This document shows positions 1 to 64,000 of a stretch of 64,000 bases of DNA, one piece after another. Position 1 is the stretch's first letter, and the number at the start of each line of letters is the position of its first letter. This DNA is from an uncultured Thermoleophilia bacterium (GTDB lineage Bacteria; Actinomycetota; Thermoleophilia; UBA2241), in assembly GCA_963702475.1 (NCBI GenBank), contig CAVPCT010000009.1:128001-192000 (forward strand), read 5' to 3'. The position numbers and the translations under genes were made by a program. A model generated the notes under the pieces. It was not told the origin of the DNA, did not search any database, and was given only the letters and a program-made list of their open reading frames with translations.

Positions 1-1
1 C

Positions 2-112
2 GTACGCGTGCACGAGGACGTCAAGGTCGTCTTCGTGCGCGACAACACGGGGAACCTCGTCGAGCTCGTCGAGCCGCTGCGCGCGGCCGGCACGGCTCGC
101 GGCACAGTGTAA
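2..112 (+). CDS. VOC/glyoxalase family protein, C-terminal fragment (runs off window start)
   Basis: Frame 2 reads ...VVFVRDNTGNLVELVEP...*, matching the VOC C-terminal motif FxxDPDGNxxEL; TAA at 110-112. Confidence 0.7.
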   Translation, partial: VRVHEDVKVVFVRDNTGNLVELVEPLRAAGTARGTV

Positions 113-133
113 GAGCGAAAGGAAACGGAAGTC

Positions 134-757
134 ATGGAGAGCACCGTCTGGCAGGACGACCACCCCTGGACCCACATCGACTGGGAGCTCAACGACGTCA
201 CGCCGTACCAGCTCAACTGGTTCTGGTGCAACATGGAGAAGGGCGACTACCTCTGGCACCCCAACCAGCACAAGGGCTTCGAGTGGTGGATCAGCCTCGA
301 AGAGGCCGGTGGTCCCCTGGGTAGCGTGCACATCGCGCCACAGACCTGGAACGACGGCGTCAAGATCCGCCCGTACATCAAGTTCCCGCGCCTGGAGGAG
401 ATCCCGGCCGAGTATCGGGACCTCATCAAGTACGACCACGTCGTGTTCGCCGGGGCGATCAGCATCATGGGCGACGACGTGAAGCCCGACGATCCGGTGC
501 TCGGCTACCGCTGTCACCAGTGGCAGAAGAGCGACAGCGGCGTCGTCGGCATGTCTTCGGCGATCGAGGCCAAGGAGAACGCCGCCGACGACGGCCTCAT
601 CTGGGCGCAGCACGCCACCGAGGAGGTCGGCAACTGGGAGGTCTTCCTGCCGACCCTGATGCGCCTGTACCGCGTGATCACCGACCCGGAGATCTGCCCG
701 TACTACTCGTTCCGCGTGGAGGGCACGGGGCGCGAGGCGAAGTACGTCGAGCTCTGA
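134..757 (+). CDS. Short, divergent PhlG/DAPG-hydrolase (phloretin hydrolase) family protein
   Basis: VTPYQLNWFW..YLWHPNQH and C-terminal HATEE..FLPTL match the PhlG-family WxPxxH and HxxxE metal motifs; RBS AAGGA upstream. Confidence 0.65.
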   Translation: MESTVWQDDHPWTHIDWELNDVTPYQLNWFWCNMEKGDYLWHPNQHKGFEWWISLEEAGGPLGSVHIAPQTWNDGVKIRPYIKFPRLEEIPAEYRDLIKYDHVVFAGAISIMGDDVKPDDPVLGYRCHQWQKSDSGVVGMSSAIEAKENAADDGLIWAQHATEEVGNWEVFLPTLMRLYRVITDPEICPYYSFRVEGTGREAKYVEL

Positions 758-788
758 GAGGCGCGAGATCCGCGCGGGGACGACGACC

Positions 789-2495
789 GTGAACAGCCGG
801 CGTGGCGGGGCTGTCGAGCGGGGCGCCGCAGGTACACCGCTCTGCGCGGAGCAGCACGGAGCGGACGGGGCCGGGGGCGCGGCGAGCGTCCCGGCCCCGC
901 CTGCGTCTGCGTGGGCGCCGCTGCGCCACAAGGTCTACCGCGCGCTGTGGTTCGCTCTGCTGGCGACCAACGTCGGCGCCTGGATGCAGGCGGTGGGCGC
1001 CGCCTGGCTCATGGTGGAGCTGGAAGCTTCGCCGACGATCATCGCCCTCGTGCAGACGGCGACGTTCCTGCCCGTGGTGCTGGTCGGCGTGGTGGCCGGC
1101 GCGCTCGCCGACCTGCTGGACCGGCGCCGGCTGCTGCTGGCGACGCAGGCGGCCGGGCTGGTCGTGGCCGCGGCGTTGGCCGTCGTGACGGCTGCCGGCG
1201 CCGTCACGCCTTGGGTGCTGCTCGGCTTCACCTTCGCGCTCGGGGTGTGCACGGCGTTCAACGGGCCGGCGTATCAGGCCATCCAGCCTGAGCTGGTGCC
1301 GGCCCGCGAGCTGAAGCAGGCGCTCACGCTCGGCGGCGCCAACATCAACCTCGGCCGGGCCATCGGCCCGGCCGTGGGCGGGGTGCTCATCGCCGCCGTC
1401 GGCGCCTGGCTCGTGTTCGGTCTCAACGCCGTCGCCTACCTCGGCAGCGTCGTCGTGCTGTGGCGCTGGAGGCGGGCCCCGGGCGACGACGTCGGCCCGC
1501 CGGAGCACTTCGCCGGGGCCATCCGCGCCGGCGTGCGGTACGCCCTGTTCTCGCGCGTGCTGCAGGGCGTGCTGCTGCGCTCGTTCGTCTTCGGGCTCGC
1601 CAGCTCCGCCCTGCTCTCGCTGCTGCCGGTGTACGCCTCCCGGGCGCTCGGCGCAGGGTCCGGCGGCCTCGGCCTTCTGTACGCCGGCATCGGCGTCGGG
1701 GCGGTGGCGATGGCCGCGCTGTTGCCGCGGCTCCGCGCGCACCTCAGCGACGACCGCATCTTCGCGCTGGGGAGCGTCACGGTCGGCGCGGCGCTTGTCA
1801 CCTATGCGGCCGCGCCGGTCCTCGCCGCCGCCCTGGCCGCCAGCTTCGTGGCCGGCCTCGGCTGGCTCTGCTGTCTCTCCACCCTCAGCGTCGCCTCCCA
1901 GGACGCCCTGCCTTCGTGGGTGCGGGCCCGCGGCCTCGCCTTCTGCCTCACGGCTCTCTCGGCAGGGGTGGCTCTCGGCGCGGTCCTGTGGGGCATGCTT
2001 GCCTCCGTCGAGGGCGTTCGCGCTGCGTACGCATGGGGCGCCGCCGCGCTCGTCGTGACGCTCGTCCTCGCCCTGCGCTGGCGCTTCGACGCGATCGCCC
2101 GCCTCGACCTCTCGCCGTCGCCGCTCGCGTCGCCGGAGACGCGGCTCCTCGGGGAGGAGCACGCCGACAGCCCGGCCTTCGTGCTCGTGAGCTACGAGGT
2201 CCGGCCCGAGTGCGAGGACGACTTCCTCCGCGCGCTGCGGCTTGTCGGCCGCGTACGGCGCCGCAACGGCGCCGCCGACTGGTCCTTCTACCGCGACGCC
2301 GAGAGGCTGGACCGGTTCATCGAGACCTTCGTGCTGCCGACCTGGGACGAGCACGTGCGGCAGCACCAGCGCCTCACCGTCACGGACGCCGCCGTCCTCG
2401 ACAGGGTCCTCGAATTCCTCAAGCCCGGGACGTCCTTCACGGCCGAGCACTACGTCCAGCCGCCGCAACCGCCGCTCGAGCTCTGGCCGCGGTAG
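789..2495 (+). CDS. MFS transporter (MFS_3/DUF894 type) with soluble C-terminal domain
   Basis: About 12 hydrophobic segments, GALADLLDRRR motif A, C-terminal ...RRRNGA..W...ETF..TWDEHVRQHQR domain; start uncertain. Confidence 0.9.
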   Translation: MNSRRGGAVERGAAGTPLCAEQHGADGAGGAASVPAPPASAWAPLRHKVYRALWFALLATNVGAWMQAVGAAWLMVELEASPTIIALVQTATFLPVVLVGVVAGALADLLDRRRLLLATQAAGLVVAAALAVVTAAGAVTPWVLLGFTFALGVCTAFNGPAYQAIQPELVPARELKQALTLGGANINLGRAIGPAVGGVLIAAVGAWLVFGLNAVAYLGSVVVLWRWRRAPGDDVGPPEHFAGAIRAGVRYALFSRVLQGVLLRSFVFGLASSALLSLLPVYASRALGAGSGGLGLLYAGIGVGAVAMAALLPRLRAHLSDDRIFALGSVTVGAALVTYAAAPVLAAALAASFVAGLGWLCCLSTLSVASQDALPSWVRARGLAFCLTALSAGVALGAVLWGMLASVEGVRAAYAWGAAALVVTLVLALRWRFDAIARLDLSPSPLASPETRLLGEEHADSPAFVLVSYEVRPECEDDFLRALRLVGRVRRRNGAADWSFYRDAERLDRFIETFVLPTWDEHVRQHQRLTVTDAAVLDRVLEFLKPGTSFTAEHYVQPPQPPLELWPR

Positions 2496-2564
2496 GGCGG
2501 GAGGGTCTTCGCGGCAGGCTTGCTGCTCCGCTCAGCGGTCCGTGCGTCGCCGGACCGGCCTAGA

Positions 2565-2580
2565 GAGAGCGTTCGCTCTA
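2565..2580. promoter_or_regulatory. Palindromic operator GAGAGCG-TT-CGCTCTA (TetR-like)
   Basis: Arms differ by one base from the perfect palindrome at 36320-36335; just upstream of the -35 at 2589. Confidence 0.6.
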
Positions 2581-2588
2581 TTTGCCCC

Positions 2589-2616
2589 TTGCATCCTGGC
2601 AGAGAGGCACTATAGT
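2589..2616 (+). promoter_or_regulatory. Putative sigma70-type promoter TTGCAT-N16-TATAGT
   Basis: AT-rich hexamers in a GC-rich intergenic region upstream of the MerR-TetR operon. Confidence 0.55.
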
Positions 2617-2625
2617 ATTCAGCAC

Positions 2626-2652
2626 GTGAACTAGACTTGTAGAGTAGTTCAC
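2626..2652. promoter_or_regulatory. Inverted repeat GTGAACTA-N11-TAGTTCAC, candidate operator
   Basis: Perfect 8-bp arms just downstream of the putative -10. Confidence 0.55.
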
Positions 2653-2692
2653 TGGAGCAAAGGGGAACCAGCGTCCGCCTGAGGGGGTGGGG

Positions 2693-3646
2693 ATGCGGGC
2701 ACTCACGATCGGTGAGCTCGAGACGGAATCCGGCACCGCGCGCAGCACGATCTACTTCTACGTGCGCGCGGGGCTCCTGCCGCCCGCCCAGAAAGCCAGC
2801 CCGACGCGCGCCATCTACACCGACGCCCACGTCGAGCTCCTCGAGGAGATCCGGCGGCTGAAGGCGCAGGGCCTGGACATCCGGGCCATCGGCGAGCGGC
2901 TGCGGCAGCGCGTGCACTCCGCCAGCCAGAACGGGGAAGATCTCGTGGCGCGGCAGGAAGAAGAGACCCGCCGCGCCATCCTCTCCGTCGCCGGGCGCGA
3001 GTTCTCCCGCAACGGCTACCGCCAGACGCGCATCGCCGACATCATCCGCGACCTGGGCATCACCCCGCAGACGCTCTACGGCTACTTCCCGACCAAGCGC
3101 GACCTGTTCGCCGCCGCGTACCGGGACTACCTCGAGGCGTCCATGACTGCTATCGAGCCGCGGCTCGCGGATGAGGACGATCCGGCCGTCCACGTGCTGT
3201 GGCGCATGGTGGGCGACTACAGTCTGCAGGCGCTGAACCCCGACCTTCTCTATCTCTCGCGTGAGGCCGCCTACGACGACCCCGAGACCACCCGCGAGCT
3301 GCGGGCCGCCCACGACCACGTCCTCACCGGGCCGACCGAGGATCTCCTGCGCCGCCGCGGCGGTCCGGACGAGCCGCCCCTGTCGGACGAGCTCGTCAGC
3401 TATGCCCTGTACGGCGCGTTCCAGACGATGCGTCTGCGCGCCTCGTGGGACAGCCGCTTCTCCCGCAGCGACGTGATGTGGACGAACGTGGCCATCAACC
3501 TGGCCGTCCTGGCGCTGTACGACGGCACCATCGACGTCGCCGCTCTCAGGGAGAAGTACGCCGACCTCGTCGCGGAGCTCGCGGCCATGGAGCCGCCCGA
3601 ACCCGCGGATCTCGAGACCTCACTGCCGACGCGAGAGGGCACTTGA
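2693..3646 (+). CDS. MerR-HTH / TetR fusion transcriptional regulator
   Basis: N-terminal LTIGELE..STIYFYVRAGLLP (MerR HTH) followed by RRAILSVAGREFSRNGY..TRIADI...TLYGYFPTK (TetR HTH). Confidence 0.9.
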   Translation: MRALTIGELETESGTARSTIYFYVRAGLLPPAQKASPTRAIYTDAHVELLEEIRRLKAQGLDIRAIGERLRQRVHSASQNGEDLVARQEEETRRAILSVAGREFSRNGYRQTRIADIIRDLGITPQTLYGYFPTKRDLFAAAYRDYLEASMTAIEPRLADEDDPAVHVLWRMVGDYSLQALNPDLLYLSREAAYDDPETTRELRAAHDHVLTGPTEDLLRRRGGPDEPPLSDELVSYALYGAFQTMRLRASWDSRFSRSDVMWTNVAINLAVLALYDGTIDVAALREKYADLVAELAAMEPPEPADLETSLPTREGT

Positions 3647-4440
3647 TGGAGGTGCGGCCGGCCCACGACCAGCGCCTCCGCGGGCGCGTCGCCGTCGTGA
3701 CCGGCGCGGCGCGCCCGCGCGGCATCGGCCGCGCCGTCGCCCTGCGCTACGCGGCCGAGGGTGCGCGCGTGGCCGTGCTGGACCTGGACGGCGAGGGCGC
3801 GCGCGGTGTGGCCGACGAGATCACGGCGGCCGGCGGCGCGGCCGTCGGCGTCGCCTGCGACGTCGCCGATCTCGCGTCGGTGGAGGCGGCCGCGGTGCGC
3901 GTTCTCGACGCGTGGGGCGGCCGCGTCGACATCCTCGTGAACAACGCGGCCGCGCTCGACGGTGTCGTCTGGCAGCCGTTCGACCAGTGGACCGTCGAGG
4001 AGTGGGACACGATGCTCGACGTGAACCTGCGCGGCATGTGGTTCTGCGCCCGCGCCTTCGTCCCCGCCATGAAGGCGCGCGGCTACGGCAAGATCGTCAA
4101 CGTCACATCCTCCACCTTCTGGGAGGGCGTGGGCGGCTTCATCCACTACACCTCGAGCAAGGGCGGCGTGATCGGCTTCACGCGTGCCCTCGGCCGCGAG
4201 CTCGGGCCGTTCGGCGTCCGCGTGAACGCGCTCGCTCCGGGCTACACGATGACCGACGCGCAGACCGAGCACGCGACGGCGCACCCCGACCATCAGGTCG
4301 CGATGCGCGAGCAGCGTGCCCTGGCCCGCGATCAGGTGGCGGACGACCTCGCCGGCCCGGCTTTCTTCCTGGCCTCGGACGACAGCGATTTCATGACCTG
4401 CCAGACCATCCTCGTGGATGGCGGCCGGAGCATGTGGTGA
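3646..4440 (+). CDS. Short-chain dehydrogenase/reductase
   Basis: TGAARPRGIG, NNAA, YTSSK (YxxxK); ATG overlaps the upstream TGA. Confidence 0.95.
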   Translation: MEVRPAHDQRLRGRVAVVTGAARPRGIGRAVALRYAAEGARVAVLDLDGEGARGVADEITAAGGAAVGVACDVADLASVEAAAVRVLDAWGGRVDILVNNAAALDGVVWQPFDQWTVEEWDTMLDVNLRGMWFCARAFVPAMKARGYGKIVNVTSSTFWEGVGGFIHYTSSKGGVIGFTRALGRELGPFGVRVNALAPGYTMTDAQTEHATAHPDHQVAMREQRALARDQVADDLAGPAFFLASDDSDFMTCQTILVDGGRSMW

Positions 4441-4488
4441 TGGCGATGACCGCGACACGGCGCAGAGGCCGCCGAGGGGGTACGTCCA

Positions 4489-5367
4489 TTGACTGATTGG
4501 CTGCAACTGCTGGTCTCCGGCATCACGCTGGGGTCGATCTTCTCGCTCGTCGCTCTCGGGTTCGTGACGATCTACCGCACCTCGAAGGTGGTGAACATGG
4601 CCCAGGGCTCGTTCGTGATGCTCGGCACCATGTTCACGTACTCCTTCCTCAATGAGCTCGGCTGGCCGTTCTGGCTGTCGGCCATCGTTTCCATCGCGGG
4701 CGTGATCGTGGTCGGCATCCTGATGTTCCAGATCGTGCTCAAGCCGATGCTCAAGGCGCCGCCGGCGGCGATGATCCTGCTGACGATCGCCCTGAGCCTG
4801 CTCATCGAGAACCTCGCCCTCCTCAAGTGGGGCGGCTACGGCCTCGGCATCCCGGCGTTCACCGGGGAGACGTCCATCTGGGTGCGCGGCGTCGCCATAC
4901 CGCCCCAGACGCTGTGGGTGCTCGGGGTCACCATCGCAGTCCTCATCGCGCTCTACTGGCTCAACAACCGCACCCTCGTCGGCAAGATGATGACGGCGAC
5001 GGCCACGCGGCCCAACGCCGCCAGCCTGTGCGGCATCTCCACGACACTGATGATCATCATCGCCTTCGCCATCAGCGCCGGCATCGGCGCCATCGGCGGC
5101 GTGAGCGTCGGCTCGGTCATCCCGATCGCCTTCACCACCGGCGGCCTCATCGGCCTCAACGGCTTCGTCGCCGCCATCCTCGGCGGCTGGGGCTCAAGCA
5201 CCGGCGCCGTCGTCGGCGGCTTCACCCTCGGCATCCTCGAGTCGCTGTTCACCGGCGTCGTCCCGGCGGGCTACAAGGACGCGCTTGCGTTCGTCCTGCT
5301 CATCATCGTGGTGTACTTCCGGCCCTCCGGCCTCCTCGGTACCCCGTCCGTGGAAGGCGAGGAGTGA
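4489..5367 (+). CDS. livH: HAAT-family ABC transporter permease (LivH-like)
   Basis: LVSGITLGSIFSLVALGF..VVNMAQG, AAILGGWGS, RPSGLLG motifs; TTG start. Confidence 0.9.
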   Translation: MTDWLQLLVSGITLGSIFSLVALGFVTIYRTSKVVNMAQGSFVMLGTMFTYSFLNELGWPFWLSAIVSIAGVIVVGILMFQIVLKPMLKAPPAAMILLTIALSLLIENLALLKWGGYGLGIPAFTGETSIWVRGVAIPPQTLWVLGVTIAVLIALYWLNNRTLVGKMMTATATRPNAASLCGISTTLMIIIAFAISAGIGAIGGVSVGSVIPIAFTTGGLIGLNGFVAAILGGWGSSTGAVVGGFTLGILESLFTGVVPAGYKDALAFVLLIIVVYFRPSGLLGTPSVEGEE

Positions 5368-8090
5368 TGGCGGCGAGCAAGGTCGACAAGAAGGCCGCCC
5401 CGCCGAAGGGCCTCGTGCCCACTCTGAGGAGCGGCAGCTTCCTCTTCAAGCTCATCTTCATCGCGATCCTGCTCATCTGGCCGATGGTGCTTCCCAACAC
5501 CTACAACATGAGCGTGATGACCACTGCCGGGTACTACGCGATGATCGTCGTCGCCGTGAGCCTCATCCTCGGCCAGGCCGGCCAGCTCTCGCTGGCGCAC
5601 AACGCGTTCTACGGGATAGGCGCCTACGTCGCCGCCATCCTCGCCACGACGTACCACTGGAACAGCCTGCTGGCGCTGTTCGTCGGGGCGCTCGCCGCCG
5701 GCGGCGTGGCCATCCTGATCGGCAAGCCGGTGCTCAAGCTCAAGTATTTCTACCTGGCCCTCGCCACCCTGGGTCTGGGCCAGATCTTCGGCATCATCGT
5801 CACGCAGCTCACCATCACCGGCGGCGCCAACGGCTTCGGGCCGATCCCGACGCTCGACATCTTCGGCTTCGACGTCGGCACCTACATGCGCCAGTACTAC
5901 GTCATCTGGATCATCGTGATCCTGACGCTGTTGTTCACCGACCGCGCCCTCAAGTACCGGTTCGGGCGCTCGCTGCGCTCGCTGGCGACGAGCGAGATCG
6001 CGGCCTCGACCCTCGGCGTGCGCACCGCCAACTGGAAGCTCGTCGCCTTCGTGGTCGGGGCCGTGTACTGCGGCTTCGCCGGCGGCCTGTTCGCCTTCTT
6101 CAGCGTGGCCATCATGCCGGGCTCCTTCGGCTTCGCCGCGGCGGTCCTGCCGGTGGTCATGATGCTCGTCGGCGGCGACCAGAACATCTGGGGCGGCGCC
6201 ATCGGCGCCATCGTGCTCACCTGGGTCGTCAACGGCTTCCCGCAGCTCCAGCAGTACAGCGGCGTCACCTACTCGGTCGTCATGATCCTGCTCCTCATGT
6301 TCCTCCCGATGGGCATCGTCGGCCTGTTCTCGCCGATGGCCCGCGCCCGGATGCGCAAGCGCTTCGGCATGAAGGACAAGGGCGATCTCGGGGAGGTGGA
6401 GGCCCTGCCCGATGTGGGTGCCGACACCGGCGGCGAGCTGGAGTTCAAGGCCTCGGTGGCCGAGGCTGCGGCCGCGGCCCAGGAGACGAAGGAGGCCCTC
6501 GCCGCCGCCGCGGACGTGAGGACGGCGGCCGCCGCCCAGGACGACGCGCCGGCGCTGCTGCGCGTGGAGGGCGTCACCGTCCAGTTCGGCGGTCTCAAGG
6601 CCGTGAACGACGTGACCATGGAGGTCCGCGAGGGCGAGATCACGGCGCTCATCGGCCCGAACGGCGCCGGCAAGACCACGCTGTTCAACGCCGTCAGCCG
6701 GCTGCAGTCCATCACCACCGGCTCCATCAGCTTCATGGGGCGGGACATCACGAAGCTCAGCCCGCCGGAGGTCGCACGACTGGGCATGGCGCGCACCTTC
6801 CAGAACCTGCGCATCTTCGCCAACATGAACGTGCTCGAGAACGTGCTCGTGGGCTGCCACCGGCACGAGCACTCCGGCATGTTCTCGGAGGGCATCGGCC
6901 TGCCCAAGCAGCGGGCCGAGGAGAAGGCCTCGCGCGAACGCGCCATGAAGACGCTCGAACTGCTCGGCCTCGAGCACTACGCCATGCGGCCGGCCGCGAG
7001 CCTGCCCTACGGCATCCAGCGGCTGGTCGAGATCGCCCGCGCGGTCGCGTCCGAGCCCAAGCTGCTCATGCTCGACGAGCCCGCGGCCGGCATGAACGCG
7101 CACGAGCGGGCTTATCTGGTCGACAGGATCGGGCGCATCCGAGACGCCGGCATCAGCGTGCTGCTCGTCGAGCACGACATCGGCCTCGTGATGGGCATCT
7201 CCGACGCGGTCAACTGCCTTGACTACGGCAAGCTCATCGCCTGTGGCACGCCGGGCGTCGTCCAGCAGGATCCTGCGGTCATCGCCGCCTACCTCGGCGA
7301 CGGCAAGGCGCGCGTCGCCAGTCACCGCGACGCGGAGCACGTGACGGCCTGCGATGACTGCATGCTGGTCGTGGAGGACCTCGTCACGTCCTACGGCACC
7401 ATCGAAGCGCTCCACGGCGTGTCGTTCGAGGTGCCCAAGGGGCAGATCGTGGCCGTGCTCGGGGCCAACGGCGCCGGCAAGACCACGCTGCTGGAGACGA
7501 TCTCCGGCCTGCTCAAGCCCAACCGCGGCCGGATCCTCTACGAGGGCGCCGACATCACCAAGGTCGCGCCACACAAGATCGCGAGGCGGGGCCTCGGCCA
7601 CGTGCCCGAGGGGCGCCAGCTCTTCCCGACGCTGAGCGTCGAGGACAACCTCATCCTCGGGGCCACGGCCCGGGCAGACAAGGCAGGGCTCCAGGACGAC
7701 ATCGCCTTCGTGTATGAGGTGTTCCCCGTGCTCGGGGAGCGGCGCAAGCAGCACGCCGGCACGCTGTCGGGCGGCGAGCAGCAGATGCTCGCCATCGGCA
7801 GGGCCATCACCGGCAAGCCCAGCCTGCTGCTGCTCGACGAGCCGTCCATGGGCCTCGCTCCCATGACGGTGGACCGCATCTTCGAGGGCCTGCAGAAGCT
7901 CAACGAACAAGGCCTCACCATGCTCATGGTGGAGCAGAACGCGGAGATGGCACTCTCCATCGCGGACTATGCGGTGGTGCTTCAGACCGGCAATGTCGTC
8001 ATCGCGGAGAGCGCCACCGCTCTCCGCGAGGACGACCGGGTGCGGGCGTCCTATCTGGGCCAGAGCCAGACCGGGGCTCGCGCAAACTGA
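5367..8090 (+). CDS. Fused ABC permease plus two ATPase domains (LivM-LivG-LivF)
   Basis: LivM motifs GQLSLAHNAFYGIGAY and YLALATLG, then two Walker A motifs (GPNGAGKT, GANGAGKT) and LSGGEQQM in one uninterrupted frame. Confidence 0.92.
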   Translation: MAASKVDKKAAPPKGLVPTLRSGSFLFKLIFIAILLIWPMVLPNTYNMSVMTTAGYYAMIVVAVSLILGQAGQLSLAHNAFYGIGAYVAAILATTYHWNSLLALFVGALAAGGVAILIGKPVLKLKYFYLALATLGLGQIFGIIVTQLTITGGANGFGPIPTLDIFGFDVGTYMRQYYVIWIIVILTLLFTDRALKYRFGRSLRSLATSEIAASTLGVRTANWKLVAFVVGAVYCGFAGGLFAFFSVAIMPGSFGFAAAVLPVVMMLVGGDQNIWGGAIGAIVLTWVVNGFPQLQQYSGVTYSVVMILLLMFLPMGIVGLFSPMARARMRKRFGMKDKGDLGEVEALPDVGADTGGELEFKASVAEAAAAAQETKEALAAAADVRTAAAAQDDAPALLRVEGVTVQFGGLKAVNDVTMEVREGEITALIGPNGAGKTTLFNAVSRLQSITTGSISFMGRDITKLSPPEVARLGMARTFQNLRIFANMNVLENVLVGCHRHEHSGMFSEGIGLPKQRAEEKASRERAMKTLELLGLEHYAMRPAASLPYGIQRLVEIARAVASEPKLLMLDEPAAGMNAHERAYLVDRIGRIRDAGISVLLVEHDIGLVMGISDAVNCLDYGKLIACGTPGVVQQDPAVIAAYLGDGKARVASHRDAEHVTACDDCMLVVEDLVTSYGTIEALHGVSFEVPKGQIVAVLGANGAGKTTLLETISGLLKPNRGRILYEGADITKVAPHKIARRGLGHVPEGRQLFPTLSVEDNLILGATARADKAGLQDDIAFVYEVFPVLGERRKQHAGTLSGGEQQMLAIGRAITGKPSLLLLDEPSMGLAPMTVDRIFEGLQKLNEQGLTMLMVEQNAEMALSIADYAVVLQTGNVVIAESATALREDDRVRASYLGQSQTGARAN

Positions 8091-8124
8091 CGTGGGGACA
8101 CAAAGGCAAGGGGAGGAGAAGAGC

Positions 8125-9418
8125 ATGAAGCGTTGGAAGTGGCAGCTGGGCGTCGTGTCGGTGCTCGTGCTGCTCGCCGCCGCCACCATCGGTGTGATGG
8201 CCGCGTGCGGTGAGGAAGAGTCGGGCGGAGAGGCGTCGCCGGCGGCGAGCGAATCGGCGGGCGCCGGCGACTTCACCGGTACCACCACCAAGTGGGGCGA
8301 GATGAACTCGCTCACCGGCGTCTCGGCGGCTCCCGCCAAGACGCTGCAGATGGGCTACGACGAGGAGGTCGAGTACATCAACGCCAACGGCGGCGTCCTC
8401 GGCGCCGCCATCGACTCGATCAACCTCGACGACAAGTCGGACATGAGCGCCTCCGTGGCCGGGGTGACGCAGCTGATCAACCAGGACAAGGTCGACCTGA
8501 TCATCGGACCGTTCCCGCAGATGGTCGCCACCGCTGCGCGCTCCATCACGGAGAAGGCCGGTACGCCGCACATGCTGTACGCGCCGCCGACCATCGCCGA
8601 CCTCAAGAAGACCGACTACAAGTGGTCCTTCCTGTGCGCGGCCGGGCCTGACGCCGTCGCCGACGCGCTCCTCGTGGCCTGCCAGAAGGGCGGCTACAAG
8701 AACGTCGTCGCCATCGCCGACGTCATTCCGATCCACCAGGAGTCCCTGGTGCTCATGAAGGAGTACTACCAGGACGCCGGCATCGAGAACTTCACGGTGC
8801 TCCCCGACAAGTGGGACCTGGCCGCGACCGACGTCTCGCCGATCGTCGCCAAGCTCGCCGCTGCCGCCAAGGCGAACAAGCCTGACGTGCTGCTCGTCCT
8901 CAGCAACCCGATCCACGTGCCGGCCATCCAGAAGGGCCTCAAGGCACTCGGCATCACCACCCCGGTGATCGGCTCGGCCGCCGGTACCTCGCCGGCCATC
9001 TTCCTGCAGGGCCCCGAGGCCGTCGAAGGCTTCACTGCCCTCGGCGTCGGCATCACCAACCCGGCCGAGCTGCCCGACGGGTATCCGGGCAAGGAAGACA
9101 TGCTCGCCTTCTCCGAGCGTTTCATGGCCAAGTACGACATGCCGCCGGACTTCTACGCCGGGCTTCGCGTATGACGCCGTGCACCTGATGGCGAACGCGC
9201 AGATCGCCGCCGGCAACCCGACCGACAAGGAAGCCGTGCGCACGGCCATGGAGGCCACCACGGAGTGGGCGGGCTGCCAGGGCGTGTTCACGTACTCAGC
9301 AACCGACCACGTGGGCATCCACGGCGGCTTCTGCCTGTGGAAGGTCGAGGGCGGCCAGTTCAAGCTCGTCGAGGAGCTCAACCCGACGGGCCTGGTCATC
9401 ATCCCGCCGCTCCAGTAA
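8125..9418 (+). CDS. ABC substrate-binding lipoprotein (LivK/Peripla_BP_6 type), one +1 frameshift near 9160
   Basis: Signal peptide ending in MAAC lipobox, INANGGVLG; FYAG continues as FAYDAVHL in the next frame (GCCGGGC, one extra G). Confidence 0.88.
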
Positions 9419-9448
9419 CCCGGAGCAGCAGACCGACCACCGCGTGAC

Positions 9449-9496
9449 GGCCTCCGGCCGCGGCGAGGCGAAGCCTCAGCACCGCGGCCGGAGGCC
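9449..9496 (+). terminator. Long GC hairpin after the substrate-binding protein gene
   Basis: GGCCTCCGGCCGCGG...CCGCGGCCGGAGGCC arms with an inner GAGGC-gaa-GCCTC hairpin, followed by CCTTT. Confidence 0.6.
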
Positions 9497-9672
9497 CCTT
9501 TCGGGGGACGTCTTCGCCGTGCGGTGGCGCATGGCCCAGGTGGCCGCCCGACGTTCTGAGCAAGACGCGGCCGGCGAGGAGGGCTCACGCCGACGACCCC
9601 CGCGACAGAGAGCCGTGACGACCCGCGGCCGGGCGTGCCATGGCCGCGGGACGAACACCGGAGGAGTTCATC

Positions 9673-10443
9673 ATGTCCGATCGTCTGGCCGGCAAGGTGG
9701 CCGTGGTCACCGGCAGCGGCAATGGGATAGGCCAGGGCTGCGCGCTCATGTTCGCTCGTGAGGGGGCCACGGTGGTGGGCGCGGACCTCGACGTGGCCGG
9801 CTCCGAGGAGACCCTCAGGCGCGCCGTCGCGGAGGGTCTCACGATCGACGGCGTCCATCCCTGCGACCTCGTCGACCCGCCTCAGGTCGAGCAGCTCATG
9901 AAGTACACGGCCGAGAAGTACGGCGGCATCCACGTGTTGCTGAATGCCGCCGCCAAGATCGCCTTCGAGTTCATCGAGGACATGGACTACGAGGCGCACT
10001 GGAAGAAGACCATCGTCGGCGAGCTGGACATCGTCTTCCTGGCCTGCAAGGCGGCGTGGCCGTACATGAAGAAGAGCGGAGGAGCCTCCATCATCAACTT
10101 CTCCTCCGCCAACGCCTGGGAGGCGCTGCAGGGCTCCGGCGCCCTGGCGCACTGCGCGACCAAGGGCGCCGTGCTCGCCATGACCCGCCAGCTGGCGATG
10201 GAGGGCGGGCCTCACGGCATCCGCGCCAACACCATCGCTCCCGCGCTCATCGTCACCTCAGAGACCAAGCCCCGGCTCGACAACGAACCGGGCTTTCGCG
10301 AGACCGTGGAAGCCAAGATGATGCTTCCGCGCCTCGGCACGCCGGAAGACATCGCCTACTGCGCGACCTTCCTCGCGTCCGATGAATCGAGCTGGGTGAC
10401 CGCCTCCGACTACAAGGTCGACGGCGGCGCCACGTCGTGGTGA
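9673..10443 (+). CDS. Atypical SDR (HxxxK in place of YxxxK)
   Basis: TGSGNGIG, LNAAA, NFSS, AHCATKG; RBS GGAGGAG. Confidence 0.92.
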   Translation: MSDRLAGKVAVVTGSGNGIGQGCALMFAREGATVVGADLDVAGSEETLRRAVAEGLTIDGVHPCDLVDPPQVEQLMKYTAEKYGGIHVLLNAAAKIAFEFIEDMDYEAHWKKTIVGELDIVFLACKAAWPYMKKSGGASIINFSSANAWEALQGSGALAHCATKGAVLAMTRQLAMEGGPHGIRANTIAPALIVTSETKPRLDNEPGFRETVEAKMMLPRLGTPEDIAYCATFLASDESSWVTASDYKVDGGATSW

Positions 10444-10456
10444 GAGGAGCAGGGTC

Positions 10457-10927
10457 GTGACACAGCACACCGACGAACTGAAGAGCGAGTTCCTCTGGAG
10501 CGCGCACATCGACGTTGAAGGCTTCTACGAGGTCGGCCACACGTTCCGCGGTCACCGCAACATCGTCCGTGTGAAGGGCGGTTGGTTCGAGGGGCCGGAG
10601 ATCAAGGGCAGCATCCTGCCGGGGACCGGCGACTGGTTCCTCACGCGTCCGGATGGCGTCGGTGAGGGCGACGTGCGCGACACCTACCAGACCGACGACG
10701 GCGCCATCATCTACGTGAGCTACCGAGGCATCCTCGACATCAGCGCCGACGTGTGGACGCGCATCGGCGCCGGCGAGGACGTCCCGGCCACCGAGTACTA
10801 CCTGCGCGGGCAGCCGATGTTCGAGACCGGCTCGGAGAAGTACGACTGGCTCAACAGGATCGTCGCCGTCTCCGTCGGCAAGCAGGAGGCCATGGGGGTG
10901 ACCTACGACGTGTTCCGGATCCTGTAG
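10457..10927 (+). CDS. DUF3237 / UPF0311 family protein
   Basis: GGWFEGPEIKGSILPGTGDW..RPDG, TDDGAIIY..YRG, FETGSEKYDWLN. Confidence 0.9.
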   Translation: MTQHTDELKSEFLWSAHIDVEGFYEVGHTFRGHRNIVRVKGGWFEGPEIKGSILPGTGDWFLTRPDGVGEGDVRDTYQTDDGAIIYVSYRGILDISADVWTRIGAGEDVPATEYYLRGQPMFETGSEKYDWLNRIVAVSVGKQEAMGVTYDVFRIL

Positions 10928-10952
10928 GGGCCGGGGATTCGAGGAGGGTCAC

Positions 10953-11816
10953 ATGCTGAAGTTCATCCTGGCTAGCCGCAGCAAGCCGGAGCACACCAAG
11001 GAGCGCTACTACTTCGAGTGGGGCATCATCCACGTCTCGCTGATGCTGCAGACGCCGACGGTCATGTCCACCTTTCGCCGCTACGCCCAGCACTTCGTGC
11101 CGGACGGACTCGAGGGCGACAGGCTGCTGTTCCCCCTCTCTCCGATGGCGTGGGAGAACATGGCCGACCACTGGCTCGAGACCTGGGAGGACCTCGTCCT
11201 CCCCTTCAGGGCGTCGGACTACCCGAACCGCATGCAGCCGCACAACTTCGGCGACTTCAACTTCGACATCCAGCTCATGACCGGCGAGGAGCTCTACGCC
11301 GAGGACGGGTACTACAGCGGGGGCATCAAGCTCGTGCACTTCCTTCACCGTCGCGCGGACGTGGGCCTCGATGAGTTCAAGTCCAGGTACGGGGCGCACG
11401 GCGACGTGCTGATCGAGGCCGGCAAGGGTCTGCTGCGCAAGTACGTGCAGAACACCGAGACGCAGGGCGACCCGAAGTACTTCGCCGGCACGCTGTTCGA
11501 GCTCGGCGGGGTCAACACCTATGCGGGTCACGAGGAGCTGTGGTTCGACGATGTGGAGTCGGTGTACGCGTTCTGCCAGGACCCCGCGCGGCGCGCGGCC
11601 CTGCTGGAGAGCTACGCCGGGTTCTCCGACGAGCGGACGTACTCGATGGTGACGACGGAGCGCGTGGTGTTCGACTTCGTCACGCCCGGGCACGTCAGCC
11701 CGCGGCCGGCGGTGCTGCAGGCCGGTTCGCTGGAGGCACTCGTCGATGCCCAGGGCTACGCAGGTTGGTGGCTTCCCGGGTGGGAGAAGACGGCCCGCGG
11801 CGAAGGGCCCGCGTGA
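10953..11816 (+). CDS. Tandem EthD-like (dimeric alpha/beta barrel) protein
   Basis: Two repeats: KFILASRSKP..W..H..RRYAQH and KLVHFLHRRADV..EF...H..RKYVQN..EELWFD. Confidence 0.75.
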   Translation: MLKFILASRSKPEHTKERYYFEWGIIHVSLMLQTPTVMSTFRRYAQHFVPDGLEGDRLLFPLSPMAWENMADHWLETWEDLVLPFRASDYPNRMQPHNFGDFNFDIQLMTGEELYAEDGYYSGGIKLVHFLHRRADVGLDEFKSRYGAHGDVLIEAGKGLLRKYVQNTETQGDPKYFAGTLFELGGVNTYAGHEELWFDDVESVYAFCQDPARRAALLESYAGFSDERTYSMVTTERVVFDFVTPGHVSPRPAVLQAGSLEALVDAQGYAGWWLPGWEKTARGEGPA

Positions 11817-13150
11817 CGTCCGGCGAGCCGGACGGGAGCGTCGGGGCCGGGCTGCCGGCCGGCGGCTTGCTGGAGCCGCCGGCGGAGGACCTGGCAGAGG
11901 CGGCGCCTCAGCTGGGTGGACTGGAGCTGCAGGGCGGCCGGGCCGACACGGTGGCCGCCGTCCTCATGGGCTACGTCGCCCTGCAGACGGTGGGCGTCAC
12001 CGTGGTCGCCGTCAGCGCGCCGGTCCTGCAGGAGCGCTTCGGGTTCAGCGCCGCGCAGGTCGGCCTGTTGACCTCGATGTTCGCGCTGGCCGTCGGGTTG
12101 ACCGCCATCCCGATGGGCCTGGGGACGGCCAGGTGGGGAGGGCAGGTGCTCTTCGCGGCCGCCGCGCTGTTCCTGATCGGCAGCCTCGTCTTCGCGGCGG
12201 CGGACTCCTACCCCTGGTTCCTGGCCGGCCGGTTCATCCAGGGGCTGGGGGCCGGTGCGGGTGTCCCGGTCGGCACGGCGCTCGTCACCCGCTTCATTGC
12301 GCCGGGGGCGCGGCACCGGGCGTTCGGCCTGTTCGGGGCCGGCGCCGGTCTGGGCACGACGGTGAGCCTGCTCATCCTGCCGAGCATCGTCGTCGCCGGC
12401 GGCTACCGGTGGGTCTTCGTTGCGGCGGCGCTGTACGGGGTCGTGCTGGTGCTCGCCGTGCTCGCGGTGCACGTGCTGCGCATCCGTCCGCACAGCGCGG
12501 ACCCCCCCGCCTCCGCCGGCGCGCTGGTCCGTGCCTTCGTGCACGCCGCCCGGAGCCCCGGCGTGTGGCTCTGCGCCCTCATGAACGTCACTGTCGTGGG
12601 CGTCGTGGTGGGCGTGCTCACGTGGACGCCGCAGTTCCTGCACGACCAGTTCGGCGCGTCCCTCGCCATCGCCGCCTTCCTCACTGCCGGCATCGGCGTC
12701 TCGCAGGCGGCCGGCAACCCCGTCGGCGCGGTCGCCATGCACAGGTGGGGCACGCCTGCCGTGCTGCTCGGGGGTCTCGGACTCCTGGCAGTGGCGACAG
12801 CGCTGGTGCCGGTCGGCCCGGGTGTCGTGTGGGCGTACGTGGCGATCCTCGCGGTCGTCCTGCTCGCCGGCGTGCTCCTGCCGCCCGGCCTGGCGATGAT
12901 CGGCGACATCGCCAAGGGTCACGAGGCGGTCGGCGCGGCCACCGGCCTCGTCGGCATGCTCAACCTCATCGGCTCGATGCTCGCGCCGTGGTTGTTCGGG
13001 GTGCTGCTCGACGTGTACGGCTCGGCGCCCGGCGATGACGGCTACGCCGCGGGCTGGTTCATGCTGGCCGGCTTCGCCGTAGCGGGCTTCGCCGGAGGGG
13101 CGGCCTTCTGGCTGCTGCGCCGGCGCGGCCACTTGCAGCCTGCCGCCTGA
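11813..13150 (+). CDS. MFS transporter
   Basis: About 12 TM segments, GRFIQGLGAG motif; GTG overlaps the upstream TGA; start uncertain. Confidence 0.88.
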   Translation: MTSGEPDGSVGAGLPAGGLLEPPAEDLAEAAPQLGGLELQGGRADTVAAVLMGYVALQTVGVTVVAVSAPVLQERFGFSAAQVGLLTSMFALAVGLTAIPMGLGTARWGGQVLFAAAALFLIGSLVFAAADSYPWFLAGRFIQGLGAGAGVPVGTALVTRFIAPGARHRAFGLFGAGAGLGTTVSLLILPSIVVAGGYRWVFVAAALYGVVLVLAVLAVHVLRIRPHSADPPASAGALVRAFVHAARSPGVWLCALMNVTVVGVVVGVLTWTPQFLHDQFGASLAIAAFLTAGIGVSQAAGNPVGAVAMHRWGTPAVLLGGLGLLAVATALVPVGPGVVWAYVAILAVVLLAGVLLPPGLAMIGDIAKGHEAVGAATGLVGMLNLIGSMLAPWLFGVLLDVYGSAPGDDGYAAGWFMLAGFAVAGFAGGAAFWLLRRRGHLQPAA

Positions 13151-13231
13151 CCCGGGCTCTCGGCCTTTCCCCAGTCTCGAGTGTGCGCGTACAATCGCGC
13201 TTTCCGCCCGGGAAGAGAAGGAGACGCCCCC

Positions 13232-13834
13232 ATGGCTGACTGGACGCTGCAGGGCAAGACGGCGCTGCTCGTGGTCCACATGCAGAACGCCATCACCAAG
13301 TCGCCGAGCCCTCTGGACTTCATGGGCCACCCTCGGGCAACGGCCGAGGATGAGGTCATCCCGCACATCGCCGCTCTGCTCGAGGCGTTCCGGGAGAAAG
13401 ACCTGCCGGTCTTCTACGTCGTCGCGTACACGCCCGACGACTCGCCTGCGCCCGTCTACGGCCAGTTCTGGCGCGGGATCGAGGAGTCGCAGGCCAACAG
13501 GCTGGGCACGCGCGACGTTCAGATCGTCGACGAGCTCACGCCGCGCGACGGCGAGCCTGTCCTGTACAACTGGCCGTTCGACATCTTCCGGACGACCGAC
13601 CTGGAACAGCGCTTCGCGGACCAGGGCATCGAGACGGTCGTCCTCGTCGGCGTCTCGACCGGCATGGCCATCAACGTCGCCGCGTACCAGCTCGCCGAGC
13701 GCTTCTACAACCTCATCATCCCGTCGGACTGCATCACCGACGGCAACCGCGAGCTGCACGAGGTGCTGCTGGCCGGGGTGCTGCCGGTGCTGGGCCTGGT
13801 GACGACGCACGAGGACGTGATCGCGCACCTGTGA
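13232..13834 (+). CDS. Isochorismatase-fold protein lacking the Asp-Lys-Cys triad
   Basis: TALLVVHMQN, LYNWPFDIFRTTDLEQ, GIETVVLVGVSTGMAI, PSDC; RBS AAGGAG. Confidence 0.85.
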   Translation: MADWTLQGKTALLVVHMQNAITKSPSPLDFMGHPRATAEDEVIPHIAALLEAFREKDLPVFYVVAYTPDDSPAPVYGQFWRGIEESQANRLGTRDVQIVDELTPRDGEPVLYNWPFDIFRTTDLEQRFADQGIETVVLVGVSTGMAINVAAYQLAERFYNLIIPSDCITDGNRELHEVLLAGVLPVLGLVTTHEDVIAHL

Positions 13835-13852
13835 GCGAGGCGCCCTACTGAG

Positions 13853-14971
13853 TCAGTGGGTCTCTGCCGCAGTCGCAGCCCAGTGAAAGCGCGTCCGCAG
13901 CGAATTCCGCTCGTCGTGTTTCAGGTGGCCGTCATGCTGAAGGCGACCGACGACGATGCCGGCGTCGATGCCGACCTCGGAAGCGAAAGCCGAGATCGCT
14001 GCTCCTGAGAAGCGTCCGGACGCAACGAAGCGCAGGTAGTCGTCCGCTGGGAGCAGCAGGTCAGCGGCGAAGCGGTCGGCCTCGTCTTCCCTCGCCTGGA
14101 GTGCGGGATCCGCGTCGTCGTTCTCGAGAATCACCTCCTGCCGGCCGTGGAGCAGGACATGCCCGATCTCGTGGAAGAGACTGAACCAGAAGACATCGGC
14201 CCAGGCACCGCGAATCGTCATCATGAGCGCGGCCTTGCTCCGGCCCAGCCAGAACGTGGCTCCGTGGACCCGAGTGCCGGGGAAGTGCGGGCAGATGACG
14301 AGAGCGACGCCTGACTTGGCGAGGAGCGATGTCAGTGCGGGCTCAAAGACCTCGGGAGCCTGGTGGGTCATGGCGCGTAGAGCGGGCAGGGCTGCCTCCA
14401 GCAGCTTCTTGTCGAAGATGGCGCAGTCCAGCCTCCTGGCTTCGAGCTCTCCGAGGCGAAGCCAGGAGGCCAGGGCCTCGGGAGACCGCCGATGCCGGCC
14501 GGCAACTCCCTGCCGGAATGCCGCCTGATACCGTCGGACCTCGGGGATCGCGGCCAGCGACGCCACGCCGAAGAAGCGCTGCAGCTCAGCGACTCTCACC
14601 AGCGGCTTGGTAGTGCGGGCCACTGCCCCGAGCTTGGAGAGCTGGCTGTAGCAGTACGCTGATGTGAGCTTGCTCTCTTCGCGGAGGCGCTCGAGCTCCG
14701 CCTGACTCTGGCGTCGGGCCAGGGTCAGGCGATACTCGGATTCAAGGCCCAGCCAGATGTGCGCCGGCACGCCCAGGACCTTCTCGAGCTGTAACGCCGT
14801 GTCTGGGGTGATGGCCTTCTCACCCTTGAACACGGCGCTGAGCTTCGCGGCAGGGCGGCGCATGCGGCGCGCGAGCTCGTCCTTGCTCATGTCCAGCTCG
14901 GCGATCACCTCCTCGATGTACTCGCCCGGCGGGATGGCCAGATCGGAGTGGATGGTCGCGTCAGTCGTCAT
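13853..14971 (-). CDS. higA: HigA-family antitoxin (XRE HTH) fused to ImmA/IrrE metallopeptidase domain
   Basis: IPPGEYIEE, ITPDTALQLEKVLG..WLGLE, FWFSLFHEIGH (HExxH), EDEADRFA. Confidence 0.92.
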   Translation of the reverse strand: MTTDATIHSDLAIPPGEYIEEVIAELDMSKDELARRMRRPAAKLSAVFKGEKAITPDTALQLEKVLGVPAHIWLGLESEYRLTLARRQSQAELERLREESKLTSAYCYSQLSKLGAVARTTKPLVRVAELQRFFGVASLAAIPEVRRYQAAFRQGVAGRHRRSPEALASWLRLGELEARRLDCAIFDKKLLEAALPALRAMTHQAPEVFEPALTSLLAKSGVALVICPHFPGTRVHGATFWLGRSKAALMMTIRGAWADVFWFSLFHEIGHVLLHGRQEVILENDDADPALQAREDEADRFAADLLLPADDYLRFVASGRFSGAAISAFASEVGIDAGIVVGRLQHDGHLKHDERNSLRTRFHWAATAAETH

Positions 14972-15263
14972 AGTGCTTGCTCACCTCCTCGATCATCGCG
15001 ATCTCCAGTCGTTCTCCCTCCAGCGTGAAGATGAGCCTGCTGGATCCCGTCAACGTCACCGCCCATTGGCCGGCGCGATCGCCTTTGAGCGGATGGCAAC
15101 GCAGGACCGGCAGTTCCCGAAGCTCCTCGATGTCGCTTGCCTGCTTCATGAGATTGATTCTGGCGATGTACGTTCGGCCGACCTCGTCGCCGTATGCCCG
15201 GATCGCATCGGCGGAGCGCTCGTACTGGCGTTTGAGCTTGCGCGTCCGGAAGGCGATCTCCAC
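14961..15263 (-). CDS. higB: HigB/RelE-like toxin (killer protein)
   Basis: MEIAFRTRKL...RCHPLKGDRAGQWAVTL..RLIF..IEEVSKHY; toxin upstream of and overlapping the antitoxin. Confidence 0.9.
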   Translation of the reverse strand: MEIAFRTRKLKRQYERSADAIRAYGDEVGRTYIARINLMKQASDIEELRELPVLRCHPLKGDRAGQWAVTLTGSSRLIFTLEGERLEIAMIEEVSKHYDD

Positions 15264-15287
15264 GCAGACCTCTCAGGGCTGTCGGTA

Positions 15288-15361
15288 TTCACCGATGGGG
15301 TAAATCGAGTCTACCGCAGTTGGGCCGGCAATACACTGCTTCGCTTTACCTGAAAGGTATA
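15288..15361. promoter_or_regulatory. Two candidate HigA operators TTYACC-N5-GGTAWA
   Basis: TTCACC-gatgg-GGTAAA (15288-15304) and TTTACC-tgaaa-GGTATA (15345-15361) upstream of higB. Confidence 0.6.
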
Positions 15362-15658
15362 CCAGATGTCCGTGCCGCCTGCGAGAACGTGCTCGACGCC
15401 TTTGCCTGTCCGTCGTGCGGCAAGAAGGTCCGGTGCGCAACTGGAGAAGCACATCCTCAGGATGCTCAAGTAGACCGCCACTGGGTTGGCAGCGCCCGCT
15501 TGCGCATCGCACCCGTGGCGCGCAGCGTGGCACGTTCGTGACGATCTGAGATGAAGAAGGCGGCTCGCGAGCTCGATAGCCAGCTCGCGGGCCGCCCTGT
15601 GAAGTGAGACTGCCGGCGAAGGGGGACGCCGCGGGGCAGTCTCGGAGGCAGCGTATGG

Positions 15659-16147
15659 TCAGCGGAGGTGCCGGCGCTCCTCGGCACGAGACTCGCCGTC
15701 CCGCGCCAGCGGGCTGATCGCCTGGAAGGTTGGGCTGTCGAACACGCCGCCCAGGCAGGCGCCGGTCTCCTGCAGCTTGGCCTTGCCGACGGAGTAGCAG
15801 ACGCAGTACGCGACTTCCATGATCTCCTCGTCGGTGGCGCCGGCGGCTTTGGCGTTGCACGCCTGCGGCAGCACGCCGTCGTAGTGGCCGTTCATCATGT
15901 AGAGGCCGACGAGCAGCAGGTAGCGCGTCTTGGGGTCGAGGATGCCGCGGTCGAGCAGGCCGGTGAGCTGGTTCTGCGCGTAGGTGTGCAGCATGTCGGG
16001 GCGGTTCTTGACCCAGAAGTCGAGGCTCGGGTCGTCCGGCGGCTTGCCGTAGCCCGGGCGCTGCTTGGCCCACGAGGCGAGGACCTCCTCGCCGGTGACG
16101 GCGGCCTTCATCGCTTCAACGACGTCTACTTCTTCCGGTCGGGGCAT
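15659..16147 (-). CDS. Carboxymuconolactone decarboxylase / AhpD-like protein
   Basis: LDPKTRYLLLVG..NAKAAGATDEEIMEV motif. Confidence 0.85.
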   Translation of the reverse strand: MPRPEEVDVVEAMKAAVTGEEVLASWAKQRPGYGKPPDDPSLDFWVKNRPDMLHTYAQNQLTGLLDRGILDPKTRYLLLVGLYMMNGHYDGVLPQACNAKAAGATDEEIMEVAYCVCYSVGKAKLQETGACLGGVFDSPTFQAISPLARDGESRAEERRHLR

Positions 16148-16166
16148 GGGAAGCTCCTTGTCGTGA

Positions 16167-18224
16167 TCAGGCGAGTGCCTTCTCGGTCGGTGTGCCCGGA
16201 GCGGCCAGGTGGAGCCGTCCGGCGAGGATCTCCGCCAGGTCCATGACGCGGACGTCGCGATCGGGGGCGACGCTCCCGAGGCCGTCCTCCATCATGGTCA
16301 GGCAGTAGGGACAGTTCACGCCGATGAGATCCGGCGACGTCTCCAGGAGCTGGCCGACGCGCAGCTCGTTGACGCGGTGGCCGGCCTCCTCCTCCATCCA
16401 CATGCGGCCGCCGCCGGCGCCGCAGCAGAGGCTCTTGCTGCGCGTGCGCTTCGGCTCGAGCACGGCGACGCCGGGCACGGAGCGCAGCACGTCGCGCGGC
16501 GCCTCGTACTGCTCCTGGTAGCGGCCGAGATAGCAGGAGTCGTGGTAGGCGACCTTGGCGGCCCGGGCGCCGCCGGCGGAGGCGGCCGACGTTGCGCCGC
16601 CGCCCGTCTCGCCGTTGAGCGTCAGCCGGCCGCTCTTCAGCAGGTCGGCGAGCAGCTCGGTGTGGTGCACGACCTCGTAGTGCCCGCCGAACGCCGGGTA
16701 CTCGTTTCTCAGCGTGTTCAGGCAGTGCGGGCACGAGGCGAAGATCTTCGTGACGCCCAGCGCGTTCATGGTCTCGACGTTCTGGGCGGCGAGCATCTGG
16801 AAGAGGTACTCGTTGCCGATGCGGCGCATCGGGTCGCCGCAGCAGGTCTCGTCGGGGCCGAGGATGGCGAAGCTCACCTCGGCCTGCCTGAGGAGGGCGA
16901 CGAGTGCCTGGGAGACCTTGACGGCGCGGTCGTCGAAGGCGCCGGCGCAGCCGACCCAGTAGAGGTACTCGACCGGCGCGTCGGTGTCGAGCACGGCGAC
17001 GTCGAGGTCCTTGGCCCAGTCGCCGCGCGTGTGCGCGCCGATGCCCCAAGGGTTGCCGTTCTTCTCCACGTTGGCGCAGGCGAGCTGCGCCTCCTGCGGG
17101 AACTCGGCCAGGTCCAGGACCAGGGCGCGGCGCATGTCGATGATCTTGTTGACGTGCTCGTTCTGCACCGGGCACTGCTCCTGGCAGGACCAGCAGGTGG
17201 TGCAGGCCCACAGCTCATCCTCGCTGATGACGTCGCCGATCATGCTGGGTCGGCGGCCGGTCGGCATCGGTCGCCGCGGCGTGGCGCAGGGCTGGACCAA
17301 CCCCGTTCAGGTGGTCCTTCAGCTTCGTCATCAGCAGCTTGGGGGAGAGGGGCTTGCCGGTGAGCCACGCGGGGCAGTGGTCCTGGCAGCGGCCGCACTC
17401 GGCGCACGCGTACAGGTCCAGGAGCTGCCAGCGCGTGAACTGCTCGACGCGGCTCGACGCCGTACTCCTCGAGGTCCTCGTCCTCCAGGTCGAGCGGCCG
17501 GACCTGCCCGCCGCGCGGCTTGAGGTTGCGGAAGAACTCGTTGACCGGGCACATGATCAGGTGCAGGTGCTTGCTCAGCGGGATGTAGACGAGGAAGGCG
17601 AGCAGCAGCGCGAGGTGCACCCACCAGAAGACCTGCATGCGCGGTCTGCGTGGCGCCGTCGTCGAGCGGTCCGAACAGTGCCGCGAGCGCGCCGGTGACC
17701 GGCGCGAGGGCGTACTTGTCGTGCGCCTCAAGGGCGTAGGCGAAGCCGCTGTACACGAGAGCGGCGGCCACCAGGCCGAAGATGAGCGCGAGGATGACGG
17801 CCGCCTCCAGGCTGGCCTCCAGCCGCGGCGGCCTCACGACGTAGCGGTACACGATGGCGACCACGATGGCGACCAGGACCAGCACCATGAGGACGTCCAG
17901 CACGAGGTAGAAGACCGGCCAGGCGCCGATCGCCGGCAGTGAGAACGCCTCCCACAGCCCTTCGCCGATGATCTGCAGCGTGCCGAAGGCGATGACGATG
18001 AAGCCCCAGAAGATGACGAAGTGGACGATGCCCACGGGCTCCTTGAAGAGCTTCTTCTGGCCGAGGACGTAGACGACGAAGCCGCCGGTGCGCGTGCCGA
18101 GGCGGTCGTGGCGAGCCTCGGGTCGCCCGACAAGTACGTACTGCACGCGCCGCGTGAGGAACACGCCGAACACGGCGAGCGCGACGACGAGGACGGCGAG
18201 GAAGATGGCGGCGGTGAGCGTCAT
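16167..18224 (-). CDS. FadF-like membrane Fe-S/CCG oxidoreductase (putative ETF:quinone oxidoreductase); three +1 frameshifts near 17640, 17455 and 17280
   Basis: NarI-like TM part ([19 protein letters not shown]), [27 protein letters not shown] domains ([22 protein letters not shown]). Confidence 0.88.
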
Positions 18225-18240
18225 GCCAGGGTCACTCGCG

Positions 18241-19225
18241 TCAGGAGGCGGCCTTGCGCCGGCGCAGCTCGTCCGCGAGCGCCGGCACGACCGTGAACAG
18301 GTCGCCCACCACGCCGAAGTCGGCGATGGAGAAGATCGGCGCCTCGGGGTCCTTGTTGACGGCGACGATGTGCTGCGAGCTCTGCATGCCGGCGCGGTGC
18401 TGGATGGATCCGGAGAGGCCGACGGCGATGTAGAGCTTGGGCGACACGGTCTTGCCGGTCTGGCCGACCTGGTACTGGTGGTGCTTCCAGCCGGCGTCGA
18501 CGACGGCGCGGCTCGCGCCGACCGCCGCGCCGACGGCCTCGGCGAGCTGCTCGACCACGGCGAAGCCCTCCGCGCTACCGACGCCGCGGCCGCCGCTGAC
18601 GATGATGGAGGCCTCCTCGAGGCTCACGATGCCGGCGTTCTCGCAGACCACGTCGGCGATGCTCGTGAGCAGGCTCGCGGGGCCGAAGTCGACCGCGAGC
18701 GGGACGACCTCGGGCTCGGCCGGCGCCTCTTCACGAGCGAACGAGCTCGGGCGCAGGGCGACGACCGTCGGGGCCTGCCGTGACTTGCATCGTGGCGACC
18801 ACGCTGCCGCCGAAGCAGGGGTGCGTGGCCACGAAGCCGCCGTCGGCGAGCTCGAGGCCGGTGGCGTCGATCAAGCAGCCGGCGCCGAAGCGGGCCGCGC
18901 AGGCCGAAGCCACATCGCGGCCCTCGGCGGAGCCGGAGAACAGCACGGCCGCCGGTTGCTCTGCCTTCACGGCGGCCGCGGCCGCGTCGGTGAACGGGCC
19001 CGGCCGGTAGGTGGCCAGCTCCGGGCTCTCGGCGACGTACACGCGCTGCGCGCCGAAGCGCGCCGCCTCGGCGACGAGCGGCGCGGCGTTCGCCGCCGCC
19101 ACGAGAACGCTCAGCGTGCTGCCGAGGGCGGCGGCCAGGCCGCGCCCGTGCGAGATGCTCTCGAGGGTCACGCCGGCGAGCCGGTCGCCGCGCGCCTCCG
19201 CGATGACGAGGATGTTGTCAGCCAT
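18241..19225 (-). CDS. etfA: Electron transfer flavoprotein alpha subunit; one +1 frameshift near 18770
   Basis: [55 protein letters not shown]. Confidence 0.93.
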
Positions 19226-19238
19226 GTCTCCGCCCTCC

Positions 19239-20015
19239 TCAGACGAGCCTGGCGCTCGCCAGGAAGTCGGCGATCTGCTGCGCGCCGCTTCCGTCGTCCT
19301 CGATCTTGACGCCGGCCGCGCGCGGTGGCGGCACGCTCGCGGAGAGCACCCGGGTCTTCGCCCCTGCGAGGCCGACGCCCGTGACGTCCAGGCCCAGGGC
19401 CGCGACGTCGTGCTGCGCGATCGGCTTCTTCTTGGCCGTCATGATGCCCTTCATCGAGGGGTAGCGAGGCTCGTTGATGCCCTTGACCACGGAGATGACG
19501 GCCGGCGTCGGGCACGAGTACGCCACGTAGCCCTCGTCGGTCTCGCGGTGCACGCTCAGCGCGCCGCCGTCGACCTCGACCTTCGACAGCGCCGAGAGCA
19601 GCGGCAGGCCGAGCAGTTCGGCCACCGCGGCCGGCACGGCGCCAGTCTCGCCGTCAGTCGACCTGAGCCCGAACAGGGCCAGGTCGCACGGGACGGTCCT
19701 GAGCGCCGCGGCCAGCACGGCGGCCGTGGCCTGCGCGTCCGAGCCGGCCAGCGCCGGGTCGGTGACCAGCACGGCGTCGTCGGCGCCCATGGCCAAGGCC
19801 TTACGGACAGCGTCGGTGGCGTCGTCCGGGCCCATACACAGCACCGTGACCTGGCCGCCGGCGGCCTCCTTGATGCGCAGCGCCTCCTCCACTGCGTACT
19901 CGTCGTACGGGTTGAGGATGCGGTTCACGCTGCGGTCGAGACACCAGGTGGACGGATCGAGGCGCTTCTCGGCCTCGGTGTCGACCACCTGCTTCACGCA
20001 CACGACGATGTTCAT
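19239..20015 (-). CDS. etfB: Electron transfer flavoprotein beta subunit
   Basis: MNIVVCVKQV, NPYDEYAVEEAL, ALAMGAD, STDGETG, INEPRYPS. Confidence 0.95.
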   Translation of the reverse strand: MNIVVCVKQVVDTEAEKRLDPSTWCLDRSVNRILNPYDEYAVEEALRIKEAAGGQVTVLCMGPDDATDAVRKALAMGADDAVLVTDPALAGSDAQATAAVLAAALRTVPCDLALFGLRSTDGETGAVPAAVAELLGLPLLSALSKVEVDGGALSVHRETDEGYVAYSCPTPAVISVVKGINEPRYPSMKGIMTAKKKPIAQHDVAALGLDVTGVGLAGAKTRVLSASVPPPRAAGVKIEDDGSGAQQIADFLASARLV

Positions 20016-20132
20016 GCTTGGCTCCTGAGCTCGTGCGGTTCCCCTTCGCACCGACCCGGGGCAGCGCTCGCGCGCACGCCGGGCCCGTCGGTTGCGGCCA
20101 TGATAGGCGGAGGTCCCGCGAGCGCGGACAGG

Positions 20133-20181
20133 TTCGCCGCAACTTTTCATGCAGGCGCGGCGGTATTACCATCGCGTATAG
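20133..20181 (-). promoter_or_regulatory. LysR binding region oriented toward etfB
   Basis: Minus strand CTATACGCGATGGTAATAC-N12-ATGAAAAGTTGCGGCGAA; contains T-N11-A; repeated at 21340. Confidence 0.75.
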
Positions 20182-21075
20182 ATGGAACTGGACCTCTTCC
20201 GCTCGTTCGTGGCCGTCGCCGAGTCCCGTAGCTTCAGCCGGGCCGCGCGTGCCATGCACTCCACGCAGCCCACGCTGAGCCGCCAGATCGCACGCCTGGA
20301 GGGCGAGCTGGGCGTGCGCCTGTTCGAGCGGTACGGCCGGCACGTGGAGTGCACCGAGAGCGGCCAGCTCCTGCTGCCGCTGGCGAAGGCCATCGTGTCT
20401 CGCACCGACGAGGTCGTGAGCCTCATGCGCGAGCAGGCCGGCGGCGGCCCCAGCACGGTGCGCTTCGGGGCCGCCGGCAACGTCATCGTGATGCTCACGC
20501 CCATCTTGGCGTCGTTCTTCAAGGCGTACCCCAAGGTCACGGTGGACCTTGTCGAGAAGGACGACTCCCAACTCGAGGAGGCCGTCATCACCGGCGAGCT
20601 GGACTGCGCCGTGATCACCCCGTGGGGGTCGACGCGGGCGATGGCCCAGCACCTGCTGACGGAGGAGATCCTGCTGGTCGTGCCGGAGGGGCACCGCTTC
20701 GCGGAGCTCCCGGCGGTGCCCATCGGCATGCTCGCGAGTGAGTCGTTGCTGCTCCCGCGCGCGACGATGAACGCCAGCAACGTGATCGCCGACGCCCTGC
20801 GCAGGGCCGGCGTCGAGCTGCGCTTCTCGTACCGCGCCAACTACCCCGATCTGACCAAGGCGCTCGTCCGTATGGGTCTCGGCGTCGCGCCGATGCCCAG
20901 GATGCTCGTCGCGCCGGAGACCATGGACGGCCTCGTCGCGATACCGTTCGAGCCGCGCGTGCAGCGCGACCTCACGATGCTCGCGCCGCGGGACCGGCCC
21001 CTCCCGGGCGCCGCCCGCGCCCTCATGGCGCACGTGAGGGGTGCCCTGGCCGGCCGCGGGGTCTCCGGCGCCTGA
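20182..21075 (+). CDS. LysR-family transcriptional regulator
   Basis: FVAVAESRSFSRAARAMHSTQPTLSRQIARLEGELGVRLFER. Confidence 0.97.
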   Translation: MELDLFRSFVAVAESRSFSRAARAMHSTQPTLSRQIARLEGELGVRLFERYGRHVECTESGQLLLPLAKAIVSRTDEVVSLMREQAGGGPSTVRFGAAGNVIVMLTPILASFFKAYPKVTVDLVEKDDSQLEEAVITGELDCAVITPWGSTRAMAQHLLTEEILLVVPEGHRFAELPAVPIGMLASESLLLPRATMNASNVIADALRRAGVELRFSYRANYPDLTKALVRMGLGVAPMPRMLVAPETMDGLVAIPFEPRVQRDLTMLAPRDRPLPGAARALMAHVRGALAGRGVSGA

Positions 21076-21339
21076 GAAAGCGCTTTCACGAGCGAGCCTT
21101 TGCTCGGCGCCTTTCCGAAGAAGCCCAGTCGCCGATGTTCACGCAGGGCACCGGCCGCATCTGTCGTTCCTCAGTGTTGGTTGCGTTTTACACCGAACGC
21201 CGAGGGCGTGAGGAGGATGACAGGGGCGCGGTCAGGTGGACGTTGAGTCGCATTGCGCCGCGAGCGTCCAGAGAGCGAGTCTCATGCAACGGGCACAGAG
21301 CCTCGGCGTCGCCTCCTGCGCAGCCGCGCGGCGTCAGTC

Positions 21340-21388
21340 CTATACGTTATGGTCATACTTCGCACCAACGATGAAGACTTCCGCCGAA
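21340..21388 (+). promoter_or_regulatory. Second LysR binding region upstream of the acyl-CoA dehydrogenase / Mo-enzyme operon
   Basis: CTATACGTTATGGTCATAC-N12-ATGAAGACTTCCGCCGAA, colinear with 20133-20181. Confidence 0.75.
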
Positions 21389-21466
21389 GTGCTTCCGCCG
21401 CCTTCATGCGCGGCCTACTCTGTGACATTCGCCGACCCCACGTCATCGCACGCCAGGAGCTGCCGC

Positions 21467-22684
21467 ATGGATTTCCGGCTGACCGAAGAGCAAGAGATGA
21501 TCCGCGACATGGTGCGGGAGTTCGCCCGGGAAGAGGTGGCGCCTGCGGCCATGGTGTACGACGCGTACCGCGACCCCCAGGAGTGCGTGCCCTGGGACCT
21601 CCTCAAGAAGGCTTCGGCCCTCGGGCTGCGCACCGCCGCCATCCCGGAGAAGTGGGGCGGCGAAGGCGCCGACTACCTCACGCTGGCCATCATCCTGGAG
21701 GAGCTCGGCGTCGCCGACCAGGGCTTCGCCACCCTCATCCGCGGCTGCTACACCGAGTCGCCGCGCCTCATCGGCGAGCTGAACGACGAGCAGCGCGACG
21801 AGTGGCTGCCCAGGTTCATGGAGGACGACACGTTCCTGCTCGGGCTGGCGCGCTCGGAGCCGGACGCCGGCACCGACTCGCACTTCCTCTACGACGAGCC
21901 CGGCGCGTCCATCCAGACCTACGCCGTGTGCGAGGGCGACGAGTACGTGATCAACGGCACCAAGCACTACATCTCGTGCGGCGGCATCGCCAAGCTCTAC
22001 TTCCTGTACGCGCGCACGGACAGGAAGGGGCCGATCTCGACCAGCCTCAGCTGCTTCCTGCTGCCCGCCGACGCGCCGGGGTTCCGCATCGGCCGCTTCC
22101 ACAACAAGCTCGGGCGGCGCACGCTGGCAAACGCCGAGCTCGTGTTCGAGGACGCTCGCATCCCCGCGAGGTACCTGCTCGGCAACGAGGGCGAGGCGTG
22201 GGGCACCGAGGGCGAGTGGGGCGGCCCGCAGAAGGACTGGTCCAAGACGCCGCTGGGTGTGCCGCCGCCCTTCGGGCTTCTGGGCGCGGCGGCCAACCTC
22301 GGCACCGTGCGCTCGGTGTACGAGGAGGCCCTGGACTACGCCAGGAAGCGCATCCAGGGCGGCAAGCCGATCATCGAGCACCAGCACGTGGCCATGAAGC
22401 TGGCCGAGCTCCAGGTGCAGGTGGAGGCCGCGAGGGCCCTGCTCCACAAGGCCTGCTGGTCGTTCGAGACCAAGTACGAGTACGACCCCAAGATCGGCAT
22501 GCTCGTGAAGGCCTACATCGACACGATCGGCGTGAACGCCGTGAACATCGGCGCCGGCATCTTCGGCGGCTACGGCACCGCGGACGACGACGTGCCCTTC
22601 GGCAAGCACCTGCGCGACATCTACTCGTTCCTGCACGGCTTCGCGACCACGGAGATGGCGTTCCTGAACGGCGCTCCGGTCTGA
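21467..22684 (+). CDS. Acyl-CoA dehydrogenase family protein (non-canonical active site)
   Basis: MDFRLTEEQEMIRDMVREFA, SEPDAGTD, INGTKHYIS, YARKRIQGGKPI; RBS AGGAG. Confidence 0.92.
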   Translation: MDFRLTEEQEMIRDMVREFAREEVAPAAMVYDAYRDPQECVPWDLLKKASALGLRTAAIPEKWGGEGADYLTLAIILEELGVADQGFATLIRGCYTESPRLIGELNDEQRDEWLPRFMEDDTFLLGLARSEPDAGTDSHFLYDEPGASIQTYAVCEGDEYVINGTKHYISCGGIAKLYFLYARTDRKGPISTSLSCFLLPADAPGFRIGRFHNKLGRRTLANAELVFEDARIPARYLLGNEGEAWGTEGEWGGPQKDWSKTPLGVPPPFGLLGAAANLGTVRSVYEEALDYARKRIQGGKPIIEHQHVAMKLAELQVQVEAARALLHKACWSFETKYEYDPKIGMLVKAYIDTIGVNAVNIGAGIFGGYGTADDDVPFGKHLRDIYSFLHGFATTEMAFLNGAPV

Positions 22685-22733
22685 TCGACCATCTGATCCA
22701 TCACTGCCCAACTCGACCAATGGGGGACCGAGG

Positions 22734-25238
22734 ATGGCGGAACAGAGCTTCGTGAACTGCACCAGCGGCGGCGCGATCCGCGTGGACGTGGCCGACGGCA
22801 GGATCGTCCGCGTGCGGCCGCTGGTGTTCGACGAGACGGACGCCGCGTCGTGGACGCTGGAGGTCGAGGGACACGAGTACACGCCGCCGCGTAAGTCCTG
22901 CGTGGCGGCGTTCTCGCTCACCGAGCGCGCGCGCGTCTACTCCGAGGAGCGGATCCAGTACCCGATGAAGCGGGTCGACTTCGACCCGGACGGGGAGCGT
23001 AATCCGCAGAACCGCGGCAAGTCCGGGTACGAGCGCATCAGCTGGGACGAGGCGCTCGATCTCGTGGCCGGCGAGATGAAGCGCATCCGCGAGAAGTATG
23101 GCCCGGAGGCCATCACCTCGCGGGCCTCGTCCCACCACAACTGGGGCAACCTGGGCTACCGCTCGGCGGCCTGGGCCCGCTTCTTCAGCCTCATCGGCTT
23201 CACCGACATCCTCGACAACCCGGACAGCTGGGAAGGCTGGCACTGGGGCGCCACGCACGCCTGGGGCTTCTTCTGGCGCCTCGGCAACCCGGAGCATTAC
23301 GACCTGCTCGAGGACGCGCTGCGCAACACCGAGCTGATCATCCAGTGGGGCAATGACCCCGACACCACGCACGGCATCTACGGCGGCAACGACTCGGCCG
23401 TGTGGCGGCTGTGGCTGCGGGAGCGGGGCATCAGGACCATCGTCATCGACCCCTTCTTCAACTACACGGGCGCGCACGTGGGCGACAAGTGGATCGCCTA
23501 CCGGCCGGGCACGACGGCGGCGCTCGCACTGGCCATCGCCCACGTGTGGATCGAGGAGGACACCTACGATCACGAGTACGTGGCCGCGCGGACGCTCGGG
23601 TTCGAGGACTATCGCGCCTACGTGCTCGGCGAGGAGGACGGCGTCGCCAAGACGCCGGCCTGGGCCGCCGAGCTCACCGGCGTACCGGCGCGCACGATCG
23701 TCGCGCTGGCGCGCGAGTGGGCGTCCAAGCGCACGTGCCTGGCGGGCGGAACCAAGGGTGGCGAAGGCGGGGCCTGCCGGCAGGCCTTCGCCACCGAGAG
23801 CGCCCGCATGCTCGTCCTGCTGCAGGCCATGCAGGGCCTCGGCAAGCCCGGCGTGATGATCTGGGGCACGGCCAACGGGCCGCCGTACAACGCTACGCTC
23901 GAGTTCCCCGGCTACGCCTCCGGCGGCTTCAACCTCATCGCCGAGAAGCCGGCCGTGAACCCCGTTCGACAGCGCCTGTACCGCCTCACGGTGCCGGAGG
24001 CCATCCTGAGCGCGCCCATCAGCTGGATGGGCGAGGGCTTCTGCGGCAACTCCATCGAGCAGCAGTTCACGAAGTTCACGTACCCGATGCCCGGTCACTC
24101 CGAGGTCAGGATGTTCTACCGCTACGGCGGAGCCTTCCTGGCCACGATGACGGACACGAACCGCTGGGTGCGCATGTACCAGAGCCCCAATCTCGAGTTC
24201 GTCGTGAACCAGGACTGCTGGTGGTGCACCGAGACGAAGTTCGCCGACGTGGTGCTGCCGGCGTGCACAAACCTGGAGCGCGAGGACATCGCCGAGTGGG
24301 CGAGCTCCGGCGGCTACTCGCTGCACGCCTCGGGCAGCGCCAGCCACCGCGTGATCGTCTACCAGCAGAAGTGCATCGAGCCGGTCGGCGAGTCGAAGCC
24401 CGACTACGACATCTTCGTCGAGCTGGCCCGGCGCCTGGGCGTGGAGCAGGAGTACACCGAGGGCAACACGTTCGAGGGCTGGATCCGCAAGATGTTCGAC
24501 AAGTCGGACCTGCCCCAGTACGTCTCGTACGAGGACTTCAAGGCGAAAGGCTACTTCGTCGTCCCGCAGATCGAGGACTACAAGCCGACGCCGGCCCTGC
24601 GCTGGTTCGCCGAGGGCCGGCCCTGCGACACGCCGGACACGAGCAACCCGAACCGGGGCACGGACAAGGAGCATCTGCTCGCGACCGTCAGCGGCAAGCT
24701 CGAGTTCGTCTCCCAGAGCCTGCTGGCGCACACGCCGGACGACGACGAGCGCTCGCCGCTGCCGCGCTGGCACGAGAGCTGGGAGGGGCACACGTCGGAG
24801 CTGGCGCAGGCGTACCCGCTGCAACTGATCTCGCCGCACCCGCGCTTCTCCTTCCACACGCAGCACGACACGCGCGTGCCGTGGCTCTCGGAGATCCCCG
24901 GGCACCGCAGGTGGATCGACGGCTACCCGTACCAGGTGGTGCGCGTGCATCCGGACGACGCCGCTGCGCGCGGTATCCGCGACGGCGACGTCGTGAAGCT
25001 CTACAACGGCCGGGCATCGGTGCTGCTCGCGGCGCAGATCACGGAGCGTGTGCGCCCGGGTGTGGTGCACTCGTATGAAGGCTCCTCGAGGTACGACCCG
25101 CTGGAACCGGGCAAGGCCGGGAGCACCGACCGCGGCGGCTGCGTGAACCTGCTCACGCCGTCGCGGATGCTCTCGAAGAACGTGCCCGGCATGGCGCCCA
25201 ACTCGTGCCTCGTCGAGCTCGCGAAGTGGGAGGGGTGA
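22734..25238 (+). CDS. Mo-bisPGD enzyme alpha subunit, pyrogallol-phloroglucinol transhydroxylase (AthL) family
   Basis: NCTSGG..PPRKS, SSHHNWGNLGYR, NPDSWEGWHWG..WRLGNPEHYDLLED, SPHPRFSFHT, DRGGCVN; no Tat signal, no FS0 Cys motif. Confidence 0.92.
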   Translation: MAEQSFVNCTSGGAIRVDVADGRIVRVRPLVFDETDAASWTLEVEGHEYTPPRKSCVAAFSLTERARVYSEERIQYPMKRVDFDPDGERNPQNRGKSGYERISWDEALDLVAGEMKRIREKYGPEAITSRASSHHNWGNLGYRSAAWARFFSLIGFTDILDNPDSWEGWHWGATHAWGFFWRLGNPEHYDLLEDALRNTELIIQWGNDPDTTHGIYGGNDSAVWRLWLRERGIRTIVIDPFFNYTGAHVGDKWIAYRPGTTAALALAIAHVWIEEDTYDHEYVAARTLGFEDYRAYVLGEEDGVAKTPAWAAELTGVPARTIVALAREWASKRTCLAGGTKGGEGGACRQAFATESARMLVLLQAMQGLGKPGVMIWGTANGPPYNATLEFPGYASGGFNLIAEKPAVNPVRQRLYRLTVPEAILSAPISWMGEGFCGNSIEQQFTKFTYPMPGHSEVRMFYRYGGAFLATMTDTNRWVRMYQSPNLEFVVNQDCWWCTETKFADVVLPACTNLEREDIAEWASSGGYSLHASGSASHRVIVYQQKCIEPVGESKPDYDIFVELARRLGVEQEYTEGNTFEGWIRKMFDKSDLPQYVSYEDFKAKGYFVVPQIEDYKPTPALRWFAEGRPCDTPDTSNPNRGTDKEHLLATVSGKLEFVSQSLLAHTPDDDERSPLPRWHESWEGHTSELAQAYPLQLISPHPRFSFHTQHDTRVPWLSEIPGHRRWIDGYPYQVVRVHPDDAAARGIRDGDVVKLYNGRASVLLAAQITERVRPGVVHSYEGSSRYDPLEPGKAGSTDRGGCVNLLTPSRMLSKNVPGMAPNSCLVELAKWEG

Positions 25239-25240
25239 CG

Positions 25241-26086
25241 ATGCCGCGCTACGGGATGGTCATGGACGTCGCCCGCTGCAACGGGTGCTACAACTGCTTC
25301 CTGGCCTGCAAGGACGAGCACTGCGGGCAGGCCCATCCGGGCTACGCCGCGGCGCAGCCGATGACGGGCCAGTCCTGGATCCGCGTGACGGAGCACGAGC
25401 GCGGCCAGTTCCCCAAGGTCAAGGTCGACTACACGGCGGTGCCGTGCCTGCACTGCGACGAGGCGGCGTGCGTGGCGGCCGCCTCCGAAGGCGCCGTGTA
25501 CCGCCGCGACGACGGCATCGTGCTCATCGATCCGGAGAAGGCGGCGGGGCAGAGGGACGTCGTGCAGAGCTGCCCGCACCGCCTGATCTTCTGGAACGAG
25601 GCGGAGCAGGTGGCGCAGAAGTGCACCCTGTGCGCCCACCTGCTGGACAAGGGCTACAAGGAGCCCCGGTGCGTGGAGGTGTGTCCCACCGGGGCCCTCG
25701 TCTTCGGCGACCTCGACGACTCCGACAGCGAGGTCGCGCGGGCGTTCGCCGAGGCCGAGGTCCTGCACCCGGAATACCGCCTCGGCGACAAGGTCCGCTT
25801 CGTCGGCCTGCCTGCCGAGTTCGTCGCCGGCTGCGTCGTGTTCGGCGACACCGACGCCTGCGGGGTCGGCGCCACGGTCACCCTGCAGGGTGACGACGGC
25901 GTGGCGGTCTCGGCTGTGGCCGACAGCTACGGCGACTTCGCGTTCGACGGCCTGCCGCGGACCGCGCGCTTCACGGTGTCTGTGTCGGCTCCGGGCTACG
26001 CCCCGTCAACCTGCGAGGTGACGACCCGAACGTCCATCAACCTCGGCGACATCGTGCTCGGCACGCTCACGGAAGGAGCGGTGTGA
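25241..26086 (+). CDS. Transhydroxylase-type Fe-S beta subunit (BthL-like, three clusters) with C-terminal beta-sandwich domain
   Basis: CNGCYNCFLACKDEH, CLHCDEAAC, DPEKAAGQRDVVQSCP (Cys-deficient), CTLC, CVEVCP, ADSYGDFAFDGL. Confidence 0.9.
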   Translation: MPRYGMVMDVARCNGCYNCFLACKDEHCGQAHPGYAAAQPMTGQSWIRVTEHERGQFPKVKVDYTAVPCLHCDEAACVAAASEGAVYRRDDGIVLIDPEKAAGQRDVVQSCPHRLIFWNEAEQVAQKCTLCAHLLDKGYKEPRCVEVCPTGALVFGDLDDSDSEVARAFAEAEVLHPEYRLGDKVRFVGLPAEFVAGCVVFGDTDACGVGATVTLQGDDGVAVSAVADSYGDFAFDGLPRTARFTVSVSAPGYAPSTCEVTTRTSINLGDIVLGTLTEGAV

Positions 26087-28785
26087 ACGGCATGAACGAT
26101 GAGGGCAAGGCCGGCGCGCCTGCGGACGCCGGCCCCGGCGCGGCTCCAGCTACGCCCGCCGCGCCCCTCGACACTCGCGGCGACAAGAGCGTCCTCAAGG
26201 CGCTCGGCCTGAGCGGCGGCATCTTCGGCGCCTGCCCGTCCAGCGTGGACGTCAAGGACGGGCGCGTCGTCCGCATCCGCCCGCTCCACTGGGACGACAA
26301 GTACGACCCGGCTACCTTCAACGCCTGGAAGATCGAGAAGAACGGCCACACCCTCGAGCCGCTCTACAAGTCCGTCCCGGCCCCGTGGAGCCTCGCGTAC
26401 AAGAAGCGCACCTACTCGCCGAACCGCATCAAGTACCCGCTCAAGCGCGTGGACTGGGACCCGAACGGCGAGCGCAACACCCACAACCGCGGCGTGAGCA
26501 AGTACGTGCGCATCAGCTGGGACGAGGCCACCGACCTCATCGCCGCCGAGATCCGCCGCCTCCATGAAGAGTACGGTCCGCTCAGCATCCTCGTCCAGGC
26601 CGACGGCCACGGCGAGTGCAAGATGATCCACGCCCCGCACGGCTGCGCCACGCTGCTGCTCGACAAGATGGGCGGCTTCACCCAGCAGGTCCGCAACCCG
26701 GACAGCTGGGAGGGCTGGTACTGGGGCTCCAAGCACGTGTGGGGCAAGGGCTTCATCGGGATGATGGCGCCCAACGACAACCTCGTGAAGGACATCTCCG
26801 AGAACAGCGATATGGTCGTCGTCTGGGGCGGCGATCCGGAGACCACCACGTGGGGCTTCCGCGGCCAGTTCGCCAGCCGCCTGTTGTTCTTCTGGAACGA
26901 CATCGGCCTCAGACAGGTCTACATCAACCCGGACCTGAACTACGCGGCCGCCATCCACGCCGACAAGTGGATCCCGATCCTGCCCAACACCGACGCGGCG
27001 CTGCAGCTCGCGCTCATGTACGTGTGGATCACCGAGGATACGTACGACAAGGAGTACGTGGAGACCCACACGGTGGGCTTCGACAAGATGAAGGCCTACG
27101 TGCTGGGCGAGGAAGACGGCGTCGCCAAGACGCCCAGGTGGGCCTCGGAGAAGTGCGGCGTGCCGCCGTGGACCATCAAGGCCCTGGCCCGCGACTGGGC
27201 CACGAAGGCCGTCACCATCGGCCACTACTTCGGCGGCGGGCTGGCGCGCGGGCCGTACTCTCATGAGCCCGCGCGGCTCGAGGTCGTCCTGCTGGGCATG
27301 CAGGGCCTGGGCAAGCCCGGCGTGCACCAGGCCCAGATCGCCTATACCGGTATGCCCAAGAACGTGATCACCGGAGGCGCCGACCACATGGGGCCCTTTG
27401 CCCACCTCACGGCGACGCCGGCCGGCGACCGTCTGCTCAAGCCCCACAAGGGCACCCCGACGGCGTGGGGCAAGCAGATGATCCCCAAGACGCTCATCGA
27501 GGCGGCCATCAAGCACGGCACCGTGGACTTCTGGGGCACCGGCGGTCACGAGGAGCCGACCTCCGACCAATACAGGAAGTACACGTACCCGATCGCCAAG
27601 GAGGACGGCGGCACCGAGATCCACATGATGTGGACCGACACGCCCTGCCGCACGACCTGCTGGAACTGCGGCAACGACGTCGTCGAGGCCATGCGCAATC
27701 CCAAGATCGAGTTCGTGCTGGCGCAGCACCCGTGGCTGGAGAACGACACCCTGTTCTCCGACATCATCCTGCCGGTCAACACCACGCTCGAGGTGGACGA
27801 CATCAGCCCGTGCATCCGCGAGGGCGACAGCTTCCAGAGCGTCATCCTGATGCGCAAGGCTGTGGAGCCCATCGGCGAGTCCCGCAGCGACTTCGAGGCC
27901 GTGTGCGCCATCGCCGAGAAGCTCGACATGCTCGAGGCGGTCACCGACGGCTTCTCGGTGGAGGACCTGCAGCGCATCACCTACGAGGGCATGAAGTTCG
28001 ACTCTGTGGTGCCGTGGGACGAGTTCGCGGAGAAGGACTACTGCGTGCTGCCGGTCGCGCCCGACTGGGAGAAGTGGCCGGCGGGCCTGTACGAGTTCTA
28101 CGCCGACCCTGAGGGTCACCCGCTGCCCACGCCGACCGGCAAGCTCGAGTTCTACTCGGCGAGCCTGGCGCAGGCGTTCCCGACCGACGAGGAGCGCCCG
28201 CCGTACCCCAAGTGGGTGGAGAAGGGCATCACCCACGACGAGCGCATCTCGAGCACGCGGGCGAAGGCGTATCCGCTGCTCGTGATGTCCAACCACGGGC
28301 GCTGGCGCACGCACGCGCAGGGCGACGACATCCCGTGGACGCGCGAGGCCCTCACCTGCAAGGTCAAGGGCTTCGACGGCTACCTGTACGAGCCGTGCTG
28401 GATGCACCCGTCCGACGCCGAGGCGCGAGGGATCAAGGGCGGCGACATCGTCCAGGTCTACAACGAGCGCGGCGGCGTGCTCTGCGGCGCCCTTGTGTGG
28501 GAGCGCATCATGCCGGGCGTGCTGTCCATCGACCACGGCGCCCGCGCCGACTACATCATCCCGTGCAAGCTGGACCGCGGCGGCGCCATCAACGTCATCG
28601 CCCCGGAGGGGCTGACGTCCAAGCACGCCGCCGGCCAGGCCACGAGCGGCTACCTCGCCGACGTCGAGCGCGTGTCCATGGCGCAGATGGAGCAGTGGAT
28701 GCGCGACTACCCCGAGGCGTTCCAGCGCGAGTACGACCCGGCTTCGGGTCTGCGCTTCAACGCCTGGGTCCAGGAAGGGAGGTGA
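26083..28785 (+). CDS. Second, divergent transhydroxylase-family Mo-bisPGD alpha subunit
   Basis: VDVKDGRVVRIRP, ADGHGECKMIH, NPDSWEGWYWG, SNHGRWRTHAQGDD, DRGGAIN. Confidence 0.88.
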   Translation: MNGMNDEGKAGAPADAGPGAAPATPAAPLDTRGDKSVLKALGLSGGIFGACPSSVDVKDGRVVRIRPLHWDDKYDPATFNAWKIEKNGHTLEPLYKSVPAPWSLAYKKRTYSPNRIKYPLKRVDWDPNGERNTHNRGVSKYVRISWDEATDLIAAEIRRLHEEYGPLSILVQADGHGECKMIHAPHGCATLLLDKMGGFTQQVRNPDSWEGWYWGSKHVWGKGFIGMMAPNDNLVKDISENSDMVVVWGGDPETTTWGFRGQFASRLLFFWNDIGLRQVYINPDLNYAAAIHADKWIPILPNTDAALQLALMYVWITEDTYDKEYVETHTVGFDKMKAYVLGEEDGVAKTPRWASEKCGVPPWTIKALARDWATKAVTIGHYFGGGLARGPYSHEPARLEVVLLGMQGLGKPGVHQAQIAYTGMPKNVITGGADHMGPFAHLTATPAGDRLLKPHKGTPTAWGKQMIPKTLIEAAIKHGTVDFWGTGGHEEPTSDQYRKYTYPIAKEDGGTEIHMMWTDTPCRTTCWNCGNDVVEAMRNPKIEFVLAQHPWLENDTLFSDIILPVNTTLEVDDISPCIREGDSFQSVILMRKAVEPIGESRSDFEAVCAIAEKLDMLEAVTDGFSVEDLQRITYEGMKFDSVVPWDEFAEKDYCVLPVAPDWEKWPAGLYEFYADPEGHPLPTPTGKLEFYSASLAQAFPTDEERPPYPKWVEKGITHDERISSTRAKAYPLLVMSNHGRWRTHAQGDDIPWTREALTCKVKGFDGYLYEPCWMHPSDAEARGIKGGDIVQVYNERGGVLCGALVWERIMPGVLSIDHGARADYIIPCKLDRGGAINVIAPEGLTSKHAAGQATSGYLADVERVSMAQMEQWMRDYPEAFQREYDPASGLRFNAWVQEGR

Positions 28786-28787
28786 CC

Positions 28788-29618
28788 GTGGGCAAGGTCT
28801 TCGTCATCGACGTCGGCAGGTGCAACGGCTGTCACTCGTGCCAGGTCGTCTGCAAGGACGAGCACGTGGCCAACGACTGGACGCCGTACGCCAAGCCGCA
28901 GCCCGAGGTCGGTCAGTTCTGGATCGAGCTCACCGAGCGGGTGCGGGGCACGGTGCCCAAGGTCAAGGTGGCCTACCGCCCGCACCTCTGCATGCACTGC
29001 GACAACGCCCCGTGCATGACCTCATGCACGGTGCCCGGCGCCCTGTACAAGCGCGCCGACGGGCTGGTCATCATCGACCCGGTCAAGTGCACCGGGTGCA
29101 AGAACTGCGTGGACGCGTGCCCGTACGGCACCATCTTCTTCAACGACAACCTCAACATCGCCCAGAAGTGCACCGGCTGCGCCCATCTGCTGGACGACGG
29201 CTGGGCCGAGCCGCGCTGCGCCGACGCCTGCCCGACGCTGGCCATCAAGCTGCTGGAGGAGGACGAGGCGAAGGCACAGGGGCTGCTCGACGGCGCCGAG
29301 GTCTGGAAGCCGGAGCGCGCGGAGGAGCTCAGGCCGCGCGTGTACTACCGCAACCTGCCGAAGAAGTTCATCGCCGGCACGCTCTACGACCCGGCGGAGG
29401 AGGAGGTCGTGATCGGCGCGACGGCGACGCTGACGGCGGCGGACGGTGGGGGAGAGGCGCTGACCGCCGAGACCGACGCCTACGGCGATTTCTGGTTCGA
29501 GGGCCTCGAGGACGGCGTGTACGACCTGGAGCTGAAGCACGACGGCCAGGCCGTGAGCTTCGCCGGCCTGGACGCCGCCGCGGCCGACATCAACCTGGGG
29601 GACATCCCGCTGGTGTGA
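28788..29618 (+). CDS. Fe-S beta subunit with four complete cluster motifs
   Basis: CNGCHSCQVVCKDEH, CMHCDNAPCMTSC, CTGCKNCVDACP, CTGC..CADACP, TDAYGDFWFEGL; GTG after GGAGG. Confidence 0.9.
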   Translation: MGKVFVIDVGRCNGCHSCQVVCKDEHVANDWTPYAKPQPEVGQFWIELTERVRGTVPKVKVAYRPHLCMHCDNAPCMTSCTVPGALYKRADGLVIIDPVKCTGCKNCVDACPYGTIFFNDNLNIAQKCTGCAHLLDDGWAEPRCADACPTLAIKLLEEDEAKAQGLLDGAEVWKPERAEELRPRVYYRNLPKKFIAGTLYDPAEEEVVIGATATLTAADGGGEALTAETDAYGDFWFEGLEDGVYDLELKHDGQAVSFAGLDAAAADINLGDIPLV

Positions 29619-29764
29619 CGGCGGCCACAGTCTGACTCATCGCATGCGGACCTTTCGCCGCCGGGGGTTGCCACCGCGACCCGGATGGGTAACCCTCGCT
29701 GCAGCGCCGCTGCGTGAGCGCGGCGATTCCTGTACTCGATCGGTCGCGTGGAAGGGAGCCCGGG

Positions 29765-30160
29765 ATGTCAGGCTGGGAGAAGGTCGCCGGTAGCGACGAG
29801 AAGGACCCCATCAAGCTCGCCGAGAGCGGCGAGAAGCAGCAGTGGTCCTTTCACGGCCACGTCTTCGAGTTCGAGTGCCGTCAGGCACCGCACAAGTACA
29901 CGCTGATCCCCAACGGCGTGCAGCTCGAGGTCAGCATCGTCGAGACGGCTGCCGGCGACCCGGCGAGGCCCATCCAATGCACTGAGACCGTGCTCCAGGG
30001 CAACGATGGTGCGGAGCTCCTCAGTGACTTCGACGAGTACGCACGCATCAACGCCGAGGCGAAGATGCGGGAGATCTTCGCGTACGCCGGCAAGATGGTG
30101 CTCGCGCAGGAGGAGCTGAAGCGGCTGTACGATCCGGAGCCTGTCGCTGAGGAGGCCTGA
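29765..30160 (+). CDS. Hypothetical protein
   Basis: RBS AAGGGAG and GC3-biased codons; no recognisable motif. Confidence 0.65.
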   Translation: MSGWEKVAGSDEKDPIKLAESGEKQQWSFHGHVFEFECRQAPHKYTLIPNGVQLEVSIVETAAGDPARPIQCTETVLQGNDGAELLSDFDEYARINAEAKMREIFAYAGKMVLAQEELKRLYDPEPVAEEA

Positions 30161-30220
30161 TCGGGCGCACCTGCGCGTGCTGCTCGGCAGGGACGTCGTG
30201 CTCGGCCGCTGAGAACGCGG

Positions 30221-30256
30221 GAGCGGGCCGGGCGCCTCGCGGCGCCCGGCCCGCTC
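30221..30256. terminator. Terminator hairpin between convergent genes
   Basis: Perfect 16-bp stem GAGCGGGCCGGGCGCC-tcgc-GGCGCCCGGCCCGCTC. Confidence 0.8.
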
Positions 30257-30265
30257 TTCCAGACG

Positions 30266-31480
30266 TTACTGCACGACCACAGTCCCGTGGTGGCACTGCG
30301 GGCCCATCCAGCACTCCCACTCGTAGGAGCCGGGAGCCAGGCCTGTGGTGTGCCAGGTGAGCGGGTCGGGGTAGGCCTTCGTCTTGGTGAGGTCGCTCGC
30401 CGTGGTGAAGTACATCGTGCGCCAGCAGGCCATCCTGGTGCCGGTGAAGACGATGTCGACCGGCGTGTTGGCCGACACCTGCGTGATCGAGTCGTGCGGG
30501 TCCGAGTCGATGGTCACCTTCTGGGGCGCACCGTCTACCACGAGCTTGCCGTAGTGGCACTCGTCCATCCAGCACTTCCAGGAGTAGCTGCCGTAGTCCA
30601 GGCCGGCCGTGTACCAGACGAGGGGATCGGCGCTGGTCTGCGCGAAGACGCGCGTCTCGAAGGCGATGCTCCGGTCGCAGCCCATGCCCTCGGAGGAGAC
30701 GTCACCGAAGGAGACGTAGGCAGGCAGGTACGGCAGGGCGTGCGTGTCGGCGTGGGACGTCTTGTCGATCGCGATGTCCTGGGCGACCACCAGACAGCCG
30801 GTGCCCCACTTGGGCATGGCGTCGCGCATCCAGTCGTAGCGGCCCGGTGCCAGCCCTGAGGTGCGCCAGACCAGCCCATCGGTGTCGGCCTTCTCGAAGT
30901 CGCCCCAGATGAAGTGCGCGGCGCCGTTCTTCTTGGGGTCGTTGGAGGTCCAGTCGGAGGGGGTGCTGAACACGACCTCGAGCGGCGTGTTCGCGGGGGC
31001 GACCGTGTCCCGAAGCGCTGCAGTCAGCCAGCCGTTCACGTTGGAGTCGACGTGGACCTGCAGGATGGCCTTCTCGACGTCGAAGCTCGTCATGTCGGAC
31101 CGCTTGACGAGCTTGCCGCCGCGGTACTGGTAGGCGCGGACGGCGTACTCGCCCTCGGCCGGGACTGTCATGCGGGACGAGTACGCGGTGCCAGCCGTGC
31201 CGGCGGGCGGCTTGGCGAGCGCGGCGCGGTGCGTGTCTGTGAGGTCCCACTGTCCGTCGTCGCGCATGTACAGCTTGACCTCGACGGTGGCGCGCGACGA
31301 TGCGGTCGATGCCGGCGTGATCACGCCGGAGACGGTGAAGGGCTCGCCGGCGACGGGCGCTGTGGAGAGCTTCGGTGTGCTGACCTTGTAGGTCACGCGC
31401 GCCTGTGCCACAGCGGGCAGGACTCCGACCAAGGCAAGCACGAGCGCCGCCAGCAGCAGTCGCTTCACGGGACGTGACAT
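30266..31480 (-). CDS. Secreted protein with three tandem cupredoxin-like repeats
   Basis: Signal peptide (AQA); repeats ending GRYDWMRDAMPKWGTGCLVV, GSYSWKCWMDECHYGKLVV and GSYEWECWMGPQCHHGTVVV; RBS GGAGG. Confidence 0.65.
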   Translation of the reverse strand: MSRPVKRLLLAALVLALVGVLPAVAQARVTYKVSTPKLSTAPVAGEPFTVSGVITPASTASSRATVEVKLYMRDDGQWDLTDTHRAALAKPPAGTAGTAYSSRMTVPAEGEYAVRAYQYRGGKLVKRSDMTSFDVEKAILQVHVDSNVNGWLTAALRDTVAPANTPLEVVFSTPSDWTSNDPKKNGAAHFIWGDFEKADTDGLVWRTSGLAPGRYDWMRDAMPKWGTGCLVVAQDIAIDKTSHADTHALPYLPAYVSFGDVSSEGMGCDRSIAFETRVFAQTSADPLVWYTAGLDYGSYSWKCWMDECHYGKLVVDGAPQKVTIDSDPHDSITQVSANTPVDIVFTGTRMACWRTMYFTTASDLTKTKAYPDPLTWHTTGLAPGSYEWECWMGPQCHHGTVVVQ

Positions 31481-31837
31481 GGCTTCCTCCCAACGTCGCG
31501 GCGCCGGGTGCGGCCCCGGCGCCTCCCCAATGCATAGGACAGCGTGCATAGGCGAGCATATATCATTGTGCGTAGCTTCCTTCCGCCTGTTGGCGTTGAC
31601 TGCCGCCGAGGAGTCAGACCCGCGTGCGGTTCAGCGGTCGTCGGGCCGCGCTCGACCGTCGTCTCTGGGGCGACCAGTAACGTGCAGGTCGACGTACTCA
31701 GCGAGGCCACGCCGAGCGACGCGGAGAGTCCGGCGACGGTCGGGATGGCGTCGCTGGAGGCGGGGCGTTGCCGTTTGTCCACCCTGCGCGGCCGCAACGG
31801 CGTTGCCGCCGTCAGGGCGACTCCGTATCATCGGGTC

Positions 31838-32059
31838 ATGAGCATGCCTGCCATCGACATCGAGAAGCTCGCGCCGGAGGAGCGCCTGGAGCTCATCTCA
31901 GAGCTATGGGAGAGTCTCCGCGCAATACCTGAGACCGTGGCTCTCACACCTGCGCAGCGAACCGAGCTCAAGCGACGGCTCGACGAGCTCGACAGCGGCA
32001 CAGTCGGCCTCGTGCCTTGGGACGAGGTCAAGCGGCGGCTGACCGCCAGTCTCGAGTGA
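31838..32059 (+). CDS. Addiction-module antitoxin (TIGR02574-like)
   Basis: LAPEERLELISELWESL..LTPAQRTELKRRL..VPWDEVK; TATCAT -10 at 31826 suggests a leaderless start. Confidence 0.88.
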   Translation: MSMPAIDIEKLAPEERLELISELWESLRAIPETVALTPAQRTELKRRLDELDSGTVGLVPWDEVKRRLTASLE

Positions 32060-32355
32060 CCCGCGTCTGGTTCCTGCCGTCGGCGGTCGTCGACGTCAGG
32101 ACCGCTTGGGCGTGGTACGAAGAGGAGAGGGCAGGGCTGGGGGACGAGTTTGTCGCGGCCGTCGAAGCAGCAGTCGACCGTCTCCTGGACTCGCCGCTGG
32201 CGAGCCCGGTGGTGTTCCGCGACGCGCGCCGCTTCCTGCCGGAGCGCTTCCTGTACTGCCTGTTCTACCGCGTCGTCGGGGATGGCGTTGTCGTGATCGC
32301 CCTGCTCCACGCCGCGCGTGATGCGGACGTGCCCGAAGGCCGGTTGCCGGCCTGA
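32056..32355 (+). CDS. RelE/ParE family toxin
   Basis: AWAWYEEERAGLGDEF..RRF..RFLYCLFY..VIALLHAARD; overlaps the antitoxin stop. Confidence 0.88.
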   Translation: MTRVWFLPSAVVDVRTAWAWYEEERAGLGDEFVAAVEAAVDRLLDSPLASPVVFRDARRFLPERFLYCLFYRVVGDGVVVIALLHAARDADVPEGRLPA

Positions 32356-32402
32356 CGAGCGCCAGCGTCGTTGCCGCGCGGATGGGGGACATCCGCCCGG
32401 CG

Positions 32403-32723
32403 TCACTCAGCGCCGAGCGCGCCATCCTCTCGCGCCGGCGTGATGCTCGCCTGCTGGGGCCGCAGTCCGACGTTCAGTTGCATCCCCAGGGCGAATGCCA
32501 ACTTCGTCATCGTCTTGAGCGTGAAGTTGGCGTTGCCGCCGAGCACGCGGGTCACATAGGCCTGCGACGTGCCCAGCCTGCGGGCCAGCTCGGTCCTCGT
32601 GATGCCCTGCTCCGCCATGGCGGCCGAGAGCGCCTCCGTGAAGGCGATGATCGCGCCCTCCTCCCAGTACTCGGGCATGCGGCGAGCGTCGTCGAAGAGC
32701 TGACGGAACGACGGCTCAGTCAC
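32403..32723 (-). CDS. XRE-family HTH antitoxin
   Basis: AMAEQGITRTELARRLGTSQAYVTRVLGGNANFTLKTMTKLAFALG; RBS GGAGGAG. Confidence 0.88.
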   Translation of the reverse strand: MTEPSFRQLFDDARRMPEYWEEGAIIAFTEALSAAMAEQGITRTELARRLGTSQAYVTRVLGGNANFTLKTMTKLAFALGMQLNVGLRPQQASITPAREDGALGAE

Positions 32724-33121
32724 GTCTCCTCCAGAAGGCCGAGCTTGCCGGCGCGTTTGGCGTTGAGGTAGCGCCAGCGGGTCCGCGTCGTCTGCTCGAC
32801 GGCGAGCGTGAGCCGGCGCGGCTTGGGTTTCGCCAGGGCCTCGCTGCAGACCACGACGCGGCTCTCGTCGAAGAAGCAGAGGACGCGAGTGCAACCGCGC
32901 GTCTTCAACTCGTACACGTCCCGCGTCAGGCGGCGGAAGCGGGACGTGTCGTGCGGCGGCCTGGACTCAGCCACGAGGTCGAAGGCGCGCATGAGGCGCG
33001 CGAACTCAGGGGGGTCGTCACGGCGGAGGCGGACCGCAAGTTCGAGCACGGGGCATCGCTCCTCGTCGGTGCACGCGGCGAGCACGGTCCATCGTCCGCG
33101 CGCGATGATGCGGAGCTTCAG
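32720..33121 (-). CDS. RelE/Gp49-like toxin (start uncertain)
   Basis: RFRRLTRDVYELK..RVLCFFDE..VVVCSEALAK; overlaps the HTH gene; no clear ATG/GTG start. Confidence 0.7.
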   Translation of the reverse strand: MKLRIIARGRWTVLAACTDEERCPVLELAVRLRRDDPPEFARLMRAFDLVAESRPPHDTSRFRRLTRDVYELKTRGCTRVLCFFDESRVVVCSEALAKPKPRRLTLAVEQTTRTRWRYLNAKRAGKLGLLEET

Positions 33122-33139
33122 CTTAACACAACAGTTAAG
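33122..33139. promoter_or_regulatory. Palindrome CTTAAC-N6-GTTAAG, candidate TA autorepression operator
   Basis: Perfect 6-bp AT-rich arms directly upstream of the toxin. Confidence 0.55.
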
Positions 33140-33275
33140 TCGTTTCCAAGGGGAAGCATGGGGACGCACGCAACCCGTCGTCGCCTGCCTGAGGCAGGGT
33201 GACGAGGGTGGACATTGGCGCGTGGGGCGGCGGTATCGAGTATTTCGTCCACTCACCGTGTACGCTACGAAGGCC

Positions 33276-33596
33276 ATGCAGACTGACGTCGCAGCCGAGA
33301 TCGAACGCTTGGTGAGCCTCATCGTGGCCGAGGCGCACCCGGTGCGCGTGATCCTGTTCGGGTCTGCCGCGCGCGGCGAGATGACGCCGGACAGCGACAT
33401 CGATCTGCTCGTGGTGATGCCCGACGGCACGCACCGGCTCCACACCATGCAACGGCTCTACGCGCGCATCCGCGGGGTGAGAGTGCCGTTCGACCTGCTC
33501 GTCGCGACGATTGCAGACCTCGAGGCGCACGGCGACGCACTCGGCCTTATCTATCGCGACGCTCTCCGTGAGGGCAGGGAGCTCTATGCGGCCTGA
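33276..33596 (+). CDS. Minimal nucleotidyltransferase (MNT) antitoxin
   Basis: VILFGSAARGEMTPDSDIDLLV (GS-x10-DxD). Confidence 0.92.
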   Translation: MQTDVAAEIERLVSLIVAEAHPVRVILFGSAARGEMTPDSDIDLLVVMPDGTHRLHTMQRLYARIRGVRVPFDLLVATIADLEAHGDALGLIYRDALREGRELYAA

Positions 33597-33996
33597 CTCT
33601 GCCGATCCCCGCCGCTGGCTCGCGTACGCCCGCAGTGATCTCGCGCTGGCTCGCGAGGGACGCCAGAGCGCGGACGTCTTCCTTGAGTCGCTGTGCTATC
33701 ACTGCCAGCAGGCTGTTGAGAAGAGCCTCAAAGCCGTGCTGATTGCGCACAGGCTGGACTTCCCGCGCACGCACAACGTGGGCACGCTGGCGGATCTTCT
33801 GCCGGCTACTGCGGCGCTTTCGTCCGTGGTCTCCGACGACCTGCTCCGCGGACTGAGCGCCTACGCGATCCTCTCACGGTATCCCGGGGACCTGGAGGAC
33901 GTCTCGGAGGCCGACTACGCGCAGGCGCTGGATGTCGCATCACGGATAGTCGACTGGGCGGGCTTGCATGTGGACAGCGAGTTGTCCAGTCACTGA
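33586..33996 (+). CDS. HEPN domain protein
   Basis: WL..ARSDL, CYHCQQAVEKSLKA, PRTHN, SRYPG. Confidence 0.92.
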   Translation: MRPDSADPRRWLAYARSDLALAREGRQSADVFLESLCYHCQQAVEKSLKAVLIAHRLDFPRTHNVGTLADLLPATAALSSVVSDDLLRGLSAYAILSRYPGDLEDVSEADYAQALDVASRIVDWAGLHVDSELSSH

Positions 33997-34049
33997 GGCG
34001 CTCTGAGCGCGCCTTGGCGAGGCGGGACTTCGGGACACAGTACGTCACG

Positions 34050-34081
34050 GCCCGCTCCCCGGAAGGGGAAGCGGGCTTGTT
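34050..34081 (+). terminator. Putative intrinsic terminator
   Basis: GCCCGCTCCCC-ggaa-GGGGAAGCGGGC then TTGTT, between convergent genes. Confidence 0.6.
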
Positions 34082-34126
34082 GCGTCAGGGGGTGAGCCTG
34101 GCGGGCGGGTAGGGAGGGACCCGGCC

Positions 34127-35425
34127 TCAGCACCCCGGCTCGAGCGCCGCGACGGCCTCCCGGCGGCGGCGCAGGAGCATGTGGACGGCGACCAGCACCA
34201 GCGCCGCCACGTTGATCACGGCGGCGATCACGAAGGCCTGCGAGAAGCTCCCGTCGCTGGCCTCGGCGACTTGGGCGGCGAGCCGCGGTCCGGCGTAGGC
34301 CGCCACGGCGATGGTCAGGAACATGATGCCGAAGTTCACGCCGAGGTGCCGCGCGCCGAAGGCGTCCGCAGTGACCGGTCCCATGAGCGAGAGGAACCCG
34401 CCGTAGCAGAGGCCGACGGTCGCGAGCGCGAGCACCACCATGAAGTAGGCCGTGGCCTGCGAGAGCACGACGAGGGCGAGGGCGGCGAGCACCAGCATGG
34501 AGGCGAACACGGGGTACCGCCCGATCCTGTCCGACAGGCTGCCCCACCCGACCTTGCCCAACACCATGCCGAGGGCCACGAAGCCGACGACCACGCCGGC
34601 CGCCTGCGGGGAGATGCCGAGGATCTCCTGGGCGATGGGGGACGCGTGCCCGAGCACCATCATGCCGGAGAACGTGCCGGCCACGAAGAGGGCGAAGAGC
34701 ACGTAGAAGTCGGGCGTGCGCAGCATGCCGCGCCAGTCGAGGTCGGCGTCCGTGTCGTCGCCGTCGATGGCCGGCACGTCGACCAGCGGCTCTTCGTGGG
34801 CGTCGATGTGGGGGGCGGTGTACACGAGCCGCGAGCTGAGTGCGATGGCGACGAAGAAGAACATGCCGAGGGCGACCAGCGTGACCGTGAGCCCGTACCT
34901 GTCGATGAGCAGGGCGGCGAGCGGGGCGCACACGACGCCGCCGACGCCGTAGCCGGCGGTGAGGATGCCCGAGGCCATGCCGCGGCGGTCGGGAAAGAAG
35001 CGGATGACGTTGGTCATGGTGCCGCCGGGGTACACGGCGCCCATGCCGAAGCCGGCGAGAAAGGAGAACCCGTACACGCCGGCCAGCGAGTGCACGAAGG
35101 CCAGGCACACGAGACCGAGGCCGATGAGCGCGCCGCCGACGATGATCACGGTGCGCGGTTTGACGTACTGCTGCGCCTTGCCGGCGACGATGCTGGCGAT
35201 GGCGCCGGCCCCCAGAAGGGCCGTGAACGACAAGGCGATGTCGGCCGTGGACCAGCCGGCGCCCTCCGCGAGCGGCCTCTGGAACACGCTCCAGGCGTAG
35301 CCGATGCCGGCGCAGAGGCTCGCCGCCACGCAGGCGGCGAGGGCGATCCAGCGGCGCCGGCCCGCGGTGACCGGCGCGGCGTCTGGGGCTGGGTCGGTGG
35401 TTGGGGCGGGGTCAGCGGCGCGCAT
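34127..35425 (-). CDS. OFA-family (oxalate:formate antiporter-like) MFS transporter
   Basis: YAWSVFQRPL, FFPDRRGMASG..GYG, WGSLSDRIGR, FGARHLGVNFG. Confidence 0.9.
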   Translation of the reverse strand: MRAADPAPTTDPAPDAAPVTAGRRRWIALAACVAASLCAGIGYAWSVFQRPLAEGAGWSTADIALSFTALLGAGAIASIVAGKAQQYVKPRTVIIVGGALIGLGLVCLAFVHSLAGVYGFSFLAGFGMGAVYPGGTMTNVIRFFPDRRGMASGILTAGYGVGGVVCAPLAALLIDRYGLTVTLVALGMFFFVAIALSSRLVYTAPHIDAHEEPLVDVPAIDGDDTDADLDWRGMLRTPDFYVLFALFVAGTFSGMMVLGHASPIAQEILGISPQAAGVVVGFVALGMVLGKVGWGSLSDRIGRYPVFASMLVLAALALVVLSQATAYFMVVLALATVGLCYGGFLSLMGPVTADAFGARHLGVNFGIMFLTIAVAAYAGPRLAAQVAEASDGSFSQAFVIAAVINVAALVLVAVHMLLRRRREAVAALEPGC

Positions 35426-36224
35426 ACGCCGCGATCTGGTCGTCGGTGAGGTAGCCGGGGTCGGCCTGGGCGCCGTAGCCGCCGCCGTCGATGACGACGA
35501 TCTGGCCGGTGATGTTGGCGGCCAGCGGGCTGGCGTAGTACACGGCCAGGGAGGCGACCTCCTCGGGCTGCGACAGGCGACCGAGCGGCACGAGCGCGGT
35601 CGCCGTGTCCATGCTGTCGCCGATGATGCCGAGCGTCATCTCGGTGAGCACACCGCCGGAGGCGATGGCGTTGACGGTGATGCCGTACTCGGCCCACTCC
35701 ATGGCGGCCTGGCGGCTGATCGCCGCCGCGGCGCCCTTGCTGGCGCTGTACATCGGCGAGCATAGTGGCTTGCGCATGCCGACGATGCCGGCGATCGAGG
35801 CGAAGTTCACGATGGCGCCCTTCTTGCGTCGCTTCATCGACTGGCCCACGACCTCACGCATCACGAAGAAGAGCGCTTTTGCGTTGATGGCGAAGACGTC
35901 GTCCCACTCCTGCTCGGTGACGTCCTCCGCGTAGCACTGCGGGCCGACGGCGGCCGGCTGGATGAGCACGTCGATCTCGCCCATCTCGGCGCGGATCTTC
36001 TCCACAAGCGGCTTGATCTCCGCGATCTTGCGCAGGTCCTGCGGGTACGCTTTGACCTCGCCCTTCTTCGCGAGCTCGGCCGCCGACGCGGCCAGCCTGT
36101 CCTCCATGATGTCCACCATGGCGACCTTGGCGCCGCTGCTGACGAGGATATCGGCGATGGCGTAGCCGATGCCGCGCGCCGAGCCGGTGACGACGGCGAC
36201 CTGGTTGTCGAAGCGGATCTCCAC
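35412..36224 (-). CDS. Short-chain dehydrogenase/reductase (acidic residue after beta2, likely NAD)
   Basis: TGSARGIG, MVDI, YSASK; RBS AAGGAG. Confidence 0.93.
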   Translation of the reverse strand: MEIRFDNQVAVVTGSARGIGYAIADILVSSGAKVAMVDIMEDRLAASAAELAKKGEVKAYPQDLRKIAEIKPLVEKIRAEMGEIDVLIQPAAVGPQCYAEDVTEQEWDDVFAINAKALFFVMREVVGQSMKRRKKGAIVNFASIAGIVGMRKPLCSPMYSASKGAAAAISRQAAMEWAEYGITVNAIASGGVLTEMTLGIIGDSMDTATALVPLGRLSQPEEVASLAVYYASPLAANITGQIVVIDGGGYGAQADPGYLTDDQIAAYARR

Positions 36225-36286
36225 GGGGACTCCTTCTCGCGTGTACGCGTGCGCGCTGGCTTGTCGTCGTGCGCCTCCCGAGGTGC

Positions 36287-36335
36287 TTGACAGCGGGGAG
36301 GCCGGGGCCCAGTATATCGTAGAGCGAGCGCTCTA
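36287..36335 (+). promoter_or_regulatory. Promoter TTGACA-N17-CAGTAT with perfect operator TAGAGCG-AG-CGCTCTA over the likely start site
   Basis: -35 at 36287, -10 at 36310, palindrome at 36320-36335. Confidence 0.75.
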
Positions 36336-36408
36336 TCTAGGGTCGTTCCGCGCCACTCAGCAAGATAGGCAGCAGACCACTGAGACCCAGTCGGGGAGGT
36401 CACACGCG

Positions 36409-37398
36409 ATGATCAGGGCCAACTACGAGTCCGACGCCGGCAAGCGCAGGGAGATCCCGCCGAGCGAGCTGGGCACGATCCCCTTCGTCCCGTTCGAAGA
36501 GTACCGCGAGATGTTCAAGCACTTCCTGCTCCTGAAGCGGGAGAACGGCATCCTCGAGGCCCGTCTGCACACCGACGGCGACAGCATGCAGTGGGGCGCC
36601 CCGGCGCACCAGGGCCTGCACGTGTTCTTCGACCTCGCCGGCCGCGACCTGGACAACGAGGTCATCATCCTGGGCGGCACCGGCCAGGACTTCATCAAGA
36701 GCATGGGCAAGGCGGACCTCAAGCAAGACGAGGAGACCAAGGAGTTCGAGTCGCAGGGCGACGACGCCTGGAAGCTCTACGAGTACCAGTACCTCGACGG
36801 CACCAAGAACATCGAGGGCCAGATCTTCGACATCCAGGTGCCCACCATCGGCATCTGGAACGGCGCCGCCTTCCACACCGACATCCCGCTGTTCTGCGAC
36901 CTCACCCTGTGCACCGAGGACGCCTGGACCACGGAGATGCACTTCCGCGTCAACATGGTGCCCGGCGACGGCATCCAGACGGTGTGGCGCGAGCTCATGG
37001 GCCGCAAGCGCTACGCCTATGCCGAGCTGACCGGCGAGGTCATCACCGCGCGCAAGGCGCTGGCGCTGGGCATGGTCAACGAGATCCTGCCGGACACCGA
37101 GGCTGCGTACGCGCGCGCCTGGGAGATCGCCGAGCTCATCATGCGCACCGGCTCGCGCGTGACGCGTCGCATCACCACCCAGCAGCTGCGCAAGCCCTGG
37201 AAAGAGGACATCGCCGACGAGCTCCGCAACGCCTTCTCGTCCGAGATGTACGTCACCGCGACCGAGCACTCCCCGCACGAGAACAAGTACTGGGAGTGGG
37301 CGCACGAAGAGGCCGGCCTGGTCCGCGCCGCCGAGGCCAAGGGCAAGGTCATCCGCCCGCGCGTCGACGGCGGCCACGAAGAGGACGAGATCAGGTAA
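36409..37398 (+). CDS. Crotonase-superfamily beta-diketone hydrolase (6-oxocamphor hydrolase-like)
   Basis: HFRVNMVPGDG (His-x8-Asp), LTGEVITARKALALGMVNE. Confidence 0.8.
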   Translation: MIRANYESDAGKRREIPPSELGTIPFVPFEEYREMFKHFLLLKRENGILEARLHTDGDSMQWGAPAHQGLHVFFDLAGRDLDNEVIILGGTGQDFIKSMGKADLKQDEETKEFESQGDDAWKLYEYQYLDGTKNIEGQIFDIQVPTIGIWNGAAFHTDIPLFCDLTLCTEDAWTTEMHFRVNMVPGDGIQTVWRELMGRKRYAYAELTGEVITARKALALGMVNEILPDTEAAYARAWEIAELIMRTGSRVTRRITTQQLRKPWKEDIADELRNAFSSEMYVTATEHSPHENKYWEWAHEEAGLVRAAEAKGKVIRPRVDGGHEEDEIR

Positions 37399-37438
37399 GA
37401 CGGCCGGGTACGGGCGACACGAGAGAGAAGGGGACGCC

Positions 37439-38179
37439 GTGAGCGAGCAGGCAGCCGTGAGCGCCATGAGCCAGGCCCTGACCGACATGCAGGAGCGCGT
37501 CGCCGGGCGTGAGCTGCCTGCGACCTCGCAGGACCGGGAGCTGACCGACATCCGCCGGCGGCAGATCGTCGACGGCGCCAGCGCGGTGCTCTTCGAGCAG
37601 GGCTTCCATGGCTGCTCGATTCGGGACATCGCACGCGCCTGCGAGATGTCGATGGGGCAGCTCTACCACTACATCTCCTCGAAGGACGACATCCTGTTCT
37701 TGATGCACGTCTACAGCCAGGAGATGTGGCACGAGCACCTGGCCGACGCGGGCTTCGACGCGATCGCCGACCCGGTGGACAAGCTCGAGCACGGCTTGCG
37801 GATCACGATGAAGTACCTCTCGGAGAACCGCGACCTGTACCAGTTCCTGTACACGGAGTCCAAGTACCTCGACCGCGAGCACCTTCGCGAAGTGCTGGAG
37901 CTGGACGACCAGAACGTGGTCGGCTTCTACCGGCACCTGCTGGCGCAGATCCCGGGCTTCGCCGACCGTGACCACGCCGACCTCGCCGCCAACCTGGTCG
38001 CGTTCGTCTGCGTGTTCCTCTCGCTGCGCGGCTGGAACCTGCACCTGGGTGGCGAGGCCGACGTGGACGCCGCCGTCGACTACCTCGTCGATTTCGTGTT
38101 CCGCGGCCTCGGCATCGAACGCGCCGTCAGGCAAGGCGACGGAGCGCAGACGACACACACTTCGGAGGAAAGCGCATGA
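37439..38179 (+). CDS. TetR-family regulator
   Basis: [41 protein letters not shown]. Confidence 0.93.
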
Positions 38180-40498
38180 TGGTGATCCGCAAGGCGGCCG
38201 TGCTGGGCGCAGGCCTGATGGGCGCCACCGTGGCGGCCCAGCTGGCCAACGCCGGCATCCCGACGGTGGTGCTCGACCTGCCGCCGACCGAGACGGCCGA
38301 GAACGGCCTCGAAGGCGCTGGCCAAGGCGCGGCCGGCGCCGCTGGCCCACAAGGACCGCCAGGCGCTGCTCACCGCCGGCAACTTCGACAGACGACCTCG
38401 GACTGCTGGCCGACGTCGACTGGGTCGTCGAGGCGGTCGTCGAGAACCTCGAGGTCAAGACGGCGCTGTTCGCGCGCGTGGCCGAGCGCCTGAACGACCG
38501 CGCGATCGTCACGACCAACTCGTCCGGCCTCTCGGTGAACGCGATGGCCGAGGCCCTGCCGGAGGCGCTCAGGCCGAGGTTCTTCGGCGCTCACTTCTTC
38601 AACCCGCCGCGGTACATGTACCTGCTGGAGGTCATCCCGAGCGAGTACACCGACGCGGCGCTCGTGGATGCCTTCGCCGACTTCGCCTCCCTGCGCCTCG
38701 GCAAGGGCGTGGTGCGCTGCAACGACGCGCCCATGTTCGTGGCCAACCGCATCGGCATGTTCACCACCGTGCACGCGATGAACAAGATGGGCGAGTTCGG
38801 GCTGACGGTCGAAGAGGTGGACGCGGCCAGCGGGCCGGCCATCGGCCGCGCCGTGACGGCGACCTTCGGCACGGCGGACCTGGCCGGCTCGGACATCCTC
38901 GCGCACAACGTCGCCGCGCACGCGAGCACGGCGAGCGACGACGAGATGCTCGAGCTCTGGCAGGTGCCGGACTGGGTGCTGGCGCTCATCGACAGCGGCC
39001 GCACCGGCAACAAGTCCGGCAGCGGGTTCTTCAAGGACCGCCGGGCCCTGACCATCGACCCGGCGACGCTGGAGTACCGGCCGTTCCAGAAGCCGCGGCA
39101 GGCGAGCCTGCAGGCGGCGGCCGGCATCAAGGACCCGGTGGCGCGCGTCGCAGCCGTCATCTCCAAGGATGACGAGGCCGCGCGCTTCGCCTGGGAGATC
39201 CTCGCCGGCACGATGCTGTACGCGGCGCACCGCATCCCCGGCATCTGCGCCGACATCACCGCCGTCGACGACGCCATGCGCTGGGGCTACGCCTGGGACC
39301 TGGGACCGTTCGAGCTCTGGGACGCGCTCGGCGTGCCGGAGACGGTCGCGCGCATGCGCGAGGACGGCCGCCCGATCCCGGCGTGGGTCGAGGAGCTCGC
39401 CGCGTCCGAGACAGCCGTCGTTCTACCTGCGTGAGGACGGCCGCACGCTCATCTGGGGCCCGGGCCAGACGGAGCACAAGGCTCTGGCGCCGCGCGCGCG
39501 GAGCATCCAGCTCGCGCGGCTCAAGGCCACCGGCCACGTGCTGGCCGAGGACGAGCACGCCAGTCTCGTCGACCTCGGAGACCGCGTGGCCTGCATCGAG
39601 TTCCACACCAAGGCCAACATCGTCGGCGAGGGCGTGCTGGCCTTCATCGAGGCGACGCTCGCCGAGGCCGGGGGCGACTACGACGCGCTCGTCATCGGCA
39701 ATCAGGGCGCCCACTTCTCCGGCGGCGCCGACCTCAAGATGATGGTCGGCAAGATCGAGGCCGAGGACTGGGACGGCATCGACGCCACGCTGAGGAACGC
39801 GCAGCGCGCCAGCATGGCGCTCAAGTACGCGCCGGTCCCGGTCGTCGCCGCCCCGTTCGGGCGCGTCCTGGGCGGCGGTCTCGAGGTCTGTCTGCACTGC
39901 AGCCGCGTCCAGGCCCACACCGACGTCAGCATGGGCCTGGTCGAGACGGGCGTCGGCCTCGTGCCTGCGGCCGGCGGCATCAAAGAGACCGTGGTCCGCG
40001 CCATGGCGTTGCACAGCTGGCGAGGCCATCATGTTCCCGATCCTGCGCGAGCCCTGGGAGGCCATCACGATGGCCAAGACGTCACGCTCCGCGCTCGACG
40101 CCGCCGAGATGGGGTACCTGCGCGGCGGCGACGGCATCACCATGGACCGCGACAGCGTGATCTACGCCGCAAAGCAGGTCGCGCGCAGCATGGCCGACGC
40201 CGGCTACCAGCCGCCGGTGCCGCCGGCAATCACCGTGCAGGGCCGCGACGGCCTCGCCAACTTCCACAAGCTCCTGCACATCGTGCGCTGCGGCGACTTC
40301 ATCAGCGACCACGACCAGTTCCTCTCCGACCAGGTGGCGTGGGTGATGTGCGGCGGCGACGTGGACCCCGGCAGCGTGGTCGACGAGCAGTACCTGCTCG
40401 ACCTGGAGCGCCAGGCGTTCCTCACGGTGTGCCGCACCGAGAAGACGATGGAGCGGCTGCAGGCGATGCTGACCAGCGGCAAGCCGCTGCGCAATTGA
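38176..40498 (+). CDS. 3-hydroxyacyl-CoA dehydrogenase / enoyl-CoA hydratase (FadN-like); four +1 frameshifts near 38311, 38390, 39412 and 40020
   Basis: [49 protein letters not shown], terminal GKPLRN. Confidence 0.9.
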
Positions 40499-40524
40499 CC
40501 GGCCGGGACCCAAGGAGACGAACG

Positions 40525-41705
40525 ATGAGAGAAGCTGTGATCGTGTCCTCGGTGCGCACGCCGGTCGGCAAGGCGCCCCGAGGGCTCGCTGAAGACGGTG
40601 CGGCCGGAGACGCTGGCCGTGACCGCCATCCGCGCCGCCATGGAGCGGGCGCCGGGGCTGGACCCGGCCGAGATCGACGACATCGTCTGGGGCTGCGCGT
40701 TCCCCGAGGCCGAGCAGGGGCTCAACCTGGCCCGCTACGTCGGCATCCTGGCCGGGCTGCCCGAGAACGTGCCCGGCGTCACCGTGAACCGGTTCTGCTC
40801 GTCGGGCCTGCAGGCCATCGCCTTCGGCGCCCAGGCGATCATGAGCGGCATGGCCGACGTGATCCTGGCCGGCGGCACCGAGTCGATGTCGTGCGTGCCC
40901 GGCGGCGGCAACAAGGAGATGCCGGACGACGCCGTGGCCGCCGTCGGCCGCCGACGCGTACACCAGCATGGGCATGACGGCCGAGAACGTGGCCGAGCGC
41001 TACAACGTGAGCCGCGAGGAGCAGGACGCCTTCGCGGCGCAGAGCCAGGCGCGGGCGCTGGCGGCACAGGCCGAGGGCCGCTTCGACGACGAACTCGTGC
41101 CGGTCCCGGTGGTGCACCGGCGGCCCGGCCCGGGCGGGACGATCGTCGAGTCGACGACGATGTTCACCGCCGACGAGGGGCCGCGCCCGGGCAGCACGCC
41201 CGAGGTGCTGGCGAAGCTGCGCACGATCTTCAAGCAGAACGGTACCGTGACCGCCGGCAACTCGTCGCAGACGAGCGACGCCGGCGCGGCCGCCGTACTG
41301 ATGAGCGGCGAGAAGGCCGAGGCCTTGGGCCTCGAACCGCTCGCCGTGTTCCGCTCCTTCGCCTGCTACGGCGTCGACCCCGGCGTGATGGGCATCGGGC
41401 CGGCGTTCGCCATCCCGAAAGCCCTCAAGATCGCCGGCATCGGCATCGACGACGTCGACCTGGTCGAGCTCAACGAGGCCTTTGCCAGCCAGGCCGTGTA
41501 CTGCGTCCGCGAGCTCGGCCTGGACCCCGAGATCGTCAACGTCAACGGCGGCGCCATCGCGCTCGGGCATCCGCTCGGCGCGACCGGCGCCAAGCTCACG
41601 GCCACGCTGCTGCACGAGCTCAAGCGCCGCAAGGGCCGCTACGGCGTCGTGAGCATGTGCATCGCCGGCGGCCAGGGCGCCGCCGCCGTGTTCGAGCGCG
41701 TCTGA
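40525..41705 (+). CDS. Acetyl-CoA C-acyltransferase (thiolase); two +1 frameshifts near 40584 and 40947
   Basis: [34 protein letters not shown]. Confidence 0.93.
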
Positions 41706-41736
41706 CCCGCCCGGCAACGAGAGCCAGGGAGACGAG

Positions 41737-43836
41737 ATGAAGTACACCAAGCTGCTGGAGCCGGGCTACATCGGCAAGGTGCGGACCCGCAACCGCATCT
41801 ACAAGACCGGCGCCGGCATGATGACCTTCCACGAGGACGAGCTCTCGATGAACGAGGATTCGCTCGGCTACTACGACGCCCTGGCCCGCGGCGGCGCGGG
41901 CGTCGTCACCGTCGAGGCGCCCACCATCGACTACCCGATGGGCGCGCGCTGGCGCGAGCGCTACCGCATGGACGACGACCGGTTCATCCCCGGGATGAAG
42001 GAGCTGGTGGACGTCATCCACAGCTACGGCGCCCCGGCGTTCATGCAGATGGAGCACGACGGGCCCTGGCAGTCGCCGCTCTTCGCCAACGCCCCGGCGA
42101 CCTTCGACGGACCGCCCATCGGCGCCTCAGCGATGAGCATCAACAGGATGGGCGACTTCCACCGCGACGTGATCCGCCCGCTCGCGGTGGCGGAGATCCA
42201 GGAGATCACGCGCAAGTACATCGACGGCGCGGAGCGCGCCCAGAAGGCCGGCTACGACGGCATCGACATCAACGCCGGCAGCAGCCACATCATCCACAAC
42301 TTCCTCTCGCCGTTCTGGAACAGGCGCACCGACGAGTACGGCGGCACGCAGCACAAGCGCGCCAAGCTGCTGCTCGACATCCTCACCGGCATCAAGGAGC
42401 GCTGCGGCTCCGACTTCCCGATCGTCGTCTGCCTCAACGGCTTCGAGGACGGCCACGCCATCGGCGCCGACCAGACGTTCACGCACGGCCAGGCCATCAT
42501 GACCATGCTGCTGGCCGAAGAGGCCGGCGCCGACGCCATCATGATCCGCAGCAGCTGGCTGGGCGTGCACGTGGCCGGGTTCCTGCCCGACTACCTGTTC
42601 TTCCCGGACGCGCAGGTGCCGCTCGACCAGATGCCGCCGCAGTACTACGCCAAGGAGCGCGGCCGCTCGGCCATGAAGCTGATGACCGACGAGGCCAGGA
42701 AGATCCTCTCCGTGCCGGTGATCCTGGTCGGCTACGTGACCCCGGACGACGGCGAGAAGCTGCTGGAGAAGGGCGCCGCCGACTTCATCGGCATGAACCG
42801 GCCGCTGATGTGCGATCCGAACCTGCCCAACAAGCTCGCCGCCGGTCACCCCGACGACGTCGCGCCCTGCACGCGCTGCGGCACCTGCCTCGACCAGAGC
42901 GAGCAGTTCCTGCGGCACTGCCGCCTGAACGCCGCACTCGGCTTCGGCTACCAGAACGTGCCGGCCCTCGAGGGGCCGCGCAAGAAGGTCGTCGTGGTGG
43001 GCGGCGGCCCGGCAGGCATGGAGGCCGCCCGCGTCGCGGCGCTGCGCGGCCACGACGTCACGCTCGTGGAGGCGGCGTCCCAGCTCGGCGGCCGCCTGCC
43101 GCTCGCCACGCTCATCAAGGGCAGCGACCTCGAGGACCTCCCCAACCTGATCCGCTACCTCAAGGGGCAGGTCAAGAAGAACGGCGTCAAGGTCATGCTC
43201 AACACCGAGGCGACGGCGGCGTCGATCAAGGCGATGGACGCCGACGTCGTGATCCTCGCGACCGGCGCCCAGCTCGCCGCGCCGGTCCTGCCGGGCACGC
43301 CGGGCGGCCAGAAGAAGGTCCTCACGACGCCCGAGCTCCACAAGCAGGTCAAGCCCTACCTGAAGACGCTCGGGCCCAAGGTGCTCGAGAAGGCGACGAA
43401 GTACCACCTGCCCATCGGCAAGAAGGTGGTCGTCGTCGGCGCCGGCCTGCACGGCATGGAGGTCGCCGAGTTCCTCGCCAAGCGCGGGCGCAAGGTGACC
43501 ATCGTCGAGCCGTCGGAGGTCATCGGCGAGGGCATGCTCGACTTCCGCCTCGGCCTGACCATGGACTGGCTGCCGTCAGTGGGCGTCGAGCTCGTGACCC
43601 GCGCAAGCGACCTCGAGGCCACCGACGCCGGCCTCGCCTACACCGACGCCGGCGGCGTGCGGCAGCTCATCCCCTGCGACACCATCCTGCCGACCGCGCC
43701 GCTCCAGCCCAACGACGAGCTGTACAAGGCGCTCGAGGGCGAGGTCCCCGAGCTGTTCCTCATCGGGGACGGCAAGGAGGCCGGCATGATCGTCCACGCG
43801 GTGCGCTCCGGCTACCAGACCGCCTGCGCGCTCTGA
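41737..43836 (+). CDS. NADH:flavin oxidoreductase (OYE barrel + 4Fe-4S + FAD/NAD domains), enoate-reductase-like
   Basis: [22 protein letters not shown]-x10-C, GGGPAG, GAGLHG. Confidence 0.92.
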
Positions 43837-43881
43837 GCATCCCGACCTGACGAGACTCCCGAGAGAAGAGGACTGAGAGCC

Positions 43882-44559
43882 ATGTGTGACTCGAACTACG
43901 ACGCGCTGCTCAAGCGACTCGAGAAGGCCGAGCGCGACGCTGAGATCGCCCGCGACTGGGTGGAGATCAGCAACCTGCACGGCCGCTACAACCACTACGT
44001 GCTCGGCCACCACTGGGAGCGCATCGTCGACGAGCTGTTCGCGCACAACACCCCCGGCGTGAAGATCGAGGTCGTCGAGAGCGGCGTGTTCTACGGCATC
44101 GAGGGCGTGCGCAAGCTCTTCGTCGACATGCTCGGCAAGCTCTATGACTACCCGGGCAACTGCGCCATCCACGAGATCACCACGCCGGTCATCCAGGTCC
44201 AGCCCGACATGAAGACGGCCAAGGGCATGTGGTACCACGTGGGCTTCAACACGTTCGAGGACCCGGAGAAGGGCGTCGTCCCGATCTGGCAGGTCATCAA
44301 GTACAACCACGTGTTCGTCAAGGAAGACGGCCAGTGGAAGTGGCTCGAGTACGGCGCCCACCTGCTCATCCGCACCACCTACGAGAAGGCGTGGGTGGAC
44401 GAGCCGGTGATCATGGCGAGCCAGATCCAGGGCGCCGAGCCGTCCGACGCGCCTGTGCCGGACGAGCCGACCTCGTTCCACGAGCCGTACGGCGGCAGGA
44501 CCGGCGTGCACAGTGGCCTGCCGCTGCCCCCCGAGTACATCGACCTCGATATCCACTGA
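43882..44559 (+). CDS. SnoaL/NTF2-like fold protein
   Basis: EISNLHGRY, HEITTPVIQV..TAKGMW, FVKEDGQWK. Confidence 0.85.
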   Translation: MCDSNYDALLKRLEKAERDAEIARDWVEISNLHGRYNHYVLGHHWERIVDELFAHNTPGVKIEVVESGVFYGIEGVRKLFVDMLGKLYDYPGNCAIHEITTPVIQVQPDMKTAKGMWYHVGFNTFEDPEKGVVPIWQVIKYNHVFVKEDGQWKWLEYGAHLLIRTTYEKAWVDEPVIMASQIQGAEPSDAPVPDEPTSFHEPYGGRTGVHSGLPLPPEYIDLDIH

Positions 44560-44593
44560 CCGACGTAGTCGGGTCAAGGCTGAAAGGAAGACC

Positions 44594-46084
44594 GTGGCAC
44601 TGAAGACACCCCAGGAGTTCATCGAGAGCCTGCGCGACGGCAGGGTCGTGTACTACGACGGGGAGCTGATTCCCGATGTCACCCAGCACCCCGTGCTGAA
44701 GATCACCAACGACTGGGTGGCGACCGACTACGTGCTCAGCAACGACCCGCGCTACCAGGACCTGCTCACCGACCTCGACGAGGACGGCGAGCGCGTGAGT
44801 TTCGCGCTGCAGCCGCAGCGCACGCCGGAGGACCTCTTGCGCCTGCGCGAGATCGTCAAGCTGTGGGCGCGCGTCTCGTTCGGCAAGCCGACCGGGGCCA
44901 AGTTCGTGGCCAAGGACGGCCTCAACGCCGTGACGACGATCGCGCCGCGCGTGGACCGCAAGTACGGCACCACCTACGCGGCGAACGTCGAGGCCTACCG
45001 CAGGCACCTCCAGAAGAACGACCTCGCCTTCGCCATGGGCCTCACCGACATCAAGGGCGACCGCAGCCTGCGCCCCTCGCAGCAGGTGCAGCACAAGGAC
45101 TTCTACGTGCGCATCGTGGAGGAGCGTGAGGACGGCATCATCGTGAGCGGCGCCAAGACGCACATCAGCCAGGCGCCGGCCTGCAACGAGGTCCTCATCG
45201 CGCCCTGCCGCGCCATGCAAGAGGACGACGCCGCGTACGCCGTCGCCTTCGGCATCGAGCTCAACACGCCGGGCATCACCATGATCTGCGCCCAGCCCGA
45301 GATCCACGCCCCGGTCTCGCTCTTCGACAACCCCGTGTCCGGCGCCGTCTACATCAACGACGCCACGATCGTCTTCGACAACGTGTTCATCCCCAACGAG
45401 CGCATCTTCCTCAAGGGCGAGTGGGAGTTCGCCGGCCAGGTCGCCTACATGTTCGCCAACTTCCACCGCCTGAGCGCCGAGACCTACAAGGCCATGGAGC
45501 TGGAGCTCTTCACCGGTGCCGCCGCCCTCATGGCCGACTACAACGGCATCATCAAGAAGGCGCACGTGCGCGAGAAGCTCACCTGGCTGGTGATGTACAC
45601 CGAGGCCGTCGAGACGCTCGGCAAGGCTGCCGTCGAGCATTGCCAGGCCGAGGAGGGCTCGGACCTCGTGTATCCGGATCCGATGACCGCCAACATCTGC
45701 AAGTTCTACTTCGCCGACAACTGGCACCAGGCGACCAAGTACATCCAGGACATCGGCGGCGGCATCATCGTCACGGCGCCGAGCTCCAAGGACTTCTACA
45801 ACCCCGCCACGCACGACCTGATGGAGAAGTACTTCGCCGGCAGGGACGGCGTGCCGACCGAGCACCGTCTGCGCATGGCCAAGCTGATCCGCGACCTCAC
45901 GTCGGCCTACGAGGACGTGCTGACCATCCACGCGGAGGGTTCGCTGGAGGCGCAGAAGATGTCCATCGGGCAGATGGCGGACTGGGGCCGGTATACGGCG
46001 GCGGCGAAGCGCGCCGCCGGCATCCCCGGCGCGGACAAGCACCCCATCTTCGCGGAGCTGCCCGCCTACCCGCCGGACCTCTGA
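44594..46084 (+). CDS. HpaB / 4-hydroxybutyryl-CoA dehydratase family flavoprotein
   Basis: TDIKGDRS, GIIVSGAKTHI, VFDNVFIPNERIF, FHR, IHAEGSLEAQK. Confidence 0.85.
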   Translation: MALKTPQEFIESLRDGRVVYYDGELIPDVTQHPVLKITNDWVATDYVLSNDPRYQDLLTDLDEDGERVSFALQPQRTPEDLLRLREIVKLWARVSFGKPTGAKFVAKDGLNAVTTIAPRVDRKYGTTYAANVEAYRRHLQKNDLAFAMGLTDIKGDRSLRPSQQVQHKDFYVRIVEEREDGIIVSGAKTHISQAPACNEVLIAPCRAMQEDDAAYAVAFGIELNTPGITMICAQPEIHAPVSLFDNPVSGAVYINDATIVFDNVFIPNERIFLKGEWEFAGQVAYMFANFHRLSAETYKAMELELFTGAAALMADYNGIIKKAHVREKLTWLVMYTEAVETLGKAAVEHCQAEEGSDLVYPDPMTANICKFYFADNWHQATKYIQDIGGGIIVTAPSSKDFYNPATHDLMEKYFAGRDGVPTEHRLRMAKLIRDLTSAYEDVLTIHAEGSLEAQKMSIGQMADWGRYTAAAKRAAGIPGADKHPIFAELPAYPPDL

Positions 46085-46205
46085 GCCGGAGCGGGGAAGA
46101 GGGGAGACGCACACATGAGCGGAGGCGGTTCCGCGACGTCGAAGACCGCGGTGGACTGAGTGGCCGCCGATCGAGACCAGGGCCCGGGAGGCCGGCCGCG
46201 AGCTG

Positions 46206-48328
46206 GTGAACGCAGCGCTCGCGGCCGGCCGTACGGCCCTCACCGAGTGGGAGTCCAAGCAGCTCCTCGCGGCCTACGGCGTGCCCGTGCCCGAGGGCGA
46301 GCTGGTGACGAGTGAAGCCGAGGCGGCGGCCGCTGCGGCCCGCCTCGGCGGCCGTCTCGCGATGAAGGCCGTCGGGCCGGAGATCCTGCACAAGACGGAG
46401 GCCGGTCTGGTCGTGCTCGGCGTGTCCGGCGCGGACGAGGCCGTGGAGACGTTCCGCGGCCTCAGCGAGCGCGCCGGCGACAAGCTCGAGGGTGTACTGG
46501 TCGAGCGCATGGCCGGCGGTGACCGGGAGTTCCTCGCCGGCCTCGAGCGCGACCCGTCGTACGGGCCCGTGCTCGCCTTCGGCCTCGGCGGCGTGCTCAC
46601 CGAGGCCATCGGCGACGTGGCCTTCGGCCTGGCGCCGCTCGACGAGCGCGAGGCGCGCGCGCTGCCGGAGCAGCTCCGCGCGCGCCGCCTGCTCGGCGCG
46701 TTCCGCGGCGCCCCGCCGGTCGACCGCGCCGCGCTCGCTCAGGTGCTCGAGGCGCTCTCGGCCATCGCCGCCGACCTGCCCGAGGTCGCCGAGGTCGACG
46801 TGAACCCGCTGCTCGTCGACGGCGGCTCTCCCGTCGCCGTCGACGCGCTCGTGCTGCTCACGGCGGGGCCTGCGGCGGCGCCGCAGGCCCGTGCCGCCGC
46901 ACCCGACCTGGACGCCGTGTTCGCGCCGAAGTCCGTGGCCATCGTCGGCGCCTCCGACGACCTCGCCAAGTGGGGCGGCTCAGCTCTGCGCAACATCCTG
47001 CGCGGTGGCTACGCCGGCCGCGTCTACCCGGTGAACCCGCGGGCCTCGGTGCTCTTCGGCCTCCCGGCCTACCCGAGCGTCGACGAGCTCCCGGAGGAGC
47101 CCGACCTCGTGCTCGTCGTCGTCGGCGGTCACCAGGTCGTCGGCGTGCTGGAGGCCTGCGCCCGCCGGCACGCCCGCGCCGTCGTGGTCATCACTGCGGG
47201 CTTCGCCGAGACCGGCAAGCAAGGCGCGGAGGTGGAGCGCGAGCTCGCGCGCATCGCCGCCGAAGCGCACATGACCCTCATCGGCCCGAACTGCGTCGGC
47301 CTGGTCTCCAACGAGCGCGACCTGTTCATCACCGGCTTCATCGTGATGAGCCCGCCGCTCGCGAACGTGAGCCTCATCTCCCAGTCGGGGAGCATGGGCC
47401 CCGTCGTCGTCGCGACGTGCGAGCAGCGCGGCATCGGCCTGGACAAGTTCCTCAGCGTGGGCAACGAGGCCGCGGTGAGCGCCGTGGACGTGCTCGACTA
47501 CCTGCGGGAGGACCCCGGCACCAAGTGCGCCATGATGTACCTGGAGGGCGTCACGCGACGGGCGGCACTTTTTCGACGTGGCGAAGCGCACGACGCGCGA
47601 GAAGCCCGTCGTCGTGCTCCGTGGCGGACGCACGGAGGCCGGCAGCCAGGCGGCGGCGTCGCACACGGCGGCTCTCGCCGGCTCGGGCGCCGTGTTCGAG
47701 GCGGCCGCCCGCCAGGCCGGCGTCGTCACGTGCACCACGCCGGACGAGCTCGTGGACGTCACCGCCTGCCTCGCGTACCTACCGCTGCCGAAGGGCCGCT
47801 GCGTCGCCGTGGTGACGAACGGCGGCGGCCCGGGCGTGCTGGCCGCCGACGAGGTCGCCCTCAACAACCTGACGCTTGCCGAGCTCCCGGACGGGCTCAT
47901 CGCCGAGCTCGACAAGCTGTTCCCGCCGTTCTGGAGCCGTCGCAACCCGCTCGACCTGGTGGCGGCCGGCTTCGGTGACGAGGGCCTGCGCTGCCTCGAG
48001 CTGCTCGCCGAGTGCGACGCCGTCGACGCCATCCTCGCCGTCACCTTCGTCGGCGTGCCCGCCCTGCGCGAGGAGAGCGAGGACAACCGCACGCACGGCC
48101 AGTATCACGGCTTCTCCGCGCGTGAGGAGCAGTACCTGGAGCGCGTCGTCGACCCTCATGGACCAGACCGGCAAGCCCATCGTCAATGTCCCCGATCACC
48201 CGGTCCGCGGCACGATCCTCGACTTCGGCGACACCTACGCCCCCGTCATCCTGAACTCACCGCAGGCCGCTGCCCGCGCCCTCGACAAGATGGCGTGCTA
48301 CGCGGAGTACCTGCGCGCGCAGGACTGA
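46206..48328 (+). CDS. ADP-forming acyl-CoA (acetate-CoA) ligase, ATP-grasp domain first; two +1 frameshifts near 47555 and 48152
   Basis: HKTEAGLV, EVDVNP, VAIVGAS, GPNCVG, SQSG, SHTAALAG (phospho-His), NPLDL. Confidence 0.9.
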
Positions 48329-48363
48329 CGCACCCCGACCCGTCCCAGCAGGAGGGCCTCAAC

Positions 48364-49188
48364 GTGAACCCCATCATCACCGCAGCGCTGAACGGCCCCA
48401 TCGCCACGCGCGCGAACAACCCCAACCTGCCGGAGACGCCCGAGGACATCGCCACCAGCGCCAGGGGCGCCTACGAGGCCGGCGCCGCCGTCATCCACGT
48501 CCACCTGCGCGACGAGCAGGGCGGCTTCACCACCGACCTCGACGTGGCCAAGCGCACGGTCGAGCTGATCCGCGAGGCCTGCCCCGGCATCGTCCAGCTC
48601 TCCACCGGCGGGATGTTCGACTACGCCGACCGCATGCGCATCGTGGAGGCGAAGCCCGCCATGGCGACGCTGAACCCGTGCACCATGTCGTTCGCCGACG
48701 CCGAGTTCCGCAATCCGCCGAAGCAGATGCGGCAGATGGCGGCGCGCATGATCGAGTTGGGCGTGAAGCCCGAGGTGGAGCTCTACGATGTCGGCCACCT
48801 CGGCGTGATGCTCGACCTCGTGAACGAAGGCCTGCTGCTCGAGCCGTTGCAGGTGTCGTTCGTCATGGGCGTCAAAGGCGGCATGCCGGGCGACCCGCAA
48901 ATCCTCTCGTGGCTCGTGAAGAACCTGCCCGAGGGCACGAGCTGGCAGGTGATCGCCATCGCCAAGGCAAACCTGCCGATGACGTCTATCGGCCTCGCCA
49001 TGGGCGGCAACGCGCGCACGGGCATGGAGGATACGCTCATGGTGGCCTCGCACGTGCTCGCCGACTCCAACGCGCAGCTCGTGGAGCGCCTCATGAACAT
49101 CGCCCGCTCCATGCAGCGCGAGCCCGCCAAGGTCGACGAGGTCATCGAGCGGCTGAAGCTCAGCCCGGAGCTGATCGGACCGGGGTGA
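48364..49188 (+). CDS. BKACE / DUF849 beta-keto-acid cleavage enzyme
   Basis: NPNLPETPEDIA, AGAAVIHVHLRD, KPEVELYD, GGNARTGMED; RBS GGAGGG. Confidence 0.93.
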   Translation: MNPIITAALNGPIATRANNPNLPETPEDIATSARGAYEAGAAVIHVHLRDEQGGFTTDLDVAKRTVELIREACPGIVQLSTGGMFDYADRMRIVEAKPAMATLNPCTMSFADAEFRNPPKQMRQMAARMIELGVKPEVELYDVGHLGVMLDLVNEGLLLEPLQVSFVMGVKGGMPGDPQILSWLVKNLPEGTSWQVIAIAKANLPMTSIGLAMGGNARTGMEDTLMVASHVLADSNAQLVERLMNIARSMQREPAKVDEVIERLKLSPELIGPG

Positions 49189-49433
49189 GGGCGCTGCAGC
49201 CGGCGCTCGACCCGCCGTCGGCGCCGAGAGCAGTGCCTTCCTCGGCCCTCTCACTTCGTTGTATTTTGCACCAAAGCGTGAGGACCGGAAAGGGAGATAG
49301 GTCCCGGCAGGGGATGACGTTGGCGACCGCAGCGGGTTGATGATGGATGGCGAGCGTGGTGACGGCCGTCGTGGAGACCGGCGTGGCGACAGACCTGACG
49401 CGCGGCACCAGCTCGCCGTGAGCCTCCTTCCCG

Positions 49434-52403
49434 ATGCCTGACGTCGTTCCCGCGCACCTCAAGCTGCGCGCCGTCCTGTACGGCCTCGGCACGCTGCTGC
49501 GCGTGCGCGCGGCGGCCGACGCCGGCTTCCGCGCGCTGCTGGCGCGCCGGGACGCCGTCTTCCAGATCCGCCTGGCGGACGGCTCGGAGGCGCGCTGGTT
49601 CGCCGTCCGCGGCGGGCAGGTGACGTCCAAGGGCGGCGTGCACTCACGTCCTGACGCCGCCCTCGTGTTCGGTACGCCGCACGCCGCCCTGACGATGCTC
49701 AGCCTCAAGCCCGACTACCTCGGGCGCATCGAGGCGGCCAAGAACTTCCAGCTCGCCATGGAGGGTGACGACGACGTTGTCGGCTGGATGCTTGAGGTGC
49801 TCGCGCGCGCCGCCGGGGGCGAGCCCGAGTACGGGCTCGACCTCGGCGGCGGCGTGCGCCGCTACACCAACAACACCAACGGCGGGCCCGTGCACGTGGA
49901 CGTCAAGCACGGGCGCATCCTGCGCGTCACGCCCATCGAGTTCAGCGACGAGGACGCGCCGTCCTGGTCGATCACTGCGCGCGGCCGGCGCTTCGCCCCG
50001 CCGCGCAAGACGAGCCTCGCACCTCACGCGCTCTCGGCGCGGTCGACCGTGTACTCGCCCGACCGCCTGCTGTACCCGCTGAGGCGCGTCGACTTCGACC
50101 CGCACGGCGACCGGCACCCGGAGACCCGCGGCGTGGCCGAGTACGAGCGCATCAGCTGGGACGAGGCACTCGACCTCGTGGCCGGCGAGCTGATGCGCGT
50201 GCGCCGCGAGCACGGCCCGGGCTCCGTCTTCACGGCGCACGGCTCGCATCACACCTGGGGCACGCTCGGCTATTTCCTGAGCGCTCACCGGCGGTTCTTC
50301 AACACCGTCGGCTCGACGCGGATGCTGCACAACCCGGACAGCTGGGAGGGCTGGGCCTGGGGCGCCGAGCACCACTGGGGCCACAGCATGCGCGCCGGCG
50401 GGGGAGAGTTCTACGGCACGGTGGAGGACCTGCTGCGCGAGTGCGAGCTGGTCGTGTTCTGGGCGAGCGACCCGGAGGCGACCACCGGCATCTACGCCGG
50501 CATGGAGGGCACCGCCCGCCGGCGCTGGCTGCAGGAGCTCGGGATTCCCTGCGTACACATCGACCCGTTCCTGAACCACACGGCCTCGTGGCTCGGCGGC
50601 ACGTGGCTGGCGCCGCGACCGACGACGAGCGTCGCGCTGGCGCACGCGATCGCCTGGGTGTGGCTGACGGAGGGCCTGTACGACGAGCAGTACGTCGCGG
50701 AGCGCACCACAGGCTTCGAGGCGTGGCGCGACTACCTGCTGGGCGCGGACGACGGCGTGCCCAAGACGCCGGAGTGGCAGGAGCCGGAGACCGGCGTCCC
50801 CGCGCGCAAGGTCCGCGCCCTGGCGCGCGAGTGGGCGACGAAGAAGACGTACCTGGCGGTCGGCGGCCCCGGCAACACGTTCGGCGGCGCCTGCCGCTCG
50901 GCCACGGGCATCGAGTGGGCGCGCTCGATGGTCTATCTCATGGCGATGCGCGGGCTCGGCAAGCCGGGCGTCAACTTCGGCAACCTGCAGTTCGGCGCGC
51001 CGCTCGACACCACGTTCTACTTCCCCGGCTACGGTGAGGGCGGCCTCTCCGGCGACCTCGAGGGCACCATGATGTCCGCGCACCTGTACCAGCGCGTGCC
51101 CCAGCTCCCGACGATGAACCCGGTGGGGCAGAGCATCCCGCGCCTGCGGATCCCGGAGGCCCTGCTGGACGGGCGGGCCGAGGGCTACGCCTTCAGCCCG
51201 CCCACGGTGCAGGGCCAGTTCCGCCGCACCGTGTACCCGGAGCCCGGCTACTCGCAGGTGCGGCTGTACTACAAGTACGGCGGCTCGTTCTTCGGAACGA
51301 TGACAGAGACGAACCGGTACGTGCGCGCCTACCGGGCTCCGGATCTGGAGTTCGTCGTCAACCAGTCGATCTGGTTCGAGGGCGAGGCCCGGTTCGCCGA
51401 CGTGGTCCTGCCGGCGTGCACGAACTACGAGCGCTGGGACATCAGCGAATGGGCCAACTCGAGCGGCATCCTCGTGAACGGCATGACGCAGTGCAACCAC
51501 CGCGTGATCGTGCTGCAGCACAAGTGCATCGAGCCGCTCGGTGAGTCACGCTCGGACTGGAGCATCTTCGCGGCGCTGGCGGCGCGGATGGGGCTGGCGG
51601 CGCCGTTTGCCGAGGGGAGCAACGAGCTGGAGTGGGTGCGTCGGACCTTCGAGGGCAGCGACCTGCCGAAGGCTGTCTCGTGGCGCGAGTTCCTCAAGAA
51701 GGGGTACTACGTGGTGCCGCCGCCGGCTGAAGGGACGCCGAAGCCGGTGGCCTACCGCTGGTTCGCCGAGGGCCGCCCGAAGGACACGCCCGACCTGCAG
51801 CCGCTGCCGGGCGACTACGCCGGGAAGTTCGGCGAGGGCCTGCAGACGCAGTCCGGCAAGATCGAGTTCGTCTCGTCCAGCCTGACCCGCTTCGACCCTC
51901 ACGACCTGGAGCGGCCTCCGCTGGGCCGGTATCATCCCTCCTGGGAGGGACCGGCCCAGACCGAGCTGGCTGCGAAGTACCCGCTCCAGTTGATCTCGCC
52001 GCACCCGCGCTTCAGTCATCACACGCTCGACGACGGCAAGGACAGCTTCGTCAACGACGTGGTTGACCACCGCGTGCTGGTCGACGGCCGTTACTACTGG
52101 ATCGCGCGGCTCAATCCGCAGGACGCCGCCGCGCGGGGTATCGCCGACGGCGACCTCGTCCGGCTCTTCAACGACCGCGGCGCCGTGGTGTGCGCCGCCC
52201 GGCTCACGGAGCGCGTGCGGCCGGGCGTCGTGCACTCCTACGAGTCGTCCGCGGTGTACGAACCGTCCGGCGAGCCCGGCGCGTCCGCCGACCTGGGCGG
52301 CTGCGTGAACATCCTGACGCCCAGCCGTCCCATCGCCGCCAAGACGCACAGCATGGCGCCGAACTCGTGCCTGATCGAGGTGGAGGCCTGGGACAAGGCG
52401 TAA
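49434..52403 (+). CDS. Third transhydroxylase-family Mo-bisPGD alpha subunit with N-terminal SCP2-like domain (start uncertain)
   Basis: About 140-aa extension, then TNNTNGGPV, GSHHTWG, HNPDSWEGW, FYFPGYGEGG, ACTNYERWDISEWAN, SPHPRFS. Confidence 0.9.
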   Translation: MPDVVPAHLKLRAVLYGLGTLLRVRAAADAGFRALLARRDAVFQIRLADGSEARWFAVRGGQVTSKGGVHSRPDAALVFGTPHAALTMLSLKPDYLGRIEAAKNFQLAMEGDDDVVGWMLEVLARAAGGEPEYGLDLGGGVRRYTNNTNGGPVHVDVKHGRILRVTPIEFSDEDAPSWSITARGRRFAPPRKTSLAPHALSARSTVYSPDRLLYPLRRVDFDPHGDRHPETRGVAEYERISWDEALDLVAGELMRVRREHGPGSVFTAHGSHHTWGTLGYFLSAHRRFFNTVGSTRMLHNPDSWEGWAWGAEHHWGHSMRAGGGEFYGTVEDLLRECELVVFWASDPEATTGIYAGMEGTARRRWLQELGIPCVHIDPFLNHTASWLGGTWLAPRPTTSVALAHAIAWVWLTEGLYDEQYVAERTTGFEAWRDYLLGADDGVPKTPEWQEPETGVPARKVRALAREWATKKTYLAVGGPGNTFGGACRSATGIEWARSMVYLMAMRGLGKPGVNFGNLQFGAPLDTTFYFPGYGEGGLSGDLEGTMMSAHLYQRVPQLPTMNPVGQSIPRLRIPEALLDGRAEGYAFSPPTVQGQFRRTVYPEPGYSQVRLYYKYGGSFFGTMTETNRYVRAYRAPDLEFVVNQSIWFEGEARFADVVLPACTNYERWDISEWANSSGILVNGMTQCNHRVIVLQHKCIEPLGESRSDWSIFAALAARMGLAAPFAEGSNELEWVRRTFEGSDLPKAVSWREFLKKGYYVVPPPAEGTPKPVAYRWFAEGRPKDTPDLQPLPGDYAGKFGEGLQTQSGKIEFVSSSLTRFDPHDLERPPLGRYHPSWEGPAQTELAAKYPLQLISPHPRFSHHTLDDGKDSFVNDVVDHRVLVDGRYYWIARLNPQDAAARGIADGDLVRLFNDRGAVVCAARLTERVRPGVVHSYESSAVYEPSGEPGASADLGGCVNILTPSRPIAAKTHSMAPNSCLIEVEAWDKA

Positions 52404-52496
52404 CGGCGTCCCCATGGAACGCCGCTTCGGCCTGTGCTAGAACGGGGTGGGTTCGGTGGCGGGGACCGAACGGACCAGCGGGCCAGGAGGGGACCG

Positions 52497-52574
52497 ATGG
52501 ACTACCGGATCATCATTTTCATGCACCTGCAGCGCATCCTCAGCTTTCTCGGCGGGTACTTCCCCTACTACTGA
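52497..52574 (+). CDS. Candidate 25-aa small peptide MDYRIIIFMHLQRILSFLGGYFPYY
   Basis: Strong RBS AGGAGGGG, possible extended -10 TGcTAGAAC at 52435, leader hairpin at 52451-52471. Confidence 0.45.
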   Translation: MDYRIIIFMHLQRILSFLGGYFPYY

Positions 52575-52629
52575 GCCGCACCAGGGCGGCGGCCGGCGGC
52601 GGTGAGGCCGCGCTCACCCGCGCCGAGCC

Positions 52630-53391
52630 TCAGAGGCACATCCCCCGGTCGACCACCAGCACCTGCCCGGTGACGTACCGCGCAGCGTCGCTGGCCAGGA
52701 AGAGGATCGCCTCCGCCTGGTCGAGCACGTCGGACTCGCCGACGCTCATGTCGGTGTGCCGGGCGCAGATGGCCATGAACTCCCGGTCGAACTGCTCCAG
52801 CTTCTCCGGCAGGTTGAGCTCGGTGGGCGTCGGGCCGGGGCAGACGGCGTTGCAGCGGATCCCGGTGCCCGCGTACTGGATGGCGATGTTCTTCGTCAGG
52901 CCGATGACGCCGTACTTGGAGGCGGAGTACGCGGCGCCGCCGTTGCCGTAGACGCCGGCGATGGACGAGACGTTGACGATGCTGCCGGCCTGTCCCTCGT
53001 GGGCGCGCAGCAGGAACTCGCGGCAGAAGGAGAAGGTGCCGGTGAGGTTGACGGCGAGAACGGTGTCCCAGAGGTCGTCCGTCACGCGGATCGTCGGCGT
53101 GTGACGATCGACGATGCCCGCGTTGTTGACGAGGACGTCGATGCGTCCGAAGCGCTTGACGGTCTCGTCGCACACGTTGCGGCAGTCGTCGACGACGGTG
53201 ACGTCGGCGGGCAGGACGAAGGCCCTTCCGCCCGCCGCCTCGATGCGGTCGGCGACCTCTGCGAGCTTGTCGGCGCGGCGCGCGACCAGGACGACGGTCG
53301 CCCCCTCGCGCGCGAACAGTTCCGCTGTCGCCTCGCCGATGCCGGCGTTGGCTCCGGTGATGATGGCGATCTTGCCGACCAGCCTGTCCAA
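52630..53391 (-). CDS. Short-chain dehydrogenase/reductase (basic ARR after beta2, likely NADP)
   Basis: TGANAGIG, VARR, NNAG, YSASK; TTG start with GAGGAGG. Confidence 0.93.
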   Translation of the reverse strand: MDRLVGKIAIITGANAGIGEATAELFAREGATVVLVARRADKLAEVADRIEAAGGRAFVLPADVTVVDDCRNVCDETVKRFGRIDVLVNNAGIVDRHTPTIRVTDDLWDTVLAVNLTGTFSFCREFLLRAHEGQAGSIVNVSSIAGVYGNGGAAYSASKYGVIGLTKNIAIQYAGTGIRCNAVCPGPTPTELNLPEKLEQFDREFMAICARHTDMSVGESDVLDQAEAILFLASDAARYVTGQVLVVDRGMCL

Positions 53392-53402
53392 GTCCGTCCT
53401 CC

Positions 53403-54161
53403 TCAGGTGCGCGTGGCGCCGCCGTCCACGGACAGCGCCTGGCCGGTGATGAACGCGGCCTCGTCGGAGGCCAGGTAGAGCACGGCGCTGGCGACCTCTT
53501 CCGGCGTGCCGACACGGTGCAGCGGCACGATGCTCACGATCTCTTCGGGCACCTGGTCGGCGAAGACGCGCGTCAGCCCCGGCGTGGCGACGGGCCCGGG
53601 GCAGACGCAGTTGACGGTGATGTCGTAGGCCGCGGCCTCCAGAGCCAGCGCCTTGGTGAAGGCGATCACGCCGCCCTTGACGGCCGAGTACACCGCCATG
53701 TTGGGGCCACCGATCTTGCCTGCGACGGCGCCGGTCGTGATGATCCTGCCGTATCCGCGCGCCATCATCCCGGGGAGCACGGCCCGGCAGGCGCGGAGCG
53801 TGCTCGTGAGGTTCATCGCGATCATGCGCGCCCAGAAGTCCTCGTTCTGTTCGACGAACGGCTTCTGCGGGGCGAGGTCGGGGTCGCCGCCGGCGTAGGT
53901 GAACAGGACGTCGGCCTTGCCGAACTCGGCCTCCGCCGTGTCAATCATGCGGGTGACGGTCTCCGGGTCGGTGATGTCACCGGGCGCGAGCGCGATCCTG
54001 CCGCCGCTTGCGCAGATCGCGGCGGCCAGGGTCTCGAGGCCCGCCGCGTCGATGTCGTTGACGACGACCGCGGCGCCCTCGGCGGCGAAGCCGAGCACGG
54101 CGGCTCTTCCCATCCCTGCTGCGCCGCCGGTCACGACGGCGACCTTCTCAGTGAAACGCAT
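53403..54161 (-). CDS. Short-chain dehydrogenase/reductase
   Basis: TGGAAGMG, VNDID, YSAVK. Confidence 0.93.
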   Translation of the reverse strand: MRFTEKVAVVTGGAAGMGRAAVLGFAAEGAAVVVNDIDAAGLETLAAAICASGGRIALAPGDITDPETVTRMIDTAEAEFGKADVLFTYAGGDPDLAPQKPFVEQNEDFWARMIAMNLTSTLRACRAVLPGMMARGYGRIITTGAVAGKIGGPNMAVYSAVKGGVIAFTKALALEAAAYDITVNCVCPGPVATPGLTRVFADQVPEEIVSIVPLHRVGTPEEVASAVLYLASDEAAFITGQALSVDGGATRT

Positions 54162-54194
54162 GGGTCTCCTCAGCCTCTTCGGGTGACAGCGACA

Positions 54195-55151
54195 TCAGAG
54201 GGCCAGGCGGGCCGGCGCCTGTCGGTTCAGGTCCGCCGGCACCGGCGGCCCCTGTTCGATCAGCCGGTCGACGAGCTCACGATAGCCGTCGAGCCGCTCC
54301 GCGACGTCGTTGGTGCCCGTGTACGCCGCCTCCACGGCGAGGAACAGGAACACGTGCGTGAGCATGGTATCGCGCTGGTCGTAGTCGTTGTCCCAGGCGG
54401 CGCGCATCACGGCTTGCTCGTTGGCGCCGAAGAGGCTGTAGGCAACGAGTTCGTCCGGGACCGGCGGAGCGTCCGGGTTGCAGCGCAGGCCCGCGAGGTC
54501 CTCCGTGGGCCCGGAGGCGATGATGCGGAGCGCCTCTTGCACGGCCGCGCGGGTCTCCGAGTCCTCCTGCAGCGCCTCGGCGCGCGCGAGGCCGAGCAGG
54601 TCCGGGCTCAGCCGCTGCACGCCCCAGAACGCGTAGGTGCGCATGATGAGGCGTACGACCGGGTCGGGCTCGTCGGCGAGCGGCGGCTCGATGAGGCTGT
54701 TCATCCAGCGCACGAACACGCTGAAGGACTCGATGAACAGCTGCCGCTTGGTGCTGAAGTGCTGATAGAAGACGGGCAGGGTGATGCCGACCTCGGCGAT
54801 GATGTCGCCGATGCGCGCGCGCTTGTAGCCGTGGCGGGCGAAGTGGCGCGCCGCCGCCTGCAGGATCGCGGCGCGCGTCTCCGCCGTGCGGCGGGCGACG
54901 AGGTCGGGCTCGGCCGCCGCCTGCTGCTCGATGAGCGGCCGGATGCTCGCGCGGATCGAGTCGAGGTCGGCGCCGGCGGTCTTGAGGCGGCGGATCTCCG
55001 TGAGCAGCGCGACGTGCGTGTCGCTGTACAACGCACGGCTGGCCGCCGCCTTCTGTGCCTGCGGCAGCAGGCCCTCGCGCACGTAGAAGTAGATCGTGCT
55101 GCGCGGCGTGCTCGTCGCTGCTTCGAGCTCCGTGATCGTCAGCGCCCTCAC
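54195..55151 (-). CDS. Second MerR-HTH / TetR fusion regulator (paralog of 2693-3646)
   Basis: RALTITELE..RSTIYFYVREGLLPQAQKA, RARIGDII..FSTKRQLF, GPTEDL, DELVAYSLFGA. Confidence 0.9.
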   Translation of the reverse strand: MRALTITELEAATSTPRSTIYFYVREGLLPQAQKAAASRALYSDTHVALLTEIRRLKTAGADLDSIRASIRPLIEQQAAAEPDLVARRTAETRAAILQAAARHFARHGYKRARIGDIIAEVGITLPVFYQHFSTKRQLFIESFSVFVRWMNSLIEPPLADEPDPVVRLIMRTYAFWGVQRLSPDLLGLARAEALQEDSETRAAVQEALRIIASGPTEDLAGLRCNPDAPPVPDELVAYSLFGANEQAVMRAAWDNDYDQRDTMLTHVFLFLAVEAAYTGTNDVAERLDGYRELVDRLIEQGPPVPADLNRQAPARLAL

Positions 55152-55168
55152 GCGCCCTCCGTCTGCGA

Positions 55169-55198
55169 TTGACACGACCTTGCGCAGAACTCTAGCAT
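55169..55198 (+). promoter_or_regulatory. Putative promoter TTGACA-N18-TAGCAT for the 55.3-63.3 kb operon
   Basis: Consensus -35 in the divergent intergenic region. Confidence 0.6.
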
Positions 55199-55274
55199 GC
55201 ATAGCAACTATTCCAAGTCCTATAGCTCGCCGTCGCAGCCCGGCGGCGGAGATGCCAGGAGGTAGCGGGGAGAC

Positions 55275-55529
55275 ATGAACCAGGTCCTCATCGACTTCGA
55301 CGCGTGCACCGGCTGCAAGACCTGTTACCGGGCCTGTTTCGCCGACGTGATCCGCTGGGACGCGGAGGCGAAGCTGCCCCTCGTCGCGTACCCGGAAGAC
55401 TGCGTGCACTGCAACCTCTGCGAGATCAGCTGCAAGGACGAGGCCATCACCATCGTGGCCGACTGGGACGTGCCGTACCCGCCGGTCATCGAGCGCGGGT
55501 TCCCGTACAGAGTGGGAGGCCTGCGATGA
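55275..55529 (+). CDS. 2x[4Fe-4S] ferredoxin (AprB-like)
   Basis: CTGCKTCYRAC and AYPEDCVHCNLCEISC. Confidence 0.92.
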   Translation: MNQVLIDFDACTGCKTCYRACFADVIRWDAEAKLPLVAYPEDCVHCNLCEISCKDEAITIVADWDVPYPPVIERGFPYRVGGLR

Positions 55530-57253
55530 CCGACCTCTCGCATCTCGGCCGGATCGAGACCGCAGACATCCTGGTGGTCGGCGGCGGCATCGGGGGTCTG
55601 GTCGCCGCCGTCGCGGCGAAGGAGAAGAACCCGGACGCCGACGTGCTCGTCGTCGAGCGCGCGACCTGCGGCTGGGCCGGCCAGGCCAACAAGGGGGCCG
55701 GCATCTGGTGGTACCTCGCCCCCGAGGACGACGCGGACGCGTTCGTGAAGTTCCACTGCGACCACATCGGCCACTACATCGAGGACCAGGAGCTGCTCGC
55801 CGAGTTCGGGCGCGAGAGCATGGACACGCTCGAGCGCATGGACGGCTGGACGCACAAGTTCCAGCGCCGTGAAGACGGGCAGTTCATCCACAAGCGCTTC
55901 AAGCCGTTCCTGCCCTGGAGCCTCACCGGCGCCGACCTCGACCTCATGCGCGTGCTCGCACGCCACGCGAAGAGGCTCGGCGTGCGCTTCATCGACAAGA
56001 CGTCGCTCACCGACCTGCTCACCGACGGCGGCCGCGTGGCCGGCGCCGTCGGCTTCGACCTGCTGGACGGCTCGCCCATCATCGTGCAGGCGCCGGCCGC
56101 CATCATCGCCACCGGCGGCCAGAGCTACCGCATCATGGGAATGTGGAGCTGCCAGCGCGGCGACGGCCTGGGTATGGCATGGCGCGCCGGAGCCGAGATG
56201 CGCAACGCCGAGTGGGGCCCGTTCGCCCAGCTCGCCGGCATCCGCGGCAAGGAGCCGCTCATCGGCGCGGAGGACGCCCTGTACAACGCGTGGCACGAGA
56301 AGCTCTCGCCGCGGTTCCGCGGCGAGTACGAGGCCGACGTGTGCGGCATGACCAGCGCCACCTGGTACAAGGAGATGGTGGCAGGCAACGGGCCGCTCGT
56401 GACGTTCCACCCGGAGAACTGGATGCTCGCCAACACCACCGAGGACGTTGAAGGCGGCACCGTGTGGGACCGCCCCGTCGCCGTGAAGTTCTGGACGACG
56501 CTCATCAGCCGCATCCGCGCCGCCGACGCGCCGGGCGCCTTTCTCGAGGTGTACCCGGCCGTACTCGGCGAGCTCTCGCCGATCAAGGTCGACCACCAGA
56601 TGGCGACGACGGTGCCGGGTCTCTACGCCTGCGGCAACGCCTGCTACAACGGCTCAGGCCTGCCCGGCGCCGTGCCCGCCTCGCCCGGGCGCATGCGCGG
56701 AGCCGGGCTCTACGGCGCCACCTTCATGGGCATCCGCGCCGGCGAGTCGGCGGCAGCCCAGGTGTCTCGCGCCGCGTCGCCCAAGCCCGACGCGGCGCAG
56801 GCCGAGGCGCTGGTCCACGAGGCACTCGCGCCGCTCGAGCGCGCTGATGGCACACCGGCCATGGACCTCGTCAAGGCCGTGCAGTACGCCGTGAACCCCG
56901 TCGGCTACTCGATCTACAAGAGCGAAGAGCGCATGAACGAGGCGCTCCAGCTCGTCCTGGACGTCAAGGAGCGCCTGCACCAGGCCAAGGCGGCCGACCC
57001 GCACTACCTGGTGGCCGCCCACGACGCGCGCAACATGGTCCTGAGCGCCGAGCTCTTCTACCGCACGGCGCTCGAGCGCAAGGAGTCGCGTGGCTGGTTC
57101 ATCCGCGAGGACTACCCCGAGCGCGACGACGCGCACTGGCTCAAGTGGATCAACGCCGCCGCCAGCGCGGGCGGCGGCGACATGCGCATCTGGACCGAGG
57201 ACGTGCCGCTGGAGCAGTACCCGTTCCGGCCGGCCGCAGCCGAGAGGAGCTGA
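55526..57253 (+). CDS. AprA/SdhA-superfamily flavoprotein
   Basis: GGGIGG, IATGG, GDGLGMAWRAGAEMRN, TTVPGLYACG, ALERKESRG..REDYPERDD. Confidence 0.88.
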   Translation: MTDLSHLGRIETADILVVGGGIGGLVAAVAAKEKNPDADVLVVERATCGWAGQANKGAGIWWYLAPEDDADAFVKFHCDHIGHYIEDQELLAEFGRESMDTLERMDGWTHKFQRREDGQFIHKRFKPFLPWSLTGADLDLMRVLARHAKRLGVRFIDKTSLTDLLTDGGRVAGAVGFDLLDGSPIIVQAPAAIIATGGQSYRIMGMWSCQRGDGLGMAWRAGAEMRNAEWGPFAQLAGIRGKEPLIGAEDALYNAWHEKLSPRFRGEYEADVCGMTSATWYKEMVAGNGPLVTFHPENWMLANTTEDVEGGTVWDRPVAVKFWTTLISRIRAADAPGAFLEVYPAVLGELSPIKVDHQMATTVPGLYACGNACYNGSGLPGAVPASPGRMRGAGLYGATFMGIRAGESAAAQVSRAASPKPDAAQAEALVHEALAPLERADGTPAMDLVKAVQYAVNPVGYSIYKSEERMNEALQLVLDVKERLHQAKAADPHYLVAAHDARNMVLSAELFYRTALERKESRGWFIREDYPERDDAHWLKWINAAASAGGGDMRIWTEDVPLEQYPFRPAAAERS

Positions 57254-57257
57254 CCCG

Positions 57258-58112
57258 ATGGCGACCAGCAGGGAGTGCGCCGCGCGCGAACCCGCGCCGC
57301 TCACGGCGGAAGAGCAGGCCAGGCCGTACGCCAAGTACTACACGATGGACCTGGGCGGGGCCGACCCGGCAGCCCTGGAGCTCATGGCCCGCGACCGGCA
57401 GGTCCCGCAGGGCAAGATGCTCATGCCGGAGGACCTGGACAGGCTGCTCGACCCGGGCAACTTCGAGGTCGAGACCGGCTGGGGCATGATGGACAACGGC
57501 GCCGGTTACATCGCCATGCGCCACGAGATGCCGGGCGTCACCGTCGAGATGATCGACTGGTGGTTCGCCTGGCACCCCCTCGAGCCGCTGCGCTACCGCA
57601 TCTGGTACCCGCAGTACCACCTGGGCATCGGTCTCGACGAGTGGGTGCGTCCCCGCCTCAAGGACCCCGACGTCCCCGTGCGCGACAAGGTCGAGCAGGT
57701 CGTCCACCACGTGACCGAGGACACGGGCTGCGGCACCGAGCACATCGACATCCACTTCCTCACGCCGGAGCAGATGGGCTTCGACATGAACCGCTGGCAC
57801 GCGCCCAACGTGGGCACCTTCGTCGGCGGCTTCGGCTTCAGCCTCAACGAGCACCAGCCGGCGGATCTCCCCGCGGCGCCGGCCATCATGGTCCACTTCG
57901 TGCGCGAGATGGACGGCGGCGTGGAGTGGCGCACGCGCTTCTGGATGGGCTACACCATCATGGGCGGCCACCCGGTGTGCATGCTGCCGCCGGGCGTGCG
58001 CATCCCCGAAGAGGTGCCGCACGGCCTCGCCAACCACAACGTGCACGAGTACGGGCGCCTCAAGGCGCTGCTGCCGCTGATCTACGCCGAGCTCGGCGGC
58101 ACCTACGCATGA
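57258..58112 (+). CDS. PhlG / phloretin hydrolase family C-C hydrolase
   Basis: MPGVTVEMIDWWFAWHPLEPLRYRIWYPQYH, HHVTED, RTRFWMGY, HNVHE..LLPLIY. Confidence 0.9.
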   Translation: MATSRECAAREPAPLTAEEQARPYAKYYTMDLGGADPAALELMARDRQVPQGKMLMPEDLDRLLDPGNFEVETGWGMMDNGAGYIAMRHEMPGVTVEMIDWWFAWHPLEPLRYRIWYPQYHLGIGLDEWVRPRLKDPDVPVRDKVEQVVHHVTEDTGCGTEHIDIHFLTPEQMGFDMNRWHAPNVGTFVGGFGFSLNEHQPADLPAAPAIMVHFVREMDGGVEWRTRFWMGYTIMGGHPVCMLPPGVRIPEEVPHGLANHNVHEYGRLKALLPLIYAELGGTYA

Positions 58113-59869
58113 GCGCTGACCCGGTCTACTACGACGCTCTGGTCAAGGACTACGACCTGCCGGTGACGATGCGCGACGGCGTCACCCTGCGCGTGGACGT
58201 GTACCGCCCCGACGCGCCCGGTCAGTTCCCCGTCCTCTACACGTGCGCCATGCACAACAAGGACCTGCAGCGGGTGGAGGTGGCCGAGAGCCTCAGGGTC
58301 GGGCAGCCCGCCTGGTCCACGCAGTGGTACGGGGTGATCGAGGGGGGAGACTCGAAGCGCTTCGTGGCCCACGGCTACGTGCACGTGATCGCGCAGGTGC
58401 GCGGCGGCCACAAGTCGGAGGGTGAGCTCCTCGTCGGCGACGAGTGGGACCACTACGACACCATCGAGTGGATCTGCTCCCAGCCGTGGTGCGACGGCAA
58501 CGTCGGCATGGTCGGCCTCTCGGCCTTCGCCGCCGAGCAGTGGAGGGCCGCCGCCCAGGGACACCCGGCGCTCAAGGCCATCTTCCCCCTGGACGCCGGC
58601 GGCTGCTACGGAGGGCTCGAGGGCTTCCGCGACCAGCACCCGGGCGGCGTGATCCAGACGATGCCGTACCATATCGGCCTCTACAACAGCCTGCACGGGA
58701 GCATCGGCACGCCGCCTGAGCTGCCGCCGCCCCTGGAAGAGGCGTGGGCGGCGGCCATGCGGGACCCCGACTACCTGATGTACGTGAACCTGTACAACAT
58801 CCTCACGCTGAAGGGGCAGCGTGACCCGGGGATGTTCTATCCGCTGCTGTTCCCGTTCGAGCGCCCCGGCACCGTCGCGCGCACCGAGGAGCTCTTCGCC
58901 AAGATCAGGATCCCCTTCGTCACCGGGGCCTTCGAGGGCGCCTACACCTACAAGATGCACTGGCAGGGGGCGCAGCACTTCTTCGCCGGCGTCGACGTGC
59001 CGCACAAGCACCTCTTCGTCACCCCGCCGGCGCACGCAGAGCGCCCGTTCCACGAGTGGCACGACGAGATCATCCGCTGGTACGACCACTGGCTGAAGGG
59101 CGTCGACAACGGAGTCGAGGACGACCCTGCAGTGCGGGCCTGGATCATGGGCGAGAACAGGTGGCGCGAGTTCGACGCGTGGCCCGTGCCCGAGACGCGG
59201 TGGACAGAGTACTACCTGCACTCCTGGGAGAAGCTCGACACCAGGGGTCACCTGCCGGCCACGCGCACCTTCGTCGACGAACCGCCGGACGCCTTCGTGC
59301 AGATGCCGCCGACGCAGACCAACACCATCCAGCGGCTCCGCTACCTGACGGAGCCGCTGGCCGACGACACCCTCGTCGTCGGTCCCATCTCGCTCACCTT
59401 CTGGGCGTCACTCGACGAGGACGACACGAACTGGATCGTCATCCTCAAGGACGTCGGCCCGGACGTCTCGGTGCAGACCGTGCGACCCGGCGAGCGCGAG
59501 CGCCCCGCCGTGCCGGAGCGGGAGCTCACGCGCGGCTGGCTGAGGGCCTCACGCCGCGCGCTCGACCCCGAACGCTCGACGCCCTGGAAGCCCTGGCACC
59601 ACCTCAGCCCGGAGACCATCAGCCCGGTCGTGCCCGGCGCCGTCGAGGAGTACCAGGTGGAGATCCTCTCCACCGCCAACCTCTTCAAGACGGGCCACCG
59701 CATCTGCCTCGAGATCACCAGCCTGGACCTGGCCGAAGGAGTGGCCGGCGAGACCTTCGCGGAGTACATCCCCAACCACGTGTGCTCGAGCAGGACGGTG
59801 CTGCACAAGGTGTTCCACAACGCCGAGTACCCGTCGCACCTGCTGCTGCCCGTCGTCCCCCTCGAGTAG
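58109..59869 (+). CDS. CocE/NonD family serine hydrolase
   Basis: MRDGVTLRVDVYRP, RGGHKSEG, QPWCDGNVGMVGLSAF, RWYDHWLKG, FKTGHRI. Confidence 0.9.
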   Translation: MSADPVYYDALVKDYDLPVTMRDGVTLRVDVYRPDAPGQFPVLYTCAMHNKDLQRVEVAESLRVGQPAWSTQWYGVIEGGDSKRFVAHGYVHVIAQVRGGHKSEGELLVGDEWDHYDTIEWICSQPWCDGNVGMVGLSAFAAEQWRAAAQGHPALKAIFPLDAGGCYGGLEGFRDQHPGGVIQTMPYHIGLYNSLHGSIGTPPELPPPLEEAWAAAMRDPDYLMYVNLYNILTLKGQRDPGMFYPLLFPFERPGTVARTEELFAKIRIPFVTGAFEGAYTYKMHWQGAQHFFAGVDVPHKHLFVTPPAHAERPFHEWHDEIIRWYDHWLKGVDNGVEDDPAVRAWIMGENRWREFDAWPVPETRWTEYYLHSWEKLDTRGHLPATRTFVDEPPDAFVQMPPTQTNTIQRLRYLTEPLADDTLVVGPISLTFWASLDEDDTNWIVILKDVGPDVSVQTVRPGERERPAVPERELTRGWLRASRRALDPERSTPWKPWHHLSPETISPVVPGAVEEYQVEILSTANLFKTGHRICLEITSLDLAEGVAGETFAEYIPNHVCSSRTVLHKVFHNAEYPSHLLLPVVPLE

Positions 59870-59884
59870 AGCGAGAGGAGAGCA

Positions 59885-60667
59885 ATGCTCAAGAGCATCG
59901 TCATGATGGACCTGCCCATCGACGACATCGCCGAGATGGAGCGCTGGTATTACGAGGCGCACTCCTCGGAGATCTCGCGGCGGTACGGGCCCTGGCTGCA
60001 GCGCCACGAGAGCTACGTGGCGCTGGACGCGCCCGAGGACGCGCGCCAGTTCGGCTTCTACAACTGGCGCGTCACCGAGTGCTGCTGGCGCGAGATGCCG
60101 CAGGCGGGGCCGGCCGGCGCCTACTGCTTCACGCCGGCCCCCGTCTGGAACCCTATCGCCACCTGCGCCGTCAAGCCGCAGCCCGACGACGACTTCTTCG
60201 GCTGGGACGGCTTCTCCACGCAGGGCGCCAGCATCCGCTGGTTCATCCTCCTGCGGTATCCGTTGGGCGTGCGCCTCAAGGACGGCGAGGACTGGTTCCG
60301 CAACGTGCACGCCCCGGAGGTGTGCCGGCAGCCGGGGCTCACACGCTTCTTCAGCCACAAGTGCGAGCAGGCGGCGGTCCCGCTGCCCGGCGTGTGGCAC
60401 CCGGACGCCTCGCCGCCCCAGGACTACCTCATGGTCCAGTGGGACCGCGTCGTGGAGCTCTGGTACCCGAGCTTCAGCGCCTGGCGCAAGGCGGTCATCG
60501 AGGAGCCGCCGGTCTACACGCCGCCGGAGTGGGCGACCGACGACTTCTACAAGGACGGCTACGCCCGGTACCCGTTCTTCAAGCCCGGCGTGGACTTCGT
60601 CAGCACGTTCCTGCTCGAGCGCCCCGCCGACGAGTTCCTGCGCGACACGCGCTACTACCGGCCGTGA
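59885..60667 (+). CDS. Bacterial chalcone isomerase-like protein
   Basis: RWYYEAH, FGFYNWRVTECCW, YPLGVRLKDGEDW, VVELWY, PEWA..YPFFKP, colinear with the Eubacterium ramulus CHI sequence as recalled. Confidence 0.75.
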   Translation: MLKSIVMMDLPIDDIAEMERWYYEAHSSEISRRYGPWLQRHESYVALDAPEDARQFGFYNWRVTECCWREMPQAGPAGAYCFTPAPVWNPIATCAVKPQPDDDFFGWDGFSTQGASIRWFILLRYPLGVRLKDGEDWFRNVHAPEVCRQPGLTRFFSHKCEQAAVPLPGVWHPDASPPQDYLMVQWDRVVELWYPSFSAWRKAVIEEPPVYTPPEWATDDFYKDGYARYPFFKPGVDFVSTFLLERPADEFLRDTRYYRP

Positions 60668-60683
60668 CGAGGAGGTCGAGACG

Positions 60684-61523
60684 ATGCCCGTGAGACAGCT
60701 CACGCCCGAAGAAGAGGCCAAGCCGTACGCGAAGTACTACCACCGTCCGGTGACGCCGCCGGACGCGGACCTGGTCGCGCTCATCCGGCCGGACGTGCAG
60801 ATCGACCCGGCCCTGGCGCTGCCGCCGGAGCGCATCAGCGACCTGCTCGACCCCGGCTACCACGAGGTCGAGACCGGCTGGTGCATCATGCCCGACGGCA
60901 GCGGCTACCTGGCCGTGCACAACCGCATGCCCGGCGTCACCGTGGAGATGCTCGACTGGTGGTTCTGGTGGCACTCCATGGCCAGCGTGCGCTACGGCCT
61001 GTGGTATCCGCCGGGGCACTACGGCATCTCCATAAGCCGGAGGTCGCGCGCCCGGCTCAGCGACCCGGACGTACCGGCCAAGGACAAGATCTACGGCCGC
61101 ACCGACCACGTGGTCGAGGACATCGGCACCGGCGCGGAGGACATCTACATCTGCTTCTGCGCGCCCGAGGAGATGGGCTTCGACATGAGCCGCTTCCATG
61201 CCCCGCACGTGGCGGCCGTGTACGGCGGCTACGGCTTCGACCAGCCGCAGGGCGCCAGGCCGAGCGACATCCGCGCGCCCGCCATCATGTGCCACTTCAT
61301 ACGCGAGCTCCCCGACGCCGAGGGCGTCGAGTTCCGCTCGCGCTTCTGGATGGGTTACAAGCTCATCGACGGCGAGCCCGTGCTGGCCATCCCGCCGGGC
61401 GAGTCGGTGCCGGCCGCGGTGCCCTACGGCCTCGCCGATCACAACGTCAAGGAGTACTGCAACCTCAAGTCGCTGCTGCCCGAGGTCTGGGCGGAGTTCA
61501 AGGACGAGGACCCGGCTCTGTGA
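60684..61523 (+). CDS. PhlG / phloretin hydrolase family C-C hydrolase
   Basis: MPGVTVEMLDWWFWWH..RYGLWYPPGH, HVVEDIG, RSRFWMGY, HNVKE. Confidence 0.9.
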   Translation: MPVRQLTPEEEAKPYAKYYHRPVTPPDADLVALIRPDVQIDPALALPPERISDLLDPGYHEVETGWCIMPDGSGYLAVHNRMPGVTVEMLDWWFWWHSMASVRYGLWYPPGHYGISISRRSRARLSDPDVPAKDKIYGRTDHVVEDIGTGAEDIYICFCAPEEMGFDMSRFHAPHVAAVYGGYGFDQPQGARPSDIRAPAIMCHFIRELPDAEGVEFRSRFWMGYKLIDGEPVLAIPPGESVPAAVPYGLADHNVKEYCNLKSLLPEVWAEFKDEDPAL

Positions 61524-61542
61524 AGCCGCGCGGAGGAACCCC

Positions 61543-62337
61543 ATGCCAATGAAGCTGATGGCGGCGTCACGCCGCCGGCCTGGACTCACCAGGGCGGAGT
61601 ACTTCCGCTACATCGAGCACTACCACGGCACGGTGGCGCGCCTGGAGCGCTTCAAGATCGAGAAGTACATCCAGAACCACGTGATCGACGGCGCCTTCGG
61701 CGTGATCTCCGACGCCGGCGGCCACAAGAACAAGGTCGCCGACAGGGACGCCGTCGTCGAGCTCCACTTCGACAGCTTCCGCGACATGCTGGCCACCCTC
61801 GAGCCCGAGGGGGTGACCCAGTCGCGGGCCAACCAGGACGGCCGCTTCTTCGCCGACGAGCCGACCAACATCATCGTCATGGCCGAGGAGACCGAGCTTC
61901 CCGTGGCCAAGCCCCTGCCGGACTTCAATCCGGGACTGGGTGAGCCGGGGCACGGAGCTCTCAAGGTGATGCAGTTCGTCATGCGCCGCCCCGACGTCTT
62001 CCCCCAGGACTTCCACCGGCTCTGGTGCCGGGCTCACGACGAGGCCCTGGCGGCGAGCCCGTACGCGAACGACATGTTCCGCAGGATCGTCGTGAGCAAG
62101 CGCTCCCGGGTGAACGACAACGACGCGGCCGCCCGGGCGCACTTCAAGATGGTCGACCCGCCGGTGTACGACCTCGTGGTCTCGTTCATCCTCGACAGCG
62201 TGGAGCAGGCCGGCGCCTTCAGGCAGTACTTCGACGCCGTCACGAGCAGCCCGCTGGAGTTCGCCGACTGGTCGGAGTCGTTCTTCCTCTACGTGAGGCA
62301 GGTGCGGATCATCGACGACGCGCCGCCGAAGGAGTAG
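61543..62337 (+). CDS. Tandem EthD-like protein
   Basis: RRRPGLTRAEYFRYIEHYHG..KYIQNHV..RDAVVELHFDS and a second KVMQFVMRRPDV..FHRLW repeat. Confidence 0.8.
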   Translation: MPMKLMAASRRRPGLTRAEYFRYIEHYHGTVARLERFKIEKYIQNHVIDGAFGVISDAGGHKNKVADRDAVVELHFDSFRDMLATLEPEGVTQSRANQDGRFFADEPTNIIVMAEETELPVAKPLPDFNPGLGEPGHGALKVMQFVMRRPDVFPQDFHRLWCRAHDEALAASPYANDMFRRIVVSKRSRVNDNDAAARAHFKMVDPPVYDLVVSFILDSVEQAGAFRQYFDAVTSSPLEFADWSESFFLYVRQVRIIDDAPPKE

Positions 62338-62341
62338 TGCC

Positions 62342-63250
62342 ATGGCAGACATGACCAAGCCCGAGTGGGCCGCGCAGAAGACCTACGACCAGAATCTGGG
62401 CGACGCCAGGATCAAGGCCACGCGCCCGCCGCTCACGCCGGAGGAAGAGAAACGGCCGTTCGCCAAGTACTACTACGACGAGATCCCCGAGCCGGACCCG
62501 GCGCACTACGCGGACATGGACGTGCCGATGGACCCCTCCGACGCGTTCTACCCGGAGGAGATCGACCGCCTGCTCGACGTCCCGGCCCTCGAGGCGGGCG
62601 TGGAGGTCGGCTGGTGCAACCTGCCCAACGGCGCCGGCTACATCGCCAACCGGATCCACTATCCGGACTTCACCGCCGACATGGTCGACTGGTGGTTCGC
62701 CTGGCACCCGCTCGAGGACCTGAGGTACCGCATCTGGTACCCGCCGCAGCACGCCGGCATCATGCTGAGCCCCATCGACAGGGCCCGCATCCTCGACGAC
62801 TCCATCCCCAACCGGGAGAAGAACTGGGGCGTGGTCCACAACGTGACGGAGAACTGCAACTGCGGCTTCGAGAACGTCGACATCGCCTTCCGCTCGCCGG
62901 CCGACATGGGCTTCGACATGGAGAAGTTCGGCAGGGTGGCGGCCACGATGGCGGCGGGCCAGGGCTGGGCCGTGGCCGTCGAGAAGTGCGACGCGTCCAT
63001 CACCGCGCCGGCGATCATGTGCCACGTGCTGTACGACGCTCCGGAGGGCGGGCTGATCCACCGCACGCGTTTCTGGATGGGCTACCGCTTCAACGAGGCG
63101 GGCAAGCCGGAGCTGTGCCTGCCGCCGGGCGTGAGCGTGCCCGTGGAGGCCGTGCAGGGTCTGGCGCGCCACAACGTCAAGGAGTTCACGCGCTGGCGCG
63201 AGTTCCTGCCGCGGATCTACGCGGAGCTGGGGCCGGGGATGTACTGCTGA
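62342..63250 (+). CDS. PhlG / phloretin hydrolase family C-C hydrolase
   Basis: DMVDWWFAWHPLEDLRYRIWYPPQH, HNVTEN, RTRFWMGY, HNVKEF..FLPRIY. Confidence 0.9.
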   Translation: MADMTKPEWAAQKTYDQNLGDARIKATRPPLTPEEEKRPFAKYYYDEIPEPDPAHYADMDVPMDPSDAFYPEEIDRLLDVPALEAGVEVGWCNLPNGAGYIANRIHYPDFTADMVDWWFAWHPLEDLRYRIWYPPQHAGIMLSPIDRARILDDSIPNREKNWGVVHNVTENCNCGFENVDIAFRSPADMGFDMEKFGRVAATMAAGQGWAVAVEKCDASITAPAIMCHVLYDAPEGGLIHRTRFWMGYRFNEAGKPELCLPPGVSVPVEAVQGLARHNVKEFTRWREFLPRIYAELGPGMYC

Positions 63251-63284
63251 CGGCGGGATCCGCCTGACGAGTCCGACCGACTTC

Positions 63285-63320
63285 CGGGCGCCGGGAGGAC
63301 CATCGTCCCCCCGGCGCCCG
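63285..63320 (+). terminator. Hairpin ending the hydrolase operon
   Basis: CGGGCGCCGGGAGGAC-catc-GTCCCCCCGGCGCCCG. Confidence 0.65.
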
Positions 63321-63380
63321 CTCTGCGTTGAGCGCCAGCCGGTGGGGCGGGGCGTCCTCCTCGATGCAGCGGGAGAGGCC

Positions 63381-63411
63381 TTGACTCTCACCCGCGTCAG
63401 AGTTGCAGGGT
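63381..63411 (+). promoter_or_regulatory. MerR-type promoter: TTGACT-N19-CAGGGT with dyad ACTCTCAC-N4-GTCAGAGT
   Basis: 19-bp spacer and an inverted repeat overlapping the -35, the MerR-family hallmark. Confidence 0.65.
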
Positions 63412-63497
63412 CCGCGTCATTCGGCTGATCAGGGCTGAAGAGTCGACGCTTCACGCAGACGTCCGCGCCCACGAGTCGGCGACCTCAGGGGGAGTCC

Positions 63498-64000
63498 ATG
63501 ACCGCGTCGTACCCGCAGCTGTTCTCGCCGACGAGCATCGGCAAGGTCCGGCTGAAGAACCGCATCGTCAAGACGGCCGCGCAGACGTACTTCTTCGAGT
63601 CGGGCGAGCGGCGCTTCGGCGGCATCGCCAAGGCCTTCTACGGAGCTGTGGCGCGTGGTGGTCCCGGCCTCGTCATCTGCGAGACGCCGGCCATGGAGGC
63701 GCCCTACAAGGAGACGGACGACCGCCGCTACCGCGTCGACGACGACCGCTTCCTGCCCGACATCGAGGCGCTCGCGGCCGAGGTCCACAAGTACGACTGC
63801 CCGCTCTTCCTGCAGTTCTACCACCGCGGCCCGTGGGGCGGCGTGTACGCGGTCGGCAGGCGGCGCATCTCCGCGTCGGGCGTGACCGTGGCGTCGCCCT
63901 TCGACGTCTACGGGGAGGAGCCGCCGCACGCCATGACCCTCGCCGACATCGAAGAGGTCATCGAGGCGTTCGTGGACGGCGCCGCGCGCGCGGCGCGCGG
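63498..64000 (+). CDS. Second NADH:flavin oxidoreductase / OYE (runs off window end)
   Basis: YPQLFSPTSIGKVRLKNRIVKTA..ARGGPGLVICE..DDDRFLP..LQFYHRGPW. Confidence 0.9.
   Translation, partial: MTASYPQLFSPTSIGKVRLKNRIVKTAAQTYFFESGERRFGGIAKAFYGAVARGGPGLVICETPAMEAPYKETDDRRYRVDDDRFLPDIEALAAEVHKYDCPLFLQFYHRGPWGGVYAVGRRRISASGVTVASPFDVYGEEPPHAMTLADIEEVIEAFVDGAARAAR

Follow-up and report, generated by a model that had tools for sequence, protein, structure and literature searches.

The window that we analyzed, a stretch of 64,000 nucleotides from an uncultured Thermoleophilia bacterium, carries near its end an operon that includes a gene for a chalcone isomerase-like protein (CHIL). This gene lies in a phloroglucinol and polyphenol island, where it is co-located with genes of the enoate-reductase, phloretin-hydrolase and phloroglucinol-pathway types. 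The genes on which our analysis rests are as follows.

41653..43836, + strand: second enoate-reductase-type flavoenzyme (Pfam)
48370..49188, + strand: BKACE-family enzyme, from the family that includes triacetate acetoacetate-lyase, an enzyme of the phloroglucinol pathway
55304..57253, + strand: flavoprotein with FAD_binding_2 / Succ_DH_flav_C, first gene of the operon (Pfam); conserved upstream in 16 of 80 loci
57258..58112, + strand: DAPG-hydrolase paralogue 1 (Pfam, as 57090-58112)
58109..59869, + strand: CocE/NonD-family hydrolase, with an ATGA overlap with the preceding gene
59885..60667, + strand: CHIL, 260 amino acids, two ferredoxin-like domains without a lid, bacterial chalcone-isomerase superfamily
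60684..61523, + strand: DAPG2, phloretin-hydrolase-like C-C hydrolase, 279 amino acids, predicted partner of CHIL (Pfam DAPG_hydrolase, 239.5 bits)
61540..62337, + strand: EthD2, tandem EthD-domain protein, 265 amino acids (Pfam EthD)
62342..63250, + strand: DAPG-hydrolase paralogue 3 (Pfam)
63498..64000, + strand: start of an enoate-reductase-type flavoenzyme of 690 amino acids with an OYE-like FMN domain and Pyr_redox_2, extending beyond the end of the window (L090:498-2570)

The operon genes are on the same strand and tightly packed, with gaps of 4-16 nt and the single ATGA overlap. The start of hydrolase paralogue 1 was reset to 57258, based on its N-terminal likeness to DAPG2 and on the preceding stop. 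The host genome has three genes of the DAPG/phloretin-hydrolase type, all of them inside this operon, and the PDB matches of DAPG2 include phloretin hydrolase (5xey, 6.9e-37) and PhlG (3.6e-26). When the CocE/NonD hydrolase was sought by tblastn in the flanks of related loci (E ≤ 1e-10 over at least 40% of the query), it was found in none of the closest clade and in 4 of 80 loci overall.

The island around the operon includes the BKACE-family enzyme, SDRs, a 3-hydroxyacyl-CoA dehydrogenase, three pyrogallol-transhydroxylase-like enzymes and an oxygen-dependent HpaB hydroxylase. Much of it is anaerobic in type, as judged by the molybdenum transhydroxylase-like enzymes and a corrinoid methyltransferase set. 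Cyclase-family genes are found roughly 36 kb upstream on the same contig. The steps of the phloroglucinol pathway are PGR, DPGC, TfD and TAL, according to the portion of PMC10470551 that we consulted. For every step of this pathway and of the gut flavanone route (CHI, enoate reductase or Fcr, phloretin hydrolase), family members occur in the window or on the contig: the CHI-like protein, two flavoenzymes of the OYE plus Pyr_redox_2 type, three DAPG hydrolases, SDRs, the 3-hydroxyacyl-CoA dehydrogenase, the BKACE-family enzyme and the cyclase-family genes. However, the locus differs from the gut route in several respects. The hydrolase is triplicated, and two of its copies are each paired with a two-domain ferredoxin-like protein. 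Moreover, the operon adds the CocE/NonD hydrolase, the FAD_binding_2 flavoprotein, GlcDEF-like oxidase genes and a corrinoid/URO-D set, and the host is a Thermoleophilia genome. Comparison of reductase 2 with the genomes of Eubacterium ramulus and Holophaga foetida is non-discriminating, with 30-36% identity to several paralogues. CHI-like genes of other clades reside inside complete phloroglucinol clusters (L070 and L063) or beside a reductase of the same type (L061 and L073). A search of sequencing runs for expression yielded no RNA data set, and none of the runs contained half of the query words.

The CHIL open reading frame, exactly 59885-60667 on the + strand, is intact from ATG to stop and is preceded by a ribosome-binding site, GAGAGGAGAG. 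Its third-position GC is 0.97, and its codon bias is typical of the host genome. A first-pass annotation of the DNA had called this gene a divergent bacterial chalcone isomerase and had recommended a profile search and a structure prediction, both of which gave significant matches to the bacterial enzyme. Pfam Chalcone_N (PF18232) scores 30.8 bits on CHIL (cut-off, 25) and has no other match in the host genome. With phmmer, CHIL matches the chalcone isomerase of E. ramulus (CHIera) among PDB chains (E 4.9e-9). The likeness goes beyond chance, because a profile of 55 relatives matches PDB 3zph with E 5.9e-33 at profile positions 2-253 of 255, which covers both domains. The AF2 model of CHIL (pLDDT 92.1, pTM 0.90) adopts the CHIera fold, as established by Foldseek (E 2.2e-18, TM 0.73-0.78) and by VIA (Z 26.0, rmsd 2.4 Å, 235 residues aligned); the best unrelated entry in VIA has Z 12.2. 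We conclude that CHIL is a real, distant homologue of CHIera.

Relatives of CHIL are kept across phyla down to 35% identity, and the family comprises 344 representatives at 50% identity. Source records of ten related clusters use "hypothetical protein" wherever they give a name, and an NCBIfam search assigned no family to either CHIL or EthD2. In the ESM Atlas, clusters at 0.90 or above contain only Chalcone_N; a cluster at 0.87 that mixes EthD with Chalcone_N is no more than a lead. Known activity in the bacterial chalcone isomerase family comes from one small branch, and most of the 344 representatives lie elsewhere.

The following features within CHIL were identified by alignment, with the domain comparison and the complex model (below) contributing to the last three.

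59942..59971, + strand: RWYYEAH..E, with H26 corresponding to catalytic His33 and E29 to the His-polarizing Asp36
60005..60007, + strand: H41, which occupies the place of the carbonyl-binding Tyr48 of CHIera
60074..60088, + strand: TECCW strand, aligned with TEHHW (T64 = Thr71, C66 = His73, W68 = Trp75)
60089..60154, + strand: 22-residue linker in place of the lid region of about 55 residues in CHIera
60293..60319, + strand: WFRNVH..E, with H142 and E145 duplicating the H26/E29 dyad (hhalign, domain 1 versus domain 2)
60365..60445, + strand: 27 residues inserted into domain 2 in comparison with CHIera, contributing to the predicted interface
60536..60562, + strand: TDDFYKDGY segment with a 7-residue insertion, core of the predicted interface

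In CHIera, His33 is catalytic and Asp36 polarizes it, as described in the part of PMC9694015 used here. The RWYYEAH segment of CHIL (residues 20-26, nt 59942-59962) aligns with RWIYKVH of CHIera, so that H26 falls on His33 in the phmmer alignment, and MAFFT gave the identical register when CHIL was aligned with the CHI found in the genome of E. ramulus strain 21. The original assignment of this histidine to the catalytic position is therefore borne out. H26 is present in all 55 relatives and E29 in 53 of them, and among 65 superfamily rows, all 62 with a residue in the H26 column have histidine. CHIL thus retains the histidine and its polarizing carboxylate, with glutamate in place of aspartate. 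Also kept from CHIera are Thr71, Glu72, Trp75 and Trp28, the two ferredoxin-like domains (CHIera structures are PDB 3ZPH, 4C9S, 4D06 and 8B7U) and the association with genes of the enoate-reductase and phloretin-hydrolase types.

The remainder of the site has changed extensively, and overall identity is only 21-22%. Among the CHIera pocket residues listed in PMC8361940, only His33, Thr71 and Trp75 are identical in CHIL; 2 are conservative replacements, 12 are changed and 3 are deleted. Phe93, a pocket residue mentioned in the consulted part of PMC9694015, is deleted as well. Tyr48, which binds the carbonyl oxygen and is highly conserved among active CHIs (PMC8361940), is replaced by His41. This residue is His in 27 and Tyr in 27 of the 55 relatives, and the division follows descent: all 26 relatives in the closer group have His, and 93% of the others have Tyr. 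By these alignments, His at position 41 is specific to the clade. Of the A-ring binders, Thr71 is retained as T64, whereas Gln69 has become Arg62 and Gln101 is deleted; Gln40 is likewise replaced by Arg, and His73 by Cys. Five pocket residues (V6, Y22, I30, R33 and H41) are 100% conserved within the CHIL clade, which indicates a maintained, specific site.

The first-pass annotation had listed the change from TEHHW to TECCW among the features from which it proposed a subtype. The change itself is present, since phmmer aligns TECCW (residues 64-68) to TEHHW. However, TECCW occurs in only 1 of the 55 relatives, and is therefore no subtype marker; of the 55, 7 have Cys at position 66 and 1 has it at position 67, where 42 have Trp or Tyr. 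On the same counts, we rejected this motif as a metal site or disulfide.

The lid, proposed earlier to be shortened, is in fact deleted. From the TE..W strand to the next strand there are 22 residues in CHIL compared with about 55 in CHIera, a loss of about 33, and CHIera residues 93, 101, 122 and 125 have no counterpart. The CHIera lid is mobile and consists of residues 106-130 (PMC9694015, consulted in part), and Gln101 binds the 7-OH (PMC8361940). CHIL accordingly lacks the mobile lid with Arg125 that active CHIs have, as well as Asn122. Nonetheless, CHIera from which the lid was deleted retains one fifth of its activity, according to the same part of PMC9694015, so the absence of the lid does not exclude catalysis.

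These observations bear on whether CHIL could be an orthodox chalcone isomerase for naringenin-type flavanones and chalcones, less efficient without its lid, that feeds an enoate reductase and then the phloretin hydrolases. The fold and catalytic dyad are as in CHIera, lid-less CHIera is still active, the operon or island supplies each of the three enzyme types used in the route of E. ramulus, and CHIL is the sole CHI-family gene of its genome. We nevertheless consider this function unlikely, given the altered or missing pocket residues (including Tyr48, Gln69 and Gln101), a phylogenetic position outside the true CHIs, the reported inactivity of similar proteins (see below), and the fact that the predicted partner of CHIL is a hydrolase and not a reductase.

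In a tree of 57 rows (8 were left out), with anchors checked against the PDB, the CHIL clade forms its own group (SH-aLRT 95) outside the true-CHI clade, and a second group, separate from it, unites the CHIera-like rows P0186, P0152 and P0149 (SH-aLRT 100). True CHIs and a CHI-like paralogue coexist in both E. ramulus strain 21 and H. foetida, the paralogues falling in clades other than that of CHIL. Because both kinds occur together in these genomes, CHI-like proteins are not simply redundant CHIs. The earlier suggestion of a CHI-family subtype with altered specificity thus holds with regard to a distinct subtype and a changed pocket, on the evidence of fold, sequence, tree and pocket list; altered specificity is what the changed residues suggest. 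The reactions that were offered as examples, flavanonol-to-auronol ring contraction among them, would be hypothetical activities.

By description, CHIL resembles the 21 proteins of branch B of Meinert et al. 2021 (PMC8361940), in which loops replace lid helices alpha3-alpha5 and extra residues are found between alpha6 and beta6 of the solvent-exposed domain. The corresponding features in CHIL are the 22-residue linker and the 27 residues at positions 161-187. The branch B set was drawn from GenBank of about 2020; with its 344 representatives at 50% identity, the family far exceeds that set in size and variety. The one accession given in the text of PMC8361940 was absent among the cluster members that we examined. 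That paper reports no function for branch B and states that no CHI activity was seen in a screen (data not shown), although the proteins tested are not named in its main text. Since CHIL matches the description of this branch, the report also weighs against the function that we favor below.

The same report would be explained if CHIL had no catalytic role and served for binding or as a scaffold, or if it were an inactive relic. We regard this as extremely unlikely in view of the invariant histidine, the fully conserved clade-specific pocket, the intact reading frame with genome-typical codon bias, and the retention of relatives across phyla to 35% identity.

Domain 2 is the better conserved half of CHIL. 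A comparison of domain 1 with domain 2 by hhalign gave a probability of 96.9% (E 2e-10, 88 columns) and places WFRNVH (residues 137-142, nt 60293-60310) opposite the catalytic motif. H142 is found in 53/55 relatives and E145 in 50/55, whereas true CHIs, including CHIera, have V, F, L or A at the H142 position. Judging from these alignments, the W-x4-H motif of domain 2 is a retained duplicate of the catalytic His-x2-Glu dyad that is family-wide and was lost in true CHIs. The second W-x4-H motif noted in the original annotation is therefore present, but is not a novelty. An internal duplication with a catalytic motif in both halves shows how the ancestor of CHIera probably looked. Domain 2 also carries two insertions relative to CHIera, whose host is a gut Firmicute and not, as for CHIL, a soil actinobacterium. 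The 27-residue insertion (residues 161-187) stands opposite a gap in CHIera and contributes residues 162-166 and 179-185 to the predicted interface. The 7-residue insertion is found only in the subclade that has a hydrolase gene downstream.

Domain 2 superposes on the EthD-family protein 2ftr (PDB 2FTR; Z 9.0, rmsd 2.7 Å, 96 residues), and its W-x4-H-x-P-E motif is one that we take to resemble the N-terminal motif of EthD proteins. However, Pfam EthD (PF07110) scores 14.4 bits on residues 135-204, which is under its cut-off of 22 (E 0.088), and there is no profile-profile relation to the neighboring EthD2 (probability 1.1%). Such likenesses raise the question of whether CHIL uses its ferredoxin-like (DABB) scaffold for a different reaction, for example to oxygenate a compound from polyphenol breakdown without a cofactor, or to cyclize or decarboxylate it. 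The structures closest to CHIL after that of CHIera belong to an anthrone-oxidase-like protein (Z 12.2) and to the monooxygenase PenE (Z 11.7). Taken by itself, domain 2 resembles not only the EthD-family protein but also methylmuconolactone methylisomerase, at Z 8.3, and olivetolic acid cyclase, at Z 7.6, and the HpaB hydroxylase of the island depends on oxygen. Yet these matches are far under the Z of 26 for CHIera and in a range that VIA calls common, the invariant feature is the CHI-type His/carboxylate dyad, and much of the island is anaerobic in type. Other chemistry is therefore very unlikely.

The feature that most shapes the mechanism that we propose, and one missed by the first-pass annotation, is the fixed pairing with a phloretin-hydrolase-like gene. 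A DAPG-hydrolase gene lies directly downstream in 22/22 loci whose CHIL has the 7-residue insertion and in 0/48 loci whose CHIL is without it (78 rows were counted, of which 8 have too little downstream DNA). These 22 loci form one clade and thus represent one evolutionary event. The predicted complex of CHIL with DAPG2 scores 0.87, compared with 0.00 for the best of three controls. This score expresses model confidence and is not a measurement; of 157 solved complexes, 116 reach this mark, as do 2 of 215 mismatched pairs, although these counts apply only roughly because custom alignments were used. At least 80% of the contacts are shared between runs, and the partner has pLDDT of at least 90. 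Most of the modeled interface is made by domain 2, with the lowest-error contacts at CHIL residues 219 and 221-223, within the 7-residue insertion; on the hydrolase side, the contacts involve motifs specific to DAPG2 orthologues.

EthD2 and hydrolase paralogue 3 form a parallel pair. EthD2 proteins share 64-94% identity across phyla and always adjoin this hydrolase. The AF2 model of EthD2 (pLDDT 73.6) has a generic two-ferredoxin fold. We tried and rejected the idea that CHIL and EthD2 are paralogues, given the absence of BLASTP support, the hhalign probability of 1.1% and the generic fold of EthD2. An EthD-hydrolase fusion, P0260 (406 amino acids), was also set aside: EthD2 and hydrolase 3 are out of frame in the window, with 7 nt from stop to start, so the fusion may be a frameshift.

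Two strictly conserved pairs of this kind (CHIL with DAPG2, and EthD2 with hydrolase 3) would be expected if CHIL were an accessory or tautomerase-type subunit of a DAPG-family hydrolase, with EthD2 serving hydrolase 3 likewise. Instead of isomerizing a flavonoid ring, CHIL might then act on acylphloroglucinols or phloroglucinol-derived intermediates, for example by presenting a keto tautomer for C-C cleavage. The contrast between the complex model and its controls points the same way, as does domain 2, which is better conserved, dominates the predicted interface and has its own His-x2-Glu dyad. Moreover, the CHI-like genes in phloroglucinol clusters L070 and L063 have no hydrolase or reductase within the scanned positions, about 2000-14800, of loci of about 16.7 kb. 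Several facts make us doubt this role, however. Characterized phloretin hydrolases are also active alone. Beyond the CHIL subclade, most CHI-like proteins are without an adjacent hydrolase, and CHIL and EthD2 have no detectable sequence relation. In addition, the portion of PMC8003664 that we consulted describes PhlG as a zinc-dependent hydrolase and mentions no partner protein.

Our preferred reading, to which we give about an even chance, is that CHIL is a His-based isomerase that opens a ring, has altered specificity and is coupled to the downstream phloretin-hydrolase-like protein. H26, polarized by E29, would act as general base and acid at the carbon beside an aryl-ketone carbonyl, like His33/Asp36 in CHIera, and H41 would take the place of Tyr48 at the carbonyl. 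CHIL would thereby open or close the oxygen ring of a flavanone-type substrate or of a closely related phloroglucinol-derived ketone. The pocket is rebuilt with Arg33, Arg62, Tyr22 and Ile30, and this, with the absent lid, means that the substrate is probably not of the naringenin type preferred by CHIera. CHIL most likely works as a physical pair with DAPG2, which would cleave the aryl-ketone C-C bond and release phloroglucinol for degradation by the enzymes of the surrounding island. Against this reading stand the loss of Gln101, Asn122 and Arg125 with the lid, the replacement of Tyr48 by His, Gln69 by Arg and His73 by Cys, and the textbook three-step route (isomerase, reductase, hydrolase), which does not predict a complex of its first and last enzymes. 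Homology, fold, dyad, loss of the lid, operon and gene pairing are observed here, whereas the type of reaction, the class of substrate and the complex are inferred. The combination of CHIL with a C-C-cleaving hydrolase suggests a possible route for plant polyphenol breakdown in soil. The locus provides a concrete, testable context for one CHI-like clade: its gene is fixed beside that of a C-C hydrolase, the two proteins are predicted to form a complex, and the rebuilt pocket has kept the catalytic dyad. Should the pair work as we propose, it would constitute a new enzyme module for the breakdown of flavonoids or acylphloroglucinols in soil Actinomycetota, with a bearing on polyphenol mineralization in soils and sediments, and would offer biocatalysis a lid-less CHI scaffold of different specificity.

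A more speculative and rather doubtful extension of our preferred reading is that CHIL and its hydrolase form a dedicated complex in which the product of the isomerase is cleaved without a reductase. The hydrolase might take the labile open-chain product directly from the isomerase and cleave it, such that a flavanone-type compound would yield phloroglucinol and a (hydroxy)cinnamate-type acid, with no need for reductase, cofactors or oxygen. EthD2 and its hydrolase might be a second module of the same design, and the His-x2-Glu dyad of domain 2, lost in true CHIs, a second working site.

CHIL, the chalcone isomerase (CHI)-like protein under study, is encoded by an open reading frame that runs from ATG to stop on the forward strand (59885 to 60667; 260 amino acids), with a ribosome-binding site, GAGAGGAGAG, a few bases 5' of the start. 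Its third-position GC content is 0.97, and the neighboring genes are alike. Of the motifs read from the sequence by the first-pass annotation, RWYYEAH (residues 20 to 26) and TECCW (64 to 68) are indeed aligned by phmmer with RWIYKVH and TEHHW of the Eubacterium ramulus CHI (CHIera), and WFRNVH occupies residues 137 to 142. When all PDB chain sequences were searched with phmmer, CHIera entries were the sole matches (E = 4.9e-9), and Pfam Chalcone_N matches CHIL at 30.8 bits (cut-off, 25). Aligned as A1, 55 relatives give a profile that matches CHIera entry 3zph at E = 5.9e-33 over positions 2 to 253 of 255; therefore both domains match. Confidence in the AlphaFold2 model is high (pLDDT 92.1, pTM 0.90), and every one of its top PDB matches is a CHIera chain (Foldseek E = 2.2e-18, TM 0.73 to 0.78; VIA-align Z = 26.0, rmsd 2.4 Å over 235 residues, with the next entry at Z = 12.2). 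Clear matches by both profile and structure thus bear out the proposed relationship: CHIL is a CHI relative.

The same annotation had stressed TECCW in proposing a CHI subtype, but the motif does not mark one. It occurs in one of the 55 aligned relatives; residue 66 varies widely, G, L, N, C, and H being among those seen, and 35 relatives have Trp at position 67, with Tyr in another 7. TECCW is a quirk of the CHIL sequence alone. The second W-x4-H motif is genuine and is conserved across the relatives (W137 in 54, H142 in 53, and E145 in 50 of the 55). Comparing the A1 halves profile to profile (probability 96.9%, E = 2e-10, 88 columns) pairs H26 with H142, E29 with E145, R40 with R154, R62 with R188, and E65 with E191. 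Because the halves align dyad on dyad, CHIL represents an internal duplication in which both halves retain the catalytic His-x2-carboxylate pair, whereas true CHIs carry Val, Phe, Leu, or Ala at the second-His position. Domain 2 by itself can be superposed on an EthD-family protein (Z = 9.0), and Pfam EthD matches it weakly (E = 0.088). Other DABB chemistry would draw on this likeness; as the top structural matches of the whole model are to CHIera, we regard it as very improbable.

The pocket was compared in an alignment of CHIL, a true CHI taken from the E. ramulus strain 21 genome (L093:1486-2337), and 22 relatives, by using the pocket list of PMC8361940 and residue roles from PMC9694015. 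CHIera His33, Thr71, and Trp75 are identical in CHIL (H26, T64, and W68), and Asp36, Ile12, and Phe41 are conservatively replaced (E29, V6, and Y34). The changed residues are Val14 to M, Ile29 to Y, Ser37 to I, Gln40 to R, Tyr48 to H, Phe50 to S, Gln69 to R, His73 to C, Asp79 to P, Lys87 to G, Glu91 to F, and Phe135 to I, and Phe93, Gln101, Asn122, and Arg125 are deleted. The stretch that replaces the lid has 22 residues, compared with about 55 in CHIera, and domain 2 carries a 27-residue insertion (161 to 187) relative to CHIera, as well as a further 7 residues near 219 to 225 that are confined to the closest relatives. According to PMC9694015, deleting the lid leaves CHIera with one fifth of its activity, and His73, although close to the substrate, has no catalytic role; catalysis is therefore not excluded by loss of the lid or by the change from His to Cys. 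The clade-specific pocket residues of CHIL are 100% conserved. The evidence supports an active site that is maintained and His-dependent, in a rebuilt, open pocket. An orthodox CHI would account for the shared fold and catalytic dyad; given the substitutions and deletions in the pocket, we consider it quite unlikely.

The CHIL family is small: when all 1.84 billion cluster representatives were scanned with the A1 profile, only 344 passed E <= 0.001, 215 passed 1e-10, and 74 passed 1e-30. The CHIL clade is its own group (SH-aLRT 95) in a tree built from 57 full-length rows, with eight fragmentary or poorly aligned rows omitted (P0105, P0115, P0131, P0160, P0170, P0210, P0229, and P0231). The CHIera-like rows, for which P0186 (E = 2e-79 to CHIera) and P0152 (2e-46) serve as anchors, group separately and are nested among clades with a lid. 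The CHI family and its inactive-looking branch are already published (PMC8361940). In its lid loss and extra second-domain residues, CHIL fits the description there of "branch B" CHI-like proteins, which have loops instead of lid helices and a second domain with extra residues; a screen of such proteins gave no CHI activity (data not shown; PMC8361940). A noncatalytic CHIL would agree with that screen and, set against invariant clade-specific pocket residues, is extremely improbable. The E. ramulus strain 21 genome carries two true CHIs and one lid-less CHI-like gene, and Holophaga foetida carries one true CHI and one CHI-like gene. Because both kinds occur together in both genomes, the CHI-like branch is not a mere substitute for CHI. 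These CHI-like paralogues belong to clades other than that of CHIL. The CHI and CHI-like genes of the two organisms lie at L088:7977-8789, L093:1486-2337, L091:982-1821 (reverse strand), and L064:7992-8777; the E. ramulus CHI-like gene has WFLNHF as its second-domain motif and adjoins a MerR regulator and nitrogenase-like genes.

CHIL is the sole Chalcone_N match in its genome (4.3 Mb, nine contigs). Its operon lies on one strand, with gaps of 4 to 16 nucleotides and a single ATGA overlap:

55304 to 57253, +, FAD_binding_2 flavoprotein
57258 to 58112, +, DAPG-hydrolase 1
58109 to 59869, +, CocE/NonD hydrolase
59885 to 60667, +, CHIL
60684 to 61523, +, DAPG-hydrolase 2
61540 to 62337, +, tandem EthD protein (EthD2)
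62342 to 63250, +, DAPG-hydrolase 3
from 63498, +, OYE+Pyr_redox_2 reductase, after a 247-nucleotide gap

The genome's DAPG_hydrolase genes are these three and no others. For hydrolase 2, the solved phloretin hydrolase (6.9e-37) is a closer match than PhlG (3.6e-26). The 7-residue insertion of CHIL occurs in 22 loci, all 22 with a DAPG-hydrolase gene immediately downstream; such a gene is found there in 0 of 48 loci that lack the insertion and have enough downstream DNA (78 rows, 8 with too little downstream DNA; L034 and L059, where the CHIL match is split, were left out). The 22 paired loci count as one event because all belong to one clade.

A complex of CHIL with hydrolase 2, predicted from alignments made for this analysis (A1 and A3), received a score of 0.87, which is model confidence and not a measurement; the best of three controls scored 0.00. 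Because of these custom alignments, the benchmark is approximate: among solved complexes, 116 of 157 reach the score mark, as do 2 of 215 mismatched pairs. Contact agreement between runs is at least 80%, and partner pLDDT is at least 90. On CHIL, the predicted interface comprises residues 74 to 75 (the linker in place of the lid), 127 to 132, 162 to 166, 179 to 185, 215, 219, 221 to 223, and 235 to 236, and thus consists largely of clade-specific insertions. In hydrolase 2, the interface involves stretches whose sequences are specific to hydrolase-2 orthologues and differ in paralogues 1 and 3. We know of no solved complex between the CHI-like and DAPG/phloretin-hydrolase families.

The closest loci (70% to 90% identity) belong to genomes of uncultured Thermoleophilia and of other Actinomycetota. 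Among 80 related loci searched by tblastn (E <= 1e-10, at least 40% of the query), matches were found to DAPG hydrolase in 26 to 29 (by query paralogue), EthD2 in 22, SDR in 20, FAD_binding_2 in 16, BKACE in 10, the reductase type in 4 to 5, and CocE/NonD in 4, none in the closest clade. A hydrolase-2 orthologue directly follows CHIL in 13 of 17 loci compared for gene order and is absent there in four distant ones (L037, L038, L041, and L044). In all 12 of the 17 where EthD2 was detected, a hydrolase-3 orthologue directly follows it; the pair may flank CHIL on either side, being adjacent to it in 11 and, in L037, some 2 kb upstream. EthD2 is unusually conserved (64% to 94% identity across Actinomycetota, Holophaga, Terriglobales, and a Halotalea isolate), and EthD2 (61540 to 62337) with hydrolase 3 (62342 to 63250) resembles another module in which a ferredoxin-like protein accompanies a C-C hydrolase.

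More distant members of the CHIL clade (47% to 58% identity, mostly Proteobacteria) are without the hydrolase and often lie beside tandem EthD, SDR, BKACE, amine-oxidase-like flavoprotein, and MFS or LysR genes. In L042 and L043 (Rhodocyclaceae, Burkholderiales), DUF1302, DUF1329, and MMPL-type transporter genes precede the CHI-like and tandem EthD genes, and an amine-oxidase-like flavoprotein and two SDRs come after; this is a distinct conserved proteobacterial context. CHI-like genes of other clades lie within complete phloroglucinol clusters or adjoin the same reductase type. These shared contexts therefore extend the link to polyphenol/phloroglucinol catabolism across the CHI-like family. 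In Lachnospiraceae ZAX-1 and a Prolixibacteraceae genome (L070:7956-13412 and L063:6369-14526), the CHI-like gene stands amid 3HCDH, BKACE, SDR, and cyclase genes; that of L063 also adjoins an FMN_red gene.

Elsewhere, the window encodes a second OYE+Pyr_redox_2-type reductase, SnoaL, HpaB, an ADP-forming acyl-CoA synthetase, BKACE, several SDRs, 3-hydroxyacyl-CoA dehydrogenase, thiolase, ETF, Liv-type transporters, and three pyrogallol-transhydroxylase-like Mo enzymes. GlcDEF-like oxidase genes and a corrinoid-protein/URO-D pair lie downstream, and cyclase-family genes lie on the same contig about 36 kb upstream of the window. By comparison with the pathway in PMC10470551, the region is a polyphenol-to-phloroglucinol-to-acetyl-unit island.

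The evidence supports a dedicated, predicted hydrolase partner for CHIL in a pathway ending in phloroglucinol. An accessory or tautomerase-type subunit of the hydrolase would likewise account for the pairing and the predicted complex; with clade members that lack the hydrolase also to be explained, we think this unlikely. Given the conserved clade pocket, the hydrolase partner, and the phloroglucinol setting, we favor, with about even confidence, a CHI-type isomerase that works by general acid-base chemistry, has an altered specificity, and is coupled to the hydrolase. The clade, hydrolase pairing, predicted complex, and retained duplicated dyad were not found in the literature searched, whose coverage was limited.

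Several other features of the island were observed. The pyrogallol-hydroxytransferase-like genes (22734 to 25238, 25205 to 26086, 26083 to 28785, and 49434 to 52403) encode three molybdopterin large subunits and one Fe-S/CarboxypepD_reg small-subunit-like protein, which suggests several trihydroxybenzene isomerization systems in one Thermoleophilia genome. The B12-binding corrinoid protein and adjoining URO-D-family methyltransferase-like gene (L090:14656-16567, equivalent to 77656 to 79567, outside the window) look like an anaerobic-type aryl O-demethylase set, and such a pair also lies beside CHIL in relatives such as L017. MerR-type and TetR-type DNA-binding domains share one open reading frame three times (2687 to 3646, 54195 to 55409, and L090:13584-14513), an unusual double-HTH architecture that recurs within the island. 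A SnoaL_4 (NTF2-like) protein (43882 to 44559) is encoded immediately 3' of reductase 1. The acyl-CoA synthetase is seemingly split by a frame change near 47578 to 47580: Succ_CoA_lig positions 3 to 74 end one frame (46206 to 47978, at residue 458), and 74 to 138 start another (47578 to 49188), so that the gene is broken or the assembly is in error here; BKACE is encoded next, in the second frame. The island is interrupted by a ParE-toxin-like gene and a nucleotidyltransferase/HEPN pair (32017 to 32355 and 32808 to 33996).
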